NCBI GenBank assembly: GCA_030765185.1
Contig: JAVCDE010000031.1
Coordinates: 4,650-68,649 of the forward strand
DNA length: 64,000 bases
Source: Candidatus Aceula meridiana
GTDB lineage: Bacteria; Omnitrophota; Gorgyraeia; Zapsychrales; Aceulaceae
Direction of reading: 5' to 3'
The translations under genes and the position numbers were made by a program. This document shows positions 1 to 64,000 of the stretch, piece after piece (position 1 is the first letter of the stretch; every line of letters starts with the position of its first letter). The notes under the pieces were generated by a model. The model had not been told where the DNA came from. It did not search any database and was given only the letters and a program-made list of their open reading frames with translations.

Positions 1-1
1 T

Positions 2-220
2 TATAATGAAAAAGACCGTCAAAAAGGATATCTTCTTTCCAAAAACCGTCAAGGAGAAAAAGTCAAACTCGGTCTCTTAGCTATTTCTATAGGAATCGTC
101 TCAAGCCGCAATCAAGAGATTAAACACGTTGCCCAAGTGGCAGAAATTGGGGCCGACCTTAAAAAATACGCTAAAAGTATTGAAGGCAGTTCTTTTGTAA
201 GGGATCAACGGCAGGATTAA
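2..220 (+). CDS. Possible 3' end of a CDS that starts upstream of the window (72 codons, no stop until TAA at 218-220). Product unknown.
   Basis: Open frame 2 runs from the window edge to TAA with balanced amino-acid composition in AT-rich DNA. There is no start in the window. It converges on the Flp-like gene. It conflicts with the listed antisense ORF 101..379, which looks spurious. Confidence 0.25.
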   Translation, partial: YNEKDRQKGYLLSKNRQGEKVKLGLLAISIGIVSSRNQEIKHVAQVAEIGADLKKYAKSIEGSSFVRDQRQD

Positions 221-233
221 AAATTTCTGTCGC

Positions 234-461
234 TTAATCATCAATAGGTGCATCGCCGGTATCAAAATCCGGCGGCTCACCCATAAGATGATTTTGAACT
301 TCTGTAAAATAGGCATTCGTTGCTTGCCGTGCTCGTCCGCTTTCCTCATCAAAAAATGAACGAAAAACAAAGAAGGCAATCAAAGCACATATCGTTAAAA
401 GCAAAAGGTATTCAATCGCAGCTTGACCTTTAGAGAAAATCCTTTTAGATGTTTTTTTCAT
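234..461 (-). CDS. Flp/Fap-family type IVb prepilin-like protein (75 aa).
   Basis: The N-terminus KGQAAIEYLLLLTICALIAFFV matches the Flp prepilin motif G-xxxx-EY followed by a hydrophobic helix. An AGGAGGG Shine-Dalgarno sequence sits 6 nt upstream. The ATG overlaps the rpe stop (ATGA). Confidence 0.6.
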   Translation of the reverse strand: MKKTSKRIFSKGQAAIEYLLLLTICALIAFFVFRSFFDEESGRARQATNAYFTEVQNHLMGEPPDFDTGDAPIDD

Positions 462-1174
462 TCTATCCCTCCTAAACTTTTTAAATACTGGATTGTCTCT
501 TTAGGCTTATCAGACCCAAAAAAATAGCTTGCTGTTGCTAAAATATTCGCCCCGGCTTTAACGGCCTCAGGCGCCGTTAGCTGATTAATGCCCCCATCAA
601 CGGCAATATCTTTATCAAAGATATCTCGTAATTGCTGAATCTTAGGAAGAGCAACAGGCATAAATTTCTGCTTCGCAAATCCAGGATTTACAGACATGAT
701 CAAAACGCCGTCTAGATCATTTAAAAGCGGCTCGATGCACAAAGGGCTCCCTGGGTTTAAAACCATGACAACATTTTTTCCGTTGTCTTTAATCCGCTTG
801 ATATCTTTTACAGATTTTGTGACATCAATCACTTCGACTTTTCGCGTATAGCCATCAGCTTCCTTGCTTAGATATCCCTCTTTAGCGTAGCATTCAGCAT
901 GCAAAGAAATAATATCTGCTCCTGCTTTCAAAAAAGGGTCGATAAACATGCTCGGCCTCTCGATCATTAAGTGCACTTCGATCGGAAGTTTTGTAATTGG
1001 ACGAAGAGCTTCTACCATTAAAGGTCCAATAGTAATATTAGGAACAAAATGGCCATCCATGACATCGATATGGAACATATCAACGCCCGCTTCTTCGCAC
1101 TTGAGAATTTCTTTTTCTAAATTTGTGAAATCAGCGCAAAGAATGCTTACGCTCACCTTAACAGCTCTTGCCAT
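458..1174 (-). CDS. rpe: Ribulose-phosphate 3-epimerase.
   Basis: HIDVMDGHFVPNITIGP and the TIM-barrel Rpe signature are present in a 238-aa protein. Confidence 0.9.
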   Translation of the reverse strand: MARAVKVSVSILCADFTNLEKEILKCEEAGVDMFHIDVMDGHFVPNITIGPLMVEALRPITKLPIEVHLMIERPSMFIDPFLKAGADIISLHAECYAKEGYLSKEADGYTRKVEVIDVTKSVKDIKRIKDNGKNVVMVLNPGSPLCIEPLLNDLDGVLIMSVNPGFAKQKFMPVALPKIQQLRDIFDKDIAVDGGINQLTAPEAVKAGANILATASYFFGSDKPKETIQYLKSLGGIE

Positions 1175-1442
1175 AACATCTCCTCTTTTTATTCTAAGTG
1201 AATAAACATTCCTAAAAATTTAGTATACTGCATTTTCCGAACTCTTCCAACGAAAAAAATCATGGAGCCCCCGGCTAAAGCCGTGTCCCCTTCTAATAAC
1301 CCTCCTTCACTCGAAAACTTTCACTTGAAAGCTTCGCAGGGTTATCCATCCAAGAAAAGGCGAACATCCTCCGAAGCAAAAACAATTTCTTATATTTTAT
1401 TCGCATTCATCCACTCCGCCTTAGCTGGGGTGGCTGAATAGC

Positions 1443-1474
1443 AAAACCCTATGAGAATACCCTCACAGGGTTTT
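1443..1474 (-). terminator. Rho-independent terminator downstream of tRNA-Leu.
   Basis: Minus-strand RNA reads CCCUGUGAG-GGUAUU-CUCAUAGGG (9-bp stem with one G-U pair) followed by UUUU. Confidence 0.5.
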
Positions 1475-1480
1475 ATAAAC

Positions 1481-1566
1481 TGGTGCGCGGGAGAGGACTT
1501 GAACCTCCATGGCCTTGCAGCCACATGCCCCTCGAACATGCGTGTCTACCATTCCACCACCCGCGC
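1481..1566 (-). tRNA. tRNA-Leu (type II, long variable arm), probable anticodon GAG.
   Basis: The 86-nt cloverleaf has a GCGCGGG/CCCGCGC acceptor stem, a GGTAGA D-loop resembling E. coli tRNA-Leu, a 15-nt variable arm, GGTTCAAGTCC T-arm and encoded CCA. The anticodon loop parse is UCGAGGG; position 33 is C, so the anticodon is not certain. Confidence 0.8.
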
Positions 1567-1618
1567 AAAAGTTACATTATTATAACGACTCTTTTTAAAA
1601 TTGCAATTGGATTCCGGC

Positions 1619-3235
1619 TCAAGGCTGTGCGTATATTTCTCTTGGCTGAGGAATAAATTGCGCCATGTCGATGATGAGGGTTGGTTCTCTAAAATCTGCC
1701 TGTGTCTTTTTTTCTTTGCCAGAAATAATTCTTATCTTGTACACGTATTTCTTTTCTTTATCATGAAGATCTTCGAAAAGATAGGTAAGCTCTTTTTTTT
1801 GATGGTCTACGAGAATATGATAAATCCTTAGCTTTCCTTTTAGAAACTCTCTTAAAGCACAAGACACAATGCCCCAATCATTATGAGCAAAAAAAGTCGT
1901 AAGATTGCCGTATTCATCTGTGTCCGTCCGAAAATTCTTCGAATCGGGCCGAATAATATAAATTCCCTTATAACTGTTCATTGGCTTTTTTCGCATCGCG
2001 CTCAAGAAGAATTCTGTCTCTTGAACGCTTAAATTAACACGATAAGTTAAAACAGTCTGATAAGCTTGCACCATACCGTAAAGGCCTAAAATTAACAAAA
2101 GAACAAAAAAAGCATCTCTTTTCTTTAAAAAAGAAACCGCATCGGTTCCTCTCTTTAAAGACCATGCTAAAGCAAAAACAACTAAAGCCCCCAAAGCAAA
2201 GTAGCAACGGTAAAAAGACACATTGTTTTCGATGACCAGATTGGGCAAGGAACAAAGAAAAAATATTGCCCCTAAAGCGGCGGCCTTAAAAACAAAACGC
2301 CCTGCGGAAATCCTCTCCTTGTCTTGATGCTTCCTTACCACGGCAAAACATAAACCTAATGCGACAACGAAAATAACGATCCCGGCGTAAAGATTTGTTC
2401 CAAAAATATTCCAAAGATTTAGTGCATTAAAAACAGGTTCTTGAAAATACCATACTATTTTTCCAATAATATCCTTGGTCGTCCCAAAAGGATTGTACCC
2501 GTATAAGTTGTATTGCGTAAAAAATCCCTTTGAAATCTGCAGAATAATACGATAAACAATCAAAGCGACGAAACCAACAAAAAACATATTAATAATTTCC
2601 TGCTTCGCACCTTCGAAAGACTCTCGTTTTGAAAATAAAATAACAAATCCCACCAAAGCCCAATAAAACATAGCCGCGGATTGATAAATCGATAGCGAGC
2701 AGAGCATCAAAAAGACAGCAAGGAAAAAATACCTGTTGAGAATTCTTTGAGAAAGCTTTCCGACTACAGGAATTTTATAAGCTAAAATAGCTGCCCCTAT
2801 GGCCACTAATATACCAAATGGCTGAAACGCCATTCCAGCTTGACAAACAGGTATCTGAAAAGGTGGCAGAGTCAAAATAATTAACGCAAGAAGATTGGCC
2901 TCTAAAAACTTTAAAAAATGTTTTCGCATCCAAAGAGTCATCAGCAAGCCACACCCGCTCAGCTGCAAAATGCTAATAAAGCGAACCAATTTTAAATCAT
3001 CAATGCAATTGATTAGCCAGCTGATTGCCATAAAAAGGCCTGCACCGATAAACCGTCCAATCGCGATATTGAACAATGTTCCCGGGGGACCGATGCGAAC
3101 CTGCGTCTGCAAAAAATAAATAACATCGTCGTGGTAAAAATAGTAGGAGCTAATCGTCGGCCAATAAACGACGGAAAGAAGGACGAGGAATCCTAAAAAG
3201 ATAAGAAAGCCTTGAAGAACTTTTGTTTTAGCCAT
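1619..3235 (-). CDS. Polytopic integral membrane protein with ~12 TM segments and a ~150-aa soluble C-terminal domain. Possibly a GT-C-type glycosyltransferase (ArnT/PMT-like).
   Basis: There are many hydrophobic helices. An acidic FYHDD motif follows TM1 directly, as in the first extracytoplasmic loop of GT-C enzymes. No family-level signature was verified. Confidence 0.4.
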   Translation of the reverse strand: MAKTKVLQGFLIFLGFLVLLSVVYWPTISSYYFYHDDVIYFLQTQVRIGPPGTLFNIAIGRFIGAGLFMAISWLINCIDDLKLVRFISILQLSGCGLLMTLWMRKHFLKFLEANLLALIILTLPPFQIPVCQAGMAFQPFGILVAIGAAILAYKIPVVGKLSQRILNRYFFLAVFLMLCSLSIYQSAAMFYWALVGFVILFSKRESFEGAKQEIINMFFVGFVALIVYRIILQISKGFFTQYNLYGYNPFGTTKDIIGKIVWYFQEPVFNALNLWNIFGTNLYAGIVIFVVALGLCFAVVRKHQDKERISAGRFVFKAAALGAIFFLCSLPNLVIENNVSFYRCYFALGALVVFALAWSLKRGTDAVSFLKKRDAFFVLLLILGLYGMVQAYQTVLTYRVNLSVQETEFFLSAMRKKPMNSYKGIYIIRPDSKNFRTDTDEYGNLTTFFAHNDWGIVSCALREFLKGKLRIYHILVDHQKKELTYLFEDLHDKEKKYVYKIRIISGKEKKTQADFREPTLIIDMAQFIPQPREIYAQP

Positions 3236-3246
3236 AAGGACTGTTT

Positions 3247-4860
3247 TTATTTATCAGCTACAGCAGCCAAAGACGCTGCAATAAATTGCTGAAATAGCGG
3301 ATGAGCGCGATCTGGCTTAGATTTAAATTCCGGATGAAATTGACAAGCAACAAACCAAGGATGATTTTTAAGTTCTAAAATCTCAACAAGATTCTTCTTG
3401 ATGTTGAGTCCGGAAAAAACAACGCCTTTTTTCTCAAATATCTTTCGATATTCATTATTAAACTCATAACGATGGCGATGTCGCTCAGAAATGTTTTCTT
3501 TTTTATAGGCCTGCAGACTTTTTGTTTTTTTCTGCAATTTACAAGGATAAGCACCAAGGCGCATCGTTGCGCCCATATTCTTTACTTTTTTCTGTTCCTC
3601 CAAAAGATTGATAACAGGATATTTTGTGGATTTCTCAAATTCAGTCGAATTTGCATTCTTTAACCCGCAAATATTACGCGCAAACTCAATGGTCGCAATC
3701 TGCATACCTAAGCAAATACCAAGAAATGGGATATTGTTTTCACGGGCAAACTGAACTGCTTTAATCTTTCCCTCTATTCCCCTTGTCCCAAAACCTCCAG
3801 GAATAAGAATTCCATTTGTATCTTTTAAATATTTCTTAGCACCAAACTTTTCAATATCCTCAGAATCAATTTTATTAATAATAACACGTGTATTATTGGC
3901 GATGCCGCCATGAACAAGCGCTTCGTAAATAGACTTATAAGCGTCTGGAAGTGTAATATATTTCCCAACGACAGAAATGCTTACTTCCTTGGCAGGATTC
4001 TTAAGGCGCTTAATAACAAAGTCTTCCCATCTCTTCAGATCACCATCTGGCCTCTTGATATTCAGTTTACGCAAAATCAAATTATCAAGATTTTGCTTCT
4101 TAAAAGCAACAGGTACTTCGTAAATGTATTTAACATCAATAGCCTCAAAAACAGCCTCTCTATCAACGCTACAAAAAAGAGCAATCTTTTCTTTCTGTTC
4201 TTTCGTCATATGCTTTTCTGTTCGGCACAAAAGAATATCCGGTGTGATTCCGATCTCACGCAAACGCCCAACACTATGTTGCGTAGGCTTTGTCTTATGC
4301 TCCCCGGCGGAACGAATATAAGGAAGCAGGGTAACATGGACATTCAAACAATAATTTGCCCCCATCTCCCATTTCATCTGACGAATAGCCTCTAAAAACG
4401 GCAAACTTTCAATATCGCCGACCGTTCCACCAATCTCGACGATCGTGACATCTACATCTTGATCTTTGGCAACCTTCTTAATACCGTCTTTAATCTCATT
4501 AGTAATGTGAGGAATAATTTGGACTGTTTTTCCTAAATAATCTCCACGCCTTTCTTTAGTAATAACCGAATAATAAACCTTTCCGGTTGTAATATTGCTA
4601 TCTTTTCCAACTTTTGTATTTGTAAAACGTTCATAGTGACCAAGATCAAGATCTGTTTCAGCCCCGTCGTCAGTAACATAGACCTCCCCATGCTGAAAAG
4701 GGCTCATGGTTCCAGGGTCAACGTTAAGATAAGGATCACATTTAATAGAAGCAGTCGAAAGGCCGCGCGCCTCAAGCATTTTTCCGATGGAGGCAGCAGC
4801 GATTCCCTTCCCTAGGCTCGAGACAACCCCTCCTGTCACAAAAATAAATTTACTCATCAA
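3247..4860 (-). CDS. pyrG: CTP synthase (glutamine-hydrolysing).
   Basis: The N-terminus [20 protein letters not shown] and the C-terminal GATase domain (GICLGMQ) are present. Confidence 0.95.
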
Positions 4861-4943
4861 TAGCCTCCTGTTGTTTTCTTAAAACTTTTCATATTATAAT
4901 CAAAATTTTATCTATATTCATCAAAAAAACTTTTAAAAGGATC

Positions 4944-6314
4944 CTACTCCAAAAGAAACTTACTCTGATTCTTCGGGATTTCTTCTGGATATTTTCCATC
5001 AAAACACGCATGACAAAAATGTCTGGGCTCTTTCATCACATCCAACATCCCTTCAAGGCTTAAATATTTTAATGAGTCTACTCTAATAAATTTAGCAATT
5101 TCTTCAATGCTTTTATTCGATGCGATCAACTCTTTTTTGCTCGGAAAATCAATTCCATAAAAACAAGGAAATGTAATTGGTGGGCATGTAACGCGAAAAT
5201 GAATTTCTTTAGCGCCTGCCTTGCGAAGCTCTTCCACGCGGCTTCGGCTTGTTGTCCCGCGGACAATAGAATCTTCGACAACAATAATCTTTTTCCCTTT
5301 TAAAACATCACGAATAGGATTTAATTTAATGCGGACTCTCGACTCTCTTAAAAACTGGCTTGGCTGAATAAAAGTGCGTCCTACATAATGGTTTCGAATC
5401 ATGCCAATTTCTAAAGGAATCCCTGAAGCCTCAGCATAGCCTAAGGCCGCATAGTTGCCTGAATCAGGAATAGCCATTACAAAATCAGCCTCGGCAGGAT
5501 GTTCTTTAGCAAGCCGCTTGCCTAAGCGTTTTCTCGTCAGATAGACATTATCCTCAAAAATATGGCTGTCTGGACGGGCAAAATAAATATTTTCAAAAAC
5601 ACATTGCGACTTCTTATCTCTTCTTTCATCCGTAAAGAAAAACGATTCAACCTTGCCATCTTTAATAAAAACAATTTCTCCTGGCTCAACTTCTCGAACA
5701 AATTCTGCTCCTGCCAAATCAAACGCACATGTTTCGCTGGCTAAAAGATAAGCACCGTCTTTTTTCCCTAAACAAAGTGGACGAAAACCATAAGCATCCC
5801 GCGCGCCAACAAGTAAATCCTCAATTAGAAAAATCACAGAAAAAGCGCCTTTTAGCTGTTTAAGCGCTGAGGCCATCCATTGCTTCATGTCCCCATTCTT
5901 TGTCTTTGCCAGAAGATGAACAATAATTTCAGAATCCATCGTTGTTTGAAAAATGGATCCTTCTTCTTCCAATCTTTTATGGAGTTCCTCGGTGTTTGTA
6001 AGGTTTCCATTATGAGCAATGGCAATCGACCGCCCTTTATGAGTCGCTAAAAATGGTTGGGTATTCTTTAGATTGCTTGATCCCGTCGTTGAATAACGTG
6101 TATGCCCTACCGCAAAATTTCCCTTTAGATCTTCAACAACTTTCTGACTAAAGAAATCAGCAACAAGCCCAATAGATTTCTCTTTATGGATTCCCTTGCC
6201 GTCAAAAGAAACAATTCCACAAGATTCTTCCCCCCGATGCTGAAGAGCATAAAGACTTAAGAAAACAACCTGCGCTGCCTCACTATGATTAGAAACGCCT
6301 ACGATGCCGCACAT
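4944..6314 (-). CDS. purF: Amidophosphoribosyltransferase.
   Basis: MCGIVGV Ntn-hydrolase N-terminus, a PRTase domain and C-terminal Cys ligands are present. The start overlaps carB by 16 nt. Confidence 0.95.
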
Positions 6315-9300
6315 TGCTTTTCCCTTTCTTTGTAGTAATCTTGCAAAGACTTCGTCACAAACCCTTTTTCTTTGCTTGTTTCAATCCCGTTAATAGCCGC
6401 CCACGCCCCCTGAAGAGTTGTAATGCAAGGAATGTCGTATACGGTTGCCGCAGAACGAATAGATCTCATATCCGACTGGCTTCGTTCACCGGACGGCGTA
6501 TTAATAATCAGCCGTAACTCATTCTTTTTAATCATAGCTAGAAGATTGTTTTTGCCGTCACCGACTTTATCTACAATTGCTACTTTAACACCGTTAGCTT
6601 TTAGTGCCCGCGCCGTTCCTTTTGTTGAGAAAATCGTAAAGCCCATATCGGAAAGCTTTTTTGCTAAAAAAGCAATATTACGCTTATCCGTGTCATTAAC
6701 ACTTAAAAAAAGTTTTCCTTCTTGAGGTAATGATTGATTTGCGCACATCTGTGCTTTTGCAAAAGCCGCACCAAAGGTAACATCAATACCCATGACCTCT
6801 CCTGTGGATTTCATCTCTGGGCCCAACACAATATCCACGCCAGAAAAACGCGAAAAAGGCAAAACCGATTCTTTAACTGAAATATGCTCGAGAGTCTCAG
6901 GATCCACAAATTGAAAATCAGCAACTTTCTTTCCTGCCATAATCTTTGATGCAATTTTTGCTAGTGGTGTTCCAGTGGCTTTGCTCACAAAAGGAACCGT
7001 GCGCGAAGCACGGGGGTTAACTTCTAAAACATAAATCTGCTCACCTTTAACAGCAAACTGAATATTTAAAAGCCCGACAACCTTTAAGCCCTTAGCAATC
7101 TTACACGTATGCTTTTTAATCTGGCTAAGAAGATTTTGACTTAATGTGTGCGGTGGCAAAACACAGGCCGAATCTCCAGAGTGAATTCCTGCATTCTCAA
7201 TGTGTTCCATCATGCCGGCAACAAATGTATTTTCCCCATCAGAAATAGCGTCAACATCAACCTCAATGGCATCTTCAATAAATTTATCAATCAAAATCGG
7301 ATGACCCTGCGAAACATCTTTGGCCTCTTCAATAAATTCAAGTAACGCTTTTTTGTTATAAACAATTTTCATCGCGCGTCCGCCTAAAACATAAGAAGGC
7401 CTGGCTAAAACAGGATAGCCAATTCTTGTCGCGACTTGAACAGCCTCTTCAACAGAATTTGCTGATCCATTTTTAGGCTGAATAATGTCTAGCTGAGTAA
7501 TAAAATTTGAAAACTTTTCCCGATTTTCTGCCAGGTCGATAGATTCCACGCTCGTGCCAATAATAGGAACTCCGGCATCGTTTAAGCGACGTGCCAAATT
7601 TAGCGGCGTTTGACCACCAAACTGAACAATAACACCGTCAGGTTTTTCCGACTCTATAATATTCATAACATCTTCAAATGTCAGCGGTTCAAAATATAAT
7701 TTGTCTGAAGTGTCATAATCTGTTGAAACCGTTTCAGGATTTGAATTAATCATAATCGTCTCGCACCCTAATTCTTTAAGCGCAAACGAAGCGTGGCAAC
7801 AGCAATAATCGAACTCAATACCTTGGCCAATACGATTTGGGCCTCCGCCTAAAATCATAATTTTTCTTTTAGGAGCGTCATCATCTGTTTTCTTAACAGC
7901 GTTACCCTCATCTTCTTGTTCATAAGTTGAATAATAATACGGTGTATAGGCTTCAAATTCTGCGGCACACGTATCAACAAGCTTAAAGACGGCTTTAATT
8001 CCCGCCTCTTTGCGCAAATTGCGCACACTCAGCTCATCTGTTTTCATAATTTCAGAAAGTTGCGCATCAGAAAATCCAAATTGCTTAGCCTGCCTTAAAG
8101 CTTCCACTGAAAGTGTTTTACTTTGTTTAAATTCTTTAATTAAGGCATTCTCAAAATCTACAATCTCTTTAATATTGGCAACAAACCAAGGGTCAACTCT
8201 AGAAAGTTCATAAATCTCGTCAACGCTCATTCCTTTTTGAAGCGCGTATTTGATATAAAAAATACGCGAAGCGTTAGGAACCTGCAGCCTCATCTTGATT
8301 TTTTCATCCGAAATAGTGTTGTAATCTAATTTATTATCTAGTCCACTATGGCCAATTTCCAATCCACGTAAACCCTTTTGCAGCGATTCTTTGAATGTGC
8401 GCCCAATCGCCATAGTTTCTCCAACAGACTTCATGGAAACGCCTAAGGTGTCTCCGGCTTCTGGAAATTTCTCGAAAGTAAAACGTGGTATTTTGGTCAC
8501 ACAATAATCAATGGTAGGCTCAAATGAAGCTGGAGTTTCTTTGGTAATGTCATTTCGAATTTCATCTAAAGAATATCCGACAGCAAGCTTTGCGGCGAAT
8601 TTTGCAATAGGAAATCCTGTTGCTTTGCTCGCCAAAGCAGAACTGCGCGAAACACGCGGATTAACTTCAATGACAACAATGCGCCCGGTATTCGGATGCA
8701 CAGCAAACTGAACATTACAACCACCTGTCTCGACGCCAATTTCACGAATAAGCTTAAGCGTCTGATTCCGCATTTCTTGATATTCTTTATCGCTTAACGT
8801 CTGTGCCGGAGCTACAGTAATGCTATCTCCTGTATGCACTCCCATAGGATCAATATTTTCAATAGAGCAAATAATTACAACATTATCTTTGCAATCGCGC
8901 ATGACTTCTAGCTCATACTCTTTCCAACCAGCAATAGATTCCTCGATAAGGATTTCATTGATCATGCTGCTTTCAATGCCTAAAAATGCCAAACGCTCAA
9001 AATCTTCCTCGCTATAAACAATAGCCCCACCCGTACCACCTAAAGTATAGCTCGGACGGATAATCATCGGAAAATCTATTTTTTTAGCAACTTCCCTTGC
9101 CTCTTCCATGTTATGAGCAAAAGCGCTTTCAGGAACGTCTAGCCCAACCTTTAAAACAGCTTGCTTAAAACATTCACGGTCCTCAGCTTTTTTAATAACC
9201 TCATATCCAGCTCCAATAAGCTCAACATTGTATTTTTCTAAAATGCCTTGCTCGGAAACTTTCATCGCAAGATTTAGGCCTGTTTGTCCTCCTAAGGTTG

Positions 9301-9568
9301 GCAAAAGCGCATCCGGCCTTTCTTTTGCGATAACGCGCTCAACAAATTCTGGAGTCAGTGGCTCGATATACGTCGCATCCGCGATTTCTGGGTCAGTCAT
9401 AATCGTCGCGGGATTAGAATTAATCAAAACAACTTGATATCCTTCTTCCTTAAGCGCCTTGCACGCCTGCGTGCCAGAATAATCAAACTCGCATGCCTGG
9501 CCAATAATAATCGGACCCGAACCAATCAACAAAATTTTCTTAATATCGTTACGTCGTGGCATTTGCAC
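6299..9568 (-). CDS. carB: Carbamoyl-phosphate synthase large subunit.
   Basis: 1089 aa with duplicated ATP-grasp halves and an MGS-like C-terminal domain. Confidence 0.95.
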
Positions 9569-10646
9569 CTTTCATCATATTTATAAATGTGTGAAACAAA
9601 TACCGTGCATCATGCGGCCCAGGCGATGCCTCAGGATGATACTGAACACAAAACAAGGGATATTTCTTATGGATTAATCCCTCAACAGTCTGGTCGTTAA
9701 GGTTGACATGCGTAACTTCAACTTCCCCTTTTGGCAAACTATCTGTATCTACGCAAAATCCATGATTTTGTGAAGTAATCGCAATCTTATCTTCAGCAAG
9801 ATCTTTGACAGGATGATTTGCGCCTCTGTGGCCAAATTTTAATTTATAAGTTTTTCCACCTAAAGCTAAGCCTAAAATTTGATGGCCAAGACAAATACCA
9901 AAAATTGGTATTTGTCCTATAAAATTCTTTACAGTCTCAGCAACATAAGGCACAGCAGCCGGATCACCCGGGCCATTAGACACAAAAAGTCCATCAGGAT
10001 TAATCGCGCTAATTTCTTGAATCGTCGCTGTTGCAGGAAAAACATGAACCTCACAACCCATTTTAGTTAAAATACGTAAAATATTATATTTAATGCCGCA
10101 ATCAATCGCCGCAACCTTAAAAGCTGAACTTGTGCCTTCCTCCCAGATATATTTTTCTTTTGTAGTCACTTCCTTAACCCAGTCAGCACCTTCCATGCTG
10201 GGAACAGCTCTAAGCTTTTTGGCTAAGCTTTCAGGGTCAAAATCCTCTGTAGAAATCATGCCTTTCATTGCCCCTTGCAAACGTAGATGTCGCGTCAAGG
10301 CGCGCGTATCCACACTCTCAATAGCAACAATATTGTTTTCGTTTAGATAATCGGTAAGACTTTTAGTGGCGCGGAAATTAGATACTCGACGGGCAAATTC
10401 TTTAACAATAAACCCTTTTACATGAATTTTGTTTGACTCAACATCTTCCTTGTTGACGCCATAGTTGCCAATCAAAGGATAAGTCATCGTAACAATTTGA
10501 CCGGCATAAGATGGGTCGGTGAGAATTTCTTGATAGCCGGTCATGGAAGTATTAAAAACAACTTCACCAGCACTTTCCCCTGAGGAAAAAATGGATCGTC
10601 CTTCAAAAATCGTGCCATCTTGAAGATATACAACTGCTTTTTTCAT
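9549..10646 (-). CDS. carA: Carbamoyl-phosphate synthase small subunit (glutamine amidotransferase).
   Basis: CPSase small-chain N-domain plus a GATase1 domain with GICLGHQ. It overlaps carB by 20 nt. Confidence 0.95.
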
Positions 10647-10763
10647 GAAAATTCTTTAGAAAATATTTTAAAAAGTTTGGCTGTGAAAACCAGCAACACT
10701 ATACCATTAACCGCATAGACGTCAAGAAAATATTAATTAGTATCTATATAAATAAGCTAAATT

Positions 10764-12224
10764 TTATTTATTTAAGTATCCATGGACTTCTTGGGCTGCA
10801 TTGCGTCCCTCATGGATAGCCCAAACCACTAAAGATTGTCCTCTTCGCATATCTCCTGCCGCAAAAACACCCTTGATGCTCGTCATATAATCAGCTGTTT
10901 TAACGTTTCCGCGCTCATCTAAGCCTACCCCAAGGCCCTCTAAAAGGCCTTTCTTAACGGGACTGACAAATCCCATTGCCAGAAATATTCTATCTGCTTC
11001 TAAGGTAAATTCAGATTTAGGAACCTCTTTCATAGGACTACGCCCTGTTTTCGAATCTTTTTCACCAAATTCTAAACGAACACCATGAAGCTTTGTAAGC
11101 TTTCCGTTTTTACCGCTCAGATTCTTTGTCAAAATTCCATAATGCTGTTCAACGCCTTCTTCCTGCGAGGTAGATGTTCTCTTGATAAAAGCCCAATGAG
11201 GCCAAGGGTTGTCTTGGGCGCGCTCTTTTGGCAGCTCAGGAAGAAGTTCGAGCTGTTTAACAGAAGCCGCCCCTTGCCTATTAGCCGTACCAACACAATC
11301 AGCGCCTGTATCTCCTCCACCTAAAACAATAACCCGCTGACCCTTAACATCAATGCGCGCTTCGTCATTAATAGTCTCCCCTCGATTAACTCTGTTTTGC
11401 TGAGTTAAGAAGTCCATAGCAAAATGAACGCCGCTAAGTTCTCGGCCAGGAACATCTAAATCGCGTGGTTTTTCAGAGCCGCCTGCCAAAACAACAGCAT
11501 CAAATTTCTTTAACAACTCATCAGTTGCCATATCAATACCGACATTCGTTTTTATTTTAAACTGAACTCCCTCTTTTTCCATAATCTCAACGCGGCGAAT
11601 AATAACTCGTTTCTCAAGCTTAAAATCTGGAATTCCTAAAGCCAAAAGCCCTCCGATAACTTCGTTCTTTTCAAAAACAACTACCTGATGGCCTTTTTTG
11701 TTTAGCTGGTCAGCGCAAGCTAAACCAGACGGGCCAGAGCCAACAACAGCTACTTTTTTGCCTGTCCTTCGTTTCGGCGGGCGAGGAGTAATCCACCCTT
11801 TGCTATAAGCCTTTTCAATAATTGAAACTTCAATATTTTTAATCGTGACCGCTGGATCTGTGATACCTAAAGTGCAAGAATTTTCACATGGGGCCGGGCA
11901 CAGGCGTCCTGTAAATTCTGGAAAATTATTTGTCTTTTGCAATCGCTCAATAGCCTCTTGCCAACGATTTTGATAAACAAGGTCATTCCAATCTGGAATA
12001 ATGTTTCCGATAGGGCATCCCCACTGACAAAATGGGATACCACAATCCATGCAACGGGCCCCTTGTCTGCGCAAGAGCTCTTCACCGGGCACCTCATAAA
12101 ACTCCTTCCAGTGCTTGAGACGATCCTCAACGCTCTGCCTATGAAATTCTTCCCGATTATATTCTAGGAAACCTTTAATCTGACCCATTTTCAATTTCCT
12201 CTTCTTGAACTTGTTTTTCAACAA
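10764..12224 (-). CDS. gltD: Glutamate synthase (NADPH) small subunit. The real start is probably the internal [10 protein letters not shown] at ~12188.
   Basis: [10 protein letters not shown] Fe-S motif, FAD/NAD Rossmann motifs GSGPSGL and GGGDTGAD. The listed N-terminus would overlap gltB by 50 nt, and an in-frame ATG with a conserved GltD start sits 36 nt downstream. Confidence 0.85.
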
Positions 12225-15200
12225 TTCCTTTGGCCTCTTCTAAAACACGACGATAATCATGCGGATAAACTTTTACAAATTGCGAAACAGTCGTCTCCCA
12301 GTTGTCCAAAATTCCCTTAGCAACCGTGCTTTGTGTCTGCGTAAAATGTTTTTCAATGAGTTTCTTTAGCTCGGCGATATCTGCAGTATCGTCAGCATCA
12401 ACCAAATCCACCATGCCAAGATTACATTGATTCTTAAACTCTTTGTTTTTATCCCAAATGTAAGCCAAACCACCGCTCATCCCAGCTGCAAAATTGCGTC
12501 CCGTAGGTCCTAAAACAACAACGCGCCCACCTGTCATATATTCACATCCATGATCACCGATACCCTCGACAACGGCATGAACGCCGCTATTACGTACACA
12601 AAAACGCTCACCGGCAATTCCACGAATAAAAACTTCGCCTTTAATTGCTCCGTAAAGAATGACGTTGCCCACAATAATATTTTCTTCAGGAACAAACGTT
12701 GCTGCCTTCGGAGGCACGACAACAATTCTTCCACCGGAGAGGCCTTTGCCCATATAATCATTACTATCGCCTTCTAATCGGAATGTAACACCGTTAGCTA
12801 GAAAAGCACCAAAACTCTGACCAGCTGATCCTTTAAAATTAATTTTAATGGTATCTTCAGGCAAACCCGCCAACCCATAACGCTTAGCAATTTCATGACT
12901 TAGAGTTGTTCCGACGGTACGATTTGTATTCTGAATCGGTAAATCAAGCTTCACCGGCTGCTTTTTCTCTAACGCTTTTGATGCGAGTTTGATAATCTCT
13001 CTATCTAAAGCCTTCTCAAGGCCATGGGTTTGTGTATTACAATGAAAAGTTTTTACCTCTTTAGGAACTTGCGGTTTATATAAAACGTTTGTTAGATCAA
13101 TACCTTTTAATTTCCAATGACCAATGACCTCTTGTGTTTCTAATAAATCAACGCGGCCAATCATCTCGTTAAATGTTTTAATCCCAATCTCAGCCATAAT
13201 CTCGCGGCATTCTTGTGCAACAAACATAAAATAATTCACAACATGTTCTGGTTTTCCGGTGAAATTCTTTCGAAGCTCTGGATCTTGCGTGGCAATCCCT
13301 ACTGAGCAAGCGTTCAAATGGCATTTGCGAAGCATCACACATCCCATTGTTACAAGAGCAATTGTTGCAAAGCCAAACTCATCAGCGCCGAGCATTGCCA
13401 TAATCGCAACATCACGCCCAGTCCGCAGCTGGCTATCTGCCTGAACGCGGATACGCCCTCTTAAATCATTCATGACCAAGACCTGCTGTGTTTCAGCAAT
13501 TCCTAATTCTAAAGGAAGTCCGGCATTCTTAATCGATGTTTGCGGTGACGCACCGGTTCCTCCACCATAACCGCTAATCAAAAGATGATCAGCTTTTCCC
13601 TTCGAAACCCCTGCTGCGACAGTTCCGACACCGACCTCTGAAACAAGCTTAACGCTAACATCAGCACTGGGATTGGCGTTCTTTAGATCATGGATTAATT
13701 GCGCCAAGTCTTCAATAGAGTAAATATCATGATGTGGTGGCGGAGAAATTAACCCTACACCCTTAGTCGTATATCGGGTATTTGCAATTTCTTGGCTAAC
13801 TTTATGCCCAGGAAGCTGTCCTCCTTCACCGGGTTTAGCACCTTGCGCCATTTTAATTTGTAGCTGGTCAGCATTCGTTAAATATTCAATCGTAACGCCA
13901 AAGCGTCCTTGCGCAACTTGCTTAATACGGCTGCATCTAGAATCACCATTAGGCAGCGGTTTAAAACGCTCCGGATTTTCGCCACCTTCGCCGGTATTCG
14001 AAAATGCTTTTAAACGATTCATGGCGATGGCCATTGTTTCGTGTGCCTCTTTAGAAATCGAACCGTAACTCATAGCGCCTGTGGCAAAACGCTTAACAAT
14101 TTCGCTTACTGGCTCTACTTCTTTTATGGGGATCGAATTTCCTTTCTTAAATTTTAAAAGCCCACGAATCGTTGCTAAATTTGTCTCCTGACTGTTAATA
14201 AGGTCTGCAAACTTCTTGTAAAAATCGTATTTATCGTTTTTGACAGCATAATGAAGTGAAGCAATTGCATCAGGATTAAGCTGATGATGCTCTCCGCCTT
14301 TACGCCAGGCATAATGCCCGCCATCTTCTAAAAAATTATCCGGAAGATCATCCTCTGGATATGCAGCGTCATGGCGCAAAAACATTTCTTTGACAACAGT
14401 TTCAACGTCAACTCCCCCGATTCGAGATGGTGTCGCCGTAAAATATTTATCAATAAGCTCTTGACCTAAACCTACAGCCTCAAAAATCTGGGCTCCGCAA
14501 TAAGATTGCGTTGTTGAAATTCCCATTTTTGATGTAATTTTAAAAAGTCCTTTACGTGTGGACTTTAAGAAATTCTCCAAAAGAATCTCAAGCGTCAAAT
14601 CCTCAGGATAGCGTCCTTTATTAAATTCGTTCTCAATGGTTTCAAGAGCAAGGTATGGATTAATTGCATTCGCTCCGTATCCGATAAGAGTTGCAAAGTG
14701 ATGCATTTCTCGCGCTTCACCCGTTTCAAGAACGATGCTTGCCTTCGTACGCGTTCCTTGTTTCACAAGATGATGATGAAGCGCCGCACAAGCTAAAAGA
14801 GACGGACTGGATACGTGACTCTTATTCACGCCTCGGTCTGAAAGAATAATTATTGTGTGTTTGTGTTTAATCGCCTTATCTGCTTGGGCAAAAAGTTTTT
14901 CTAATTCCTTCTCGATTGACTGAGGCCCTCTATCCTTTTTTAAAAGTATTGATAGCGTAACACTGCTCAAGCCCTTCTTGTTTAGCTGACGAATCTTTTC
15001 TAAATCCTCGTTGAGTAAAATCGGTCTCTTAAGTTTTAAACGTCGAATATGCTCAGGCGTTTCTTTCAAAAGGTCTCCCTCAGCCCCTAGAAGTACATCT
15101 TCGGCCATAATAATTTCTTCACGAATCGCATCTACCGGAGGGTTTGTAACTTGAGCGAAAAGCTGTTTAAAGTAAGTAAATAAAAGACGTGGCTTTCGAG

Positions 15201-16731
15201 ATAGTACGGCCAAAGGCGTGTCCTCCCCCATAGACCCTGTTGCTTCTTTACCATCGGTAACCATGGGATAAAGAACAATTTTTAAATCTTCTAAGGTATA
15301 ACCAAAAACCTTTTGGCGCTCAAGCAATGTTTTTTCATCTAGTCCTTTTGCTTGCCAAGGCTTTGGCAATGTTTCAATATCAACAGATTGTTCTTGAATC
15401 CACTTTTGATAAGGATTCTTACTTGTGTATGATTTCTTAATTTCCTCATCATCAATAATTCGTCCTTCTTGCGTATCCACTAAAAACATCCGTCCAGGCT
15501 GTAGGCGTCCTTTCATCAACACATTTGCGGGTTCAATAGGCAAAACTCCTGCTTCCGAGGCCATAATAACCATATTGTCTTTTGTCACAAGATAACGTGA
15601 AGGACGAAGCCCATTTCTATCTAAAATAGCTCCGATATAACGTCCATCTGAAAAAGCAATCGATGCAGGTCCATCCCACGGTTCCATCAAAGCAGAATGA
15701 TATTCATAAAAAGCTTTCTTCTCTTCGCTCATACCTTCATGTCCGCTCCATGCCTCAGGAATCATCATCATAATGGCATGTGGCAGAGAGCGTCCGCACA
15801 ACATCAACATCTCTAAAACATTGTCAAATGTAGCTGAATCGCTGGCGTGAGGCGTGATGATAGGAAGAATTTTCTTTGTGTCTTTACCAAAAAGCTCGCT
15901 ATAAAATTGCATTTCCCGAGCATGCATCCAGTTGATATTGCCGCGAAGAGTATTAATCTCCCCGTTATGAACCATCATGCGATAAGGATGTGCTAAAGCC
16001 CATGTTGGAAATGTATTTGTACTATAGCGCGAATGTACCATCGCGAGACAGGAAGTCATGGCGGGGTCGTTTAAATCTTTGTAAAAAACACTAACCTGCT
16101 CCGCCATCAATTGGCCTTTATAAACAATGGTTTTTGAAGAAAGGCTGCAGATATAAAAATAATTCTTTTGAAGAATTTCGGACTCACGCATTTTAACTTC
16201 CATGCGTTTTCGGATCACATAAAGCTTGCGTTCAAAATCTTGATTGTCTCTTACTTGCTTACCCTTACCAATAAAAACTTGCTTAAACTCCGGCTCAACC
16301 GAACAAGCGATTTTTCCAATCTTGCTGCTGTCCGTTGGGACCTTTCGCCACCCTAAAAGAATTTGTCCTTCCTCTTTGATAATTTCTTCAAGCCATTCTT
16401 CGCAAATCTTCTGACTTTTTCCATCCGTCGGTAAAAAAACGATTCCAGCTCCATAAGCCCCTTCTTCAGGCAAATCGATATTAAAACTTGCACTTTCTTT
16501 ACGAAAAAATTCATCAGGAATTTGAATCAAAAGCCCTGCACCATCTCCCGTTAAAGGATCAGATCCTGTGGCGCCGCGGTGGGTGAGATTTTCTAAAATC
16601 TTAAGGCCGTCTTGAATAATTTTGTGAGACCTGTTGCCTTTGATGTTTGCGATAAACCCAATACCGCAACTATCTTTCTCAAAGGCAGGGTCATAGAGGC
16701 CCTGTTTCTTAGGATAAAGGAGATCTTTCAT
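12175..16731 (-). CDS. gltB: Glutamate synthase large subunit.
   Basis: 1518 aa with an N-terminal CGIGFIAN amidotransferase, a central domain, an FMN domain and a C-terminal GXGXG domain. Confidence 0.9.
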   Translation of the reverse strand: MKDLLYPKKQGLYDPAFEKDSCGIGFIANIKGNRSHKIIQDGLKILENLTHRGATGSDPLTGDGAGLLIQIPDEFFRKESASFNIDLPEEGAYGAGIVFLPTDGKSQKICEEWLEEIIKEEGQILLGWRKVPTDSSKIGKIACSVEPEFKQVFIGKGKQVRDNQDFERKLYVIRKRMEVKMRESEILQKNYFYICSLSSKTIVYKGQLMAEQVSVFYKDLNDPAMTSCLAMVHSRYSTNTFPTWALAHPYRMMVHNGEINTLRGNINWMHAREMQFYSELFGKDTKKILPIITPHASDSATFDNVLEMLMLCGRSLPHAIMMMIPEAWSGHEGMSEEKKAFYEYHSALMEPWDGPASIAFSDGRYIGAILDRNGLRPSRYLVTKDNMVIMASEAGVLPIEPANVLMKGRLQPGRMFLVDTQEGRIIDDEEIKKSYTSKNPYQKWIQEQSVDIETLPKPWQAKGLDEKTLLERQKVFGYTLEDLKIVLYPMVTDGKEATGSMGEDTPLAVLSRKPRLLFTYFKQLFAQVTNPPVDAIREEIIMAEDVLLGAEGDLLKETPEHIRRLKLKRPILLNEDLEKIRQLNKKGLSSVTLSILLKKDRGPQSIEKELEKLFAQADKAIKHKHTIIILSDRGVNKSHVSSPSLLACAALHHHLVKQGTRTKASIVLETGEAREMHHFATLIGYGANAINPYLALETIENEFNKGRYPEDLTLEILLENFLKSTRKGLFKITSKMGISTTQSYCGAQIFEAVGLGQELIDKYFTATPSRIGGVDVETVVKEMFLRHDAAYPEDDLPDNFLEDGGHYAWRKGGEHHQLNPDAIASLHYAVKNDKYDFYKKFADLINSQETNLATIRGLLKFKKGNSIPIKEVEPVSEIVKRFATGAMSYGSISKEAHETMAIAMNRLKAFSNTGEGGENPERFKPLPNGDSRCSRIKQVAQGRFGVTIEYLTNADQLQIKMAQGAKPGEGGQLPGHKVSQEIANTRYTTKGVGLISPPPHHDIYSIEDLAQLIHDLKNANPSADVSVKLVSEVGVGTVAAGVSKGKADHLLISGYGGGTGASPQTSIKNAGLPLELGIAETQQVLVMNDLRGRIRVQADSQLRTGRDVAIMAMLGADEFGFATIALVTMGCVMLRKCHLNACSVGIATQDPELRKNFTGKPEHVVNYFMFVAQECREIMAEIGIKTFNEMIGRVDLLETQEVIGHWKLKGIDLTNVLYKPQVPKEVKTFHCNTQTHGLEKALDREIIKLASKALEKKQPVKLDLPIQNTNRTVGTTLSHEIAKRYGLAGLPEDTIKINFKGSAGQSFGAFLANGVTFRLEGDSNDYMGKGLSGGRIVVVPPKAATFVPEENIIVGNVILYGAIKGEVFIRGIAGERFCVRNSGVHAVVEGIGDHGCEYMTGGRVVVLGPTGRNFAAGMSGGLAYIWDKNKEFKNQCNLGMVDLVDADDTADIAELKKLIEKHFTQTQSTVAKGILDNWETTVSQFVKVYPHDYRRVLEEAKGIVEKQVQEEEIENGSD

Positions 16732-16958
16732 AATTTGAATTTATTGACTTTGATCTTGAGCTTTTTGATCTTAGAATGTATCGTGTTGCGATTAATTCCT
16801 AAGGTCTTTGCAGCTAAAATTTTATTGCCGCCGGCAAGTTCTAGCGCCCTTTCGATGATAATGCGTTCAACGTCATCGATAATATAGCGATAAATTTCGC
16901 CTCGCTTAGCCTCGATAAAGTCCTGCTTGACTTTTTGTTCGATAATTTTTCTATTCAT
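16728..16958 (-). CDS. Small Fis-family helix-turn-helix DNA-binding protein (76 aa).
   Basis: The C-terminus ILAAKTLGINRNTIHSKIKKL is a Fis/NtrC-type HTH. The stop overlaps the gltB start (ATGA). Confidence 0.55.
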   Translation of the reverse strand: MNRKIIEQKVKQDFIEAKRGEIYRYIIDDVERIIIERALELAGGNKILAAKTLGINRNTIHSKIKKLKIKVNKFKL

Positions 16959-17000
16959 TGTATTATTTTTTCTTCCCTTAGCAATCTTTAAATGAAAATT

Positions 17001-18692
17001 TTACTTCTCGCGATATTTATTAGTAATTGGCAGCCGTCTGTCTTTGCCAAAGGCTTTAGGGCTAATCTTAATCCCTAAAGGAGCCTGACGCCTTTTATAT
17101 TCCATATGGTCAACTAAGTCGACTGTTTTTTTAACGAGCGAACGGGCTTTCTTATCCTTTAAGAATTTCCCAATGGCCTGATCACCCTCAACATAGGCTG
17201 CTAAAATAGCATCCAAGACGTCATAGGCCGGCAAGCTATCCTGATCTTTTTGATTCTTCTTTAATTCTGCCGTAGGAGCCCTCTTGATAATGCTTTGAGG
17301 AATCACTGCCTTTTTTCCTTTTTTATTCCGAAACTCTACTAATTTGTAAACTCTAGTTTTAGGAATGTCTTTAATAACCGCGAATCCTCCTGCCATGTCT
17401 CCGTAGAGGGTACAATACCCAACCGCTGTCTCACTTTTGTTTCCTGTTGTCAGAACGAGATGCCCATGCTTATTGGAAATAGCCATTAAGATATTTCCCC
17501 GGATGCGCGCCTGTAAATTCTGTTCCGCGACATCTGAAGGCGTTTTGCCAAAAATTGTCTTTAAAATTTTTAAATACTCAGCAAAAATACTCTTAATGGA
17601 AAGTTCCATAAACTCAATGCCAAGGTTTTGAGCCAATCTCTTAGCGTCCTTTTTGGTTCCAGAAGATGTGTATGGGCTCGGCATGGAAACACCAAGAACG
17701 TTTTTAGCACCTAAGGCATCACGAGCGATGGCAGCCACAAGAGCAGAATCAATTCCGCCACTGATTCCGATAACAGCCTTTTTAAAACCATTTTTATAAA
17801 GATAATCTCGCGTCCCTAAAACAAGAGCTTGATAGATTTCCTCTTCTGTTTTTAAATGTTTGTGAACACGGCCTTTGATAAAAATTCCTGCTTTGGTCTT
17901 GAAGTTCTTTTCAACTCTGATTTTCTCAACACCTTTTCCTTTAGAAGCCTTTGGGGAAACAGCAATATCTGCCACAATTAAATCTTCTTCAAATTGTTTT
18001 CCTGTAGCAAATGTCTTTCCCTTCGGGTCAACAAAAAAGCTTCCTCCGTCGAAAATAAGCTCATCTTGTCCCCCAACCAGATTGCAATAACAAACTGTTG
18101 CTTTAAGTTTTTTAGCGCATGCGGATAAAACTTTTTCTCGTTGCTTCATTTTTCCTAGATGATAAGGTGAAGCTGATAAATTTAAAAGAATCTGCGCTCC
18201 GGCCTTAGCCTGCAGCATACACGGCCCATTATCTGACCAAATATCTTCGCAGATACTAATGCCTAAGCTTATGCCGTCACAAGAAAAAATCTTTACTTTC
18301 TCTCCTTTTTGAAAATAACGCTTTTCATCAAAGACGCCATAATTAGGAAGATTGTTTTTTCGATAAACACTCTTAAGCTTTCCATTCGCGATAACAGCTG
18401 CTGCATTGAAAAGGCTTTTTTGTGAATCGCGGTCAACAAATCCTATGACCACTGTAATATTCTTAGTATGAGGCGTTACGGTTTTTAGTGTCGCCAGATT
18501 GTCGTCAATAAAGTGCTTTTTTAAAAGAAGATCTTCCGGAGGATATCCTGTAATGCTTAATTCTGGAAAAACAACAACATCAGAGCTCATCGCGCGGGCT
18601 TTTTGAATAGCCGAAACAATCTTTTCGGCATTGCCGTTAAGATCGCCGACCGTTGTGTTAATTTGAGCTAAAGCAATGCGGATATTTTTCAT
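17001..18692 (-). CDS. nadE: Glutamine-dependent NAD+ synthetase (N-terminal CN-hydrolase domain plus NAD synthetase domain).
   Basis: 563 aa with a nitrilase-like N-domain and a PP-loop SGGIDS motif. Confidence 0.9.
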   Translation of the reverse strand: MKNIRIALAQINTTVGDLNGNAEKIVSAIQKARAMSSDVVVFPELSITGYPPEDLLLKKHFIDDNLATLKTVTPHTKNITVVIGFVDRDSQKSLFNAAAVIANGKLKSVYRKNNLPNYGVFDEKRYFQKGEKVKIFSCDGISLGISICEDIWSDNGPCMLQAKAGAQILLNLSASPYHLGKMKQREKVLSACAKKLKATVCYCNLVGGQDELIFDGGSFFVDPKGKTFATGKQFEEDLIVADIAVSPKASKGKGVEKIRVEKNFKTKAGIFIKGRVHKHLKTEEEIYQALVLGTRDYLYKNGFKKAVIGISGGIDSALVAAIARDALGAKNVLGVSMPSPYTSSGTKKDAKRLAQNLGIEFMELSIKSIFAEYLKILKTIFGKTPSDVAEQNLQARIRGNILMAISNKHGHLVLTTGNKSETAVGYCTLYGDMAGGFAVIKDIPKTRVYKLVEFRNKKGKKAVIPQSIIKRAPTAELKKNQKDQDSLPAYDVLDAILAAYVEGDQAIGKFLKDKKARSLVKKTVDLVDHMEYKRRQAPLGIKISPKAFGKDRRLPITNKYREK

Positions 18693-18728
18693 TTTTGCTT
18701 ATTTCTTAGGCATAAATTGTTAAATTTT

Positions 18729-19436
18729 TTATTGGGACTCTTTGACAATATCTAAAAAATTGTTATAAAGGATGTCAGCTGCTGTATTAAATTTTGTCTT
18801 CATTTTATCATAATCGCCCAAGATGTCTTGCGCTTTTTGATCTTGCTCGGCATCCTCTATTTTCCAATATTCTTTAATCCAGCTTTCAATAATATCCCGC
18901 TTTACCTCTACGTGGAACTGTAGGCCATAAGCATTTTTTCCTACCCGAAATGCTTGGTGATGGCATCTTTCTGACTGGGCTAGATGTCTTGCTTGTTTCG
19001 GAATATTAAAAGCATCTTCATGCCACTGAAAGACCTTTAAATTCGGCTCCAACCCCTTAAAAAGCGGGTCACAGGTACCCTCCTCAGTTAGTGCAACATC
19101 ATAAAAACCAACTTCTTTTTCAGGCGCCTTCGTGACTTTGGCATCGCAAGCCTTGGCCAAAAGCTGAGATCCGAGACAGATCCCCATAAAAGGGATTTCA
19201 GCTTCAATAACCTTTTGAATAAAAAGATTTTCGTCGGCCAAAAAAGGATGCTTTTGTTCTTCATAAACATTCATTGGCCCGCCTAAAACAACTACAGACT
19301 CAATGTCTTCAAGTGAGGCCGGGAGACTTTCACCGGCTTCGAGATCAATTATTCTTGTCTTAAAGCCGGCGTTTTTAAAAAAGTCACCCATTGTTCCTGG
19401 GCCTTCAATGGCAATCTGCTTTAAAAAAACAATCAC
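18729..19436 (-). CDS. Class I glutamine amidotransferase (stand-alone GATase1, GuaA-N-like).
   Basis: GICLGSQLL catalytic Cys motif and downstream His region in a 235-aa protein. Confidence 0.7.
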   Translation of the reverse strand: MIVFLKQIAIEGPGTMGDFFKNAGFKTRIIDLEAGESLPASLEDIESVVVLGGPMNVYEEQKHPFLADENLFIQKVIEAEIPFMGICLGSQLLAKACDAKVTKAPEKEVGFYDVALTEEGTCDPLFKGLEPNLKVFQWHEDAFNIPKQARHLAQSERCHHQAFRVGKNAYGLQFHVEVKRDIIESWIKEYWKIEDAEQDQKAQDILGDYDKMKTKFNTAADILYNNFLDIVKESQ

Positions 19437-19449
19437 TCTTGCTCCTTAT

Positions 19450-21555
19450 TTAAAGCATAAAAAGCATCTCAGCATAAGAAGGAAGCGGCCAAAGATCTGC
19501 CGGAACTAATCCTTCTAAAACATCGATAGGTTTACGAAGCGCTACCATCGCAGCTTTTGTTTTTAAAGGATCGCCTTTTTTAATTGCGCCTTCAAGCTTG
19601 TCGGTTAGCTCTAGAGACTCTTCAAGCTTTGCCGTAATCTCTTTTAAAAGCTTGCGAGAAGCTTTAGATTTTGTTTTGTTCACTGCTTCGACCGACTTAA
19701 TTGTATCAGCCAACTCATTTTGATATGTCACAACAGCCGGTAAAATTATGGTCTTGGCCATATCTGCAGTTAAAGATGCTTCATAATTAATAATTGTTTC
19801 ATACGTTTCAAGATAGACGTCATGACGAGAAACAAGCTCTTTCTTAGTCAAAACACTATACTTCTCAAAAAGATTAACAACCTCAGGTTTTGTGACTTCG
19901 CCTAAAGCCTCAACAGTGTTCTTAAGATTTGGAAGTCCTCTCTTTTGGGCTTCCTTAACCCAAGCCTCTGTATAGTTGTCGCCATTATAAATGACTCTCT
20001 TATGCTTCTTGATAATATCCTGAAGAAGTTTTTGAACAGCTTTATTAAAAGCATCTTTTGATTTTCCTGCCTTTTCAAGTGTTGTGCAAACTTCATCTAA
20101 GCTTTCAGCCACAATTGTATTTAAAACAATATTTGCTCCCGCTAAACTCGCGTTAGAACCAACAGCGCGAAATTCAAACTTAGCGCCTGTAAAAGCAAAA
20201 GGAGAAGTTCTGTTTCTATCTGTAGCATCTCTTGGTAGTTTTGGCAAAGAGTCAACGCCGATTTCTAGAACGCCACCTTTTTTAGATGTCTTTGCTCCAC
20301 CTTTTTCAATCTGCTCGATAATGTCCGTCAGCTGTTCACCTAAAAAGATAGAAATAATCGCCGGCGGTGCTTCATGAGAACCTAATCGATGATCGTTTCC
20401 TGCTGAAGCAATCGAAGCCCGCAACATACCGGCATGCGTATCCACGGCTTTGATAATTGCAGCCAAAACAACCAAAAACTTGGCATTATCATGGGGGTTA
20501 TCTCCCGGAGCAAGCCAGTTTTTACCATCTGGTCCTACAACAGACCAGTTGTTATGCTTACCCGAACCATTAACACCTGCAAAAGGTTTTTCATGGAGAA
20601 GGCATGTGAGTCCGTGCTTTTCAGCGACTTTTTGCATAACCTCCATGCAAAGCATATTATGATCTACGGCCAAATTAAGGCTTTCAAAAACAGGAGCTAG
20701 CTCAAATTGAGCCGGAGCAACTTCGTTATGCTGAGTTTTAGCAGGAATGCCTAAGCGCCACATCTCTTTGTTAAGGTCTTCCATAAACCCAATAACGCGG
20801 TTTTTGATGGCTCCGAAATAATGGTCGGCCATCTGTTGATGCTTTGCAGGCTCTTTTCCAAAAAGCGTTCGGCCTGTTTGAATAAGGTCGATTCTTTGAA
20901 GATAAAGATCCCTGTCAATCAAGAAATATTCTTGCTCACCGCCTAATGTTGCATAGGCTTGTTTTCCTTTCGAGCTAATGCCGAAAATTTCTGCCAAACG
21001 GCAAACTTGTTTTGACAAAGCTTTCATGGAGCGCAAAAGAGGTGTTTTCTTGTCCAACGCATCCCCATGCCATCCAATAAAATAAGTTGGAATGCAAAGT
21101 GTCGCTCCATTTGGGCCTTCTTTAATAAAGGCGGGACTAGTCGGATCCCATCCCGTGTAACCACGAGCTTCAAATGTAGGACGTAAGCCACCCGACGGAA
21201 AACTTGATGCGTCAGGTTCACCTTGAGTTAATTCTTTTCCGGAAAACTTAATAACCACGCCACCTTCATCATCCGGAGAAATGAACGCATCGTGTTTTTC
21301 AGCGGTCAACCCAGTCAAAGGTTGAAACCAGTGTGTGAAGTGAGTGGCTCCCTTGGAAACAGCCCAAGTTTTCATCGCATCAGCGACTTCGTCAGCGATG
21401 TTCGGGTCTAACAGGCCCCCCATTGTAATTGTTTTGCTTAAAGATTTATAAGCTTTTTCCGATAAGTAATTACGCATAACCTTTAAGCTAAACACGTTTT
21501 CCCCATAGAAGTCCCCAATCGTTTCTATGGCTTGACTTTTTGATGTTTTTTTCAC
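19450..21555 (-). CDS. glnN: Glutamine synthetase type III.
   Basis: ~700 aa is the size typical of GSIII, and GS catalytic-domain motifs are present. The start is GTG, preceded by AAGGAGGAG. Confidence 0.85.
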   Translation of the reverse strand: MKKTSKSQAIETIGDFYGENVFSLKVMRNYLSEKAYKSLSKTITMGGLLDPNIADEVADAMKTWAVSKGATHFTHWFQPLTGLTAEKHDAFISPDDEGGVVIKFSGKELTQGEPDASSFPSGGLRPTFEARGYTGWDPTSPAFIKEGPNGATLCIPTYFIGWHGDALDKKTPLLRSMKALSKQVCRLAEIFGISSKGKQAYATLGGEQEYFLIDRDLYLQRIDLIQTGRTLFGKEPAKHQQMADHYFGAIKNRVIGFMEDLNKEMWRLGIPAKTQHNEVAPAQFELAPVFESLNLAVDHNMLCMEVMQKVAEKHGLTCLLHEKPFAGVNGSGKHNNWSVVGPDGKNWLAPGDNPHDNAKFLVVLAAIIKAVDTHAGMLRASIASAGNDHRLGSHEAPPAIISIFLGEQLTDIIEQIEKGGAKTSKKGGVLEIGVDSLPKLPRDATDRNRTSPFAFTGAKFEFRAVGSNASLAGANIVLNTIVAESLDEVCTTLEKAGKSKDAFNKAVQKLLQDIIKKHKRVIYNGDNYTEAWVKEAQKRGLPNLKNTVEALGEVTKPEVVNLFEKYSVLTKKELVSRHDVYLETYETIINYEASLTADMAKTIILPAVVTYQNELADTIKSVEAVNKTKSKASRKLLKEITAKLEESLELTDKLEGAIKKGDPLKTKAAMVALRKPIDVLEGLVPADLWPLPSYAEMLFML

Positions 21556-21571
21556 GAACTCCTCCTTTTTT

Positions 21572-21599
21572 CCGCCGAGGGCGGATCCGCCCTCGGTGG
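21572..21599 (-). promoter_or_regulatory. Perfect 22-bp GC-rich palindrome (CCGAGGGCGGATCCGCCCTCGG) between glnK and glnN. It is a stem-loop without a U-tract.
   Basis: The inverted repeat with a central GGATCC was read directly. On the minus strand it is followed by AAAAAAGGAGGAG and the glnN start. A possible transcript processing/stability or attenuation element. Confidence 0.4.
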
Positions 21600-21628
21600 C
21601 ACATTAATTAAACATCTTGCCTTTTTCT

Positions 21629-21970
21629 CTACCCTATAGCCTCGATTCCTTCTTCTTCAGTCCGAATGCGGATGCAGCGCGGCAAATCTAAAACAAAAAT
21701 CTTTCCATCCCCGATATTTCCTGATTTGGCGCCCTTGATAATCGCTTTAATCGTCGGCTCAACAAAATCTTTGTTGACTCCAATCTCAAGACGAACCTTT
21801 TTCAAAAGGTTTACCTCGTGGACAACACCTCGATACGTCTCGCTATAGCCTCTTTGCTGGCCACATCCTAAGACATTTGTGACTGTCATTTTGTGAACAC
21901 CTGCCTCAAAGAGTGCTTTCTTAACATCCGGAAGCTTGTGAGGCTGAATCATTGCTATAATCAGTTTCAT
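21629..21970 (-). CDS. glnK: Nitrogen regulatory protein P-II.
   Basis: 112 aa starting [13 protein letters not shown], with a T-loop containing the uridylylation-site Tyr context RGYSETYRG. Confidence 0.9.
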
Positions 21971-22041
21971 ATTCTCTCTCCTTTAAATGAGCGTATAATT
22001 TACGTGACCGCAAGAAGCGTAAATTATTTACGCGAATTTAT

Positions 22042-22063
22042 CCCGCACATAAAATGTGTCGGG
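22042..22063 (-). repeat. Bulged GC hairpin motif, copy 1 (CCCGCACAT-aaa-ATGTGTCGGG), 11 nt after the amt stop.
   Basis: It is one of three copies (24159, 60480) sharing the flank GCRARKTTAYCCCGC...GTCGGGA. All have a one-base bulge, and the inner stem shows compensatory changes. Confidence 0.5.
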
Positions 22064-22076
22064 ACGGTCTATGTTC

Positions 22077-23423
22077 TTATTCGGTTGTAAAAACCTGGAA
22101 CCCTTTGTAAGATTCCATTCCATGCAAACTAATGTCAAGCCCCTTAAGTTCTTCTTCACGAGTAACCCTTAGGCCTTTGGTAATTTTTGCAATAACCGTA
22201 AAAATAATAAACATCATAGCCGCAACAAACGCAACGGCAGCCAACAGGCCAGCCGCTTGAATACCAAGCTGTTTAAATCCTCCGCCATGCAAAAGCCCAT
22301 CGTTAGCAAGGCCCAATGCTTTGTGGCCAAAAATCCCAACAGCCAAAGTTCCCCAAGAACCGTTCATTAAGTGAACCGGCACAGCGCCAACAGGGTCATC
22401 AACGCCGACCTTGTCTAAAAAAATCGTTCCAAGAACAACAATAATCCCAGCGATAGCTCCTATAATCAGCGCTTCGCTTGGCATAATAAATCTACAAGGT
22501 GCTGTAACAGCAACTAATCCAGCCAAAGCGCCATTCATTGTCATAGTTAAATCTGGCTTACCAAACAATTTCCAAGCAAAAAACATAGCAACTAATCCCC
22601 CTGAAACAGCAGATAAATTTGTTGTCATGGCCACGTGAGCAATAGCACTTCCATCGCCAACACTTAAGGTCGATCCTGGATTGAAACCAAACCAAGCAAA
22701 CCAAAGAATAAGCGCTCCCAAGGAAGCCAAGGGCATGGAATGGCCTTCGACCGCGTTCGCTGAGCCATCTTTGTTAAACTTTCCGATGCGGGGCCCAAGC
22801 ATCATGGTTCCAACAAGAGCTGCTGTTCCACCAACCGCATGAACAACAGTCGATCCTGCAAAATCAGCAAACCCAAGATTGGCTAACCATCCACCGCCCC
22901 AAATCCAATGTCCGACGATAGGATAAACTGTAGCTGAAATTAAAAATGAATACATCAAATAAGCTTGAAATTTCATGCGTTCGGCAACACCACCGGCAAC
23001 GATTGTGGCTGCCGCACCACAAAAAACAGCATGAAAAAACCACTCTGCATATAAAGGAATATGAGCGCCGGGTTCGATGTTATTTAAAAACCACCCGCTG
23101 AAGCCCATAAAACCATTTCCGACGCCAAACATAATAGCATACCCAAAAATAAAGAACCCAACGGATGCCATACAAAAATCTAAAAAGTTGCACATCAAAA
23201 CGTTGCACGTATTCTTTGTCCGAATAAGCCCTGCTTCAAGCATGCCGAATCCTGCCTGCATAATAAAAACCATAAAAGCAGCAATCATAACCCAAAGGGT
23301 ATCAACACCGACTTTTGACGCAAACACTACTTCTTCCTGCGCGTATACTACTGCTGGGCAAACCAAAAGAAAAGCCAGGATAAGGGCTTTTTTTCTTAAG
23401 ATGTTTTTCAAAAATGTCATCAT
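22077..23423 (-). CDS. amt: Ammonium transporter (Amt family) with signal peptide.
   Basis: 448 aa, 11 TM segments, Amt signature regions, and a glnK partner downstream. Confidence 0.9.
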   Translation of the reverse strand: MMTFLKNILRKKALILAFLLVCPAVVYAQEEVVFASKVGVDTLWVMIAAFMVFIMQAGFGMLEAGLIRTKNTCNVLMCNFLDFCMASVGFFIFGYAIMFGVGNGFMGFSGWFLNNIEPGAHIPLYAEWFFHAVFCGAAATIVAGGVAERMKFQAYLMYSFLISATVYPIVGHWIWGGGWLANLGFADFAGSTVVHAVGGTAALVGTMMLGPRIGKFNKDGSANAVEGHSMPLASLGALILWFAWFGFNPGSTLSVGDGSAIAHVAMTTNLSAVSGGLVAMFFAWKLFGKPDLTMTMNGALAGLVAVTAPCRFIMPSEALIIGAIAGIIVVLGTIFLDKVGVDDPVGAVPVHLMNGSWGTLAVGIFGHKALGLANDGLLHGGGFKQLGIQAAGLLAAVAFVAAMMFIIFTVIAKITKGLRVTREEELKGLDISLHGMESYKGFQVFTTE

Positions 23424-23462
23424 TTTCTCCTTTTTGTTATATCCTTTTTCTTTTTAGCCTCT

Positions 23463-23510
23463 AAAACAAAAAAGAGGTCTAAACAGTCACCGCTGACCAT
23501 TTTGGACCTC
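23463..23510 (-). terminator. Leader intrinsic terminator/attenuator upstream of amt.
   Basis: Minus-strand RNA reads GAGGUC-(26-nt loop with inner GUCA-GCGG-UGAC hairpin)-GACCUC followed by UUUUUUGUUUU. It lies between the predicted promoter and the amt start. Confidence 0.45.
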
Positions 23511-23624
23511 ATTGCCCAGAAATCGCGTGGTTATAAAAAATCCCCAAAAAACTACCGCCGAGAAGACGTAATTTCTTGAGGACTTCATTGTCCAACAGTA
23601 GACGCCATTGCCTACTTTTTAAGC

Positions 23625-23652
23625 AGTATACAATAAAAAAATTTTTTGTCAA
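23625..23652 (-). promoter_or_regulatory. Sigma70-like promoter for amt (TTGACA-16-TATACT).
   Basis: Hexamers read on the minus strand: -35 at 23647-23652 and -10 at 23625-23630, with a 16-nt spacer. Confidence 0.45.
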
Positions 23653-23693
23653 TACCCCTTTTTCAACAAAATTCCTTTTTTTGTTTTGGCTAG

Positions 23694-23722
23694 GAAGGGC
23701 GGCTTTTTAAAAGCCGCCCTTC
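23694..23722 (-). terminator. GC-rich hairpin GAAGGGCGGC-loop-GCCGCCCTTC downstream of the upstream glnK (probable terminator; atypical U-tract).
   Basis: Perfect 10-bp inverted repeat 3 nt after the glnK stop. The T-run lies on the other flank. Confidence 0.4.
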
Positions 23723-23742
23723 TTTCTTCTTTTAAAAAACCC

Positions 23743-24084
23743 TTACCCTATCGCTTTGTTTCCAGTCTCACCCGTACGGATCCGAATGCACTGAGGCAAA
23801 TCTAAAACGAAAATTTTTCCGTCTCCAATGTTGCCAGTTTTAGCACCTTTGGCAATCGCCTTAATAGTCAGGTCAACAAACTCTTCATTCACCGCAATTT
23901 CAAGTCTCACTTTCTTTAAAAGATTGACCTGATGAACAACGCCACGGTAAGTTTCGCTAAACCCTTTTTGTTGTCCACATCCCAAAACATTAGTCACTGT
24001 CATTTTATGAACATCCGCCGCAAACAATGCTTTTTTGACATCAGGCAACTTATGCGGTTGAATCATCGCAATAATCAATTTCAT
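23743..24084 (-). CDS. glnK: Nitrogen regulatory protein P-II (second copy, ~85% identical to the first).
   Basis: 112 aa starting [13 protein letters not shown]. Confidence 0.9.
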
Positions 24085-24158
24085 AATCTTCCTCCTCCTT
24101 TAAATGAGCGTATAATTTAAGCGACTGCAAAAAGCGTAAATTATCTACGCGAAGTTAT

Positions 24159-24180
24159 CCCGCACATAAAACGTGTCGGG
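24159..24180 (-). repeat. Bulged GC hairpin motif, copy 2 (CCCGCACAT-aaa-ACGTGTCGGG).
   Basis: It occupies the same position after the second amt stop. The ~100-bp amt-glnK intergenic segment is ~88% identical to the first. Confidence 0.5.
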
Positions 24181-24192
24181 ATAGTCTATATT

Positions 24193-25584
24193 TTATTCGG
24201 TTGAAAAGATCTGGAATCCCGCATAAGCTTCCATCCCATGCTCTTCAATATCAAGACCCCGAAGCTCTTCATTCCCGCTGACGCGAAGACCAATCGTTTT
24301 CTTAATAATATAAAACAAAGCAAACCCTGTTATTAAACACCAGACAAAAACAGCCCCTACGCCTGCTAGCTGAGCTAACAACAATTTAGCCCCGCCTCCA
24401 AAAAAGAGGCCGTTTCCTGTTGTCCCCGGAGCAAAAATGTCTTGAGCAAAAAGCCCTACAGAAATAGTTCCCCAGGCACCGCAAACACCATGAACAGAAA
24501 CAGCACCAACAGGATCATCGATGCGAAGAACCTTATCTACAAAAACAACCGCAAAAACAACTAAAACTCCAGCAACAGATCCAATAATAACCGCGCTTCC
24601 GGCAGAAACAAAAGCACACGGCGCTGTAATGCCGACTAATCCAGCTAAGGCCCCATTAAGCGCCATCGAAAGGTCTGGCTTTCCAAAAAGTTTCCACGAA
24701 ACCAGCATGGCAGCACAAGCTCCGGCTGCTGCAGCCAAATTAGTTGTTACAGCAATATGGCCGATATCTAAAACTGCTCCCATTGTACTTCCAGGATTAA
24801 ACCCAAACCATCCAAACCAAAGGATAAAAACACCTAAAGCAGCTAAAGGAAGGTTGTGTCCCGGAATAGCATTTGAGCTTCCGTCCGGATTATATTTTCC
24901 GATCCTAGGCCCAAGCATAATAGCGCCCGTTAAAGCAACCCAAGCACCGGTAGAGTGGACAACCGTAGAACCTGCAAAATCCCAAAATCCAAGATTAGCA
25001 AGCCAGCCACCGCCCCAAATCCAATGACCAACAACCGGATAAATAAGGGCTGTCACCACAACGCTAAACGCAAGGTATCCTATAAACTTCGTACGTTCGG
25101 CCATAGCTCCAGAGACAATGGTCGCTGCCGTAGCCGCAAAAACAAGCTGGAAAAAATATTTTGCTTCTAACGGAATAGTTGACCAAGCTAAAGAATCAAA
25201 CGTTCCTCCTAAATCTTTAAGAAAGAACCCGCTTGTTCCAAAGAGCGCATTTCCTGCGCCAAACATAATTCCGAATCCGATAGCCCAATAGATAATCGTT
25301 CCTACAGAAAAATCCATCAGATTTTTCATCAAGATATTACAAGCATTCTTAGCCCTAGTAAACCCTGTCTCAACAAGGGCAAATCCGGCCTGCATAAGCA
25401 TAACCAAGAAAGCCGCAAGAATGGTCCAAACAGTATCCAGGATCACTTTGTTTTCTTGAATAAGCTCCGCATTGTCAGCTATGCTCGATGCGTCTTGCGC
25501 AAACACCGGGCCTGCAAGCCCTAAACACCCAATAACAAAAAGTGCCAGAGCCTTAGGCCATATTCTTTTTAATTCTTTAAACAT
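24193..25584 (-). CDS. amt: Ammonium transporter (Amt family), second, more divergent copy.
   Basis: 463 aa with a signal peptide and Amt TM topology. Confidence 0.9.
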   Translation of the reverse strand: MFKELKRIWPKALALFVIGCLGLAGPVFAQDASSIADNAELIQENKVILDTVWTILAAFLVMLMQAGFALVETGFTRAKNACNILMKNLMDFSVGTIIYWAIGFGIMFGAGNALFGTSGFFLKDLGGTFDSLAWSTIPLEAKYFFQLVFAATAATIVSGAMAERTKFIGYLAFSVVVTALIYPVVGHWIWGGGWLANLGFWDFAGSTVVHSTGAWVALTGAIMLGPRIGKYNPDGSSNAIPGHNLPLAALGVFILWFGWFGFNPGSTMGAVLDIGHIAVTTNLAAAAGACAAMLVSWKLFGKPDLSMALNGALAGLVGITAPCAFVSAGSAVIIGSVAGVLVVFAVVFVDKVLRIDDPVGAVSVHGVCGAWGTISVGLFAQDIFAPGTTGNGLFFGGGAKLLLAQLAGVGAVFVWCLITGFALFYIIKKTIGLRVSGNEELRGLDIEEHGMEAYAGFQIFSTE

Positions 25585-25612
25585 TTTCTCCCCCTTTCTT
25601 TTTAAGTAAGCT

Positions 25613-26410
25613 TTAAAACTCAGCGCTAAAGCCTACGCCCCAAAAAAATTCATTTTCATGAGCCCCGTCACCTTCATCTTTAACATCCCCAAATGGCATG
25701 CTATAGTTGATGCTGGGAGCCATGCTTAAAAACTTTGTAAGAGGAATCGTTACTCCTCCACTTAAAGCAACATCTCCGCCTTCTCCCTTAATAAAGAGCT
25801 TGCGGTTATAACCAACATGTCCGCCTAAATCTAAGGTAATCCCATAAGAAGGAACAAGGTCAAGACTGTGGCTTAAATCCAGAACTAAGTAATCTCCCTT
25901 ACCTCCGCCTTGGCTTTCCCGGCTATAATCATGGTACCATGTAAGCGACGGCGCTAAAAAAGTATCATAGGAAAAACCTAAAACAGCCTCTTTGCTGAAA
26001 GTTCCTGCATCAGGAAAATCATAATAAACATGGCCAACGGTAACGCTGAAGGTTTCTAAATCTTTATCAAAAAGATTGAGATTCTCAAAGTCGTATGTAT
26101 ACGTCAGCGATGTATCCATTTCAGAAGAAGCCCTACCATCGGCTGCATCAATATCAAAATTTGACCAGACACCTAACTCAAAGCCATAAGCACCAATGGT
26201 GAAACCAGGCTGTATAACAAAATCGTTATCAAGCTTCATTCCGCGCCAAATGTATTTTGAATAAAGGTCTGTGGTAGCACTAATATCAACATTGATATTC
26301 TTTTCCCCTAAGAAATTTCCAATAACCGTTTTTGGCTCTTCTTGAGCCATAGAAATCCCTGCCGTTAAAACAAACATTGTTCCTACAACTGCTGTGAAAA
26401 ATCTTCTCAT
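25613..26410 (-). CDS. Putative outer-membrane beta-barrel protein (porin-like), first gene of the amt-glnK unit.
   Basis: Signal peptide ending AQEE, alternating amphipathic strands, and a C-terminal aromatic residue (SAEF). A 28-bp gap separates it from amt. Confidence 0.5.
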   Translation of the reverse strand: MRRFFTAVVGTMFVLTAGISMAQEEPKTVIGNFLGEKNINVDISATTDLYSKYIWRGMKLDNDFVIQPGFTIGAYGFELGVWSNFDIDAADGRASSEMDTSLTYTYDFENLNLFDKDLETFSVTVGHVYYDFPDAGTFSKEAVLGFSYDTFLAPSLTWYHDYSRESQGGGKGDYLVLDLSHSLDLVPSYGITLDLGGHVGYNRKLFIKGEGGDVALSGGVTIPLTKFLSMAPSINYSMPFGDVKDEGDGAHENEFFWGVGFSAEF

Positions 26411-26469
26411 CTCAACTTCTCCTCTTTTAATTGTTTAACATCTTTTTCTTTACCAAAAAGAAAAGCCCC

Positions 26470-26640
26470 CTTCTTAAAAAGTCATCAACGACTTTAAAAA
26501 GAGGACTTCTTCGCCCACCTTAGGGACCCTTAAACCACAAAAACCCGACGGATCAATCATTGATCGGTCGAGCCTCTTTGCCCAGAAAATAAAAAACCTC
26601 TTAACCCTTCACCGGATTAAGAGGACTTCTTCGCCCATCT
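26470..26640 (-). promoter_or_regulatory. Leader with three consecutive terminator-like hairpins (26587-26624, 26535-26570, 26473-26495) and two copies of the direct repeat GGGCGAAGAAGUCCUCUU. Candidate ANTAR-responsive attenuators.
   Basis: T1 is an 11-bp stem with a GGUGAA loop followed by UUUUUUAUUUU. T2 is AAAGUC-GUUGAU-GACUUU plus a U-run. The middle hairpin is CGACCGAUC..GAUCCGUCG plus GGUUUUUGUGG. Each direct repeat can form GGGC-GAAGAA-GUCC overlapping the terminator base. Confidence 0.5.
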
Positions 26641-26649
26641 GTTACTTTA

Positions 26650-26677
26650 AATATACAACATTTTAGAAATTTGTCAA
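26650..26677 (-). promoter_or_regulatory. Sigma70-like promoter (TTGACA-16-TATATT) directly after the GAF-ANTAR stop, reading into the attenuator leader.
   Basis: -35 at 26672-26677 and -10 at 26650-26655 on the minus strand. Confidence 0.45.
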
Positions 26678-26687
26678 GGGCCTTTTT

Positions 26688-27929
26688 TTACTTTCTTTGA
26701 AAATCAGACATTAAAAGAATTGACTCAGCAACTTCTTTCATCGTCTTGCATGAATCCATACTTTTTTTATGAATCATTTTATAGGCCTGATTTTCATCCA
26801 AGCTATTCATGCGCATCAAAATGCCCTTAGCTCGTTCCACAAGTTTACGCGTTTCAAGGGCTTCTTTGGCCTTAACTGTCTCATCGACAAGCTTTGTGTT
26901 TTCAACCGCAATAGCAGCCTGATTTGAGACCATTTGAAGAACATTTATCTCCTCTTGTGAAAAGCTATGTGGCTTTTTAGTATAAATATTAATAACGCCA
27001 ACAATGCGGTCCTTAACAATCATTGGCACTGAAAGCATAGAGCTTAAGCCCTCTTTTATGGCCAAATCCCGATAAGCATATTTTTCCTCTATCCTAACAT
27101 CGAAATACATTTTAGCCTTGCGTGCTTTTACAGCTTCACCGCTTAAACTTTTTTCTACCTTGATGTCAGATTTTTTCTTATAATCTTGACTTAAAGATTG
27201 TGTCGCTTTAATAGAAAGCTCATTTTTCTTTTCATCTAAAAGCATAATCGAGCAAATCTTGGAATCCAGCATCTCAGCTGTCACGACCACAATAAGATTT
27301 AAAATCTCATCCAAATAGCTCTCAGAAGTAATCGACTGACTCACTTTAATGAGTTTATCAAACTGGTTTGCCTTTTTTTTCGTTTCCTCATAGAGCCTGG
27401 CGTTTTCGATAACACCGCTGACTTGCTTTGAAATGGTTGTCAAAAGATTAATTGTCGCATTGGGAGTCGAATGTACTTTTTTATACTGAATATTGATAAC
27501 GCCGCTTGTCCTTCCCTTATATATAATCGGGACAGACACAAAAGCTTCATATCTGTCTTCAGGCAAGACATCGAACCCTTTAAAACGCTTATCTTTATAA
27601 GCGTTTTGCTTAATATTGACAACTTTGCTTTCTTTGGCAACCCAACCAGTAATGCCCTCTCCGGCTCGCAGGCTAATTTTCCCAAGTTCTTGTTTGTGAG
27701 GAATTTTTGAAGCCAAAAGGATTAAATTTTTTCGGCTCTCATCAAAAAGATAAATAAAAACGGAGTCTGCTTTAGTAGCTACGCTAACAATATTAACAAC
27801 TTCCTTTAAAATCGGGGCAAGGTCTAAGTCTGAAGAAACAAGATCGACAATTTTTCGTAAAATCTCCACTTCTTGGGCTTGACTACGCAATTTAGCGGAT
27901 GTCTTTGTTTTTACAACTTGCTTAGGCAT
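26688..27929 (-). CDS. GAF-GAF-ANTAR RNA-binding antitermination regulator.
   Basis: Two ~150-aa GAF-like repeats. The C-terminus LVERAKGILMRMNSLDENQAYKMIHKKSMDSCKTMKEVAESIL matches the ANTAR domain (AmiR/NasR/EutV family). Confidence 0.75.
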   Translation of the reverse strand: MPKQVVKTKTSAKLRSQAQEVEILRKIVDLVSSDLDLAPILKEVVNIVSVATKADSVFIYLFDESRKNLILLASKIPHKQELGKISLRAGEGITGWVAKESKVVNIKQNAYKDKRFKGFDVLPEDRYEAFVSVPIIYKGRTSGVINIQYKKVHSTPNATINLLTTISKQVSGVIENARLYEETKKKANQFDKLIKVSQSITSESYLDEILNLIVVVTAEMLDSKICSIMLLDEKKNELSIKATQSLSQDYKKKSDIKVEKSLSGEAVKARKAKMYFDVRIEEKYAYRDLAIKEGLSSMLSVPMIVKDRIVGVINIYTKKPHSFSQEEINVLQMVSNQAAIAVENTKLVDETVKAKEALETRKLVERAKGILMRMNSLDENQAYKMIHKKSMDSCKTMKEVAESILLMSDFQRK

Positions 27930-28027
27930 GTCTTCTCCTTAATAAATATAGAGTGTATTCTATCATAAAATTTTAGGGAATAAAAATTTTTCTTCCCGCT
28001 CATTGCTTTTAGAGGTACAATGTTTTT

Positions 28028-28411
28028 ATGACATTCAAAGACGGTAAAAAAGAAATTCTCGTTATTGACGATGACCCGGTTCAAATTAAGCTTTTAGAAA
28101 AACGCCTACCGGAGAACGGATACGCTGTTCTAACGGCTACCAAAGCCGCTGAAGGGCTTCAAATGGCTATCGATAAACACCCTGACCTCATTGTTCTAGA
28201 TGTCATGATGCCTATCATCAACGGCTACAACCTTTGCCAACTTTTAAAAGCTGAAGAAAAACACAAAAATATCCCTGTGATTATGCTAACCTCACGTGAT
28301 AAAGAAAAGGATATTAAAATCGGCCATAATGTCGGTGCTGATGCTTACCTGATCAAACCCGTAGATGTGCCTATTTTGCTTCAGAAAATCGAAGAACTTC
28401 TAAGAAACTAA
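28028..28411 (+). CDS. Single-domain response regulator (CheY-like receiver).
   Basis: ILVIDDD...LIVLDVMMP...K motif set. Transcribed divergently from the ANTAR regulator. Confidence 0.85.
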   Translation: MTFKDGKKEILVIDDDPVQIKLLEKRLPENGYAVLTATKAAEGLQMAIDKHPDLIVLDVMMPIINGYNLCQLLKAEEKHKNIPVIMLTSRDKEKDIKIGHNVGADAYLIKPVDVPILLQKIEELLRN

Positions 28412-28434
28412 CGCTTCCCCCTTCAAGAACGAAA

Positions 28435-28917
28435 CTACTGAAAAACTTTTGCAATCCAAGAACCAACATAGTATGTCGCAATGACAACGACAGCCGCAAC
28501 AATAAGGTGCTCTAAAATCGCATGAACCGTCGAGGAGCCATCTTTTCTGGCAATATAGCAACTAAAAGAAGCAATAGCTAAAAATCCCGCGATTACGCTT
28601 AATCCCACAGCCATAGCAGTCGGTAAAAAAATCACAGGAAAAATAAAAAGCGAAGAAACAACAAGTTTTACAATAAACGTTGCTATCGTTGCCTCCCAGA
28701 TTTCGCGTGGAGTATGCTTTGCTTCTGCTTCTTCGGAGATATGAATTCCCAAAGCATCTGAAAGCGCATCCGCGATAGCAATGGTTAAGATGCCCCCAAT
28801 AACAACCGCCTTTGACCGTGTTCCTGCATAAAGCCCAACAATAAGCCCCAATGTTGTAATAATCCCTGAGGTTAGGCCAAAGCTAATTCCTGTTTCAAAA
28901 GAATGTTTGATTTTCAT
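28435..28917 (-). CDS. Small polytopic membrane protein, possibly VIT1/CCC1 family.
   Basis: Four to five TM helices. SFGLTSGIITTLGLIVG resembles the VIT-family glycine-rich helix. Weak assignment. Confidence 0.4.
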   Translation of the reverse strand: MKIKHSFETGISFGLTSGIITTLGLIVGLYAGTRSKAVVIGGILTIAIADALSDALGIHISEEAEAKHTPREIWEATIATFIVKLVVSSLFIFPVIFLPTAMAVGLSVIAGFLAIASFSCYIARKDGSSTVHAILEHLIVAAVVVIATYYVGSWIAKVFQ

Positions 28918-29444
28918 TTTCTATCAAAAAATGGGTTCTTCGATGTGGCACTTAACGGAATGGCATAAGCGACTTTGACCCCTTCGCCTAAAAGCCCTAA
29001 TTCCATGGCCGCAACCCCAGCGCTATAAATAACGCGGTTATCTAATCGGTTATCCGCTGCCACGCTGACGGCAGACCCAATAGCAATTCCTAAGTCTCCT
29101 GTATTAAAAACACACGGAATATTTTCTTCCTTGCCTTTTTCTTCACAATTCTTAAATCCACACATCCCGCACTTCTTAAGTCCTAAAGGCTTTATCTTGG
29201 TTCCTAGCAAAACCATGACCGGCGCATTTAAAATACTTTGAGAATCTCGCAAAAAAACACCGGCTTCATTTTGTTTTCCGATCTCTAGCATTTTTGCGGA
29301 GATCTTCTTAATATCATTTTCTTCGGCTAAGCAAAATGCAAACGTGTCAGCTCCTCTTCCTTTCGGAGCAGTCCGCGCGGCAATGATCATTCTTTTAGCA
29401 ATTTCTTTTAAGCTTTCATTCTTTATTTTATCTTCTGAAATCAT
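28914..29444 (-). CDS. Hypothetical protein with a CGMCGFKNC cysteine motif (possible metal/Fe-S binding), translationally coupled to the membrane protein.
   Basis: 176-aa ORF with a 4-nt overlap with the downstream gene. No confident family match. Confidence 0.4.
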   Translation of the reverse strand: MISEDKIKNESLKEIAKRMIIAARTAPKGRGADTFAFCLAEENDIKKISAKMLEIGKQNEAGVFLRDSQSILNAPVMVLLGTKIKPLGLKKCGMCGFKNCEEKGKEENIPCVFNTGDLGIAIGSAVSVAADNRLDNRVIYSAGVAAMELGLLGEGVKVAYAIPLSATSKNPFFDRK

Positions 29445-29578
29445 AAGACCCCCCGCTTGATGAAATCCCTCGTCCCTTTATTCCTCGGGATGATTAAGAC
29501 CGATAGAAAAAACCTCGCCCTTAATCAATTGCTTTTATCGTATCATAAGAAAAAACTCTTTTCTACCGAAAAGAGTGC

Positions 29579-30706
29579 GTGTACAATAAATCCGTTATGG
29601 ATAAGACCAACATTACAATTATTGGTGCAGGCGTCTGCGGACTGGCAACAAGCTATCTTGTTTCTAAAGAACAAAAAGATATTCTTGTCGTTGAAAAGAA
29701 TGACGCCTTTGGGCGCGAAACCTCTTCGCGCAACTCCGAAGTTATTCACGCCGGCATTTATTATCCTCCGGATTCTTTAAAAGCCGAAACATGCATCCGT
29801 GGCAAAGCCCTCCTTTATCAGCTTTGCAAAGAAAATAACATCACCCACAAACAGCTAGGAAAAATTCTTGTTGCCATCGATGATGAAGAATTTGAAAAGA
29901 TTAAAGAAATCAAAAATAATGCAGAAAAAAACGGCATTAAAAATCTTCGATTCTTAGACAATGGTGAACTTAAAAGCCTTGAGCCAAATATCAATGCAAA
30001 AGAAGCCCTCCTATGCCCGGACACCGGGATTATCGACTCCCATCAATTAATGAAATTCTTCCAGGATGAATCCAAAAAGAAAAATGTTGAATTTGCTTAT
30101 AATATCGAAGTTGTCGAAATTAAACAGGAGGAGTCAGGCTACACCGTTACCGTTAAAGAACCAGAAGGCGAACTTTTTTCGTTTCAGACAAAATATATTA
30201 TTAATGCTGCCGGGTTTGACTCTGATAAAGTTGCCCAAATGGTTGGCATTGATATTAAAAAGAATAATTATAAAATTCACTACAGTAAAGGACAATACTT
30301 CCGTATCAGTAACCCAAAAAAATTTGTAATTAATCACCTCATTTATCCGCCTCCAAGCAAAACCGATTTAGGAATTCATATTACACCGGATTTAGCAGGC
30401 GGCCTAAGACTTGGGCCTGACGCTCACTATGTTGCTGAAGTCGACTACCAAATCAATGAAAAGGATAAAGGAACTTTCCAAAAATCTGTTTCGCGATTTC
30501 TAAAAAATTTAAAAGAAGAAAATCTTACCCCCGACACCGTCGGTATCCGCGCGAAGCTTCAGGCGCCGGGTGAAGACTTTAGAGATTTTGTTATTAACGA
30601 GGAAAGCGATAAAGGGCTTAAGGGATTTATTAATATTTTAGGGATTGAATCGCCGGGCCTGACCGCCTGCCTGGCAATTGCAGAAAAGGTTAAAAAACTT
30701 CTATAA
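29579..30706 (+). CDS. FAD-dependent oxidoreductase (L-2-hydroxyglutarate oxidase/LhgO-like).
   Basis: N-terminal ITIIGAGVCGLA dinucleotide-binding motif, ~375 aa. Confidence 0.7.
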   Translation: MYNKSVMDKTNITIIGAGVCGLATSYLVSKEQKDILVVEKNDAFGRETSSRNSEVIHAGIYYPPDSLKAETCIRGKALLYQLCKENNITHKQLGKILVAIDDEEFEKIKEIKNNAEKNGIKNLRFLDNGELKSLEPNINAKEALLCPDTGIIDSHQLMKFFQDESKKKNVEFAYNIEVVEIKQEESGYTVTVKEPEGELFSFQTKYIINAAGFDSDKVAQMVGIDIKKNNYKIHYSKGQYFRISNPKKFVINHLIYPPPSKTDLGIHITPDLAGGLRLGPDAHYVAEVDYQINEKDKGTFQKSVSRFLKNLKEENLTPDTVGIRAKLQAPGEDFRDFVINEESDKGLKGFINILGIESPGLTACLAIAEKVKKLL

Positions 30707-31867
30707 GCGTTCGATCGCTACGCTGACCGCCCCACCGGAACCAAAACATACCACAACTAAACCTATTTTTTTCTTTTTATCTTCAAGCGCCGAAAGAAGC
30801 GTTGTAAGCATTCTTGCTCCGGTTGATCCTAATGGATGTCCCAGGGCAATATCGCCACCGTAAATGTTCATTTTCTCATCAGGAATATTTAAAACTTGCT
30901 TTGTAAAAATTGCCTGACTTGCAAAAGACTCGCCAACCTCAAAAAGATCAATATCTTCTTTTTTAAGCTTACATTTTAAAAGGCATTCTTTAGCTGCCAA
31001 AACCGCCCCTTCAAAACATAACTCAGGTGCAAGCGCCACGGAGGCATATCCTAGAATTTTTGCTTTAGGTTTTAAATTATACTTTTTAACAGCATTCTCC
31101 GATGCCAAAATAACAGCAGCAGCACCATCTGCCGGCGCTGAGGCATTGCCTGCCGTCACGGTTCCGTTCTCCAAAAAAGCACCGGGAAGCCTTTCCATTC
31201 GCTCTAAGCTGATATTTTTACGCGGCCTCTCATCTTTATCGAATATCTTGCCGTCAGATAATTTTATTAAAATAATTTCTTTTGTAAACTTACCGCTTTG
31301 CTGAGCAGCAAGAGCCTTTTTGTGGCTTTCAACAGAAAATTTATCTTGGTCCTCACGTGAAATATTATTTTTCTTAGCTAGCTCTTCAGCTAAATGACCC
31401 ATATGTTTATCGCTTATGGCACACCAAAGACCGTCTTGAATAAGGCTATCAATAGGCTCTTTTCCTTCTTCTTTAATAATTTTAGGACAATGTGATGCGC
31501 TTTCACTGCCGCCGGCAATAATAATATCTAAGCCGTCGGCAATCATAGCCTGAGACGCCATAATGATAGACTGCAGTCCAGAACCACAAACACTGTTTAC
31601 CAGAAATGCAGGCGTTGTTACAGGTAAACCAGAGCCTATGACAGCCTCCCTTGCCAAATTCTGTCCTGATCCGGCAGAAACCGTGTTGCCTAGAATAATT
31701 TCATCGATATTGTTTTTAAGTTGAAGGTGACGAGCTGCTAATTCTTTAAGAACAACAGAAACTATCTCGCTTGCAGAAAAACTTTTAAGACTTTTAAATG
31801 TACTTCCGATGGGAGTCCGGACAGCGTCGATAATATAAATTTCTTGAGGAAATCGGGTTGAAACCAT
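30701..31867 (-). CDS. Acetyl-CoA C-acetyltransferase (thiolase).
   Basis: NSVCGSGLQSI active-site Cys region and a C-terminal GSGGAV motif. Confidence 0.85.
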   Translation of the reverse strand: MVSTRFPQEIYIIDAVRTPIGSTFKSLKSFSASEIVSVVLKELAARHLQLKNNIDEIILGNTVSAGSGQNLAREAVIGSGLPVTTPAFLVNSVCGSGLQSIIMASQAMIADGLDIIIAGGSESASHCPKIIKEEGKEPIDSLIQDGLWCAISDKHMGHLAEELAKKNNISREDQDKFSVESHKKALAAQQSGKFTKEIILIKLSDGKIFDKDERPRKNISLERMERLPGAFLENGTVTAGNASAPADGAAAVILASENAVKKYNLKPKAKILGYASVALAPELCFEGAVLAAKECLLKCKLKKEDIDLFEVGESFASQAIFTKQVLNIPDEKMNIYGGDIALGHPLGSTGARMLTTLLSALEDKKKKIGLVVVCFGSGGAVSVAIERL

Positions 31868-31870
31868 ATT

Positions 31871-34285
31871 TTATAAAGAAATGGTAGTAGCTTGTCCAAT
31901 GGTTAATTTTTGCGTTTTTCCTCGGATATCAATTAAAATTGCCGAATCGCTCTGCAAGGGCAGCCGTTGCAAAAGAGTTGCTTTAACAATGACTTTTTCT
32001 TTTTGAATTTCAACCGTAAACCAGATACTGCGATAGCGGACGCGAAACTTAATCCTCTTCCATTCTTTTGGAAGTTTCGGGTTAAGCGAAATTTTATCAT
32101 CTTGAATGCTAAGGCCTGCGACCCATCTTAAAAAAAGGTCAATCGTACCACCCATGACCCCGCAGTGAATACCCTCTTGCGTTGTCCCGCCCTGGGTGTC
32201 ATAAATATCGCTTCGCATGGCTTGCATAAAGAATTCCATAGCCAAATCTTCATAGCCGACGCGTTCAGCCAAATAGGCGTGAACAATGCGGCTTAGCGTC
32301 GATCCGTGTGAAGTGCGCTTCATGTAATAATCATAATTCTTTCTAAAAAGATCCTCGCTAAACGGATACCCTAAGGTCTCAAAAGTTTTCTTAATCTCTC
32401 CATCGTTTAAAGTGTAAAACATCATCAGGGTATCAGCTTGTTTTGCGACTTTATACTCATCCGGCGAAAGTCCCTCAGATTTTAAAATACGGTCAATGCG
32501 ATGAATATTGTCATATTTCGCTCGGTACTCGTCCCAATCCAACTCCTTTAAATCCATATAACCCTCAAATTGATGAATAATGCCGTCATCGCCCATGGGA
32601 ACAGTTATCTTTTTGCTGATATCTTTCCAACGGTCTACTTCTTTTTCATCTACTCCAATTTTCAAAAGAAGTGCGTGCCTTTTTTCATCCGGCATGTGCC
32701 CCAAAAGCGTGAGAGCTTTTTCCATAATCCATGCAACTAAAACGTTCGTATAAGCATTGTTTTTAACTCCGCCTTTTTCCGCCCCTGGGAGTTTCTCGTG
32801 AAATTCATCCGGACCCATAACTCCTTCGATGTCATAGCGCCCTGTCTTTTCGTTAATCCGGCTAATGCTAGACCAAAAATGTGCAATTTCTAAAAACATC
32901 TCGGCCCCATAACGGTCTAGAAAATCATTGTCTCCCGATGTATAAACATAGGTCCACACATTATAAGCAATCGCAATAGAAACATGGCGCTGGGAAGAAC
33001 TGTAGTCCGGGCCCCACTTCCCGGATAGCGGGTTAAGATGCACCACTTGCGTTGTCTCGTTACCGGCAGATGCGCTTTGCCAAGGGAACATTGCCCCCCG
33101 GTAGCCATGCTCCCGGGCGTATTCTTTAGCGGCAGATAAACGCCTGTACCGATACATTAAAAGTGCGCGGGTAATCTCCGGGGCGCGCAACGTATAAAAA
33201 GGATAGGCATAAAGCTCATCCCAAAAAATATGTCCACGGTAGGCCTCGCCATGCAACCCTCGAGCAGGCAGGCCGGCATCAATTTCTTCGTTGTAACTTG
33301 AGGCTACCTGCAAAAGATGAAATGTGTGAAGACGTAAAACTAACTGGGCAAAATCATCGCCATCAATTTCAATATCAAAATCCTGCCACAAAGCTTTCCA
33401 CCTTGCCACATGCGGCTTGTAAATTGCTTCAAAATTTTCTATCCTTGCCAAAGACTCTTGCGCAATTTGGCAATTATCCACAACGCCTTGGTCACGGGAC
33501 GTGTACAAGCTCATCACCTTATCAACGGTATATTTCTTTCCTTGCTCAACCTCAAGAGTAAGTTCTTTTAAAATTCTTTCCTTCCCATGAGTTAAAACCC
33601 GCATTGAAGGTTCAATTCTTTGGTTATTGCAATAAACAAGCGTTCTTACAGCTTCGGTAATTTGAATTTTTGATTGGTTTGTTTGCATCTTCAAGAAAAT
33701 TCCATCCTTGCCAAAACAGCCGAATGTCACCGGCTCAAGATGCTTAGAATTAAGCTGCTTGTAGCGTTCGACGCCAGCGTTAATAATAAGTCCGTCTATG
33801 CCGTTTCGAATAGTTATTTTTCCGCTATAATTTTCGGGGGTGATCGTGCATCGCAATGCCCCAAAGTGAGGATTCGCCATGCTCACAATGCGGTGGTTTT
33901 CCATCAAGGTAATGCGTCCTTGGCTATCTTGCCAGCGTACACGTCTTGAAAGAACTCCCTTTTTCATGTTAAGTTCAACTTTCCAGGAAAGAATTTTGGT
34001 TTTAAGACGGTCAAACCATGGGCCACCATTTACGCGGATGTTGAGCATAAGCCAATTAGGACAATTTACAAAATCTTCGTTAGCAACTCCCCGGCCTGCT
34101 ATCTCGGTAATAAGCTCGTTATAAACTCCGGCGACATAAGTGCCCGGATAATGGACTTTGGTCGCTACGTTTTCAGGGGCAGCCCCGCGGGTGCCGAAAT
34201 AACCGTTACCAAGAGTACAAAGGGCTTCGCGCAGGTTTTCTTCCTCAGGGACAAATTTATCGTAAATAAGCTTCCAGGTATTCAT
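31871..34285 (-). CDS. GH65 family glycoside phosphorylase (maltose/trehalose/kojibiose phosphorylase-like).
   Basis: 804 aa. Pairing with beta-phosphoglucomutase is the hallmark of GH65 phosphorylases. Confidence 0.85.
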   Translation of the reverse strand: MNTWKLIYDKFVPEEENLREALCTLGNGYFGTRGAAPENVATKVHYPGTYVAGVYNELITEIAGRGVANEDFVNCPNWLMLNIRVNGGPWFDRLKTKILSWKVELNMKKGVLSRRVRWQDSQGRITLMENHRIVSMANPHFGALRCTITPENYSGKITIRNGIDGLIINAGVERYKQLNSKHLEPVTFGCFGKDGIFLKMQTNQSKIQITEAVRTLVYCNNQRIEPSMRVLTHGKERILKELTLEVEQGKKYTVDKVMSLYTSRDQGVVDNCQIAQESLARIENFEAIYKPHVARWKALWQDFDIEIDGDDFAQLVLRLHTFHLLQVASSYNEEIDAGLPARGLHGEAYRGHIFWDELYAYPFYTLRAPEITRALLMYRYRRLSAAKEYAREHGYRGAMFPWQSASAGNETTQVVHLNPLSGKWGPDYSSSQRHVSIAIAYNVWTYVYTSGDNDFLDRYGAEMFLEIAHFWSSISRINEKTGRYDIEGVMGPDEFHEKLPGAEKGGVKNNAYTNVLVAWIMEKALTLLGHMPDEKRHALLLKIGVDEKEVDRWKDISKKITVPMGDDGIIHQFEGYMDLKELDWDEYRAKYDNIHRIDRILKSEGLSPDEYKVAKQADTLMMFYTLNDGEIKKTFETLGYPFSEDLFRKNYDYYMKRTSHGSTLSRIVHAYLAERVGYEDLAMEFFMQAMRSDIYDTQGGTTQEGIHCGVMGGTIDLFLRWVAGLSIQDDKISLNPKLPKEWKRIKFRVRYRSIWFTVEIQKEKVIVKATLLQRLPLQSDSAILIDIRGKTQKLTIGQATTISL

Positions 34286-34291
34286 AAAATT

Positions 34292-35044
34292 TTATTTTTC
34301 CATCCACTGGTTAACTGTTTGGGCGGTGACGCCTTCAAAACTATTGATAACCACATCAGCGCCGTTTTCTTTAAGGTCTTTATCATTACCTTCACGGGCC
34401 ACGCCAATAACTAAGGCAAACTTGCCATTCTTACCGGCTTGAACGCCCGAGACAGCATCTTCAATAACAACAGCCCTGTCAGGAGTGCAACCGACATTTT
34501 TGCAGGCCGTTGTGAAAATATCCCCCTCTGGCTTTCCCTTAAGCCCTAATTCGGCCGAAACAACGCCGTCAACGCATGTTTCAAAAAAATCTTCAAGCCC
34601 GGTTTTCTGTAAAATCAATCGAGCATTCTTACTCGATGAAGCCATCCCGATATGAACGCCATTGGCTTTAAGGTCTTTGACAAAAGCAACAGCCGGCTCA
34701 AACACTTGAGCCCCTTTTTCTTCTAAAATTTTTTTAAATTTAAAATTTTTCTTGTTGCCAAGGCCGCAGACCGTTTCTTGGTCCGGAGAATCTTTGGGGT
34801 CGCCAAAGTCGATATTAATATTACGGGACTCTAAAAAGCTTTGAACGCCTTTATACCGAGGTTTTCCATCAACATAAGGAAGGTAATCATTTTCGTGAGT
34901 AAATTCTTTGAAAAGTTCGCTGTCTCTTTGCTCGCGCAGCTTAAGATATTCATCAAACATTTTCTTCCAAGAAGCCGCATGAACAAGAGCAGTTTTTGTA
35001 ATAACGCCATCAAGGTCAAAAATTATAGCATCATAATTCTTCAT
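34292..35044 (-). CDS. pgmB: Beta-phosphoglucomutase (HAD superfamily).
   Basis: IIFDLDGVITKT motif I and HAD motifs. Confidence 0.85.
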   Translation of the reverse strand: MKNYDAIIFDLDGVITKTALVHAASWKKMFDEYLKLREQRDSELFKEFTHENDYLPYVDGKPRYKGVQSFLESRNINIDFGDPKDSPDQETVCGLGNKKNFKFKKILEEKGAQVFEPAVAFVKDLKANGVHIGMASSSKNARLILQKTGLEDFFETCVDGVVSAELGLKGKPEGDIFTTACKNVGCTPDRAVVIEDAVSGVQAGKNGKFALVIGVAREGNDKDLKENGADVVINSFEGVTAQTVNQWMEK

Positions 35045-35077
35045 AATTTCCCCTTTTATTAGTAACTATATTAATCT

Positions 35078-35221
35078 CGGATTTTGTATTAACAAAATCC
35101 ACCCGCAGGGCCGCAGCGTCGCAACCTGTTGCGACTTGAGGGATTACCCTCGCCGAAGGCGTTTTGCATTTGGATGTTCTTGCTCCGCTTTTTTAAAACA
35201 AGAAAACATTCAAATGCAAAA
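35078..35221 (-). ncRNA. Candidate structured RNA or structured 5'UTR (~145 nt) between the lipoprotein gene and pgmB.
   Basis: Minus-strand RNA forms consecutive hairpins: a ~21-bp imperfect stem (UUUUGCAUUUGAAUGUUUUCUUG...CAAGAACAUCCAAAUGCAAAA), C(UUCG)G, AGGG-UAAU-CCCU, GUCGCAA-CAGG-UUGCGAC and GGAUUUUGU-UAAU-ACAAAAUCC. Strand and function are not established. Confidence 0.3.
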
Positions 35222-35327
35222 TTCGGGTTAATATATAATAGATTTTAAATGCTTGAGACTGAAGATATTATACGCAAATTGTCGTCTGTTGGCAAGGCAT
35301 TATCGCAGGTGGACTCAAAAAGAGAGG

Positions 35328-35879
35328 CTATTCCTCATCTACAAAGAGGGCATTAAGCTTTTGAAGGGTTTGAGGGCCTATTTTACCATCGACCTTGAGG
35401 TTGTTGGCTTCTTGAAAGGCTTTTACGGCTTCTTTGGTCTTCGGGCCTGTTTTGCCGTCAAGTTTGCCAGGATCAAAGCCTTGAGAAGATAATACTTCTT
35501 GAACAGTTAAAAGGTCAACTTCTCCTCTTTTAACAAGTCCTGTTTCCGTAAACACATTAAGTTCTCGCCATGTCGTTTTGCCCGCAAAGCGGCTGACCTT
35601 AAGGCCCTTAGCCTCTTGAAAGCCAGCTAAAGCATCACGCACTTTAGGCCCTAGCTTTCCGTCACTTTTTCCGCAACTAAACCCATGAATCCTCAAAAGC
35701 TTTTGAAGAAGTTCAACTTTCTCGTTATACTCATTAGGAATAACCTCTCCTAAAAGCGCCTTTTCCTGTGCGCCCTCTTTTTGTAAAATGCCATAAACAA
35801 AATCGCATCCGCTAAAACATACTAGCGAAAAAAAGCAAAATGATAATACAGCAAATAAGCAGAAGGTTGTTTTTTTCAT
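35328..35879 (-). CDS. Lipoprotein with two peptidoglycan-binding (PG_binding_1-like) repeats.
   Basis: Lipobox FSGC, and two ~55-aa repeats ...GFxxGKxDGKxGPKTxxAxxxFQ.... Confidence 0.65.
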   Translation of the reverse strand: MKKTTFCLFAVLSFCFFSLVCFSGCDFVYGILQKEGAQEKALLGEVIPNEYNEKVELLQKLLRIHGFSCGKSDGKLGPKVRDALAGFQEAKGLKVSRFAGKTTWRELNVFTETGLVKRGEVDLLTVQEVLSSQGFDPGKLDGKTGPKTKEAVKAFQEANNLKVDGKIGPQTLQKLNALFVDEE

Positions 35880-35947
35880 AATAGAAATAGCAAAGGCTCT
35901 TACAAAACCGGTAAGAGCCTTTCAAAAAACAATAAAATAAAAATATC

Positions 35948-36313
35948 TTAAGCCGTTAATTCCCGGATAGATTCTAAAATATATTTAAAATCGACTGTTT
36001 TAACTGTAAAGTCATCCGCTCCAACCTCTCTGGCACGACGGGCATCGACCGCCTCTAATTTTCCGGTATAAAGAATAATCTTAGAGAAATTATCGGTATC
36101 TTTGATTCTTTGGCACAATTCAAAACCATTTCCGTCAGGCAGCATAACATCCAAAATAATAACATCAGGCTTCTCTTGTTCAAAAAGCTTAAATCCCTCT
36201 TCGGCTAAAGAAGCTGAAACAACATTAAAGCCAGCGGCTTCTAAATTAGCTGTAAGAATTTTTTGAATATCCTCTTCATCTTCAATAATCAATATTTTCT
36301 TTTTTTCTCCCAT
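35948..36313 (-). CDS. Single-domain response regulator (receiver only).
   Basis: ILIIEDEED...VIILDVMLPDGNG. Confidence 0.8.
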   Translation of the reverse strand: MGEKKKILIIEDEEDIQKILTANLEAAGFNVVSASLAEEGFKLFEQEKPDVIILDVMLPDGNGFELCQRIKDTDNFSKIILYTGKLEAVDARRAREVGADDFTVKTVDFKYILESIRELTA

Positions 36314-36339
36314 TAGAATCTCCTCAAATTATAAAAATT

Positions 36340-36702
36340 TTAAAACTCTTTAATTTTCTCTAAAAGAGCATCATAGTCAAACGGCTTAAAAACATAGCCA
36401 TTTGCATTGACCTGTTCAACTCGTTCTTGAAAACCCTCAGATGGCGTACTGGCCGTTATAAACAACACCGGGATAGGTTTTAAATTCTCGTCAGCTTTAA
36501 TCTGAGAACAAATTTCATACCCATTTAATCCGGGCAATGTAATATCCAAAAGAACCAAGTCAAACTTTTCGGCTCGTACAATCTCCATAGCTTGATGGCC
36601 TTCTGAAGCTGTTTTAACTTCAAATCCATCTTTTTGCAAGCGAAAAATAATAACCTTTAGAATATCAGGTTCGTCGTCGACAACTAAAATTTTCTTAACC
36701 AT
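36340..36702 (-). CDS. Single-domain response regulator (receiver only).
   Basis: ILVVDDEPD...LVLLDITLPGLNG. Confidence 0.8.
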   Translation of the reverse strand: MVKKILVVDDEPDILKVIIFRLQKDGFEVKTASEGHQAMEIVRAEKFDLVLLDITLPGLNGYEICSQIKADENLKPIPVLFITASTPSEGFQERVEQVNANGYVFKPFDYDALLEKIKEF

Positions 36703-36717
36703 GGCGTTCCTCCTATT

Positions 36718-39700
36718 TTACGCTTCCTTTTTGCGTCTCTCTTCAATAGGCAAAATGAAAGAAAAAATGCTTCCTTCACCCTCTTTTGATTCAACCCAAA
36801 TTTTTCCGCCATGCTCTTCAACGATTTTTTTTGAAATGGCAAGGCCAAGGCCTGTTGACCCGGTTTTTCTTTCTTTTCCTTTTTTAAGCTGGCTGAATGT
36901 TTGAAATAATTTTGAAAAATCTTCTTCTTTGATACCGTCGCCTTGGTCAATCACGGAAACCTTGATCGTATTGCCTTCTTGACGTGCTTGAAGGGTGACA
37001 GGTTTCCCACTCGCATATTTAACCGCGTTACTTACAAGATTTGTAACAACCTGCGTAATGCGGTCATGATCAAAACCCACTTGAGGAAGATTTTCTTGAA
37101 TATCAGCTTTTAGCTCCACGTTTTCTTTTTTGGCAACTTTATCCATGGTCATAACAACTTCTTTAATCATAGGCGCAATGTCCTGATTTGCAAATTCAAA
37201 AGTCATCTGGCTTGTGTCCAATTTCTGAAAATCTAAAACATCATTAATAAGCCTCGCTAACCGTTCAACATTTCGCTTGGCAACATCTAAAAATTCTGCT
37301 TGTTCTTTATTCAGCTCCCCGGTAACGCCATCAGCAACAATAGAAATTCCTTCTTTAATAGCCGTTAACGGCGTGCGCAGTTCATGAGAGACAACAGAGA
37401 TAAATTCGCTTTTCATGCGCATGGCGTCTTTGGCTTTTTCTTCGGCCTCTTTGCGTGCCGTAATATCTTCTTTGACCGCAATATAATTAGTTGTTTTTCC
37501 GCTCTCATTGCGGATTGGAGAAATAGAAGCAAGTTCCCAATAGAGGTCGCCGTTTTTCTTTTTATTACAAAACTCTCCTCGCCACTCTTTGGCTTGTGTA
37601 ATCGTGTCCCACATATCTTTATAAAACTCTGGAGGCTGTTTATCCGATTTTAATACGCGGGGATTTTGCCCTAAGGCTTCTTCAAAGGTGTATCCGGTCA
37701 ATTGGCAAAATTTTGGATTCACGTACTCAATATTGCCATCAGGATCTGTGATAACAACTGTAGCCGGGCTTTGCTCAATAGCACTTGAAAGTTTTATTAG
37801 CTCGGCCTCGACTTCTTTTCTTTTTGTAATATTTTCCATTAAGCCAATGTTTGAAACGATGATCCCTTGTCCATCAAAATGAAGGACCCCTCTGTCATGA
37901 AACCAAAAATATTGGCCGTTCTTGTGGCGGAAGCGGTATTCAACATCAAAATTGCGTTTTTCGCTAATCGCTTTTTCTAGCTCCTCTTTGACTCTATCGA
38001 CGTCTTCAGGGTGACATTTTTCAAACCATTCGCCAGAACTATTCCCCATTTCATTCAAAGTATAGCCAATAACTTCTTGAAAATTTCCCATCCAGAGAAT
38101 CCTATCCTCAGAAAAATAGTGTTCGTAAACAATCTGACTAACAGCGCTAACCAGTGCTTCGTTTTTGCTCAAGGCCCGGGAAACAAACTCTTCAGCCTGT
38201 CGTCGCGCAGTAACATCCTCAAAGCTTTCAATCCCCTCAACAATGTTTCCGTTTGCGTCTTTTAAAACATCGGCGTTCTTTGAAATTATACGAATTTCCC
38301 CGTCTTTTCTTTTAATCTTACATTCTCGGCCTACAATAGGCTTCTGTATATTCTCATCGAAAAGCCCGCAAGAATCTTTGCAGGGATGATCGGCAAAAAG
38401 CGAACATTTCTTGCCGAGAACCTCTTCAGATTGATACCCGGTAAGTTCTTCAGCCTTTTTGTTCCACTGGGTAACTTTTTGGTCTTTATCAACAATAAAA
38501 ATCGCGCTTGGTGAAAGCTCAAAAACCCTTTCGGCAGATTCTTTCGACGTAACAATTTGCTGCTGTGATTCTTCTATTTTCTTTGTTTTAACCGCTAACT
38601 CTTCATAAAGAGCTTTAATCGCTTCGTTGGTTCTTTCCAGTCCCCAGGCTTTTTCTTTTAGCGCATCTTGGGCTTCCTTGAGCACTTTTTCTGCCCGTTT
38701 ATTCTCTGTGATATCACGGCCAAAAATAGAAGCGCCAATAATTTTTTTATTTTCTCCCCGAATCGGTGAAATGTTTAAAGAAACATCTATCATCTGCCCG
38801 TCTTTGCGTCGGCGAACAGTTTCATAGCTCTCAACAGACTCGCCATTTCTTGTTTTTTCTAAGAAATCTTCTGTCTCGTTTCGCTTATCTTCGGGAATGA
38901 TGATGTCAATGCGCTTACCTTTCACTTCTTTTTCTTTATAGCCATATATTTTTTCCGCTCCTCTGTTCCAGTTTAAAATGCGTCCGTCAAGCGTTTTTCC
39001 GATAATGGCGTCTTCCGACGAAGCAACAATCGCCGCCAAACGCCTTGCGTTTTCAGAAGATTTTTGAGTCATATAAATGATTACAATAAAAATCAAAATT
39101 AAAAGCTCTAAAAATAGCGTTAGCACAATGCCTAGCCATCGATAAATTATGACACGATCAGCCGAAGCTAAAAAAAGAATAGACCATTGATCCTCACTAA
39201 CAACGCTTTGATTGACAAAAAACTTTTTCCCATGAAAAACTATCTCGCTCTTATCCAAAATCTTTTGAATCCCCATAGACTTAAACGGTCCAGGACCAAA
39301 TTGTTGCGAGGAAGCAATTCTTTTTTGTATATCATCGTTTATCGGCCAAAGAGACTTTAAAACCCACTTAGGATGGCTTGATAGAAAAATAATTCCATCC
39401 GGGCTGACAAGATAGCAATGAGAAAACTTCACAAAGTCCTGCGCAAGAACATCTAGATCTCTTTTAATAACAGCAACACCGATGATTTCCTTTACTGAAT
39501 TCTTAACAGGATGGGAAACATAATATCCTCTTTTGCGGGAAGTAACCCCGTAAGCAAAATAACGGCCGGTTTTTCCTTCGATAGATTGCTGAAAATACGG
39601 CCTAAATTGATAATTTTTGCCAACAAAGCTATCAGGCTGATTACGATTTGAGGAAGCAATGGCTTCGCCTTTTAAATTAAGAATATAACAAATAGAGCTT

Positions 39701-40026
39701 GGTAGTGTCTCGGCATAACGGTCTAAAGCAATATTAATTTCTACTAAATCCTGCGCGTCGGGCAACTCAGCAATCTTTAATAGCCGAGGAGACCCAGACA
39801 ACAGCTTGCTAACACGCTCTGTGACGACTAAAATACGTTTCACGCTGCTTCCTAGGGCATGAAGATTCGCCTCTCCTTCGTCAAAAACTTCTTCTCTCGC
39901 ATACTCCGTCATTTTGGAGGTGACAAACCAGCCAGAGAAAAAAATGGCTATTACCGTAATAACATAAAAAATAACAAAGCGATTCGAAAGATATCCTTTT
40001 GTATGTGAAAAATTATTTTTTTTCAT
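36718..40026 (-). CDS. Multi-PAS sensor histidine kinase with an N-terminal periplasmic (Cache-like) domain.
   Basis: Two TM segments flank a ~270-aa extracytoplasmic domain, followed by about four PAS repeats, a HisKA H-box (SHELRTPL) and HATPase_c. Confidence 0.85.
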   Translation of the reverse strand: MKKNNFSHTKGYLSNRFVIFYVITVIAIFFSGWFVTSKMTEYAREEVFDEGEANLHALGSSVKRILVVTERVSKLLSGSPRLLKIAELPDAQDLVEINIALDRYAETLPSSICYILNLKGEAIASSNRNQPDSFVGKNYQFRPYFQQSIEGKTGRYFAYGVTSRKRGYYVSHPVKNSVKEIIGVAVIKRDLDVLAQDFVKFSHCYLVSPDGIIFLSSHPKWVLKSLWPINDDIQKRIASSQQFGPGPFKSMGIQKILDKSEIVFHGKKFFVNQSVVSEDQWSILFLASADRVIIYRWLGIVLTLFLELLILIFIVIIYMTQKSSENARRLAAIVASSEDAIIGKTLDGRILNWNRGAEKIYGYKEKEVKGKRIDIIIPEDKRNETEDFLEKTRNGESVESYETVRRRKDGQMIDVSLNISPIRGENKKIIGASIFGRDITENKRAEKVLKEAQDALKEKAWGLERTNEAIKALYEELAVKTKKIEESQQQIVTSKESAERVFELSPSAIFIVDKDQKVTQWNKKAEELTGYQSEEVLGKKCSLFADHPCKDSCGLFDENIQKPIVGRECKIKRKDGEIRIISKNADVLKDANGNIVEGIESFEDVTARRQAEEFVSRALSKNEALVSAVSQIVYEHYFSEDRILWMGNFQEVIGYTLNEMGNSSGEWFEKCHPEDVDRVKEELEKAISEKRNFDVEYRFRHKNGQYFWFHDRGVLHFDGQGIIVSNIGLMENITKRKEVEAELIKLSSAIEQSPATVVITDPDGNIEYVNPKFCQLTGYTFEEALGQNPRVLKSDKQPPEFYKDMWDTITQAKEWRGEFCNKKKNGDLYWELASISPIRNESGKTTNYIAVKEDITARKEAEEKAKDAMRMKSEFISVVSHELRTPLTAIKEGISIVADGVTGELNKEQAEFLDVAKRNVERLARLINDVLDFQKLDTSQMTFEFANQDIAPMIKEVVMTMDKVAKKENVELKADIQENLPQVGFDHDRITQVVTNLVSNAVKYASGKPVTLQARQEGNTIKVSVIDQGDGIKEEDFSKLFQTFSQLKKGKERKTGSTGLGLAISKKIVEEHGGKIWVESKEGEGSIFSFILPIEERRKKEA

Positions 40027-40604
40027 TTTTTAAAACTTTCTATGTAGGTTGCCTTCTTTTTTGACTTTCTTTCAACAAAAGGCGGCCCGCTTTTAAAATT
40101 CATACAAAGCCCTTTAAGGCCGTGTTCTTGCGGATTAGGGCAACAGACTTTCTTAACGCTACCGTCTTGCTGTAGCAAATAGCCACGCCCGCTAACCGGG
40201 CAAATTATTTTCTTGTGCAAAAATTTCTGAGTGTAAAGCTCGTCAAGATCTTCCGGGAATTTTTTATTTTCCGCATAATAAAGATCGATGGCCTTGCGGA
40301 TGTTCCAAAGCTTAAAGGCACATTCATTAACTTTATAATCAGTATTTTTAACGCCACCGGCAATCCAATAGTCCGGCTTATAAAATATTCGGCTTTCTTC
40401 AAGAAGAATAAAAATAAGCCGTAGACTTAACCCTGTAACGAGGAGAAAGCCTAAAAAAATAAAGGCCTGGCGGCCTTTTGTCATAACTTCTTTTTTGTTT
40501 TCTTCTTTCTGAATTCTTTTTTGTTCCTCAGACTCTTTTTGATCGTACTCTCCAAGGATGTCGTTTAGAGTTTCCTTTTTCTGAGGGTCTTGGGGGTCTA
40601 CCAT
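40023..40604 (-). CDS. Bitopic membrane protein with a charged N-tail and a Cys-rich periplasmic domain. There is a weak pseudopilin-like motif (AIDLYYAENKKFPEDLDEL).
   Basis: One TM helix and five Cys in the C-terminal 90 aa. No prepilin peptidase site. Translationally coupled to the kinase and the ATPase. Confidence 0.35.
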   Translation of the reverse strand: MVDPQDPQKKETLNDILGEYDQKESEEQKRIQKEENKKEVMTKGRQAFIFLGFLLVTGLSLRLIFILLEESRIFYKPDYWIAGGVKNTDYKVNECAFKLWNIRKAIDLYYAENKKFPEDLDELYTQKFLHKKIICPVSGRGYLLQQDGSVKKVCCPNPQEHGLKGLCMNFKSGPPFVERKSKKKATYIESFKK

Positions 40605-40608
40605 AAAA

Positions 40609-42816
40609 TTATTTCTTTCTTAAAAGCATTCTAACTCTTGCCAAAAGTTTATCACGATCAAACGGTTTATTGACGTAATCATCAGCGCCGGCGTCTAGGC
40701 CTTCAATTTCACTTGTTTTATCAGACTTGGCTGTGAGCATCACAATTGGGATAGACGCTGTCTCTAGGTGAGAACGTATCTTTTTTGTTGCCGTAACGCC
40801 ATCCATCTTGGGCATCATTACATCCATAATAATCAAGCTAGGTTTATCGCGGTAGGCCTTTTTAACGCCCTCTTCTCCGTCTTCTGCTTCAATAACATTA
40901 TATCCACAACTTTCAAAGCAGACTGTTAAGATGGTACGGATATCGGGTTCATCGTCTACAATAAGAACGGTATGCCGCTTGTTAACAGCCTTTCGTAATT
41001 CATTAGCAACCTCATTAACTTCTCTCGGGGAAGATTCCAAAGATGTCTTTTCGCCATCAGACCCTTTTGTTCCTTGATAGCTTTCTTTAGGCTGAATGTC
41101 AAAATCTATCTCCTGAATGCCGCAGACTCTTTCAACTTCCTCAATGGTCGTAACACCGCTTCTTGCTTTTTCACCACCTGCCTCAGCTAATGTACGAAAC
41201 CTTGATTCTCGGGCAGCTTTCATGATTTCATCTTCAGAGGCCTTTTCCGAAATAAGCTTCTTTACTTTTTCGCTTACCTTTAGTATCTCAAAAATTGCTG
41301 TCCTGTTTAAAAATCCTGTATAATTGCACGTCTCGCATCCAGCCCCTTTATAAAGTTTTTCAAGTTTATACCTTTGAATAAAAATCCCAAATTTCTCATG
41401 CATTTGCCTGACTTCTTGCGCGTCAGTAATTTCTTGCCGGCAGCCAGGACAAATAATGCGCACTAACCTCTGCGCCACAATCATGGCCAAAGAAGAGCCA
41501 ATGAGATACGGTTCTAGGCCTAAATCTAAAAGACGGATAACCGTGCTCACAGCGTTATTAGTATGCAGTGTTGAAAAAACTAAGTGGCCTGTCAAAGACG
41601 CCCGGAAGGCAATTTCAGCGGTTTCTAAATCACGAATTTCTCCGACTAAAATAACGTTCGGATCCTGGCGTAAAATGCTTTTTAACCCGCTTGCAAAAGT
41701 AACATTCTTTGCCGGATTAACAGGAATCTGGTTAATCCCTTCTGTCAAATATTCAATCGGGTCTTCAATGGTAACAATATTTTTTGTTTCGCTTTTAATA
41801 AATCCTAGCGCAGCATAAAGTGTAGATGTTTTTCCGGAGCCGGTCGGCCCTGTAACAAGCACCATCCCTTGAGGCTTTTGAATAGCCTCTTTAAAAGCTG
41901 ATAAGTCTCCTGGTTCCATGCCTAATTGTTCAATATATTTCTTTTCTTGGCTTTTGTCTAAAAGACGAATAACAATTTTTTCACCATGAAAAGTAGGAAT
42001 AATGGAAATACGTAAGTCAACTTTTCTTTCATGAATCAGAATAGAACAACGCCCGTCTTGGGGTGAGCGGGTTTCAGAAATATCTAAATCCGATAAAATC
42101 TTGATGCGCACGACCAAAGACGAATGCATCTTAACCGGAATTTTCATAATATTTTTCAGGTATCCATCAATGCGGTAGCGCACTTCAACAAAATCTTCAT
42201 AAGGCTCGATATGGATATCACTAGCGCGGGACTTAACAGCGTCGCTTAAAATAAGGTTAGCCAGCTTAACAACAGGCGAACGGTCCCCTTTAAGAACATC
42301 AGCATCTAAAAAACTTTGATCTTCTTTGCCTTCTTTGACAAGCTCAACCTTGGTATCGTCGACGATATTTTTCATAAGGTCATAGATGGAATCATCAACC
42401 AAATAATATTTATCAATACATTCAGCGATGTCGTTTTTTTTAGCTAAAACAGGGGTAACGCCCATCCCTGCAATCGCAGACAAATCATCTAAGACCGTAA
42501 CATCTTGGGGGTTACTCATCGCTAAAACAAGTTTGCCCTCTTGAACGCGCAAAGGAAATGCGCCATAGCGCTTAGCCTTGTCATATTGAACAAGCTTCAA
42601 TGCTTGGGAATCAATTTTTTCATTATCCAAAGATATCGCGGGTAGGTTAAAAACTTTTGAAGCGACACGCAGAAGGTCCTCTTCTTTTAGAAAATCCATC
42701 TCAACTAAAAGTTCATGAATGGGCTTTTGAGCCCCAATTTGCTTAGCCTCAGCATCTTGGAGATTGTCGAATGTGATTAATTTTTCTTTTAAAAGGGCTT
42801 CAATAAGTGTCGTCAT
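40609..42816 (-). CDS. GspE/PilB-family secretion ATPase fused to a C-terminal response-regulator receiver domain.
   Basis: T2SSE N-domain, Walker A GPTGSGKT, tetracysteine CPGC...CETC, then a ~120-aa receiver (LIVDDEPD...IIMDVMMPKMDG...K). Confidence 0.8.
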   Translation of the reverse strand: MTTLIEALLKEKLITFDNLQDAEAKQIGAQKPIHELLVEMDFLKEEDLLRVASKVFNLPAISLDNEKIDSQALKLVQYDKAKRYGAFPLRVQEGKLVLAMSNPQDVTVLDDLSAIAGMGVTPVLAKKNDIAECIDKYYLVDDSIYDLMKNIVDDTKVELVKEGKEDQSFLDADVLKGDRSPVVKLANLILSDAVKSRASDIHIEPYEDFVEVRYRIDGYLKNIMKIPVKMHSSLVVRIKILSDLDISETRSPQDGRCSILIHERKVDLRISIIPTFHGEKIVIRLLDKSQEKKYIEQLGMEPGDLSAFKEAIQKPQGMVLVTGPTGSGKTSTLYAALGFIKSETKNIVTIEDPIEYLTEGINQIPVNPAKNVTFASGLKSILRQDPNVILVGEIRDLETAEIAFRASLTGHLVFSTLHTNNAVSTVIRLLDLGLEPYLIGSSLAMIVAQRLVRIICPGCRQEITDAQEVRQMHEKFGIFIQRYKLEKLYKGAGCETCNYTGFLNRTAIFEILKVSEKVKKLISEKASEDEIMKAARESRFRTLAEAGGEKARSGVTTIEEVERVCGIQEIDFDIQPKESYQGTKGSDGEKTSLESSPREVNEVANELRKAVNKRHTVLIVDDEPDIRTILTVCFESCGYNVIEAEDGEEGVKKAYRDKPSLIIMDVMMPKMDGVTATKKIRSHLETASIPIVMLTAKSDKTSEIEGLDAGADDYVNKPFDRDKLLARVRMLLRKK

Positions 42817-42821
42817 AAATT

Positions 42822-43211
42822 CTATTCGGCTAAAATGTCTTTTATTTTTTCAATCAAAGCTTGAATTTCATAAGGTTTCTCAAAATAAGCAGAAACCCCT
42901 TGCTGGCTTATTGTTTCTTTTAGCACCTTGTCCTGCGCTGCTGTTGAAATAATTATAGGAATATCCTTAGTGTGTGCAGAAAGTCTTAAATTCTTCAAAG
43001 CGGTAACCCCGCCGCCCCCGGGAAGCCTCAAGTCTAAAATAATGATATCCGGTCTTTTATCGTGGGCAACTTGCGTTGCCTGAAAAGTGTCTAAAGCCGA
43101 CATTACCTCAAAATTATACTCCTGAAGCCTTCTTTCCAGAATTTGTAAAAAATCTAAATCATCTTCAACAATAAGTACTTTATGCATACACATCTTCCCC
43201 GTTTGCCCCAT
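42822..43211 (-). CDS. Single-domain response regulator. The true start is probably the internal ATG at ~43187-43193.
   Basis: VLIVEDD...IIILDLRLPGGGG. The listed N-terminus overlaps the predicted -10. Confidence 0.75.
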   Translation of the reverse strand: MGQTGKMCMHKVLIVEDDLDFLQILERRLQEYNFEVMSALDTFQATQVAHDKRPDIIILDLRLPGGGGVTALKNLRLSAHTKDIPIIISTAAQDKVLKETISQQGVSAYFEKPYEIQALIEKIKDILAE

Positions 43212-43237
43212 TTTACCTCGAAAACTAGGGTTTGCAA
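43210..43237 (-). promoter_or_regulatory. Sigma70-like promoter TTGCAA-16-TAAAAT for the signalling operon.
   Basis: Hexamers read on the minus strand 57 bp downstream of the malQ stop. Confidence 0.35.
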
Positions 43238-43268
43238 AACGTTATATTAAGAATATCTATATTAATAC

Positions 43269-44762
43269 TTAACGATGAGTACTTTTGCAAAGAGAGGCTA
43301 GGCTGCTTTCAAGCTCTGGGGTAAGCTGTGAGTCAAGAACTCTCCATTGCCAATTGTTCTGCATGGTTGATGGCGTGTTCATGCGGTGGGCAGCATCAAG
43401 ACCTAAGGCATCCTGCAGAGGAAAAATAGCCGTGTCTGCCACGGACTTCATTGCAAGGGTAACCATCTGCCAGTGAATTTGTTCAGGCTGTGCGGTCTCG
43501 CCCAAACATTCTTCAATCCGCGTCTTCATCTCTTCGGAAACTTCCTGCTTAAACCAGCCTTGGGTTGTGTTGTTATCATGTGTGCCGGTATAAACCAAAC
43601 AATTCTTAATGTAATTCTGCGGTAAATAAGGATTGTCCTCTTTGCCGTCAAAAGCAAAAGCCAGAATTTTCATGCCGGGAAAATCATATTTCTTGATAAT
43701 TTCTTTAACGCCATCAGTTATAACACCTAAATCTTCGGCAATAATCGGAAATGTCTTAAAATGCGCTATCAGCTCCTCAAAGAAATCTTCCACCGGAACT
43801 TTAACCCACTGCCCCTTAATGGCGGTCTTCTCTCCCTGCGGAACCTCCCAAAAAGCCACAAACCCGCGAAAGTGGTCAATTCGCACAATGTCAAAAAAAT
43901 TAAAATTCTGAGCTAGGCGCTCTTTCCACCATTGATAGCGCTCCTTTTTAAGAGCATCCCACCGATAAACCGGATTGCCCCAGAGCTGACCGGTTTCACT
44001 AAAATAATCAGGAGGAACTCCTGCCATCCCCAAAGGGTTTCCTGCCTTATCAATTTTAAAAATATGCTGATGCGTCCAAACATCGGCACTGTCATGCTGA
44101 ACATAAAAAGGTAAATCTCCAATAATCTGGATGCCCTTGTTATTGCAATATTGCTTTAATGTAAACCATTGTTTCAGAAATAAGAATTGAAAGAATTTTT
44201 CACGCAAAATAACATCATCCAATTCTTGGCGGCATTTCTCTAAAGCCTGCTGATCGCGATTGCGAATTTCTTCAGGCCAATTCACCCAAGATGCCCCTGC
44301 AAAATGCTTCTTAAGAGCTGCGAACACCGCGTAATCCTCAAGCCAGAATTTATTCTTCTCTTGAAATGTTTTAAAGTCTGCATCCCTAAGAATATTCTTT
44401 TTAGAATTGGCAAACGCTTTATGCAAAAGCGCTGTCTTGTGAAGAGCAGCTTTGTGATAATCAACTCGCCCCTCTGAGAACTTAGGTAAATTTTCAAGAT
44501 CACTTTTCTGTAAAAAACCATCTTTTAGCAAAATTTCGGGACTGATAAATAGCGTGTTGCCGGCAAAGGCTGAGCAACTGCTGTAAGGAGAACTGGCAAG
44601 GGCTAAGTCCGTCAGATTAAGAGGAAGAATTTGCCAATATTTCTGACCGCTCTTTTTTAAAAAATCAGCAAACCGATAAGCACCTTTGCCAAAATCCCCT
44701 ATTCCGTAGGGGGAAGGCAAGGACGTGATATGCAAAAGGATTCCGCTTGCACGTTTTTTCAT
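43269..44762 (-). CDS. malQ: 4-alpha-glucanotransferase (amylomaltase, GH77).
   Basis: The N-terminus RASGILLHITSLPSPYGIGDFG is a classical MalQ start. Confidence 0.85.
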   Translation of the reverse strand: MKKRASGILLHITSLPSPYGIGDFGKGAYRFADFLKKSGQKYWQILPLNLTDLALASSPYSSCSAFAGNTLFISPEILLKDGFLQKSDLENLPKFSEGRVDYHKAALHKTALLHKAFANSKKNILRDADFKTFQEKNKFWLEDYAVFAALKKHFAGASWVNWPEEIRNRDQQALEKCRQELDDVILREKFFQFLFLKQWFTLKQYCNNKGIQIIGDLPFYVQHDSADVWTHQHIFKIDKAGNPLGMAGVPPDYFSETGQLWGNPVYRWDALKKERYQWWKERLAQNFNFFDIVRIDHFRGFVAFWEVPQGEKTAIKGQWVKVPVEDFFEELIAHFKTFPIIAEDLGVITDGVKEIIKKYDFPGMKILAFAFDGKEDNPYLPQNYIKNCLVYTGTHDNNTTQGWFKQEVSEEMKTRIEECLGETAQPEQIHWQMVTLAMKSVADTAIFPLQDALGLDAAHRMNTPSTMQNNWQWRVLDSQLTPELESSLASLCKSTHR

Positions 44763-47236
44763 TTTTCTCCTATTCCAACTCTAAGAAAATCAGCCAAAAG
44801 GCCAAAAGCCGCAACCCACCTTTGACAACGGCTATCCCCTTGCTCAGACTTTGCTTTTCTTTCGTTGAAAAATTGTTTTTTAAGTTCGAAACAAATATTT
44901 TGCGCACGCCACAAATCTAAACTAAAACCTAAGTAATCTAAATTCTCTAAAAGAGCGGCCACCGTTTCCATAAGGATAACGTCCTCAGGATTTTCTCTTA
45001 AAGCGCCCATCAAATGGTCGATTCTTTTTTCGGTTGCAAAACAAATTGTTTCTTTGTCTCGCGAAAACGACCATCGTTTAAGCTCCCAAATTAAAAGACG
45101 AATTTGCTTCATGTCAAGGGGGTGCTTCTCGATCTCATCGCACAAATCGCGATTGAGAACAAATTCAACCACGGTCGAGAGTGCCTTAGGAAGCGTGACA
45201 TGTAGTTCTTTTTGAACCTGCATCAAAGGATAATGCTTGTCATAAATCTGGCGGAAGGAACCTTCAATTTCTTCCATTGTTGTTTTTAAAACTTCGTTTA
45301 AGATTTTTTGCTGTTCATTTCTAAAAAGATCTTGGATAGAATAGTTTTGCGGCCCAAAATATCTTTCAATCAGCCTCGTTGTCTCGGGGATACGCTTTGC
45401 AACAAAAGCCTCTAAAATTTCTTTTTCAGCCTGCTCATAGGTCCCCTCTTTCATCTGATCAACACCTCTGATGATATTATGATTCCCCAAGTGCATCCCG
45501 ACGAAAAACACAGGGGTTTTATCTAGCGTGATGTCAGAGCGCACCCATCCTTTACCAATAGAAAGCTTAAGCCTGTCTTTTTCTTGCTTACGATAAGTTT
45601 CAGTTCTTACCGTATAGCAATAAATCCTATTCTCCTGAGGATATTCTTCGAAAAGAGAAGAAACAGCATAATGAGCTCCAACTCTTAAAAGGCCAACGGC
45701 AGAAGGCTTCACAGCCGTTCGATAAATATATTCTCCGTCTTTGTATTCGGGAACATTACTTTTTGCTTTCTTCAGCTGTTCTGAAAATTTCTGATCAAAA
45801 TTAGTCCCGTCAATAAATTCTATAAGTTGAATAACGCGCGCAGCATATTTTAGAATTTGAGTCGGCTCAATCCCTGAAATTTCATCAAAAAACCATCCGC
45901 AGCTTGTATACATCAACATGCTGTTCCGCTGCATCTCTAAAAGTTTTAAAAATTTAATCTTATTAGCCTCAGGAACCTGCGAAAGATGATTCTCCTTAAA
46001 AAAACGCTCAATTGTTTCAGTATTTCGATTTAAAACAACATCGATATAGCAGTCTCTGACAGCCCAAATGTCCTTGGCATACAAAGGCATTTCTTTTTCG
46101 TAGGTTTTGTTTGCTTGCTCAGACAACCAATCAAGGCTTTGACGCAAGGGCTTGCGCCACTTCTGATTCCATTTAGGGTTTATTCCAATTTTGCATCCGC
46201 AGTCGCTTCGCCAGCGCTCAACGCCATGCGAACAACTCCAAGACGTATTTTCAAGAATCTCAACTTCTTCATTCGGAGGAAATTTCTCCAAATATTCGCC
46301 GTAAATCGTTACCGTAGCTAATTCGTTAGATTCAATATGTCGAAGGCAATAAGCAAGAGCCATGTCTGCAAATTTATGATGATGTCCGTATGTTTCACCG
46401 TCTGTAGCGATATGTATCATCTGAGCATCTTTTAATTTCGGATCAAACGCATCCACAAGCCTTTTAGCAAAAAAAGCGCCATCCTTCAGAAGTCTTTCAA
46501 ATGCAACAGCTTGGGATATTGGCCCATCGTAAAAGAAAAGAGAAATGCTTCTGCCTGAGGGCAAGCGGCACAAGTACGGTCTTTTAGGGTCAATTTTTTG
46601 CCCTGAAACATCAATCCACTTTTTATCAGAAAACTTTTTGACCCTCTTCGCTTGATGCGGGGCGAGAACAGTAAACTTAATTCCATGTTCGGCCATGATA
46701 TCAAGGCTCTCAAGGTCAACGGCAGTCTCGGCAAGCCACATGCCTTCTGGTCTTCGTTTAAAACGATATTCGAAATCTTTAATGCCCCAAATAATTTGCG
46801 TGCGCTTATCCTGGGCGTTCGCCAAAGGCATAATCATGTGGTTATAAACCTGCGCGATGGCAGCGCCATGTCCTGAAAAATTTTTTTGGCTAAGCCTGTC
46901 AGCTTCTAAAATCGCTTGATAGGCTTGTGTGTCGTGGGTCTCCATCCAAGAAAGAAGCGTTGGCCCAAAATTAAAACTTATCTTAGAGTAATTATTAACG
47001 ATATCGACAATTTTTTTGTCCCCGCCTAAAATGCGGGCAGCTGCATTACGCGAATAGCATTCGTGCGATATGCGCTCATTCCAATCGTGATAAGGATAGG
47101 CACTGTCCTGAAGCTCAATGGCCTCAAGCCAAGGGTTTTCTCGAGGAGGCTGGTAAAAATGTCCGTGGATGCAGATGTAGCGGTCCAAAAAATCTCCTTT
47201 ATATAAAACGACTCTGATTAAGAGTTGATAAGCCAA
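44759..47236 (-). CDS. GH57 family alpha-glucan-active enzyme (alpha-amylase/branching-enzyme-like) with a C-terminal extension.
   Basis: The N-terminus HGHFYQPPRENPW is typical of GH57. 825 aa. Confidence 0.7.
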   Translation of the reverse strand: MAYQLLIRVVLYKGDFLDRYICIHGHFYQPPRENPWLEAIELQDSAYPYHDWNERISHECYSRNAAARILGGDKKIVDIVNNYSKISFNFGPTLLSWMETHDTQAYQAILEADRLSQKNFSGHGAAIAQVYNHMIMPLANAQDKRTQIIWGIKDFEYRFKRRPEGMWLAETAVDLESLDIMAEHGIKFTVLAPHQAKRVKKFSDKKWIDVSGQKIDPKRPYLCRLPSGRSISLFFYDGPISQAVAFERLLKDGAFFAKRLVDAFDPKLKDAQMIHIATDGETYGHHHKFADMALAYCLRHIESNELATVTIYGEYLEKFPPNEEVEILENTSWSCSHGVERWRSDCGCKIGINPKWNQKWRKPLRQSLDWLSEQANKTYEKEMPLYAKDIWAVRDCYIDVVLNRNTETIERFFKENHLSQVPEANKIKFLKLLEMQRNSMLMYTSCGWFFDEISGIEPTQILKYAARVIQLIEFIDGTNFDQKFSEQLKKAKSNVPEYKDGEYIYRTAVKPSAVGLLRVGAHYAVSSLFEEYPQENRIYCYTVRTETYRKQEKDRLKLSIGKGWVRSDITLDKTPVFFVGMHLGNHNIIRGVDQMKEGTYEQAEKEILEAFVAKRIPETTRLIERYFGPQNYSIQDLFRNEQQKILNEVLKTTMEEIEGSFRQIYDKHYPLMQVQKELHVTLPKALSTVVEFVLNRDLCDEIEKHPLDMKQIRLLIWELKRWSFSRDKETICFATEKRIDHLMGALRENPEDVILMETVAALLENLDYLGFSLDLWRAQNICFELKKQFFNERKAKSEQGDSRCQRWVAAFGLLADFLRVGIGEK

Positions 47237-47299
47237 ACGACCACTTCGTTATCTTTGAATTATCTCTAGATTGAGTGGTCGTTAAAAAAATAAAAAATT

Positions 47300-47617
47300 T
47301 TATTTTTTAGCCTTGGCTATTTTCTTGGCTTTTTTTCTTTCTGTGCTTAGGCTTGGTTGAAAAACATTACGATAATAGTTTCGTTCCGGTTCAACCAAAG
47401 AAACAAAATCTTGTTTTTTACGCGAAATATAATTAATTTTATCTTCGCGGGCTAACCATCCTAAAGCTTGAAAAACAACCTCGCCTTTTTCTTTAACAAG
47501 CTTGGCAAGGTCTGTTACCTTAACTTCTTCTTTTTCGCCTAAAACCTGCCAGGTTTTTCCTGCGGCTTCAATAATTTTTCCTTTCATCTCTTCCTCCTTA
47601 TTAAAATTTCTCTCCAT
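47300..47617 (-). CDS. Small hypothetical protein, possibly winged-helix.
   Basis: The ORF is there, but no family was recognised. Confidence 0.35.
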   Translation of the reverse strand: MERNFNKEEEMKGKIIEAAGKTWQVLGEKEEVKVTDLAKLVKEKGEVVFQALGWLAREDKINYISRKKQDFVSLVEPERNYYRNVFQPSLSTERKKAKKIAKAKK

Positions 47618-47703
47618 GCTTGCGATTTCATTGAGACACTATTTTTATATCAAAAACCTGTTTTCGTCAAGTAAATTTGTTGTGCCAAAACTTTTTAAAA
47701 GCC

Positions 47704-49629
47704 TTAAGTCTTCTTGAAAAATAAAACGCCTAAGGGTGGCAAAGTCAAAGACAAAGATTGCGCAAAACCATGGGCTCCAATATGTTCTGTCTCTTTCCCG
47801 CCCATGTTTCCTTGTCCGCTCCCCCCGTAGCTTTTTGAATCGCTGTTAACTAATTCCTTCCAATGCCCTTCATCCGGGACACCAACGCGGTAACCGTTAC
47901 GTGTCTGCGGCGTAAAATTGCAAACAACAACAATTTTTTCTTCCGGCTTTTCGTTATGGCGCATAAAGCTGATGACTCCCTGCTGCCAATCGCTTCCGTC
48001 GATCCACTGTAAACCACGCGGCTCAAAATCGTGCGCGTATAAAGCTTTTTCCTCACGATAAACATGATTTAAATCTTTCATCCATTGATGCAGTCCTTGA
48101 TGCGGCGCATATTGCAGAAGATGCCATTCAAGGCTCTGGTCGTGATTCCATTCTGCCCATTGACCAAGCTCAGCGCCCATAAACAATAATTTTTTCCCGG
48201 GATGAGCAAACATGTATCCCAACAATAGACGCATATTTGCAAATTTTTGCCAATCATCTCCCGGCATTTTTTCTAAAAGAGAGCCTTTGCCATGCACAAC
48301 CTCGTCGTGAGAAAGAGAAAGAACAAAATTCTCTGTAAACGTGTAAAGAAAACTAAATGTTAAATCGCTATGATGGTATTTTCGGTAAATTGGATTCTTA
48401 GAAAAATACACAAGGGTGTCATGCATCCATCCCATATTCCACTTCATGCCAAACCCCAAGCCGCCTTCATAAAGTGGACGTGAAACACCTTGCCAGGCTG
48501 TCGACTCCTCTGCAATCATCTGAACGTCAGAAAACTCTTTATACACAACACTGTTTAGTATTTTTAAAAATTCAATCGACTCGAGATTTTCCCGTCCACC
48601 AAAACGATTGGGAATCCATTGCCCGGCTTCTCTTGAATAATCCAAGTAAAGCATCGAAGCTACTGCATCGACTCGAATTCCGTCGATATGATACTTATCA
48701 AACCAAAAAAGTGCGCTTGAAATTAAGAATGCTTTAACTTCATTGCGGCCATGGTCAAAGATATAACTTTTCCAGTCAGGATGAAATCCTTTTTTCGGAT
48801 CAGCATGCTCATAAAGATGCGTTCCGTCAAACTTAAAAAGTCCATGAACATCCGACGGAAAATGTGAAGGCACCCAATCTAAAATAACTCCAATATTATT
48901 TTGATGAAGACGGTCAATAAGATACATAAAATCTTGCGGGCTTCCATAGCGCGAAGTTGGCGAAAAATAGCCAACAGTCTGATATCCCCAAGATCCATAA
49001 AAAGGATGTTCCGTAATAGGAAGAAGCTCCACGTGTGTATATCCCATTTCCTTAACATAATCAACAAGCTGATCAGCCAACTCCGAATATGTTAAAGAAC
49101 GATTAGAGTCTTCTGGAACACGCCGCCAAGATCCAAGGTGCACCTCGTAAATCGACATTGGCGACTGAAGGCTGTTTCTTGTATGCCTCTCCTCCATCCA
49201 CTTAGAATCTTTCCATGGATACTCTGTATCCCAAACAATGGAAGCAGTCTTAGGTGGGATTTCATTATAAAATGCAAAAGGATCTTTTTTGTCTTCCCGA
49301 TAACCGTTTTCTTTAGATTCAACATAATATTTATAAGCTGTGCCTTTGCCAATGCCGGGAATAAAACCTTCCCAGATTCCTGAAGAATCCCAGCGAACGC
49401 CCAAAGGATGCGAGCCCTTATTCCACCCGTTGAAGTCTCCCATCACGCAAACACGCTCAGCATTTGGAGCCCAGACAGCAAAAGAGACTCCTTCTTTCCC
49501 ATCAACTGTCATGGGGCAGGAGCCTAGTTTATCATAAAGCCGGAAATGAGTTCCCTCTTTAAAAAGGTAGGAATCTTGATCTGTAAATCGAGTAACGCCG
49601 TGGACGATGTTGCCGTTATTGAATTTCAT
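47704..49629 (-). CDS. glgB: 1,4-alpha-glucan branching enzyme (GH13).
   Basis: CBM48 plus GH13 catalytic motifs (GFRVDAV-like [14 protein letters not shown]). Confidence 0.9.
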
Positions 49630-49779
49630 TTTTAATCTTTTTCTATAAAAATTTTTTTATCTTCAATGTTTTCAACAAATTACGTTCCAAGACAAAAGTC
49701 AAAGATTGTAATTATTTTACATAAAAGACAAGAAATAGCAACAAGATTCTTTGCCATAGAAAGTTCAAAAGATTAACTG

Positions 49780-50694
49780 TTAGAATGAATATACCACTGA
49801 AGAGATAAAGCGCAAATCGTTCTTTTTTGTGTTGTTTCCAGGACGATTATTAAATTCATCAACAACGCTCAGCTTAAGGGACCAATAGTCATCAAGCGGG
49901 CTTGTGAGAGCGGCTTCCCCCTTTACACGATAGGCTTCGGGCTCGCCTACAGGGAAATACATCGTGATATCGTTTGAAATTCTAGTTTTTCCAATAAGAC
50001 GCTTTTCTAAAAACAGTCTCGGAATGAAAATGCCCTCGCTAGTCGATTCTGTGCGGTCTCGATAATCCGTATATTCATATCCAGCGCCAAGCTCTGTCAT
50101 GAACTTAAAATCTTCAGCATCTGAAAACCAATATCCAACACCAGTTGAAGGAACAAGCCGGTAATCAATATTAGAAAAGCGATCATGGTCAGCCTCAAAT
50201 TTATAAAAATTATACCATTTTAAATTATCACTAAAACTAAAAGCATAACGCGCCATGCCGCTATATCTCTGACTGTCCATCTTCTCATCTGTTGAAGAAT
50301 ATAGACTCTCAGCCTTTAAAGTAAATTCATTGCGCTCCGTTTTACGTTTCGTTTCAAAAGATGCAGAAAGCTGAGACTTCTCAGTATTGCCGGTTGAAAG
50401 GCTGTATCCTGCAGAAAATTCACGCGTCCAAAGCTTTGATGCAGCTTCTTGAATTTCTGCTACCTGTTCTGGCTCAGAATTCTGTTTTTCCTTTTCATCC
50501 TCATTGAGGAATTCTCTTCTAATCGTAACAATACCTAAGGCTTGTGTCTCGACGGTAACTGTGTCATCCTCTTGCGCAAGAATAGTCCCTGTAATTTTGT
50601 CATTGTTCTTAAAATAAATTTCTTCAGCGGAAACTTTTGAAGAAACAGCCACACAAAAACAAAATAATAAAAATACTATTCCCTTCTTCGTCAA
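49780..50694 (-). CDS. Putative outer-membrane beta-barrel protein (DUF481-like).
   Basis: Signal peptide and a C-terminal SVVYSF aromatic terminus. Confidence 0.45.
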   Translation of the reverse strand: MTKKGIVFLLFCFCVAVSSKVSAEEIYFKNNDKITGTILAQEDDTVTVETQALGIVTIRREFLNEDEKEKQNSEPEQVAEIQEAASKLWTREFSAGYSLSTGNTEKSQLSASFETKRKTERNEFTLKAESLYSSTDEKMDSQRYSGMARYAFSFSDNLKWYNFYKFEADHDRFSNIDYRLVPSTGVGYWFSDAEDFKFMTELGAGYEYTDYRDRTESTSEGIFIPRLFLEKRLIGKTRISNDITMYFPVGEPEAYRVKGEAALTSPLDDYWSLKLSVVDEFNNRPGNNTKKNDLRFISSVVYSF

Positions 50695-51269
50695 TCTATT
50701 TCTCCGGCTAATTGTTCAACTTCTTTAAGCATGTCTTTTCTCTCTTGATCACTTACACTCGCTACAGAATTAAAATATTTTTGTTTTAAAAACGCCATAC
50801 CGCAAAAATCCGCAAGACTCTGGCCTATAGTAAAATCCATAGCTTTAAAAGCTCCTGTTTTTTCACTAACATCTTTAGGCGCATTCAAGGTGCAGATGAC
50901 CAAAACCTTCTTCTCCGGCAGCAAGCCTTCCATCTTTTCTGTATAAGCAAATCCGACACTAAAAACACGGTCAATGTAACCCCGCGCAATAGCCGGTAGA
51001 CTGTTCCACCATACCGGAAAAACAAAAGTAACAACATCTGCCCAGCGTACGTGGTCTTGCTCGACCTTAACGTCGTCAAGAACGCCGCCTTTTTCTAAGA
51101 CTTCAAAATCTTTTGCACTTAAAACAGGATCAAAGCCTATCGCATAAAGGTCGCGCACGCGCACCTCGTGCCCTTTTTGCTCCAAGGCATCTTTTAGCGT
51201 TTCTCTGATAGCGCAATTAAAACTTTTTGAATTTGGATGACTATAAATAATTAAATGGTTCATCGTCAT
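50691..51269 (-). CDS. Flavodoxin-like NAD(P)H-dependent FMN oxidoreductase (NQO/MdaB-like).
   Basis: N-terminus LIIYSHPNSKSFNCA, flavodoxin_2 fold. 4-nt overlap with the downstream gene. Confidence 0.7.
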   Translation of the reverse strand: MTMNHLIIYSHPNSKSFNCAIRETLKDALEQKGHEVRVRDLYAIGFDPVLSAKDFEVLEKGGVLDDVKVEQDHVRWADVVTFVFPVWWNSLPAIARGYIDRVFSVGFAYTEKMEGLLPEKKVLVICTLNAPKDVSEKTGAFKAMDFTIGQSLADFCGMAFLKQKYFNSVASVSDQERKDMLKEVEQLAGEID

Positions 51270-51375
51270 TCTTTCTTTAAAAAGTGTTATGTAGGATTAT
51301 GTCCCACTTAAGAAATAAAAGATTGTCTACAAAAAATCTTTTTACCTTTAGCTTCTCAAAATTAAAATTTCCTTC

Positions 51376-51410
51376 TAAAAAACAATAGGGCCGGTCTTTA
51401 AACCGGTCCT
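51376..51410 (-). terminator. Probable intrinsic terminator after tRNA-Gln.
   Basis: GGACCGG-UUUAAAG-CCGGCCC (one mismatch) followed by UAUUGUUUUUU on the minus strand. Confidence 0.35.
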
Positions 51411-51421
51411 TATTAAATCAG

Positions 51422-51493
51422 CTGCCCCGTCTGGACTCGAACCAGAATTACTTGATCCAGAGACAAGCGTGCTACCAATTGCACCACAGGGCA
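51422..51493 (-). tRNA. tRNA-Gln (anticodon CUG).
   Basis: U1-A72 first pair and G73 discriminator, typical of bacterial tRNA-Gln. Anticodon loop CUCUGGA, T-loop GGTTCGAGTCC. CCA is not encoded. Confidence 0.8.
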
Positions 51494-51572
51494 ATATCCC
51501 CACCCTTTTTGGATAAGATTGCTATATTGTTTGAATTTTCTAAAAAAAGGGTGTTATTTTTTAACAATAAAA

Positions 51573-51728
51573 CTACCAAAGAACATCTTTAACCCACTGG
51601 TCTGCTTTCTTAACGGCTCTCGTAAGCCCACAACCTGTTTTTTTAACGTTTTCCGTAAGCCCAGAACATCCAGAAACAGAAACTAACAAGCAGGCAAGAA
51701 CGAATAAAGACAGTAGTGTGCGCTTCAT
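51573..51728 (-). CDS. Small putative lipoprotein (51 aa, lipobox LVSVSGC) with an internal GC(S/G)GLT...VKK repeat. Entericidin-like size.
   Basis: Unlisted short ORF read manually. It has a signal peptide plus lipobox, and lies between tRNA-Gln and gltX. Confidence 0.35.
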   Translation of the reverse strand: MKRTLLSLFVLACLLVSVSGCSGLTENVKKTGCGLTRAVKKADQWVKDVLW

Positions 51729-51747
51729 GAAATCTCCCTTTTTTAAA

Positions 51748-53016
51748 CTAGCTAATTTGTTTAAGTCGGCAAACTGTTTTTTCTTTTCCTAAGGCTTCCA
51801 TTGTTTCAAAAAGGCCAGGTCCAATAGTTTTTCCGGTTAGAGCAACCCGCACCGGATGAACAAGGTCAGCCGCCTTTATGTCTAGCTCTTTAACCAAATC
51901 ACGAAAACCTTTTTCAGCTTCCTGAGCTGTAAAAGGATCGACGTTGCTAAGCTTTTTACTTAAAAGATGAAACCTTTTAACCGATTCCGCATTAAAAAAC
52001 TGTTTTTTGTTTTCGTCGCTAACGTCAATATTTTCAAGAAAAGCAAAATCCGCCCAATCTAAGAAGTCCGCCAAGGTCGCAAGGCGCCCCTTAAACAAGC
52101 TTACAACGTTTTCTAGTCTTTTTCTATCAAATTCCTCGCTAAGATATCCTTTTTCTAAAAGGAAAGGAATAAGCAGCTCCGTGATACTCTCTGTCGAAGC
52201 CTGCTTGATGTGCTGGCTATTAACCCATCTGAGCTTATCCATTGAAAAAACAGCCGAAGTTTTGTTAACCTTTTTAATCGAAAAACTCTCAACTGCTTTT
52301 TCAAGATTAACAATTTCTTTATTAGGGCCCGGAGACCATCCTAAAAGCATCAAATAATTAACAACCCCTTGAGCTAGAAATCCATCTTTGCGATAATCGC
52401 TAACCGCGACAGCCCCTGTTCTTTTCGAAAGCCTTCCTCCATCTTCTCCCATAATAAGCGGCAAATGCGCAAACTTTGGCGGCTTAAACCCTAAGGCTTC
52501 ATAAATAATAACTTGCTTCGGACTATTCGAAATATGGTCTTCCCCTCGGACGACATGGGTAATCTCCATTAAGGCATCGTCAACAACGCAGGCAAAGCTG
52601 TAGGTAGGCGATCCGTCTGATTTCATTAAAACTTGATCTTTAAGTGTCGCAGTATCAAAAATAATTTCATCGCGAATCAAATCATAAATTTTAATTTGTT
52701 TCTGCGGCATCTTTAGAATAACTGCTTCACCCTCTTTATAGGCTTTTTTTTCGGTAAGAAGTTTTTCAGCGTATTCTCTATAAATATCAAAGCGTTCACT
52801 TTGTAAATAAATCTCATCCCATGAAAGGCCAAGCCATTTCATGCTATCTAAAATTTCATCTAAGAATTTTTTCTTGGAGCGTTCGAGGTCGGTGTCTTCA
52901 ACACGCAGGACAAATTGGCCCTTTTGCGCTTTGGCATACATCCAATTAAAAAGCGCTGTACGGGCTCCGCCGATGTGTAGGTATCCCGTCGGACTAGGGG
53001 CGAATCTAACTTTCAT
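51748..53016 (-). CDS. gltX: Glutamyl-tRNA synthetase (short form, 422 aa). Possibly non-discriminating.
   Basis: FAPSPTGYLHIGGARTAL HIGH-region and a KMSKS-like LSKR motif. Confidence 0.85.
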   Translation of the reverse strand: MKVRFAPSPTGYLHIGGARTALFNWMYAKAQKGQFVLRVEDTDLERSKKKFLDEILDSMKWLGLSWDEIYLQSERFDIYREYAEKLLTEKKAYKEGEAVILKMPQKQIKIYDLIRDEIIFDTATLKDQVLMKSDGSPTYSFACVVDDALMEITHVVRGEDHISNSPKQVIIYEALGFKPPKFAHLPLIMGEDGGRLSKRTGAVAVSDYRKDGFLAQGVVNYLMLLGWSPGPNKEIVNLEKAVESFSIKKVNKTSAVFSMDKLRWVNSQHIKQASTESITELLIPFLLEKGYLSEEFDRKRLENVVSLFKGRLATLADFLDWADFAFLENIDVSDENKKQFFNAESVKRFHLLSKKLSNVDPFTAQEAEKGFRDLVKELDIKAADLVHPVRVALTGKTIGPGLFETMEALGKEKTVCRLKQIS

Positions 53017-53063
53017 ATTTTTTTAAATTTAAGAGGTTGTAAAGCAAGCTTGTTAGATATCTT

Positions 53064-53459
53064 TCAAGGAGTCTGGGGTGTTTCTTTATAACCCTCTTTA
53101 ATCAACTGGCGCACCGCTTCGGTGATACGCTTTTGATCCTGTGGCGAAATACTAGAAAATTCAATACCCGTATCATAGACAACTTCTTTAGGTTGTTTCT
53201 TGGATTGAGTTTTCACAGACCAAACAACTTTTCCTTTACCCTTGATATTCTTTTCCATGTCTAAAAGGTCTAACTCTAAATCCGTTTCAGCAAAAAGCTT
53301 AATGTGTCGCTTAAAAATAATACAAAGGCCTCCAGTTCCAATATTTTCTGTATGTGTTAAAACAGCGTCTATGTCTTGTCCTTCTTGACGAACAGTCACC
53401 AAGCAAGGATAATTAACGCGTGGGAATTGCCTTCTTTCTAACCCCTTCCAATCTACCAT
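53064..53459 (-). CDS. PilZ-domain protein (putative c-di-GMP receptor).
   Basis: RRQFPR (RxxxR) and NIGTGG (D/NxSxxG-like) motifs. Confidence 0.5.
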   Translation of the reverse strand: MVDWKGLERRQFPRVNYPCLVTVRQEGQDIDAVLTHTENIGTGGLCIIFKRHIKLFAETDLELDLLDMEKNIKGKGKVVWSVKTQSKKQPKEVVYDTGIEFSSISPQDQKRITEAVRQLIKEGYKETPQTP

Positions 53460-54239
53460 CTATAGCCTCCTTTGAATTCTTGTAATCTGGCTTGCCGTCC
53501 CTGTTTCATCAACAGTAATTACAGCACCACTTAAAGCAACATCGCCTTCTGCAACTTCAAACTTAGATGGCATGCTTGTTAAAAACCGTTGAATAATCTT
53601 TTCTTTATTTTGACCGATTACAGAATCAAACGGACCGGTCATTCCTAAATCAGTAAGATACGCAGTCCCTTTAGGCAAAATGCGCTCATCTGCTGTTTGC
53701 ACATGCGTATGTGTCCCAACAACAGCGGACACCTTCCCATCAGCAAAATGCCCTAGAGCAATTTTCTCGCTCGTTGCTTCGGCATGCATATCAACAATAA
53801 TAATGTTAGTGTGCTTCCTGGCCTGCTCTACCAATTGGTCTAGTGCTTTAAAAGGGCAATTAACATTATACCGTATAAAGACACGGCCTAAAAGATTTAT
53901 GATAGCTATTTTCTGGCCGTTGACTGTTTGCGTCAAACAAAGGCCCTGCCCCGGAGTTCCTTCAGGAAAGTTCGCAGGCCTCAAAAGTTTCGGATTGTCC
54001 TGTAGCGATTCTAAAAGTTCTTTTTTATCCCAGACATGATCCCCAGAAGTAAGAATATCGCAGCCGAAGCATAGCAGCTCTTCAGCTAATCGCGGAGTAA
54101 CTCCGGCGCCTGCGGCTGCATTTTCAGCATTGGCCACAACAAAATTAATTTTAAACTCCTCCTTAATTTTTGGAAGAAGCTCTTCAACGGCTTTGCGGCC
54201 GGGCTTACCGACGATATCTCCGATACATAAAATGTTCAT
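53460..54239 (-). CDS. ymdB: YmdB-like TIGR00282 metallophosphoesterase.
   Basis: N-terminus MNILCIGDIVGKPGR, and conserved linkage downstream of rny. Confidence 0.85.
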   Translation of the reverse strand: MNILCIGDIVGKPGRKAVEELLPKIKEEFKINFVVANAENAAAGAGVTPRLAEELLCFGCDILTSGDHVWDKKELLESLQDNPKLLRPANFPEGTPGQGLCLTQTVNGQKIAIINLLGRVFIRYNVNCPFKALDQLVEQARKHTNIIIVDMHAEATSEKIALGHFADGKVSAVVGTHTHVQTADERILPKGTAYLTDLGMTGPFDSVIGQNKEKIIQRFLTSMPSKFEVAEGDVALSGAVITVDETGTASQITRIQRRL

Positions 54240-54254
54240 AGTTTATCTGCTCGT

Positions 54255-55823
54255 CTATTTGGCATATTCTACGGCGCGTGTTTCACGAATGACAAGCACC
54301 TTTATCTGACCAGGATATTCCATGCTTCCTTCAATCTTTTTGCGAATATCTCGGGCTAGCACTAAAGAGGCCTCGTCTCCGACTTTGTTAGGTCTAACCA
54401 TTATGCGGACTTCTCGTCCGGCCTGAAGCGCATACGCTTTATCAATGCCTTTAAAAGAAGTCGCAATATTTTCTAAAGTCTCAATACGCTTAATATACGT
54501 TTCCATAGTTTCAGCACGTGCGCCAGGGCGAGCTGCGCTAATCGCATCAGCAGCTGCAACCAGAATTCCATAAATCGTCATCTCTGTTTCTTCGTGATGG
54601 CATTCAATGGCTTTAACAACTTCAGGAGCCTCTCCGAATTTACGAGCAATCTCTGCACCAATAATCGCATGAGGGCCTTCGACTTCAGAGCCGGCAACTT
54701 TTCCAATGTCATGTAAAAGGCCTGCACGTCGAGCTGTTTTAAAATCAAAATTAAGCTGTGATGCCATAATCCCCATCAAAGATGCTACTTCTTTAGAATG
54801 GCGAAGCGCATTTTGGCCAAAACTTGTACGATATTTTAACCGGCCAACAAGCTTAACCAATTCAGGGTGCATGGTATGAATTCCTAAATCAAAAATAGCT
54901 TGTTCGCCTTCTTCTTTAATCTTGGAATCAATTTCTTTCTTTACCTTCTCGACAACTTCTTCAATGCGTCCCGGATGAATACGCCCATCCTGGATAAGAC
55001 GCTCCAAAGAAATCTTGGCAATCTCCCGGCGCATCATATCAAACCCTGAAATCGTAACCGCTTCAGGGGTATCATCAATGATGATATCAACACCCGTTGC
55101 CATCTCAAAGGCGCGAATGTTGCGCCCTTCACGGCCGATAATACGTCCTTTCATTTCGTCTGACGGAAGATGAACAACGCTAATCGTCGTATCTCCGGCA
55201 TGGTCAGAAGCACAGCGATGAATTGCCGCTGAAATAATTTCTTTGGCTTTTTTATCAGCATCTTCTTTGAGCTGTTCTTCCATTTCACGAATGCGTCCTG
55301 CTTTTTCTCCAAGAATCTCATCGTCAATACGCGACAAGAGAAGGCTCTTAGCCTCTTCTGAGGTCATAGATGATATCTTTTGCAGCCTTTGCTTTTCTTC
55401 TTCAACAAGCTTTTGCAAGCTCTCTTTTTGTTTGCCGATATCTTCTTCTTTTTCATGAAGAGCATTGACGCGCCCTTCAACATCTTTTTCTTTCTTCTCT
55501 AAAAGGTCAACGCGCTTATCAAGATTTTCTTCTTTTTGTAAAATACGTTTTTCAGCAGCCGAGATCTCTTCTCGCCTTTCCTGAGTCTCCTTCTCAAATT
55601 TCTCGCGAAGATGAATTAACATATCACGGGATTTAATCTCCGCTTCTTTCATGGTGTTTTCAACTGAACGCTCAGTTTTTTCAATGAGCTCTTTTGCTTT
55701 TTGTTTGGCCCTGTGCAATCTTTTGCCAGAAAAAAACCGGCTTAAAAGATAGCCTGATAAAACAAGAAAAACACCTAAAATAGGATATCCAACGGTATAT
55801 AACAAAATATTTGATTTTTCCAT
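54255..55823 (-). CDS. rny: Ribonuclease Y.
   Basis: N-terminal TM helix, coiled coil, KH domain and HD domain (HDIGK). Confidence 0.9.
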
Positions 55824-56072
55824 GGTGTAAACTCCCCTTCTATGGTTATTGACCTTTGTCCCTTAAAAATTAAGGAAGTCAACATTAGGTCTTTTTTCTA
55901 GAAAACAAAGGTCGCTATACTAGCTCTCCAAAAATAACCAAGGCTGCCTTCCCTAAATCTGCCTAAAAAGGGCAAGTCTTGACTTCTTTTGCTTTCTGCC
56001 TAAGAAAAAGACCAATAAAACAAGCCACATAAAAATGCTTGTTGCTTAAAGTGTTACTTTTTTTAATTTTTC

Positions 56073-56636
56073 CTAATTCCTAATGATAAAGGAAACAGAA
56101 ACGTCATGGTTCTCGACGCAAGGCAGGCAATCAACGACTTGGAAATCAAACGCCAAACCAATCTTTGGCGTGTTTTGAGGCAATGTTTTTAAAAAGCGGT
56201 CATAATAGCCTTCACCACGGCCCAATCGGTTACCCTTTTTATCAAAGGCAACCCCCGGCACAATAACTAAATCAATCGCACAAAGGTCACCTTTTTGCGC
56301 AGGATCTTCTTTAGGTTGTTTAATGCCGTATGGTCCATCAATTAAGCTCGTTTCTAAATTTGTAATCAGTGAAGGTATTATTTCTTTTTTTTCTTTTACC
56401 GTAATAGGTAATGCTATTTTTTTTCCAAGATTTTGTGCCTGCTTGATCATCTCAAGCGTTTCAACTTCTCCATCAAAAGCGCTGTAAAACATAATTATTT
56501 TGGCAGCGCGAAATTCCGGTGTTTTAAAAAGCGCAGCTTGAATAAGCTCGCTTTTTTTAAGCCTGATATCCTCCTTTTGGTTTCTTATCAGCTCCAAAAG
56601 CCTTTGCCGTAAGGCTTTTTTTGGATTATCTTTCAT
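56073..56636 (-). CDS. 5-formyltetrahydrofolate cyclo-ligase.
   Basis: PGVAFDKKGNRLGRGEGYYDR signature. Confidence 0.85.
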   Translation of the reverse strand: MKDNPKKALRQRLLELIRNQKEDIRLKKSELIQAALFKTPEFRAAKIIMFYSAFDGEVETLEMIKQAQNLGKKIALPITVKEKKEIIPSLITNLETSLIDGPYGIKQPKEDPAQKGDLCAIDLVIVPGVAFDKKGNRLGRGEGYYDRFLKTLPQNTPKIGLAFDFQVVDCLPCVENHDVSVSFIIRN

Positions 56637-56744
56637 AATAACACATCGTTTTCACTAAAACTTCAACCCTAAGATTGCGCTAACAAAAAAATGCGGTCTG
56701 GGCTGAGGGAGCATTTTACCATTTTTCGCTAAGATAGACAACCT

Positions 56745-56904
56745 AAAAATAAAACCCCGCGATTGCCGTTGGGGTTAGGTAACATGAACCGTATTTGTCA
56801 AGTGGGTGCTTCTCTAAAAAGCCCAAAGGCATTTTAGAAGGCAAGCTCCCGTATATACTGTGTTGGTTCAGTATAACTTGACCCTCAACGCACAACGCAG
56901 GGTT
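56745..56904 (-). ncRNA. Candidate small RNA (~160 nt) bounded by an extended -10 promoter and an intrinsic terminator. It is a 6S RNA (ssrS) candidate by synteny with the MTHFS gene.
   Basis: Minus-strand TGGTATAAT (rc of 56911-56919) lies right after the pheT stop. The terminator AACCCC-(12 nt)-GGGGUU plus UUAUUUUU ends at ~56745. The 5' ACAUUUAACC pairs with the 3' GGUUCAUGU as a closing stem. There is an internal 7-bp stem GUCAAGU/ACUUGAC with two nested hairpins and an asymmetric internal loop. Confidence 0.35.
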
Positions 56905-56957
56905 AAATGTATTATACCACAAGCGTCAACGCCTTAAAGCCTTAAACGTTCCTAAAA

Positions 56958-58985
56958 TTAACGCTTAATCGCATCAAGATCTGAAATAATTTTCTGGCAA
57001 ATCACCTGGTGGGCTTTTTCAACCTCTTGCTCTGTAAGAGTTCTCGTCCCAGATTGATAGGTCAAAGAAATAGTTATGCCGCGGCACCCTACAGGAACTT
57101 TTTCACCTAAATATTGCTCAACAAAAGAAACTTCCTTTAGCAAAGGCTCTTTTAAAAAATCAATAACGTCACAAACTTTTTGAAATGTGGAGTACTCTTT
57201 TACAGCTAAGCTAATATCTCTTACAACAGACGGGTAATCAGAAACTTTTTGGAATCGGCAAAGTTTTTGTTCTTTTTGATAAAGCGTCTCAATGTCTACC
57301 TCTGCATAAAAAACATCCTGATGTTTAATATCCCAACGCTCTAAAATATCGCTAGAAACCTTTCCTAAAAATCCAGATTTTTTTCCACCAATAAAAACAG
57401 CAGCTGACTGCCCAAAGACAAACGAAGCCTTCTTATCAAGCGAGTAATTTACATTTGTAATTTTAAGACGCTTTAAAACGCCATCTAAGGATCCCTTAAT
57501 ATCATAGAAATCAATCTTTTCTTTTAAACTACGCCAGTCCGCGTTTCTTTTCCCTGTCATGGCAACAATCAAAACATCTTTTTCTCCCGACGAAAAATAA
57601 TTCTTTCCAATCTCAAAAATCTTTAAATCCTTTTGCCCTTTTTTAAAATTTGTGGCAACAATGTTTAAAAAGCTTGGTAACGCAGACGGTCTTAAAATTT
57701 GCTGGTCTTCAGTTAAAGGATTTTGATTAATCACGCCTTGAGAAATATTTTGTTTAGTGTTCTCTAATGCTTTCAGACCTACCATCGTATACGATATAAC
57801 TTCGCTTAACCCTAAGCCTGTTGCTGCTTGTCTTAATTTTTCTTTAAAAATCCATCTCTTGCTTGTAGGAACATTTTCAGCTTTAATCTGAGCTAGCCGC
57901 ATCGGCAAATTATCATAGCCGATAATGCGGGCAATCTCTTCGGTTACATCCACGCCTATTTGAATGTCCTTTCGAAAAGACGGCGCGGTAACGAGCAAAG
58001 AATCCTTGCCACTTGATGAAACTTTAAACTCGAGCTTTGTTAAAATATTTTTAATGCGCGTTAAGGGAATGTTAGCGCCTAAAAAATTCTCAATCTGAGA
58101 CTTGCTAATCTTGATTTTCTTTTGTTTTTTATTTGCCTTAGCAGGATAAACATCTTTACGCGCATCTGCCTTGCCAAGCGCGAGCTCTTGAATAAGGTTG
58201 AGTGCCCGCCAGGCGGCTTGTTCTACCATATCAATATCTACGCCTCGTTCAAATCGGTAAGATGAGTCGCTTCTTAAGGCTAGTTTGCGAGACGCCCTGC
58301 GGATTAAAACAGGGTCAAAATAAGCACTTTCAAGCAAAATATTCTTAGTTTTTGAGGTAACTTCGGTTTTCTTGCCACCCATAACCCCTGCAATAGCTAC
58401 AGGCCTCTTAGCATCAGCAATAATAAGAATAGATGGGTCGAGCTCATATTCTACTTCGTCAATTGCAACAATCTTCTCTCCTTTTTTAGCGCGCCGCACA
58501 ATAATCTTTCCACCTTCAAGCTTGTCATAATCAAAAGCATGCATCGGTTGACCGGTTTCCATCAGACAAAAATTTGTAATGTCTACAATGTTATTAATGG
58601 GACGCAAGCCAAGGGCGCTTAACTTTTTTTGTAAAAAAGAGGGTGATTGTGCGATTTTGACATCTGTCAAAATCGCACCAATATACCTTCCGCAATCTTT
58701 TTTGTTCTCAATAGAAATCGCGCACTTACTTTTACTAAACTTAATTCTTTTAATTTTTGGTTTTTTAAAAGGCTTATTTAAAATCGCAGATATTTCTCTT
58801 GCCATACCAATCATGTTAAGACAATCCGGTCGGTTGGGTGTAATCTCGAGCTCAAAAACAATATCGCCCCCGACGAGCTCTTCTTTCTCAACCTCAGAAC
58901 CAGACAGAGTGAGTTTATGCGCTAACGCCGCTGGCGTTAGCGCGAAACTGACATAATCTTTTAACCAGCTTAAGGATATTCTCAT
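56958..58985 (-). CDS. pheT: Phenylalanine--tRNA ligase beta subunit (short form).
   Basis: MRISLSWLKDYV start, with B3/4, B5 and class II core-like domains. Confidence 0.85.
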   Translation of the reverse strand: MRISLSWLKDYVSFALTPAALAHKLTLSGSEVEKEELVGGDIVFELEITPNRPDCLNMIGMAREISAILNKPFKKPKIKRIKFSKSKCAISIENKKDCGRYIGAILTDVKIAQSPSFLQKKLSALGLRPINNIVDITNFCLMETGQPMHAFDYDKLEGGKIIVRRAKKGEKIVAIDEVEYELDPSILIIADAKRPVAIAGVMGGKKTEVTSKTKNILLESAYFDPVLIRRASRKLALRSDSSYRFERGVDIDMVEQAAWRALNLIQELALGKADARKDVYPAKANKKQKKIKISKSQIENFLGANIPLTRIKNILTKLEFKVSSSGKDSLLVTAPSFRKDIQIGVDVTEEIARIIGYDNLPMRLAQIKAENVPTSKRWIFKEKLRQAATGLGLSEVISYTMVGLKALENTKQNISQGVINQNPLTEDQQILRPSALPSFLNIVATNFKKGQKDLKIFEIGKNYFSSGEKDVLIVAMTGKRNADWRSLKEKIDFYDIKGSLDGVLKRLKITNVNYSLDKKASFVFGQSAAVFIGGKKSGFLGKVSSDILERWDIKHQDVFYAEVDIETLYQKEQKLCRFQKVSDYPSVVRDISLAVKEYSTFQKVCDVIDFLKEPLLKEVSFVEQYLGEKVPVGCRGITISLTYQSGTRTLTEQEVEKAHQVICQKIISDLDAIKR

Positions 58986-59119
58986 GCTTTTCTACCTCTT
59001 CAAAACGAACCATTTTTTTTCAACGAAAACAATAAGGATGAACTTGTTTGCTTACTCAACGGCAGGATCTTCTTGAGTAATTCCTGTTCCTCCTCCATTA
59101 GGAATTGCTCCTTTTCCTT

Positions 59120-60412
59120 TTATAGCTCCTGCTGAGGGCTACCAGCACAAGACTGGCTCCAGTCACCATGGACTTGGAACCAGTACCAAGTGGTGCCTCC
59201 ATCTGTGGTAGAGCAAATTCTCAAGGTAGACGCGTTAACGCTTCCACCGCCAAAGCAACTATAATTCACAAATGGGGTAAACTTCATCGTTCCAGCCAAT
59301 GCTGCTGTACAAACTCCCGGGTTTTCGCTTCCAACTTTAATAGCACCATTAACATCTAAAGACACTACAGGGGTACTTCTGTTAATTCCGACGCGTCCTT
59401 TATGAGCAGCGTCATCTCCTCCAACTTGCAACGCTGCCGAAGACTGATCTGTCGGAATTCCTGTCCGTATCCCGAGCTTACCACCAATAGTGGCTGTAGC
59501 ATAAAGGTCTCCAGTAACTTCAAGATTGTCAGGACGCGATGCCCCATTGTAGAAAGAATTGTACCCCGGGATAGTAACATTCCCATCGCTGCTAACTAAA
59601 ACGCCTTCGTTTCCGCCATCTCCGGATAAATATCCTCCGTTTAATGCAATGTTTCCACTCTCCATCTCAACATCTCCTCGAAAATAAGCTGCAGATCCAG
59701 TGGCGTCTCCTGTGGTTGCAAAAAGGCCAATATTGCCAGCAGGCAAAGAAGTCCCCCTATCGGTTGCCGCGGCAACAAAAGCAGGCAAGCCATTAAGCCC
59801 TGAACCAACAAACGCAGAAGGATATTTCCCTCCAACCGGGATAAGCTCAATTCCTGTCGGGTTGACTTCAAAAAGAGAGTCAGGATCTAATTTTTTAATC
59901 CCGACACTTCCATTAACATAAAGATTAACATTTGATAAATCGTCATTAGGAATAGTGCCACCGATTCCTACAGGATTTCCAAAAAAATTCTGAACACCTG
60001 CGGATCTTTCTTCATAAATACCAAAACCGGGATCACTCGCAGGAAATCCTATAGGAGTGCTTGCTGAAAGATAAAGAGCTCCGTCTCCGATTCCAGAAGG
60101 ATCTATTACTGCGCTCCCTCCTTGTGCAACCTGCATAGCCCAGCTATCGTTTGTGGCCCCTGTAAAATAAAACTTAGATAAGACTCCAGACATAGCGTTA
60201 TCCTCTTTTACATAAAGCTTGCGGACTTTATTTAAATCAACAGTATCATCTGTCCCGACACCAAGCTTTTCCATAACCCTCATATCTTGATACTTTCCAA
60301 AAGGTGCCGGGTAATAAGTTGTTAGAGTTACAGATCCCTGAGCAAAGACTAGCGTTGCGCTAGCTACGCCGGCAAAAACGAACAGTCCTAAAGAAATTAA
60401 TGTTTTTTTCAT
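59120..60412 (-). CDS. Secreted glycine-rich, beta-rich hypothetical protein (possible surface/fibre-like protein) inserted between pheS and pheT.
   Basis: Signal peptide (ASATLVFAQG), >20% Gly with irregular G-x-G repeats, Cys pairs at the C-terminus, and no TM segment. Confidence 0.5.
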   Translation of the reverse strand: MKKTLISLGLFVFAGVASATLVFAQGSVTLTTYYPAPFGKYQDMRVMEKLGVGTDDTVDLNKVRKLYVKEDNAMSGVLSKFYFTGATNDSWAMQVAQGGSAVIDPSGIGDGALYLSASTPIGFPASDPGFGIYEERSAGVQNFFGNPVGIGGTIPNDDLSNVNLYVNGSVGIKKLDPDSLFEVNPTGIELIPVGGKYPSAFVGSGLNGLPAFVAAATDRGTSLPAGNIGLFATTGDATGSAAYFRGDVEMESGNIALNGGYLSGDGGNEGVLVSSDGNVTIPGYNSFYNGASRPDNLEVTGDLYATATIGGKLGIRTGIPTDQSSAALQVGGDDAAHKGRVGINRSTPVVSLDVNGAIKVGSENPGVCTAALAGTMKFTPFVNYSCFGGGSVNASTLRICSTTDGGTTWYWFQVHGDWSQSCAGSPQQEL

Positions 60413-60479
60413 CTTTTCCTCCTAAATGAGCGCATGATTTATGGCCGCGTTAGCAAAATAAATCCTCTGCGCAAGTTTA

Positions 60480-60502
60480 CCCCGCGCACGAAGTGCGTCG
60501 GG
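60480..60502 (-). repeat. Bulged GC hairpin motif, copy 3 (CCCGCGCAC-gaa-GTGCGTCGGG), downstream of pheS.
   Basis: Same architecture and flanks as the copies at 22042 and 24159. The inner stem CGCAC/GUGCG versus CACAU/AUGUG is compensatory. Confidence 0.5.
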
Positions 60503-60515
60503 ATTTCCTTAGTTA

Positions 60516-61562
60516 TTAAAATTGCTTAAGAAATCTTATATCGTTTTCAAAAAACAGCCGGATATCATGAATACCGTGTTTAAGCATGGCAATGCGTTCA
60601 ACGCCCATGCCAAAAGCTAGTCCTTCATACTTACCCTTAGGATATTTAACAGCTTCAAAAACTTTTGGATGTACCATTCCACAACCTAAAATCTCAAGCC
60701 ACCCTTTTCGTCCGCAAGTCGAGCATCCTTTTCCACCGCAGATATAGCAGGAAATATCCACCTCTGCTGATGGTTCAGTAAAAGGGAAAAAATGTGGACG
60801 AAAACGCATTTTGATATTCTCCCCAAAAAATCTTTTGCAAAAAGCCGTTAGCAACCCTTTAAGATCTGCAAACTTTATATCTTCATCAACCAAAAGCCCT
60901 TCAATCTGATGGAACATAAATGAATGGCTAGCATCGACAGCGTCGGGGCGATACACTTTTCCGGGGCTTACAACAGCCAAAGGGGGTTTATGGTTTTGCA
61001 TGACGCGAATTTGAGCAGGCGATGTCTGGCTGCGTAAAAGTAAATTTCTATCTTTGGCGCCTGGGTCTTTTTGTTCCAAATAAAATGTGTCAAACGCATC
61101 ACGAGAGGGATGGTCTATCGGAATATTAAGAGCTGTAAAATTATTAAATTCAGTTTCAATTTCAGGTCCTTCAAAAATCGCAAATCCTAATTTTTCAAAA
61201 ATCGCGCAAATGTCTCTTGTCGTCTGCGATAAAATGTGCGCATGTCCTAATTCTTGAAAAACACCCGGGATTGTAACATCAACAGCGTCGAGGCCTGCCT
61301 TCTTTTTTGTCTGCATCGTTTGGAGTTCTTGCTTTTTAGATGCAATCGCCTCTGTGACTTGAGAGCGCAAGTCGTTAGCGCCTTTTCCAATCAGAGGTTT
61401 TTCTTGTGGAGAGGCCTGCGTTAAACTACCATAAATTTCTGCAACCAAGCCCTTTTTACCAAGATATTTTATGCGAAAACTTTCTAAAACCTGCAAATTT
61501 TCAGCCGAAGCGATTTCTTGCTGAGACGTTGTGATAAGTTGTTCAAAATTCCAAGAGGTCAT
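60516..61562 (-). CDS. pheS: Phenylalanine--tRNA ligase alpha subunit.
   Basis: FHQIEGL motif 2 and class II aaRS motifs. Confidence 0.9.
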   Translation of the reverse strand: MTSWNFEQLITTSQQEIASAENLQVLESFRIKYLGKKGLVAEIYGSLTQASPQEKPLIGKGANDLRSQVTEAIASKKQELQTMQTKKKAGLDAVDVTIPGVFQELGHAHILSQTTRDICAIFEKLGFAIFEGPEIETEFNNFTALNIPIDHPSRDAFDTFYLEQKDPGAKDRNLLLRSQTSPAQIRVMQNHKPPLAVVSPGKVYRPDAVDASHSFMFHQIEGLLVDEDIKFADLKGLLTAFCKRFFGENIKMRFRPHFFPFTEPSAEVDISCYICGGKGCSTCGRKGWLEILGCGMVHPKVFEAVKYPKGKYEGLAFGMGVERIAMLKHGIHDIRLFFENDIRFLKQF

Positions 61563-61632
61563 AATAATATTCTTAAATGTTAATTTGTTTTATTACTATA
61601 CTACAAAAAATAGATTTATAAAAAGATAAATA

Positions 61633-63087
61633 TTATTTACGCCAAGTCGCCGGTAAAAATAAAATCAAAATCGAATAAAGCTCTAAGCGGCCGGCAAGCA
61701 TTAAAAACGTCAAAATCCATTTGCTGGGGAGGGAAAACCACGCATAGCTTTGTGTAGCTCCTACCATGCCTAAACCAGGGCCGATGTTTGCTAAAGACGC
61801 AATTGAGGCGGATGAGGCAGTAGCAAAATCGCAGCCATCGATAGCCGCCAAGGCAAGGGCACCAAAAACAAAAAGAAAAATAAAAATCACCACATAAGAC
61901 AAGACCCCTAAAACGATCTTCGGCGGAACAGGGTCTTCGTCAACTTTTATCGGAATAACCGAATTTGGAAAAATAGCATGCACGATTGATTTTATGGCAA
62001 CTTTAATCGTTATAAAAATTCGGATGACTTTGATGCCTCCCCCTGTGGAGCCAGCGCACCCTCCGATAAACATCGCAACCACCAAGGCAATACGCAAGAC
62101 ATTCGGCCAGAGGTCAAAATCTGCCGTGACATATCCTGTCGTAGTCATAATCGAAACAACCTGAAAAGCAGCTGTGCGCACGGGAATGGTTGCATCAACT
62201 TGCATTTTTAAAACAAAGGTCGTAACCGCAATAAGGCTTAACAAAATTAAAAAATACCAACGAAATTCTTCGCTTCTTAAAAAAGCTTTTGCTTTTCCTT
62301 TTAATGCTTGATAATGCAAAATAAAATTCGTTCCGGCTAAGAACATAAAGACAATAACAACCCATTGAACGTAAGGAGAAAATGCGCCGATGCTTTCGGT
62401 TCTCGTCGAAAACCCTCCTGTGGCCATGGTCCCAAAAGTATGACAAAGCGAATCAAACCACGAAAGCCCCCCCACTTTTAAAAGCAACGTTTCTAAAAGG
62501 GATAATGTAAAATAAACGCCCCATAATGCTTTCGCTGTTTCTTTAACACGAGGCTGAACACGCTCAGCAGTCGGCCCAGGCGCTTCAGCTTTATAAAGTC
62601 GGAAAGCCCCCTGCCCTAAAATCGGCAAAAGCGCCAAATACAAAACAATGATTCCCATGCCGCCGAGCCAATGCGTTAAGCTTCTCCAAAACAAAAGCCC
62701 AAGGGGAAGCCCTTCAATGTTTGTAATAATCGTTGCCCCCGTCGTGGTAAAACCACTCGCTGTCTCAAAAATGGCATCTGTAAAAGAGGCAACTGAACCG
62801 GATAGAAAAAAAGGCAACGCCCCGAACAAAGACAATACAATCCATGAAAGCCCAACAACAGCCAAACCATCTTTGGCGTTTAAATGTTCGATGTCATCAG
62901 GAGAAATTGGAAGTATCCTGCGAAAAATAATCGAAACCAAAAAACCGAGCGAAATAGTAATGACAAAAGCAAAAAATTCGACGCTATAGCCTGCGCCGTA
63001 ATATGCCCACCCTAAGGGGATAAACATCATAAAGCTCACAACCAAGAGGATGCGAGCAATAATGCTTAAAACAATTTTTTTATGCAT
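61633..63087 (-). CDS. trkH: Trk/Ktr-type potassium transporter membrane subunit.
   Basis: 484 aa with repeated M1-P-M2 units and GxG selectivity-like motifs (TTTGYG-like TTGAT). Confidence 0.9.
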   Translation of the reverse strand: MHKKIVLSIIARILLVVSFMMFIPLGWAYYGAGYSVEFFAFVITISLGFLVSIIFRRILPISPDDIEHLNAKDGLAVVGLSWIVLSLFGALPFFLSGSVASFTDAIFETASGFTTTGATIITNIEGLPLGLLFWRSLTHWLGGMGIIVLYLALLPILGQGAFRLYKAEAPGPTAERVQPRVKETAKALWGVYFTLSLLETLLLKVGGLSWFDSLCHTFGTMATGGFSTRTESIGAFSPYVQWVVIVFMFLAGTNFILHYQALKGKAKAFLRSEEFRWYFLILLSLIAVTTFVLKMQVDATIPVRTAAFQVVSIMTTTGYVTADFDLWPNVLRIALVVAMFIGGCAGSTGGGIKVIRIFITIKVAIKSIVHAIFPNSVIPIKVDEDPVPPKIVLGVLSYVVIFIFLFVFGALALAAIDGCDFATASSASIASLANIGPGLGMVGATQSYAWFSLPSKWILTFLMLAGRLELYSILILFLPATWRK

Positions 63088-63102
63088 AATGGATTTTTAT
63101 GT

Positions 63103-64000
63103 TTAAAGAAACTTTTTTCGAGTAAAAAGCTTTTGAATTTTTGGCACACAATCTTCATGACAGAAAACAATGGTTTCCTCTCCTGCGTTGATTTTTGTGT
63201 TGCCGTCGGCTAAAAAAGCCTCATTCTCGCGGAAAACCGCTCCCACAATACAATTTTGAGGAAATTTTATGTCTTTTAAAGAAGCTCTGGTAATTGGCGA
63301 ATCTCTCTCAGGCACAAGCTCAAGGGCTTCGGCGTTGCATCCAACGATCTTAATAACCGCGTTAACCCCACGTCCACGGACAAGACGTAAAATTTGATCA
63401 ACAGCTAAAAACCGCGGATTGATCATAAGGTCGATATCTAAAGAATCTTTAATCGCTAAGAAATCAGGCTGCTGAGTTACAATAATTGTTTTCTTAGCGC
63501 CCATACGCTTCGCTAACACAGCACAAACTAAATTGGAATGATCACTTGCCGAGGCTGAAATAAAAACATCCGCCACTTCTACTCCGCATTCTTTTAAAAT
63601 CTCTGCCTCCGAGGGAGAACCGTTAAAAACCCTGACATTATTAAGGCGCCCGGCAAGACTATTTGCAATGTTTTCGTTTTCTTCTAAAATAACAACTTCC
63701 TTTGCATAGCCTAATAGGTCTCGGGCAATTCTTTCTCCCATAATTGTTGCGCCATAAATAATAACTTTCTCAGGGCGCCTCACGTCAGGGTCAACAAATG
63801 CTAAAAATTCTCCCAATGAATTCGTTGGCAAAAGAACATAAATACGGTCTTTTTCTTCTACAATGGTGTTTCCTTTAGGAATAATGACTTCTGCCTCTCG
63901 TTTAATTGCGATAATTAAAAAAGGCCAAGGAGAATATTCATCTTTTAAATCTCCTACGCGCATATGCCTCAAAGGGGATTTCTCAGAAATAACGAAAGAA
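63103..64000 (-). CDS. trkA: Potassium uptake protein TrkA (RCK_N/RCK_C). The 5' end is truncated by the window edge.
   Basis: KVIIYGATIMGERIARDL Rossmann motif. The frame stays open to position 64000, and the listed start is TTG. Confidence 0.85.
   Translation of the reverse strand, partial: SFVISEKSPLRHMRVGDLKDEYSPWPFLIIAIKREAEVIIPKGNTIVEEKDRIYVLLPTNSLGEFLAFVDPDVRRPEKVIIYGATIMGERIARDLLGYAKEVVILEENENIANSLAGRLNNVRVFNGSPSEAEILKECGVEVADVFISASASDHSNLVCAVLAKRMGAKKTIIVTQQPDFLAIKDSLDIDLMINPRFLAVDQILRLVRGRGVNAVIKIVGCNAEALELVPERDSPITRASLKDIKFPQNCIVGAVFRENEAFLADGNTKINAGEETIVFCHEDCVPKIQKLFTRKKFL

What the first reader, a model, noticed from the sequence alone, without database searches (positions are those of the whole stretch)
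22042..22063. Three-copy bulged GC hairpin family with compensatory base changes (22042, 24159, 60480), placed just after stop codons.
All three copies share a 4-bp CCCG/CGGG outer stem, a single bulged base on the same side, a 5-bp inner stem and a 3-nt loop. The inner stem is CACAU/AUGUG at the amt genes but CGCAC/GUGCG after pheS. Structure is kept while sequence changes. The flanks are also related (GCGAATTTAT..., GCAAGTTTAC... before, GGGA after). Placement 11-25 nt after a stop codon and ahead of the next gene's SD suggests an RNA element. It could be a 3'-end stability element, a U-tract-less terminator, or a site for an RNA-binding protein. It is less likely a DNA operator, given the asymmetric bulge.
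Basis: seen in the sequence. Interest (0 to 1): 0.55.

Follow-up and report, generated by a model that had tools for sequence, protein, structure and literature searches.

The report
Two-hairpin intergenic repeat in operon spacers
The small GC hairpin is real, but it is only the first half of a roughly 95-base two-hairpin repeat that fills the gap between neighbouring genes in this Omnitrophota genome and a few relatives; it is a new example of an ordinary kind of bacterial intergenic repeat, probably shaping mRNA processing rather than acting as a dedicated switch.

Summary
There are three copies, at 22042-22063, 24159-24180 and 60481-60502, against 0.07 expected by chance. All lie on the minus (coding) strand, 12-13 nt after the stops of amt2, amt1 and pheS.

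The hairpin (P1) is one module of a conserved unit of about 92 nt: P1, then a long interrupted hairpin (P2), then the Shine-Dalgarno site of the next gene. The unit fills the whole stop-to-start gap.

A covariance model found nine further copies in three related Omnitrophota contigs. Across 12 copies, 24 of 29 base pairs show compensatory changes and 94.6% of cells pair. One relative has six copies clustered in long leaders, two of them inverted. Six other relatives have none.

Within a genome the copies are 90% identical. Between genomes they are 80-83% identical whatever the position, which indicates concerted evolution.

There is no Rfam match, no ANTAR-type loops, no U-tract, no conserved sense-strand promoter, no terminal inverted repeats and no transposase in the window.

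Best reading: a previously undescribed, lineage-restricted family of structured intergenic repeats (REP/BIME/Correia-like in kind). Here it is co-transcribed in sense and most likely acts as an intercistronic mRNA processing and stability module. That function is inferred, not shown. Interest is modest.

The parts
21978..22069 (-). Repeat unit copy 1. It fills the amt2 (stop 22079..22077) to glnK2 (ATG 21970) gap.
   Evidence: CM R1 108.1 bits; R2 90.2 bits; alignments A2/A3
22042..22063 (-). P1 of copy 1: CCCG-A-CACAU-UUU-AUGUG-CGGG. The bulged A is at 22059. This is the hairpin given in the finding.
   Evidence: pair probability 1.00
21984..22040 (-). P2 of copy 1: a long interrupted hairpin. 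It has an outer UAAAU/AUUUA helix, a UC/UC internal loop and a core helix GCGUA-aa-UAAUUUACG / CGUAAAUUA-UACGC (core 21991-22033). The SD AAGGAG follows at 21983..21978.
24095..24186 (-). Repeat unit copy 2. It fills the amt1 (stop 24195..24193) to glnK1 (ATG 24084) gap.
   Evidence: CM R1 104.3 bits; R2 81.4 bits
24159..24180 (-). P1 of copy 2: CCCG-A-CACGU-UUU-AUGUG-CGGG, with one G.U pair.
24101..24157 (-). P2 of copy 2 (core 24108-24150). The SD is at 24100..24095.
60417..60508 (-). Repeat unit copy 3. It fills the pheS (stop 60518..60516) to ORF430 (ATG 60412) gap.
   Evidence: CM R1 90.1 bits; R2 75.2 bits
60481..60502 (-). P1 of copy 3: CCCG-A-CGCAC-UUC-GUGCG-CGGG.
60423..60479 (-). P2 of copy 3 (core 60430-60472): GCGCA-gag-GAUUUAU / AUAAAUC-a-UGCGC. 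Three pairs change on both sides relative to copies 1 and 2. The SD GGAGGA is at 60422..60417.
   Evidence: closing-pair probability 0.98

Best explanation
The bulged GC hairpin is module P1 of a bipartite repeat unit of about 92 nt. The unit is P1, then a long interrupted hairpin P2 (19-20 bp, with a conserved UC/UC internal loop and a variable apical loop), ending next to a Shine-Dalgarno site. It belongs to a small, lineage-restricted family of structured intergenic repeats in 'Candidatus Aceula meridiana' and some related Omnitrophota.

Shown:
- It is a repeat family with 12 copies in 4 genomes.
- Both helices are kept by compensatory change.
- In this genome all three copies are in the sense orientation. 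Each spans the gap from 12-13 nt after a stop codon to the next gene's SD, inside operons with no internal promoter.
- Copies within a genome evolve in concert.

Inferred:
- The unit is transcribed as part of the polycistronic mRNA and acts after transcription.
- P2 (or the P1/P2 junction) is a site for an endoribonuclease: RNase III on the long helix, or RNase Y, whose gene is in the window.
- P1 stays at the 3' end of the upstream (amt or pheS) segment as a block to exonucleases.
- The downstream gene (glnK or ORF430) is left with a structured 5' end and an exposed SD, so the two cistrons are expressed independently instead of being translationally coupled as in relatives with 21-36 nt spacers.
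- How the family spreads is unknown. The candidates are gene conversion or an unidentified transposition mechanism.
For: Observation and extent:
- Three copies against 0.07 expected.
- Similarity runs from the stop codon to the SD.

Structure:
- RNAalifold independently predicts P1 and the long P2.
- In 5 copies, 96% of cells pair and 6 pairs change on both sides; slid controls pair at 26-57%.
- In 12 copies, 94.6% of cells pair and 24 of 29 pairs change on both sides; 0 of 500 shuffles reach this and slid controls pair at 30-43%.
- The outer P2 helix was not in model R1, yet it shows double changes in L051 copies C and E.
- G.U to A.C is 7:2 in the element-sense orientation.

Family:
- R1 and R2 find copies at L034 9401-9494 and 11519-11612; L054 7395-7490; and L051 1432-1526, 1708-1801, 1917-2022(-), 2023-2108, 5541-5650(-) and 5669-5810.

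Constraint:
- Orthologous elements are 80-83% identical, while 4-fold sites of the flanking genes are 52-58% identical.
- Paralogous 4-fold sites are saturated (36-41% identical), yet elements within a genome are 90% identical.

Context:
- No sense-strand sigma-70-like site is conserved in the three units; the scan's few sites there are at chance level.
- Canonical promoters and ANTAR attenuators lie upstream of each amt operon.
- An RNase Y gene lies at 55823..54255.
- Relatives without the element have 21-36 nt amt-glnK spacers.

Precedents:
- RNase Y cleavage guided by a downstream double-stranded element in an intercistronic region (PMC5449607).
- Transcribed Correia repeats bound or cleaved by RNase III (PMC2649163).
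Against: - No transcript-end data exist, so processing and stabilisation are pure inference.
- Thermodynamic folding of single amt copies often prefers a short self-hairpin of the P2 5' arm over the long P2.
- The family is patchy: it is absent from L037, L038, L042, L053 and L055, and from the two pheS-derived contigs L043 and L046.
- It occurs inverted and clustered in L051. That fits a selfish DNA repeat whose hairpins are kept by its own propagation, or by quasi-palindrome correction, rather than by an mRNA function.
- P1 in L054 is AU-rich, so a strong exonuclease block is not universal.
- All covariation rests on only 12 copies, and the alignment was partly fitted to the model.
Confidence: 0.45

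Rival explanations
1. It is a selfish or neutral miniature repeat (REP/REPIN- or MITE-like). The hairpins are DNA-level recognition structures for an unidentified transposase, or are kept by gene conversion and quasi-palindrome correction. Their presence in mRNAs has no selected function.
For: - Both orientations, with head-to-head pairs clustered in long intergenic regions of L051.
- Patchy distribution among close relatives.
- Concerted evolution within genomes.
- Independent occupation of three different junctions in this genome. The pheS junction is empty in relatives.
Against: - No terminal inverted repeats or target-site duplications.
- No transposase or RAYT among the window's proteins.
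- Only 3 copies in 64 kb, all in sense and all fitting exactly between stop and SD.
- The elements change more slowly than neighbouring 4-fold sites.
- G.U bias of 7:2.
Confidence: 0.22
2. It is a dedicated cis-regulatory RNA of the nitrogen-assimilation cluster. A trans-acting protein would recognise the bulged-A hairpin and the conserved UAAAUUC / CUCAUUUAA strands (or a ligand would bind) and control translation or stability of glnK, GSIII and the porin-amt operon, alongside the ANTAR attenuators.
For: - 11 of 12 known copies lie in amt/glnK/GSIII loci.
- The outer stem and bulged A are invariant while the inner stem covaries, as in protein-binding operator hairpins.
- Sequence motifs are conserved across divergent copies.
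Against: - Sampling is biased, because nearly all loci were fetched through Amt homologues.
- The third window copy precedes a surface-protein gene in the pheST operon.
- Other nitrogen operons in the window (GOGAT, CPSase, NAD synthase) have none.
- Inverted copies make no sense for a sense-RNA operator.
- The conserved 'single strands' actually pair with each other.
- Most relatives with the same gene cluster lack it.
Confidence: 0.13
3. P1 is a U-tract-less intrinsic terminator or partial attenuator that lowers read-through from amt into glnK.
For: - The stem is GC-rich and stable, with pair probability about 1.0.
- The hairpin that ends the glnK1 operon also lacks a sense-strand U-tract.
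Against: - P1 is followed by AUAAAUUC, not a U-run, and the terminator scan does not call it.
- The attenuator terminators in the same locus have canonical U-tracts.
- No conserved promoter follows, so efficient termination would silence glnK.
- P1 is AU-rich in L054.
- This reading does not explain the conserved P2.
Confidence: 0.07
4. It is a conformational switch or thermosensor. In the amt copies, P2 can refold into two short hairpins, and the loop CUYCUU can then pair with the SD AAGGAG, gating glnK translation.
For: - Alternative folds are predicted for copies 1 and 2 and for L034a, with a lower probability of an unpaired SD (0.17-0.5).
- The 5' arm is itself a palindrome.
Against: - Copy 3, L034b and the L051/L054 copies lack the alternative fold or the anti-SD.
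- Covariation supports only the long P2.
Confidence: 0.06
5. It is a DNA-level operator or internal promoter for the downstream gene.
For: - There is a 17-bp palindrome, GCGTAAAT-A-ATTTACGC, in the amt copies.
- The downstream genes would benefit from a promoter of their own.
Against: - No sense-strand sigma-70-like site is conserved in the three units; the scan's few sites there are at chance level.
- The palindrome is absent from copy 3 and from the L051/L054 copies, while the long-range pairing is kept.
- G.U pairs are tolerated and A.C mismatches are rare.
Confidence: 0.04

Closest known systems
REP/BIME and REPIN elements (RAYT-associated; PMC3116915, PMC3337134)
   Same: - Short imperfect palindromes with bulges, located in intergenic spacers just after stop codons inside operons.
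- Clustered and inverted arrangements (L051).
- Sequence populations that evolve within a genome.
- Hairpins in mRNA that can stabilise upstream segments.
   Different: - The unit here is two different hairpins, not an inverted REP doublet.
- No GTAG-type 5' motif and no RAYT gene were seen.
- Only 3 copies in 64 kb, all in sense in this genome.
- The 3' end abuts, or supplies, an SD.
Correia repeat-enclosed elements (CREE) of Neisseria (PMC2649163) and ERIC/BOX-type repeats
   Same: - Intergenic repeats of about 100 nt that are co-transcribed with neighbouring genes.
- They fold into a long hairpin.
- They alter expression through RNase III binding or cleavage, or through mRNA stability.
   Different: - CREE have terminal inverted repeats, TA duplications, IHF sites and promoter-forming ends.
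- None of these was found here.
Intercistronic processing signals: RNase Y site of saePQRS (PMC5449607); phage T7 RNase III sites (own knowledge)
   Same: - A structured double-stranded element in an intercistronic spacer.
- Cleavage next to it yields differently stable upstream and downstream segments.
- An RNase Y gene is present in the window.
   Different: - Those sites are single-locus signals, not a repeat family.
- Cleavage is not demonstrated here.
- P2 is 19-20 interrupted bp, against the 24-bp sae element.
ANTAR target RNAs (PMC3369931)
   Same: - Same operons, with a GAF-GAF-ANTAR regulator next door.
- Small hairpins in nitrogen-gene transcripts.
   Different: - ANTAR targets are dual hairpins with hexaloops (A at position 1, G at position 4) that overlap a terminator.
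- P1 has a 3-5 nt U-rich loop, P2 has a 13-50 nt loop, and there is no terminator.
- The real ANTAR-type hairpins sit in the leaders at 26636..26503 and 23593..23504.

Membership tests
ANTAR target RNA | Two tandem mini-hairpins with hexanucleotide loops, A at loop position 1 and G at position 4 (PMC3369931) | tested here: not met
   P1 loops are UUU or UUC (3-5 nt) and P2 loops are 13-50 nt. The hexaloop pattern hits only the operon leaders and one coding site, never the element.
ANTAR target RNA | The second hairpin is mutually exclusive with an intrinsic terminator | tested here: not met
   No hairpin with a U-tract follows P1 or the long P2. The scan's only call inside the units is the weak 7-bp self-hairpin of the P2 5' arm in copy 2, at 24150..24134.
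Intrinsic (Rho-independent) terminator | GC-rich stem-loop | tested here: met
   The P1 outer pair has probability about 1.0 in all five copies folded.
Intrinsic (Rho-independent) terminator | A U-tract immediately 3' of the stem | tested here: not met
   P1 is followed by AUAAAUUC, AUAACUUC or GUAAACUU, and the terminator scan does not call it.
REP/REPIN-RAYT | Short extragenic palindromes that occur in both orientations and in clusters | tested here: inconclusive
   Met in L051, with 4 forward and 2 inverted copies in head-to-head pairs. Not met in the window, where all 3 copies are in sense.
REP/REPIN-RAYT | An associated Y1 (RAYT) transposase gene, and tens to hundreds of copies per genome | not testable with these tools
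   No transposase domain was found in the window's proteins. The rest of the genome could not be fetched.
MITE / Correia-like element | Terminal inverted repeats bracketing the unit, and target-site duplication | tested here: not met
   The inverted repeats found are the internal P2 arms only, and no flanking direct repeats were found. Comparison of filled and empty junctions gives no clear duplication.
Any Rfam 15 family | A covariance-model match | tested here: not met
   At gathering threshold the window gives only 6S RNA and one tRNA. Over 21600-27000, which holds copies 1 and 2, no match falls on the element even at E<=5.
RNase-guided intercistronic processing site (sae type / RNase III type) | A double-stranded determinant in an intercistronic spacer of an operon, with the nuclease encoded by the organism | tested here: met
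   P2 is a 19-20 bp interrupted helix. There is no internal promoter. An RNase Y gene lies at 55823..54255. RNase III was not looked for.
RNase-guided intercistronic processing site (sae type / RNase III type) | Endonucleolytic cleavage at or near the element, with different stability of the two products | not testable with these tools
   This needs 5'/3'-end mapping or in-vitro cleavage.

The most novel reading that the evidence does not exclude
The unit is a portable intercistronic cassette. It spreads between operon junctions, by gene conversion or an unknown mechanism. It lands between a stop codon and the next start, and it brings its own structured insulator and ribosome-binding context. 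Alternatively, it is the binding platform of an unknown RNA-binding regulator that co-controls GlnK, GSIII and a variable surface protein in Omnitrophota. Either way it would be a repeat family domesticated as a post-transcriptional control module in an uncultivated phylum.
Probability: 0.12. Interest if true: 0.6.

Novelty: new member of a known kind. Interest (0 to 1): 0.3.

Why it matters
Almost nothing is known about post-transcriptional organisation in Omnitrophota, which have no cultured representatives. This is a compact, well-covarying RNA or DNA structure that repeatedly occupies the amt-glnK junction, normally a tightly coupled gene pair. It offers a concrete, testable case of how intergenic repeats rewire operon expression. 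The covariance model can be used to census the family.

It does not open a new mechanism class. Similar roles are established for REP, ERIC, BOX and Correia elements.

Tried and rejected
- Strict sequence patterns were scanned in three collections: genome contigs (33 hits), metagenome contigs (3 hits) and viral contigs (4 hits). All hits were chance matches. The patterns demanded CCCGA..GCGGG..CGCTCATTT, which divergent family members do not have.
- Exact look-up of the window's own proteins failed, so the rest of the source genome could not be scanned.
- Rfam gave nothing at the element.
- No internal promoter: no sense-strand sigma-70-like site is conserved in the three units, and a sigma-54 -24/-12 motif was sought by eye and not found.
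- It is not an ANTAR target.
- Pairing of the 5' flank with the P2 loop (GACCG/CGGUC) appears in the MFE fold of copy 1 but is not conserved in L034 or copy 3.
- Pairing of the P2 loop with the SD as a pseudoknot was rejected. It is absent from copy 3, and the 7-nt connector is too short to span a 14-bp stem.
- An integron attC site was considered because of the extrahelical base. No RYYYAAC/GTTRRRY boxes were seen on reading the sequence, and there is no integrase.
- A small ORF inside the element (AUG in P1) is not conserved in copy 3.
- ORF430 looked like an orphan in the word-indexed search. Direct BLAST against neighbours of pheS in relatives shows a shared N-terminal module.
- Literature searches for amtB-glnK intergenic stem-loops found nothing relevant.

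Full report
**Observation.** The three sites were read directly. A degenerate pattern for the hairpin hits exactly 22042-22063, 24159-24180 and 60481-60502, all on the minus strand. Shuffles give 0.07 hits. ORF listing and Pfam show that every flanking gene is on the minus strand.

The gene order on the minus strand is:
- GAF-GAF-ANTAR regulator (27929..26688)
- Gcw_chp porin-like gene (26410..25613)
- amt1 (25584..24193)
- glnK1 (24084..23743)
- amt2 (23423..22077)
- glnK2 (21970..21629)
- type III glutamine synthetase (21555..19450)
- GATase

Elsewhere on the same strand the order is pheS (61562..60516), a 430-aa secreted protein (60412..59120) and pheT (58985..56958).

Read as mRNA, the hairpin is CCCG-A(bulge)-NNNNN-UUY-NNNNN-CGGG. 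It starts 13, 12 and 13 nt after the stops of amt2, amt1 and pheS.

**The element is larger than the hairpin.** Aligning the three gaps shows similarity from the stop codon to the SD.
- After P1 come a conserved RUAAAYUY stretch and a long AU-rich hairpin, P2.
- P2 is GCGUA-aa-UAAUUUACG / CGUAAAUUA-UACGC at the amt copies and GCGCA-gag-GAUUUAU / AUAAAUC-a-UGCGC after pheS.
- An invariant CGCUCAUUUA follows, and then the SD.
- RNAalifold predicts the same P1 and P2 without guidance.
- On five distinct copies, 96% of cells pair and 6 pairs change on both sides. Slid controls pair at 26-57%.

**Source and relatives.** Names attached to identical database proteins identify the source as a MAG of 'Candidatus Aceula meridiana', Omnitrophota (PMC8542988). 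The genome itself could not be fetched.

The closest relative (L034, Amt1 91% identical) is syntenic and carries the unit at both amt-glnK junctions.

Model R1, built from these five copies, found nothing more in the window. It did find divergent copies in more distant relatives:
- One copy fills the amt-glnK gap of L054.
- Six copies lie in L051. Four are forward and two inverted. They form two clusters inside the long leaders of the porin-amt-glnK operon and of GSIII, and each inverted copy sits head-to-head with a forward copy.

On the 12-copy alignment, 24 of 29 pairs show changes on both sides and 94.6% of cells pair. No shuffle of 500 reaches this, and slid controls pair at 30-43%. The conserved 'linker' UAAAU and 'tail' AUUUA pair with each other. 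This helix was not part of model R1, yet it shows compensatory double changes: CUAUU/AAUAG in copy C and UUAAU/AUUAA in copy E. P2 is therefore a 19-20 bp helix with a conserved UC/UC internal loop, a bulge and a variable apical loop of 13-50 nt.

The broader model R2 still finds only three copies in the window, even with filters off. It finds none in L037, L038, L042, L043, L046, L053 or L055.

**Evolutionary pattern.**
- amt1/amt2 and glnK1/glnK2 are old paralogues. Their 4-fold sites are only 36-41% identical.
- The two elements within each genome are nevertheless 90% identical.
- Between genomes they are 80-83% identical, regardless of which positions are compared. This is concerted evolution.
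- Orthologous 4-fold sites are 52-58% identical, so the elements change more slowly than neutral sites.
- In the element-sense orientation there are 7 G.U pairs and 2 A.C mismatches. This mildly favours selection on the sense RNA.
- Relatives without the unit have amt-glnK spacers of 21-36 nt or other insertions.
- The pheS junction is 14 nt, or an unrelated 92 nt, in relatives.

**What it is not.**
- No Rfam family matches.
- It is not an ANTAR target. ANTAR targets are dual hexaloop hairpins with A1/G4 that overlap a terminator. Such hairpins are present, but in the operon leaders downstream of canonical TTGACA-N16-TATAYT promoters.
- P1 has no U-tract, whereas the leader attenuators do.
- No sense-strand promoter-like site is conserved in the units.
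- There are no terminal inverted repeats or flanking duplications.
- No transposase is encoded in the window.

**Interpretation.** The evidence fits a previously undescribed, lineage-restricted family of structured intergenic repeats, of the same general kind as REP/BIME, ERIC, BOX or Correia elements (PMC3116915, PMC2649163). In this genome the three copies are co-transcribed in sense and replace the short spacers seen in relatives.

The most likely role is an intercistronic mRNA module, given with 0.45 confidence:
- The long P2 helix or the P1/P2 junction would be an endonuclease target. Candidates are RNase III, or RNase Y, whose gene is at 55823..54255. A precedent for structure-guided intercistronic cleavage is PMC5449607.
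- P1 would protect the upstream segment's 3' end.
- The SD would be exposed directly 3' of P2.
- Together these would uncouple glnK (or ORF430) from the upstream cistron.

None of these steps is shown. The main rival is a selfish or neutral repeat (0.22). The others are a nitrogen-cluster regulatory RNA (0.13), a U-tract-less attenuator (0.07), a conformational switch (0.06) and a DNA operator (0.04).

**Caveats.**
- My collection-wide pattern scans were built from the near-identical copies, before the divergent ones were known. They returned only chance hits and say nothing about the wider distribution.
- Nearly all relatives were fetched through Amt or PheS homologues, so the apparent link with nitrogen loci is biased.
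- The 12-copy alignment was partly fitted to the model.

**Verdict.** The feature is real and the structure is conserved. It is a new family, but of a familiar kind. Interest is modest at 0.3.

Noticed in passing
window 26677..26430 and 23652..23460 (minus strand): Each amt operon starts with a canonical promoter: TTGACA-16-TATATT at 26677..26650 and TTGACA-16-TATACT at 23652..23625. ANTAR-type hexaloop mini-hairpins follow (GGGC-GAAGAA-GUCC at 26636..26623 and 26516..26503; GGAC-AAUGAA-GUCC at 23593..23580; GGGC-AAUGAG-GUCC at 23517..23504). Each overlaps a U-tract terminator. They lie directly downstream of a GAF-GAF-ANTAR regulator gene and are conserved in L034. This looks like a multi-attenuator ANTAR regulon for ammonium uptake in Omnitrophota.
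   Followed up: partly
window 59120-60412 (minus); L046 1411-2835; L043 1807-7322: The 430-aa gene between pheS and pheT looked like an orphan in the indexed protein search. In fact it shares a signal peptide and an 'ITLTTYYPAPFGxYQEMRVMGKLGVGT' N-terminal module with one to four hypervariable genes in the same pheS-pheT slot in related Omnitrophota. It has no Pfam domain. This may be a variable surface-protein family at a conserved locus.
   Followed up: partly
L053 7393-7624; L055 11390-11659: In other relatives the amt-glnK junction carries different insertions: gaps of 232 and 270 nt, with a called 53-aa ORF in L053. This junction seems to be a hot spot for insertions in the clade.
   Followed up: no
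window about 21569-21590 (minus): A perfect GC hairpin, CCGAGGGCGGAUCCGCCCUCGG, without a U-tract lies between glnK2 and the GSIII gene, just upstream of the GSIII SD. It is not conserved in L034.
   Followed up: partly
window 23692-23724: The 15-bp hairpin after glnK1 has its T-run on the plus (antisense) strand only. On the coding strand it is followed by CCUAGCC. The operon's end may therefore use a U-tract-less or bidirectional terminator.
   Followed up: no
window 26858-26871 (minus): A fifth match to the ANTAR hexaloop hairpin pattern (GGCC-AAAGAA-GCCC) lies inside the coding sequence of the ANTAR regulator gene itself. It could be chance or autoregulation.
   Followed up: no
window 56750-56906 (minus) and 54255-55823 (minus): A 6S RNA (Rfam 75.6 bits) lies directly downstream of pheT. 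An RNase Y gene follows two genes further on. The same pheT / 5-FTHF cyclo-ligase / RNase Y order is seen in L046.
   Followed up: partly
window 458-27929: About 27 kb of almost unbroken nitrogen and glutamine metabolism genes lie on one strand: CTP synthase, amidotransferases, CPSase small and large subunits, both GOGAT subunits, NAD synthase, GATase, GSIII, two glnK-amt pairs and the ANTAR regulator.
   Followed up: partly
L051 1432-1526: One family copy lies 39 nt after the stop of a vapC (PIN) gene and immediately upstream of the -35 box of the promoter for the porin-amt operon. Copies are therefore not restricted to stop-to-SD spacers.
   Followed up: partly

What the first reader, a model, noticed from the sequence alone, without database searches (positions are those of the whole stretch)
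23424..23660. Second attenuator: the amt leader has its own promoter, a leader terminator, and the motif UUUCUGGGCAAWGAGG shared with the porin-operon leader.
TTGACA-16-TATACT sits ~190 nt upstream of the amt start. Inside that leader a GAGGUC...GACCUC hairpin followed by UUUUUUGUUUU precedes the SD sequence. The 16-nt element UUUCUGGGCAA(U/A)GAGG sits immediately 5' of this terminator, and its GAGG forms the start of the terminator's 5' strand. The same element sits in the same position 5' of the middle terminator in the 26.5-kb leader (26571-26586). Two separately promoted amt units sharing a motif that overlaps a terminator stem suggests one trans-acting antitermination factor, plausibly the adjacent ANTAR protein.
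Basis: seen in the sequence. Interest (0 to 1): 0.7.

Follow-up and report, generated by a model that had tools for sequence, protein, structure and literature searches.

The report
ANTAR antiterminator hairpins in nitrogen-gene leaders
The shared 16-nt "motif" is most of a small six-base-loop RNA hairpin of the type bound by ANTAR antitermination proteins, and five such hairpin-plus-terminator switches gate two ammonium-uptake operons next to a GAF-ANTAR regulator gene, which makes this a clear but essentially known kind of nitrogen control in an uncultivated bacterium.

Summary
The promoter, the GAGGUC...GACCUC terminator with its U-tract, and the 16-mer at 23507-23522(-) and 26573-26588(-) are all present. 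The second site lies 2 nt from the stated coordinates.

The conserved unit is not the linear 16-mer. Its loop and 3' strand form the base of the terminator's 5' arm. The UUUCU flank is not conserved even in the closest relative.

The window holds five such hairpin/terminator modules: three in the porin-amt-glnK leader and two in the amt-glnK-GSIII leader. Four modules have a second hexaloop hairpin 4-9 nt away.

The loop signature (A/G at position 1, G at position 4), the mutual exclusion with terminators, and the adjacent GAF-GAF-ANTAR gene match the published ANTAR mechanism. ANTAR RNA sites upstream of amt and P-II genes are already known from Ramesh 2012 and from Geobacter GnfR.

In 91 related loci, the 14-mer GGRCANNGANGTCC occurs 65 times on the regulator's strand and once on the other. 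The regulator's first GAF domain resembles the glutamine-sensing GAF of EI-Ntr and the NifA GAF.

Verdict: a new member of a known kind.

The parts
26688..27929 (-). GAF-GAF-ANTAR one-component regulator (413 aa), the proposed antiterminator
   Evidence: Pfam finds two GAF stretches plus ANTAR PF03861 at residues 354-405, 71 bits against a cut-off of 27.3. It is 100% identical to a protein that NCBI names from Candidatus Aceula meridiana. GAF1 resembles the PtsP/EI-Ntr and NifA GAF domains. The Tyr in the ...QAYKM... segment aligns with the AY of EutV.
26650..26677 (-). Promoter A, TTGACA-16-TATATT, for the porin-amt-glnK unit
   Evidence: Matches 11 of 12 consensus positions. The two hexamers are conserved in L081.
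26586..26636 (-). Module A1. Core hairpin GGGC-GAAGAA-GUCC (26623-26636); nested hexaloop hairpin AUCC-GGUGAA-GGGU (26604-26617); terminator (26597-26624); U-tract (26586-26596).
   Evidence: The nested hairpin is conserved as AYCC-GNNGAA-GGRU in L081 and L086-L091, and as AUC-AAUGAA-GAU in L084.
26539..26588 (-). Module A2.
   Evidence: L081 has GGGC-GAAGAG-GCCC, so the G-U pair becomes G-C.
26455..26516 (-). Module A3. Core hairpin GGGC-GAAGAA-GUCC (26503-26516); nested hairpin AGUC-GUUGAU-GACU (26480-26493); terminator (26460-26512); U-tract (26455-26459).
   Evidence: The nested stem covaries in L081 (AGCC-GGUGAU-GGCU) while G1 and G4 are kept.
25613..26410 (-). Gcw_chp-family outer-membrane (porin-like) gene, first gene of unit A
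   Evidence: Pfam PF09694, E = 2.9e-8
24193..25584 (-). Ammonium transporter (unit A)
   Evidence: Pfam PF00909, E = 1.2e-129
23743..24084 (-). P-II / GlnK (unit A)
   Evidence: Pfam PF00543
23625..23652 (-). Promoter B, TTGACA-16-TATACT, for the second amt unit
   Evidence: Matches 11 of 12 consensus positions. It is identical in L081 over about 40 nt.
23535..23615 (-). P1 hairpin GUAGGC-AAUGGC-GUCUAC (23598-23615); linker UGUU; core hairpin GGAC-AAUGAA-GUCC (23580-23593); terminator (about 23541-23586); U-tract (23535-23540).
   Evidence: This is the canonical dual-hexaloop layout. In L081 the P1 loop is AAUGAC, keeping A1 and G4.
23463..23522 (-). Module B2, the finding itself.
   Evidence: In L081 the core is invariant and the nested loop is AGUGGC, with A1 and G4 kept and positions 3 and 6 changed.
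22077..23423 (-). Ammonium transporter (unit B)
   Evidence: Pfam PF00909, E = 1.2e-123
21629..21970 (-). P-II / GlnK (unit B)
   Evidence: Pfam PF00543
19450..21555 (-). Glutamine synthetase type III, 73 nt after glnK with no terminator between, so probably in unit B
   Evidence: Pfam GSIII_N, Gln-synt_C and Gln-synt_C-ter; spacer sequence

Best explanation
The element is the RNA target of an ANTAR-type antiterminator.

Shown from sequence: each leader starts at a near-consensus sigma-70-type promoter and carries tandem intrinsic terminators, three before porin-amt-glnK and two before amt-glnK-GSIII. At the 5' base of each terminator, a weak 4-bp hairpin with a hexaloop (GGRC-RNNGNN-GYCC, -3 to -4 kcal/mol) shares its loop and/or 3' strand with the terminator's 5' arm. 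The terminators are far stronger (-20 to -32 kcal/mol), so the default state is termination.

Inferred mechanism: when the adjacent GAF-GAF-ANTAR protein is active, its ANTAR dimer binds the hexaloop. The position-4 G would stack on the conserved aromatic residue, as in EutV. The protein holds the small hairpin together with a partner hexaloop hairpin 4-9 nt away. The partner lies upstream in module B1 and at the apex of the terminator in modules A1, A3 and B2. The terminator base then cannot form, and RNA polymerase reads through.

Inferred signal: the N-terminal GAF domain resembles the glutamine-binding GAF of EI-Ntr and the GAF of NifA, so the signal is probably cellular nitrogen status (low glutamine and/or high 2-oxoglutarate activates).

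Inferred consequence: terminators in series multiply, which should give very low leak and a steep response. The threshold should be higher for the three-terminator unit than for the two-terminator unit.
For: Anatomy and energetics:
- Hairpins, terminators and overlaps are described.
- Both leaders fold better than all 200 shuffles (z = -3.9 and -4.6).
- Hexaloop hairpins of this kind number 4 in leader B and 5 in leader A, against 0.27 and 0.32 expected from the background rate in 2.6 Mb (Poisson p = 1.7e-4 and 2e-5).
- The pattern GGRCRAWGARGYC has 9 hits in the window against 1.43 expected. Five of them are in the two leaders.

Match to the family definition:
- The published target is a short stem with a hexaloop carrying A1 and G4, overlapping a terminator, in a dual-hairpin layout with a 5-12 nt linker (PMC3369931).
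- A single hexaloop is the minimal binding unit, and G4 stacks on Tyr164 of EutV (PMC8934654).

Regulator:
- An ANTAR domain is present. PDB matches are Rv1626, NasR and EutV, and the aromatic residue aligns.

Co-occurrence with the regulator gene:
- In Omnitrophota, the orthologous regulator gene lies directly upstream of amt, glnK or GSIII leaders carrying 1-3 of the same modules.
- In Nitrospirota, GGAC-AAWGRC-GUCC plus a terminator follows the regulator gene, ahead of a glutamine-dependent NAD synthetase.
- GGRCANNGANGTCC occurs 65 times on the regulator's strand and once on the other in 91 loci; about 0.6 per strand is expected.
- With the loop left unconstrained, A1/G4 makes up 38% of loops against about 7% expected from base composition.

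Substitution pattern in L081:
- Core hairpins are invariant.
- Partner loops change at positions 2, 3 and 6 but never at 1 or 4.
- One partner stem shows a compensatory U-A to C-G change.

Precedent:
- ANTAR RNA hits upstream of ammonium transporter and P-II genes are listed in Ramesh 2012 Table S2.
- Geobacter GnfR acts on glnK and amtB leaders through the box CAGGCAANGGCGCC, which overlaps terminators (PMC2995071).

Sensor:
- GAF1 matches the PtsP GAF (E = 1.7e-35), NifA (5.8e-21) and PDB 3ci6 (1.5e-23).
- Glutamine binds the EI-Ntr GAF domain (PMC4848567).
Against: - No experiment exists. Binding, termination and the signal are all inferred.
- Four of the nine hexaloops (A1, A3 and their nested partners) have G rather than A at position 1.
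The nearest is 20 nt upstream.
- A nested partner is found in only 14 of 70 core-associated terminators across loci, so it is not obligatory.
- In A1 the core hairpin overlaps only 2 bp of the core terminator stem.
- The core stem is conserved in sequence rather than covarying. The evidence for its pairing is therefore limited to one-sided changes (G-U, A-U, G-C).
- No GAF-ANTAR protein has been characterised (PMC7496416), so the ligand assignment rests on domain similarity alone.
Confidence: 0.8

Rival explanations
1. The shared sequence only reflects common descent. The two amt units are paralogous duplicates, so their leaders share leftover sequence around ordinary terminators that dampen expression constitutively, with no factor binding.
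For: The two units are clearly paralogous: both are amt-glnK, and their amt-glnK spacers are about 86% identical. The UUUCU flank shared by the two copies is not conserved elsewhere, so that part may well be historical accident or the tail of the preceding U-tract.
Against: - Outside the hairpins, the two leaders are not alignable.
- The same 14-nt hairpin recurs in front of different genes (porin, amt, GSIII, NadE) in genomes from different phyla, always on the regulator's strand (65 to 1).
- Loop positions 1 and 4 are fixed while the others drift.
- Tandem unregulated terminators in front of essential nitrogen-assimilation genes would be hard to explain.
Confidence: 0.05
2. The leaders are metabolite-sensing riboswitches (for example glutamine) or leader-peptide attenuators, and the ANTAR protein is unrelated to them.
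For: Nitrogen genes are controlled by glutamine riboswitches in some phyla (my own knowledge). Both leaders are strongly structured.
Against: - No Rfam family comes near its gathering score in either leader, even in permissive mode.
- The conserved units are 14-nt hairpins, too small for a ligand pocket.
- The short ORFs in the leader have no SD and no conserved coding signal.
- The hexaloop signature is specific to ANTAR targets.
Confidence: 0.03
3. The hairpins are bound by an ANTAR protein, but control is not simple nitrogen-sensing by the GAF domains. Activity would instead be set by a partner protein, such as the GlnK proteins encoded in both units or the divergently encoded single-domain response regulator (28028-28411, +). 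This would resemble the way AmiC controls AmiR or NasS controls NasT.
For: - The REC gene is syntenic next to the regulator in L081, L084, L087, L088 and L090.
- Several ANTAR proteins are controlled by protein partners, for example NasS-NasT (PMC3795266 abstract).
- Both regulated units encode P-II proteins, which would close a feedback loop.
Against: - The regulator has two sensor-type GAF domains of its own. The first is closest to GAF domains that bind glutamine or 2-oxoglutarate directly.
- The regulator has no receiver domain to accept a phosphoryl group.
Confidence: 0.12

Closest known systems
EutV / eut leader dual-hexaloop antiterminators of Enterococcus faecalis (Ramesh 2012, PMC3369931; Walshe 2022, PMC8934654)
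   Same: - Short stems with hexaloops carrying A1 and G4.
- One hairpin shares nucleotides with the 5' arm of an intrinsic terminator.
- Several terminators in one locus are each gated this way.
- The regulator is an ANTAR-domain protein with a conserved aromatic residue that aligns with the EutV Tyr.
- Module B1 has the canonical P1-linker-P2-terminator layout.
   Different: - The sensor is two GAF domains in one polypeptide, not a phosphorylated receiver domain.
- The terminators are stacked two or three deep in a single leader rather than spread through an operon.
- Four of the nine loops have G at position 1.
- In three modules the partner hairpin sits downstream at the terminator apex instead of upstream.
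- The pathway is ammonium assimilation, not ethanolamine use.
GnfR and the glnK / amtB / nif leaders of Geobacter sulfurreducens (Ueki and Lovley 2010, PMC2995071)
   Same: An ANTAR regulator relieves premature termination in the leaders of glnK and amtB. Its conserved box, CAGGCAANGGCGCC, lies upstream of and overlapping the terminators.
   Different: GnfR is a response regulator under a histidine kinase within a sigma-54 cascade. The regulator here is a one-component GAF-GAF-ANTAR protein, and the promoters look sigma-70-type.
NasR / nasF leader of Klebsiella (one-component sensor-ANTAR)
   Same: It is a one-component architecture, with a ligand-sensing domain fused to ANTAR. It targets a hexaloop hairpin in a leader terminator, it controls nitrogen-assimilation genes, and the regulator gene lies next to its target operon.
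   Different: NasR has a NIT domain that senses nitrate or nitrite and acts on a single terminator. The regulator here has PtsP/NifA-like GAF domains, acts on tandem terminators, and its targets are amt, glnK and GS.
GAF domain of EI-Ntr (PtsP) and of NifA
   Same: These are the best sequence matches to residues 20-187 of the regulator (NCBIfam 1.7e-35 and 5.8e-21; PDB 3ci6 1.5e-23). The EI-Ntr GAF domain binds glutamine (PMC4848567).
   Different: In those proteins the output is a phosphotransferase or a sigma-54 activator, not an RNA-binding domain. Ligand binding by this protein is untested.

Membership tests
ANTAR-target RNA (hexaloop antiterminator; Ramesh 2012, Walshe 2022) | Short paired stem closed by a hexanucleotide loop | tested here: met
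Three further core hairpins, one upstream P1 and three nested hairpins are also present.
ANTAR-target RNA (hexaloop antiterminator; Ramesh 2012, Walshe 2022) | A at loop position 1 and G at loop position 4 | tested here: met
Across all nine hairpins in the window, G4 occurs in 9 of 9 and A1 in 5 of 9; the other four have G1. In related loci with the loop left unconstrained, A1/G4 makes up 38% against about 7% expected.
ANTAR-target RNA (hexaloop antiterminator; Ramesh 2012, Walshe 2022) | Hairpin mutually exclusive with a downstream intrinsic terminator | tested here: met
   The loop and/or 3' strand of each of the five core hairpins forms the base of a terminator 5' arm. Terminators fold at -19.7 to -32.4 kcal/mol against -3.0 to -4.2 for the hairpins, and each is followed by a U-tract.
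ANTAR-target RNA (hexaloop antiterminator; Ramesh 2012, Walshe 2022) | Two hexaloop hairpins separated by a short linker (5-12 nt in eut), with the second one overlapping the terminator | tested here: inconclusive
   - B1 is canonical, with a 4-6 nt linker.
- A1, A3 and B2 have a partner 5, 9 and 5 nt downstream, nested in the terminator apex. That order is not the canonical one.
- A2 has none within 12 nt.
- Nested partners are enriched: 14 of 70 core-associated terminators against 47 of 904 others (p = 4e-5). Among terminators that contain any nested hexaloop hairpin, 14 of 26 against 47 of 281 (p = 5e-5).
- Walshe 2022 redefined the minimal site as a single hexaloop.
ANTAR-target RNA (hexaloop antiterminator; Ramesh 2012, Walshe 2022) | An ANTAR-domain protein is encoded in the genome | tested here: met
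   An adjacent gene on the same strand, 26688-27929, has PF03861 at 71 bits. Co-occurrence holds across 36 loci.
ANTAR-target RNA (hexaloop antiterminator; Ramesh 2012, Walshe 2022) | Specific protein binding and regulator-dependent read-through | not testable with these tools
   This needs EMSA or SPR, plus in vitro transcription or a reporter assay.
ANTAR domain proteins (Pfam PF03861) | ANTAR three-helix domain above the Pfam gathering score, preceded by a helical linker | tested here: met
   71 bits against a cut-off of 27.3 at residues 354-405. It aligns with Rv1626 (1s8n), NasR (4akk) and EutV (6wsh), including the A-[YFW] position.
Glutamine / 2-oxoglutarate-sensing GAF domains (EI-Ntr, NifA) | Sequence membership of the GAF domain and ligand binding | tested here: inconclusive
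   Domain-level similarity is strong (PRK11061 1.7e-35; nifA 5.8e-21; 3ci6 1.5e-23). However, the full-length equivalog cut-offs are not met, because only the GAF part matches. Ligand-contact residues were not examined, and binding cannot be tested here.
Any curated Rfam family | Score at or above the family's gathering threshold | tested here: not met
   The whole window has only 6S RNA and one tRNA at gathering score. Permissive mode over 23350-26750 gives nothing near threshold in the leaders.

The most novel reading that the evidence does not exclude
This GAF-GAF-ANTAR family would be a one-component, direct glutamine/2-oxoglutarate-sensing antiterminator. It would serve as the main nitrogen regulator of Omnitrophota and Nitrospirota, replacing promoter-level NtrC/sigma-54 control with purely post-initiation control from constitutive promoters.

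It would also use a variant RNA layout. The terminator-excluding hexaloop hairpin comes first, and its partner hexaloop sits at the apex of the terminator itself. Modules stacked two or three deep would set graded thresholds for different operons.

No GAF-ANTAR protein has been characterised so far, so this would be the first with a defined regulon, RNA site and candidate ligand.
Probability: 0.4. Interest if true: 0.6.

Novelty: new member of a known kind. Interest (0 to 1): 0.4.

Why it matters
The mechanism itself, an ANTAR hexaloop competing with a terminator in front of amt and P-II genes, is already published. The finding therefore mainly confirms a textbook-type riboregulatory switch in an uncultivated phylum.

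Its practical value lies elsewhere. It pairs an uncharacterised and very widespread class of regulator with a sharply defined RNA site, a coherent regulon and a concrete ligand hypothesis.
- Regulator: GAF-GAF-ANTAR, with thousands of homologues, 46-87% identical among the fetched relatives from Omnitrophota, Nitrospirota, Acidobacteria and Elusimicrobia.
- RNA site: GGRC-ANNGNN-GUCC.
- Regulon: amt, glnK, GSIII, glutamine-dependent NAD synthetase, and probably GOGAT.
- Ligand hypothesis: glutamine or 2-oxoglutarate, sensed through a PtsP/NifA-like GAF domain.

This makes the question "what do GAF-ANTAR proteins sense and control?" directly testable in vitro. It is also relevant to nitrogen regulation in Nitrospira-type nitrifiers.

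The stacked terminators and the terminator-apex partner loops are a useful natural test of the successive-binding model proposed for EutV.

Tried and rejected
1. Only 12 of 120 complete the hairpin, 3 of those have a nearby U-run, and none lies near amt, P-II or ANTAR genes. A 16-mer is expected to occur by chance hundreds of times in a collection of that size.
2. Scan for the 16-mer in the 91 related loci. There were no matches, which shows the linear 16-mer is not the conserved unit.
3. Rfam, at gathering score and in permissive mode. No family explains the leaders. The weak plus-strand hits at 23614-23740 are all far below gathering score and overlap the hairpin after glnK, which on the plus strand is followed by a T-rich tail.
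4. Leader-peptide attenuation. The short ORFs in the leader have no SD and no meaningful codon content, so this was rejected.
5. Extra motif hits in the window.
   - GGGCACAGGCGTCC at 11896(+) lies antisense inside gltD.
   - GAACAATGAGGTC at 28184-28196(-) does not form a hairpin and lies antisense inside the REC gene.
   - Both were judged chance matches.
6. MAFFT alignment of module 1 from eight genomes (A5). It misplaced gaps in the 3' arm, so I did not run pair counting on it. Covariation statements rest on direct reading of the sequences.
7. The minus strand as a control for loop composition. This is not independent, because GGAC...GUCC stems are self-complementary and mirror the plus-strand sites.
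8. Literature search with the prefix "antar". It mostly matched "Antarctic".
9. No upstream P1 could be found for B2 or A2, even when allowing 3-bp stems (manual inspection).
Full report
**1. What is in the sequence**

All the relevant genes lie on the minus strand. In order of transcription they are:
- a 413-aa GAF-GAF-ANTAR protein (26688-27929);
- leader A;
- a Gcw_chp porin-like gene (25613-26410);
- an ammonium transporter (24193-25584);
- P-II/GlnK (23743-24084);
- a GC-rich hairpin (23692-23724);
- leader B;
- a second ammonium transporter (22077-23423);
- a second GlnK (21629-21970);
- type III glutamine synthetase (19450-21555);
- a class-I amidotransferase, glutamine-dependent NAD synthetase, a small HTH protein, GltB, GltD, CarA and CarB.

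The regulator is 100% identical to a protein that NCBI names from Candidatus Aceula meridiana, an Omnitrophota MAG.

**2. Check of the observation**

- The promoter TTGACA-16-TATACT is at 23652-23625 and matches 11 of 12 consensus positions.
- The terminator GAGGUC...GACCUC is at 23474-23510, with UUUUUUGUUUU at 23463-23473.
- The 16-mer occurs exactly at 23507-23522 and 26573-26588, and nowhere else in the window even with two mismatches. Chance expectation is 0.13.
- GAGG does open the terminator's 5' arm.

**3.

On the RNA strand, the 16-mer continues for three more bases and closes a 4-bp hairpin with a six-base loop. The two copies are GGGC-AAUGAG-GUCC and GGGC-AAAGAG-GCUC.

The same kind of hairpin occurs three more times:
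- GGAC-AAUGAA-GUCC at 23580-23593, also in leader B;
- GGGC-GAAGAA-GUCC at 26623-26636 in leader A;
- GGGC-GAAGAA-GUCC at 26503-26516 in leader A.

Each sits at the 5' base of its own intrinsic terminator. Leader A therefore has three terminators in series.

Terminators fold at -19.7 to -32.4 kcal/mol, against -3.0 to -4.2 for the small hairpins. The default state is termination, and the small hairpin would need to be stabilised by a factor.

**4. Partner hairpins**

- B1 has a classical upstream partner, GUAGGC-AAUGGC-GUCUAC (23598-23615), four bases before the core hairpin.
- A1, A3 and B2 have a second hexaloop hairpin 5, 9 and 5 nt downstream. It forms the apex of the terminator: AUCC-GGUGAA-GGGU, AGUC-GUUGAU-GACU and GGUC-AGCGGU-GACU.
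- A2 has none within 12 nt.

Hexaloop hairpins with A/G at position 1 and G at position 4 occur at 0.0013 per nt in 2.6 Mb of related sequence. Four in leader B and five in leader A are therefore far above chance (p = 1.7e-4 and 2e-5).

**5. Comparative evidence**

I fetched 80 loci encoding relatives of the regulator from species-representative genomes, plus eleven loci (L081-L091, three of them redundant copies) of closer relatives.

Gene context:
- In Omnitrophota, the regulator gene usually sits directly upstream of (porin)-amt-glnK-GSIII on the same strand.
- The intervening leaders carry one to three copies of the same hairpin-plus-terminator module.
- A clade of eight genomes, including the window, shares the triple-terminator leader. 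A ninth (L091) has two of the modules plus a terminator-less dual hexaloop next to the SD.
- In Nitrospirota, GGAC-AAWGRC-GUCC plus a terminator follows the regulator gene ahead of a glutamine-dependent NAD synthetase. There it is usually accompanied by a canonical upstream P1.

Strand bias and loop composition:
- The strict pattern GGRCANNGANGTCC occurs 66 times in 36 of the 91 loci. Sixty-five are on the regulator's strand; about 0.6 per strand is expected.
- With the loop left unconstrained, A1/G4 accounts for 38% of loops against about 7% expected from composition.

Closest relative, L081 (regulator 87% identical, same synteny):
- The core hairpins are invariant.
- The UUUCU flank is not. 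It reads UUUUU and UGUUU at the two sites.
- Partner loops change at positions 2, 3 and 6 but keep positions 1 and 4: AAUGGC to AAUGAC, AGCGGU to AGUGGC, GGUGAA to GAAGAA, and GUUGAU to GGUGAU.
- One nested stem shows a compensatory U-A to C-G change.
- The AGCGGU to AGUGGC change would break the A-U pair of the alternative tetraloop fold, which favours the hexaloop reading.

Nested partners across loci:
- Terminators with a core hairpin at their base carry a nested A/G1-G4 hexaloop hairpin in 14 of 70 cases, against 47 of 904 for other terminator-like hairpins (p = 4e-5).
- Among terminators that contain any 4-bp hexaloop hairpin, the figures are 14 of 26 against 47 of 281 (p = 5e-5).
- The nested partner is therefore real but not obligatory.

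**6. Comparison with what is known**

- Ramesh et al. 2012 defined the ANTAR target as two small hairpins with hexaloops carrying A at position 1 and G at position 4. The second hairpin overlaps the terminator, and the linker is 5-12 nt in the eut leaders (PMC3369931).
- Their genome searches already listed hits before ammonium transporter and P-II genes.
- Walshe et al. 2022 showed that an ANTAR dimer contacts one hexaloop at a time, with G4 stacking on Tyr164. They redefined the minimal site as a single hexaloop and proposed successive binding (PMC8934654).
- In Geobacter, the ANTAR response regulator GnfR is the proposed antiterminator for terminator-like signals in the glnK, amtB and nif leaders, acting through a conserved box CAGGCAANGGCGCC (PMC2995071).

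The regulator here has a bona fide ANTAR domain, and its Tyr in ...QAYKM... aligns with the AY of EutV. The element therefore passes the testable membership criteria. The exception is the strict dual-hairpin order, which is met in B1, met in a non-canonical order in A1, A3 and B2, and not met in A2.

**7. The sensor**

- No GAF-ANTAR protein has been characterised. NasR and PAL are the only one-component ANTAR proteins studied (PMC7496416; the 2025 review PMC12591593).
- Residues 20-187 match the GAF domain of PtsP/EI-Ntr (E = 1.7e-35), NifA (5.8e-21) and PDB 3ci6 (1.5e-23).
- Glutamine binds the EI-Ntr GAF domain (PMC4848567).
- NifA GAF binding of 2-oxoglutarate is from my own knowledge.

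I infer direct sensing of nitrogen status. This step is the least secure. Control through GlnK, or through the syntenic divergent REC protein, is a live alternative.

**8. Rivals**

- Paralogy alone cannot explain recurrence of the hairpin before unrelated genes in different phyla with position-specific loop conservation.
- Riboswitch and leader-peptide models find no support.

**9. Caveats**

- The hairpin after the first glnK (23692-23724) has a U-rich tail only on the plus strand. Some read-through from unit A into leader B therefore cannot be excluded. Promoter B is nonetheless near-consensus and identical in L081.
- The core stem is conserved in sequence rather than covarying.
- All functional statements are inferences from sequence.

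**10. Verdict**

This is a new member of the known ANTAR antitermination kind. Two features are worth following up: the first clear regulon and RNA site for a GAF-ANTAR regulator, and stacked modules with a terminator-apex partner loop. Interest is moderate.

Noticed in passing
window 24085-24192 (-) and 21971-22076 (-); L081 13768-13876 and 15886-15995: The roughly 106-nt spacers between amt and glnK are about 86% identical between the two paralogous units and between genomes. They hold a hairpin UCCCGAC...GUGCGGGA whose apex covaries. Two partly inter-complementary elements follow, GCGUAAAUAAUUUACGC and GCGUAAAUUAUACGC, just before the glnK SD. This may be a second regulatory RNA acting on glnK translation or mRNA processing. 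There is no Rfam hit in the unit-A spacer (the unit-B spacer was outside the permissive scan; nothing at gathering score in either).
   Followed up: partly
window 23692-23724: The GC-rich 15-bp hairpin after the first glnK has a U-rich tail on the plus strand. On the minus strand, the direction of glnK transcription, it is followed by an A-rich run. It may be a weak or bidirectional terminator or an RNA-stabilising hairpin. The L081 equivalent also lacks a U-tract.
   Followed up: partly
window 21575-21605 (-): A perfect GC-rich hairpin, CCACCGAGGGCGGAUCCGCCCUCGGCGG, followed by an A-run, lies in the 73-nt gap between the second glnK and the GSIII gene. It is not a terminator on this strand, and its function is unknown.
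   Followed up: no
window 28028-28411 (+): A single-domain response-regulator (REC) gene lies divergent from the GAF-ANTAR gene. The same arrangement is kept in L081, L084, L087, L088 and L090. It may be a functional partner of the regulator.
   Followed up: partly
L090 about 10500-10545; L091 about 1565-1600: In two relatives, a dual hexaloop pair (GAGC-AUUGUC-GCUC, a 6-nt linker, AACC-AAUGGC-GGUU) sits just upstream of the SD of the porin-like gene, with no terminator after it. ANTAR control of translation is possible, as reported for actinobacteria.
   Followed up: no
L045, L054, L058, L062, L065, L070, L077 (about 100-200 nt after the regulator stop): In Nitrospirota, the regulated terminator's 3' arm contains GAGGAC, and the NAD synthetase start codon follows directly after the U-tract. 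The terminator hairpin probably also hides the ribosome-binding site, which would combine transcriptional and translational control.
   Followed up: no
window 16728-16958 (-): A 76-aa Fis/HTH_8-like ORF lies between the NAD synthetase and gltB genes and overlaps the gltB start by 4 nt. It is conserved in L088 and L090, where it is annotated HTH_8.
   Followed up: partly
window 56750-56906 (-) and 51422-51493 (-): 6S RNA (75.6 bits) and one tRNA are the only Rfam matches at gathering score in the window.
   Followed up: no
window 6299-19436 (-): Downstream of unit B, a continuous same-strand block encodes GATase, glutamine-dependent NadE, GltB, GltD, CarA and CarB, with no further hairpin/terminator modules. 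Leader B may therefore control a very long nitrogen-assimilation transcript.
   Followed up: partly

What the first reader, a model, noticed from the sequence alone, without database searches (positions are those of the whole stretch)
26411..27929. GAF-GAF-ANTAR regulator followed by a promoter and three tandem leader terminators with GNNGNN hexaloops. Candidate antitermination control of a porin-amt-glnK operon.
The ANTAR C-terminus was seen directly in the sequence. A near-consensus sigma70 promoter (TTGACA-16-TATATT) starts 11 nt after the regulator's stop codon. The ~240-nt leader it would produce carries three intrinsic-terminator-like hairpins, each followed by a U-run. T1 has loop GGUGAA, T2 has loop GUUGAU, and a palindromic hairpin lies between them. 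Two copies of the 19-nt direct repeat GGGCGAAGAAGUCCUCUU sit ahead of T1 and T2. Each repeat can fold as GGGC-GAAGAA-GUCC, whose 3' strand overlaps the base of the terminator stem. Tandem hexaloop hairpins where the second competes with a terminator is the known architecture of ANTAR targets, as in the EutV, NasR and AmiR systems. Here the loops are G1/G4 rather than the published A1/G4. That difference could mark a divergent ANTAR subfamily gated by GAF domains in response to a nitrogen-status ligand, controlling ammonium uptake.
Basis: partly seen in the sequence, partly recalled or inferred. Interest (0 to 1): 0.85.

Follow-up and report, generated by a model that had tools for sequence, protein, structure and literature searches.

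The report
ANTAR antitermination leaders for ammonium-uptake genes
An uncultured Omnitrophota bacterium probably switches on its ammonium-uptake and nitrogen-assimilation genes with an RNA-binding ANTAR regulator that overrides a series of transcription stop signals, which is a known kind of switch with an unstudied sensor and an unusual RNA layout.

Summary
A GAF-GAF-ANTAR gene (26688-27929, minus strand) is followed by an 11/12-match promoter and a ~233-nt leader with three hairpin-plus-U-run terminators and a 19-nt exact repeat.

The reading as an ANTAR antitermination leader is strongly supported:
- The hairpin GGRC-RNNGNN-GUCC overlaps each terminator base.
- It recurs in a second leader (23424-23620) before a second amt-glnK-GS-GOGAT cluster.
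- It is conserved next to orthologous regulators in Omnitrophota and Nitrospirota.

The proposal of a divergent G1/G4 subfamily is not supported. A1/G4 dominates (32/39 loops), G1 is a local variant, and published EutV structures show that only G4 is contacted.

Two things are less ordinary:
- No GAF-ANTAR protein has been characterised, and GAF1 resembles the glutamine-sensing PtsP GAF and the NifA GAF.
- In Omnitrophota the partner hexaloop usually sits at the tip of the terminator, 3' of the competing hairpin (20/35 units against 8% background). This reverses the published P1-P2 order.

Verdict: a new variant of a known kind. The mechanism is inferred, not tested.

The parts
26688..27929 (-). 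GAF-GAF-ANTAR one-component regulator gene (413 aa)
   Evidence: Pfam finds two GAF stretches (best 206-343) and ANTAR at residues 354-405. It is 100% identical to an NCBI protein of Candidatus Aceula meridiana. The EutV RNA-contact residues are conserved.
26650..26677 (-). Promoter 1: TTGACA-16-TATATT. The predicted transcription start is near 26643.
   Evidence: 11 of 12 matches. Both hexamers are invariant in the closest relative L081. Similar promoters occur in many Omnitrophota loci. The start site has not been measured.
26623..26636 (-). Unit 1A competing hairpin GGGC-GAAGAA-GUCC (G1/G4), inside the 19-nt repeat 26619-26637
   Evidence: Covariance model hit of 21.5 bits, E = 0.017. The hairpin alone has a free energy of -4.2 kcal/mol.
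26586..26624 (-). Terminator T1: an 11-bp stem at 26597-26624, apical hexaloop GGUGAA at 26608-26613, and a U-run at 26586-26596
   Evidence: The stem shares CC with the 3' strand of hairpin 1A. The apical loop keeps G1 and G4 in L081, where it reads GAAGAA.
26570..26583 (-).
   Evidence: It is only a weak covariance model hit (10.5 bits). In L081 it reads GGGC-GAAGAG-GCCC.
26539..26572 (-). Middle terminator (stem 26544-26572, UGA triloop) with a U-run at 26539-26543
   Evidence: Its 5' strand overlaps the 3' strand of hairpin 1B.
26503..26516 (-). Unit 1C competing hairpin GGGC-GAAGAA-GUCC, inside the repeat 26499-26517
   Evidence: This is the best covariance model hit in the window (22.1 bits, E = 0.012).
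26455..26506 (-). Terminator T2: stem 26465-26506 with a UU bulge, apical hexaloop GUUGAU at 26484-26489, and a U-run at 26455-26464
   Evidence: It overlaps the whole GUCC of hairpin 1C. In L081 the apical stem GUC/GAC becomes GCC/GGC, a compensatory change, and the loop GGUGAU keeps G1 and G4.
23743..26410 (-). Controlled operon 1: Gcw_chp porin-like protein (25613-26410), ammonium transporter (24193-25584) and PII/GlnK (23743-24084)
   Evidence: Pfam. The same gene order follows the regulator in L002, L021, L027 and L081.
23692..23724 (.). Strong bidirectional terminator that ends operon 1
   Evidence: A 15-bp stem.
23625..23652 (-). Promoter 2: TTGACA-16-TATACT
   Evidence: 11 of 12 matches. 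It is identical in L081.
23580..23615 (-). Leader 2, unit 2A. This is a canonical dual hexaloop: GUAGGC-AAUGGC-GUCUAC (23598-23615), a 4-nt linker, then GGAC-AAUGAA-GUCC (23580-23593).
   Evidence: Covariance model hit of 20.4 bits.
23535..23582 (-). Terminator 2A (23541-23582) with a U-run at 23535-23540
   Evidence: It overlaps UCC of the 3' strand of hairpin 2A.
23504..23517 (-). Unit 2B competing hairpin GGGC-AAUGAG-GUCC
   Evidence: Covariance model hit of 18.9 bits.
23468..23510 (-). Terminator 2B: base GAGGUC/GACCUC at 23474-23510, apical hexaloop AGCGGU at 23489-23494, and a U-run at 23468-23473
   Evidence: The apex keeps A1 and G4 in L081, where it reads AGUGGC.
6299..23423 (-). Genes downstream of leader 2: amt2, glnK2, GS type III, GATase, NadE, a small Fis-type HTH ORF, gltB, gltD, carA and carB. 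Co-transcription beyond glnK2 is not shown.
   Evidence: Pfam. The order amt-PII-GSIII-NadE(-gltB) recurs in Omnitrophota loci.

Best explanation
The GAF-GAF-ANTAR protein is a one-component nitrogen regulator that acts on nascent RNA.

**Default state.** Two constitutive-looking sigma-70 promoters start transcripts. By default these stop at three (leader 1) or two (leader 2) successive intrinsic terminators, before the porin-like/amt/glnK operon and the amt2-glnK2-GS... cluster.

**The switch.** Each terminator is preceded by a weak 4-bp hairpin with a hexaloop (GGRC-RNNGNN-GUCC). Its 3' strand is also the basal 5' strand of the terminator.

**Active state.** When the regulator is active, presumably at low glutamine or high 2-oxoglutarate sensed by its PtsP/NifA-like GAF domains, its ANTAR dimer binds and holds this hairpin. 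A partner hexaloop is also bound; in most units this is the tip of the terminator. The basal pairs next to the U-run then cannot form, and RNA polymerase reads through.

**Serial arrangement.** Several units in series would multiply the effect, giving a tight off state.

**Shown here:** the sequence elements, their mutually exclusive pairing, their conservation and co-location with the regulator, and conservation of the RNA-contact residues.

**Inferred:** binding, the direction of regulation, the ligand and the transcription start site.
For: **Protein**
- ANTAR scores well above the Pfam cut-off.
- An ungapped alignment to EutV places R361, K362, R366, K368, E379, Y383 and M391 at the positions of the EutV residues that contact the hexaloop (residues named in PMC8934654).

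**RNA in the window**
- The motif GGRCRANGARGTCC occurs 4 times exactly, against 0.4 expected.
- Each hairpin overlaps a terminator by 2-6 nt. Forcing the hairpin leaves 2-7 or more unpaired nt between the remaining stem and the U-run.

**Conservation**
- A stem-only search on the regulator strand of 30 Omnitrophota loci gives 39 hexaloops, against 4-10 for other loop sizes. A1 is present in 82% and G4 in 95%.
- Model R1, built without the window, ranks the window's four strongest hairpins first.
- R1 finds 19 hits in 50 non-Omnitrophota loci, all on the regulator strand.
- In 22 Nitrospirota leaders the consensus fold is the terminator. Its 5' strand is the hairpin's loop end and 3' strand, with 5 compensatory pairs.

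**Regulon**
- Units precede amt, porin, GS III, NadE, nifH and, in one locus, the regulator gene itself.

**Closest relative, L081**
- It keeps all units. It has one compensatory stem change, and R1/G4 is retained in the changed apical loops.

**Sensor**
- GAF1 matches the GAF domain of PtsP (PDB 3ci6, E = 1.5e-23; NCBIfam PRK11061, E = 1.7e-35) and the NifA GAF domain (E = 5.8e-21).
- The EI-Ntr GAF domain binds glutamine (PMC4848567).

**Precedent**
- Geobacter GnfR binds CAGGCAANGGCGCC at leader terminators of nifH, glnK and amtB (PMC2995071).
Against: - There are no expression, start-site or binding data; the organism is an uncultured MAG.
- In unit 1A the hairpin removes only two G-C pairs. 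A 9-bp stem of about -12 kcal/mol remains 2 nt from the U-run, so relief of termination there needs more than simple strand competition.
- Unit 1B has no detectable partner hexaloop and scores poorly with the model.
- Two of the hairpins have G1, whereas EutV and NasR genetics found A1 important.
- The ligand assignment rests only on domain similarity.
- EutV dimers were reported unable to bind both hexaloops at once, so the role of the partner loop is uncertain.
Confidence: 0.78

Rival explanations
1. The hairpins are real regulatory elements, but they are read by another factor encoded elsewhere in the genome. This could be a different ANTAR protein (for example a REC-ANTAR of the GnfR type), another RNA-binding protein, or a small molecule. 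On this view the adjacent GAF-ANTAR gene has other targets.
For: The same hexaloop class is used by REC-ANTAR GnfR in Geobacter. Only 64 kb of the genome is visible. Some orthologous regulators are not directly followed by the motif.
Against: The motif and regulator are co-located on the same strand across two or more phyla, with 19 of 19 hits on the regulator strand. No Rfam riboswitch matches. A 14-nt hairpin is too small for a ligand pocket. The neighbouring REC-only gene has no output domain and is not conserved family-wide.
Confidence: 0.08
2. The regulator acts in the opposite sense or at another level. It might bind the apical hexaloop and stabilise the terminators, acting as a repressor when ligand-bound. 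Or the terminated leaders might serve as decoy RNAs that titrate the protein, as EutX does for EutV.
For: The apical RNNGNN hexaloop is part of the terminator fold and is strongly enriched (16/37 against 7/228 terminators). Single hexaloops were proposed as sequestration sites in EutX.
Against: Every unit also has a hexaloop hairpin that is mutually exclusive with the terminator base. This is the hallmark of antitermination. Nitrospirota units lack apical hexaloops yet keep the competing hairpin. All characterised ANTAR systems antiterminate.
Confidence: 0.07
3. There is no regulation. On this view T1 simply terminates the regulator gene, the other hairpins are incidental, and the 19-nt repeat is a local duplication.
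For: The simple terminator scan flags only T1 of the three leader terminators. The two repeat copies are identical, as expected after a recent duplication.
Against: A promoter lies between the stop codon and T1. The motif is conserved while the flanking terminator sequences diverge completely between species. The fold z-scores are -4.6 and -4.5. The independent model recovers the sites.
Confidence: 0.04

Closest known systems
EutV/EutW and the eut leaders of Enterococcus faecalis, the reference ANTAR system (PMC3369931, PMC8934654)
   Same: Short-stem hexaloop hairpins with G4. One hairpin shares its strand with the 5' base of an intrinsic terminator. Several terminators are controlled by one protein. 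The RNA-contact residues are conserved.
   Different: EutV is a REC-ANTAR response regulator. Its constant partner hairpin P1 lies 5' of the competing hairpin, with a 5-12 nt linker. Here the sensor is GAF-GAF. In 3 of 5 window units the partner hexaloop lies 3', at the terminator tip (linker 6-10 nt), and two loops have G1.
GnfK/GnfR of Geobacter sulfurreducens (PMC2995071)
   Same: Nitrogen-limitation genes (nifH, glnK, amtB) carry leader terminators preceded and overlapped by a conserved site, CAGGCAANGGCGCC. This is a GGC-AANGGC-GCC hexaloop hairpin very like GGAC-AAUGGC-GUCC. Its binding and antitermination were shown experimentally.
   Different: GnfR is REC-ANTAR and is activated by phosphorylation. 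The regulator here has no receiver domain and would sense its signal directly.
NasR/nasF of Klebsiella, and PAL of Nakamurella: the only characterised one-component ANTAR proteins (PMC7496416)
   Same: A sensor domain is fused directly to ANTAR. In NasR, nitrogen-related genes are controlled by leader antitermination.
   Different: Their sensors are NIT (nitrate/nitrite) or PAS-LOV (light). No GAF-ANTAR protein is characterised in the literature searched.
GAF domains of PtsP (EI-Ntr) and NifA
   Same: These are the best sequence matches to GAF1. Both report nitrogen status. Glutamine binds the EI-Ntr GAF domain (PMC4848567). That 2-oxoglutarate binds the NifA GAF domain is from my own knowledge.
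   Different: Their outputs are a phosphotransferase or a sigma-54 activator, not RNA binding. Ligand binding by the GAF domains here is untested.
Bioinformatically predicted ANTAR nitrogen regulons, such as Desulfotomaculum acetoxidans with 13 sites in six transcription units (PMC3369931)
   Same: ANTAR motifs lie upstream of PII, amt, GS and GOGAT genes, often with several per unit.
   Different: Those searches required the upstream-P1/competing-P2 layout. Omnitrophota and Nitrospirota, and this regulator family, were not described there.

Membership tests
ANTAR domain proteins (PF03861) | ANTAR domain scoring above the curated threshold | tested here: met
   71 bits against a cut-off of 27.3, at residues 354-405.
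ANTAR domain proteins (PF03861) | Conservation of the residues that contact the hexaloop in the EutV-RNA structure (R142, K143, K147, K149, E160, Y164, M172) | tested here: met
   An ungapped alignment to 6wsh gives R361, K362, R366 (K to R), K368, E379, Y383 and M391 (residue list from PMC8934654).
ANTAR target RNA (dual-hexaloop antiterminator; Ramesh 2012) | Hairpins with stems of at least 3 bp and hexanucleotide loops | tested here: met
   There are six such hairpins in the two leaders. Hexaloops are favoured over other loop sizes in orthologous loci, 39 against 4-10.
ANTAR target RNA (dual-hexaloop antiterminator; Ramesh 2012) | G at loop position 4 | tested here: met
   All six window hairpins and three apical loops have G4. 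So do 37/39 hairpins in Omnitrophota loci.
ANTAR target RNA (dual-hexaloop antiterminator; Ramesh 2012) | A at loop position 1 | tested here: inconclusive
   Four of the six window hairpins have A1 and two have G1 (26623-26636 and 26503-26516). The family-wide split is A1 82%, G1 13%. A1 makes no specific contact in the EutV structure.
ANTAR target RNA (dual-hexaloop antiterminator; Ramesh 2012) | One hairpin is mutually exclusive with the 5' base of an intrinsic terminator | tested here: met
   True for all five units. In Nitrospirota the overlap is complete.
ANTAR target RNA (dual-hexaloop antiterminator; Ramesh 2012) | A second hexaloop hairpin 5' of the competing one, with a short linker | tested here: not met
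   Only unit 2A has an upstream partner. Units 1A, 1C and 2B have a partner 3', at the terminator apex, with linkers of 6-10 nt. Unit 1B has none. The layout is therefore a variant.
ANTAR target RNA (dual-hexaloop antiterminator; Ramesh 2012) | Bound by an ANTAR protein, with binding increasing read-through | not testable with these tools
   This needs EMSA and in-vitro transcription.
GnfR-type nitrogen antiterminators | REC receiver domain phosphorylated by a cognate kinase | tested here: not met
   The regulator has no Response_reg hit, only GAF x2 plus ANTAR. It works like GnfR but is not a member.
PtsP/NifA-type nitrogen-sensing GAF domains | Sequence similarity across the whole GAF domain | tested here: met
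   PDB 3ci6, E = 1.5e-23 over residues 19-178. NCBIfam PRK11061 positions 5-167, E = 1.7e-35, and nifA positions 3-168, E = 5.8e-21. All are below the whole-protein cut-offs, as expected for a shared domain only.
PtsP/NifA-type nitrogen-sensing GAF domains | Binds glutamine and/or 2-oxoglutarate | not testable with these tools
   This needs ITC or thermal-shift assays on purified protein.
Known riboswitch or leader families in Rfam (glutamine riboswitch, PyrR site and others) | Match at or near the gathering score | tested here: not met
   The only leader hit is PyrR at 26.9 bits against a gathering score of 54, E = 1.5.

The most novel reading that the evidence does not exclude
This GAF-GAF-ANTAR family may be the direct glutamine/2-oxoglutarate-sensing master regulator of nitrogen assimilation in Omnitrophota, Nitrospirota (including nitrite oxidisers) and some Acidobacteria and Elusimicrobia. 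It would act purely on RNA. In Omnitrophota it would use a reversed dual-hexaloop switch, in which the constant partner loop is the tip of the terminator and the 5' hairpin is the switchable element.
Probability: 0.4. Interest if true: 0.7.

Novelty: new variant of a known kind. Interest (0 to 1): 0.5.

Why it matters
ANTAR antitermination of nitrogen genes is established, so the principle is not new. Three points would matter if confirmed.

1. **A first assignable function for GAF-ANTAR proteins.** This is one of the commonest ANTAR architectures and has no characterised member. The data give it a testable ligand hypothesis: glutamine or 2-oxoglutarate, by analogy with the PtsP and NifA GAF domains.

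2. **Breadth of the family.** At least 581 loci were found among species-representative genomes. In Nitrospirota the regulator sits directly upstream of nadE, porin and amt genes. It may therefore be a main nitrogen regulator in environmentally important, hard-to-culture groups.

3. **Search models.** The Omnitrophota layout, with the partner hexaloop at the terminator tip, suggests that search models requiring an upstream P1 miss a class of ANTAR targets. It also bears on the open question of how an ANTAR dimer uses two hexaloops.

Tried and rejected
- **Rfam.** A scan of 23000-29000 at E up to 10 gave nothing for either leader. The cluster of sub-threshold hits at 23614-23740 is caused by the strong terminator after glnK1. 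The PyrR hit is noise.
- **Single-protein locus search.** The search for related loci with the single protein found no relatives, because its peptide patterns were poorly conserved. It worked once an alignment was used.
- **G1/G4 as a subfamily signature.** Rejected.
- **The REC-only neighbour (28028-28411) as a partner.** Rejected, because it is conserved only in the closest relatives.
- **Autoregulation in this genome.** There is no motif upstream of the regulator gene, although locus L027 has one.
- **Apical hexaloops in Nitrospirota terminators.** No enrichment was found: 2/28 against 9/237.
- **Literature searches.** Searches with 'ANTAR' as a word start were swamped by 'Antarctica'. Whole-word searches found nothing linking the ANTAR domain to Nitrospira or Omnitrophota, and no characterised GAF-ANTAR protein.
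- **Not run.** I did not run structure prediction, because it would not identify the ligand.
Full report
**Observation**

Everything lies on the minus strand.
- The ORF 26688-27929 encodes a 413-aa protein with two GAF domains and a C-terminal ANTAR domain (71 bits, cut-off 27.3).
- Eleven nt after its stop codon lies TTGACA-16-TATATT (26677-26650). It is one of only two 11/12-match promoter-like sites in 5.5 kb.
- The ~233-nt stretch down to the next ATG (26410) contains three hairpins, each followed by a U-run.
- It also contains an exact 19-nt repeat (18-nt core at 26619-26636 and 26499-26516; 0.02 copies expected by chance).
- It folds far better than shuffled controls (z = -4.64).
- The downstream genes are a Gcw_chp beta-barrel (porin-like) protein, an ammonium transporter and a PII protein.

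- The middle 'palindromic' hairpin is also preceded by a hexaloop hairpin, GGGC-AAAGAG-GCUC (26570-26583). Its loop is the canonical A1/G4 type. Leader 1 thus holds three equivalent hairpin-plus-terminator units.
- After glnK1 and a strong terminator there is a second 11/12 promoter (23652-23625) and a second leader. It has a textbook dual hexaloop, GUAGGC-AAUGGC-GUCUAC, a 4-nt linker, then GGAC-AAUGAA-GUCC. Next come a terminator, another hairpin GGGC-AAUGAG-GUCC and a second terminator.
- Leader 2 precedes amt2, glnK2, GS type III, a GATase, NadE, gltB, gltD, carA and carB.
- The motif GGRC-RANGAR-GUCC occurs four times in the window, against 0.4 expected.

**Origin and relatives**

- The regulator is identical to a protein of the MAG Candidatus Aceula meridiana (Omnitrophota). 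It has thousands of homologues with the same architecture.
- A pattern search of species-representative genomes found at least 581 loci. The best 80 are from Omnitrophota (62-73% identity) and from Nitrospirota, with a few Acidobacteria and Elusimicrobia (46-53%).
- In these loci the same hairpin, followed by a terminator that starts inside its 3' strand, lies on the regulator's strand. It usually begins 60-200 nt after the stop codon.

**Conservation of the RNA motif**

- Stem-only search. Searching only for the stem (GG[AG]C-Nx-GTCC) shows a preference for six-nt loops (39 against 4-10 for other sizes). The loops have A1 in 82%, G1 in 13% and G4 in 95%.
- Covariance model. A model was built from 30 Omnitrophota hairpins with the window excluded.
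  - It returns the window's four strongest hairpins as its top four hits in 128 kb of searched sequence (E = 0.012-0.063).
  - In 50 non-Omnitrophota loci it gives 19 hits at E ≤ 1, all on the regulator strand.
- Nitrospirota leaders. In 22 of them the consensus fold is the terminator. Its 5' strand consists of the hairpin's last loop bases and its whole 3' strand, and five pairs show compensatory change.
- Regulated genes. These are amt, porins, GS III, NadE, nifH and, in one locus, the regulator itself.
- Closest relative, L081 (87% protein identity).
  - It keeps every unit.
  - Its changed apical loops keep positions 1 and 4 (GGUGAA to GAAGAA, GUUGAU to GGUGAU, AGCGGU to AGUGGC).
  - One apical stem changes GUC/GAC to GCC/GGC.

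**Mechanism**

- Each competing hairpin is weak on its own (-3 to -4 kcal/mol), whereas the terminators are -18 to -26 kcal/mol.
- Forcing the hairpin removes the 2-6 basal pairs next to the U-run. This leaves 2-7 or more unpaired nt between the remaining stem and the U-run.
- From established knowledge of intrinsic termination, the basal pairs adjacent to the U-tract are required for release. A protein that holds the small hairpin should therefore cause read-through.
- The ANTAR domain aligns without gaps to EutV. It keeps all residues reported to contact the hexaloop: R361, K362, R366, K368, E379, Y383 and M391 (PMC8934654).
- In the EutV structure G4 makes the specific contacts and A1 makes none. 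This explains why G1 is tolerated.

This is the logic shown experimentally for EutV, NasR and AmiR (PMC3369931). For nitrogen genes it was shown for Geobacter GnfR, whose binding site CAGGCAANGGCGCC is nearly the same hairpin (PMC2995071).

**An unusual layout**

- Published targets have a constant hairpin P1 upstream and a competing hairpin P2 at the terminator base, with a 5-12 nt linker.
- In Omnitrophota the first unit starts about 10-15 nt after the predicted transcription start, which leaves no room for a P1.
- Instead, the tip of the terminator is itself an R-N-N-G-N-N hexaloop.
  - This holds for 16/37 motif-preceded terminators against 7/228 other terminators (Fisher p about 1e-10).
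  - As a hairpin 2-14 nt after the competing hairpin, it is found in 20/35 units against 8% at random positions.
- Units with an upstream partner mostly lack the apical one, and the reverse is also true.
- Nitrospirota show no apical enrichment. They often have an upstream partner 22-33 nt away.
- In the window, units 1A, 1C and 2B have apical partners (GGUGAA, GUUGAU, AGCGGU). Unit 2A has an upstream partner and unit 1B has none.

Whether the dimer binds both loops at once or in succession is unknown.

**Sensor**

- GAF1 is most similar to the N-terminal GAF domain of PtsP/EI-Ntr (PDB 3ci6, E = 1.5e-23; NCBIfam PRK11061, E = 1.7e-35) and of NifA (E = 5.8e-21).
- Glutamine binds the EI-Ntr GAF domain (PMC4848567).
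- This makes glutamine or 2-oxoglutarate sensing a reasonable hypothesis, but only a hypothesis.
- No GAF-ANTAR protein has been characterised in the literature I could search, and nothing links ANTAR to Nitrospira or Omnitrophota.

**Verdict**

- The antitermination reading is supported by independent comparative evidence, with confidence about 0.78.
- The idea of a 'divergent G1/G4 subfamily' is not supported.
- The system works like EutV and GnfR. It is not a GnfR family member because it has no receiver domain. It also departs from the canonical dual-hairpin layout.

I rate it a new variant of a known kind, of moderate interest.

Noticed in passing
window 16728-16958 (-): A 76-aa ORF lies between nadE and gltB, and its stop codon overlaps the gltB start (ATGA). 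It is a stand-alone Fis/NtrC-C-terminal-type helix-turn-helix protein (NCBIfam: ntrC C-terminus E = 2e-10; Fis family E = 6.5e-10). It appears to be translationally coupled to glutamate synthase.
   Followed up: partly
window 23692-23724: A perfect 15-bp GC-rich hairpin is flanked by an A-run and a T-run, forming a bidirectional terminator after glnK1. It accounts for all the sub-threshold Rfam hits at 23614-23740.
   Followed up: yes
window 28028-28411 (+): A receiver-only response regulator gene is transcribed divergently from the ANTAR gene. It sits next to the regulator only in the closest relatives (L001, L081-L084), not across the family.
   Followed up: partly
window 11892-11915 (+): This is the fifth-best hit of the hairpin model (17 bits, E = 0.17). 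It lies antisense inside gltD and is probably chance.
   Followed up: no
L023:3303-3550 and L027:83-130: In other Omnitrophota the same hairpin-plus-terminator unit precedes nifH (L023) and the regulator gene itself (L027). The regulon and any autoregulation therefore differ between species.
   Followed up: partly
L044-L080, about 100-200 nt after the regulator stop: In most Nitrospirota loci the regulator is followed directly by one unit and then the glutamine-dependent NAD synthetase gene nadE. In others the motif precedes an OmpL-like porin (BBP2) gene.
   Followed up: partly
window 26411-26690 compared with 23424-23660: In both this genome and its closest relative, leader 1 (porin-like/amt1) uses G1 loops while leader 2 (amt2) uses A1 loops. 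This may tune the response of the two ammonium-transporter operons differently.
   Followed up: no
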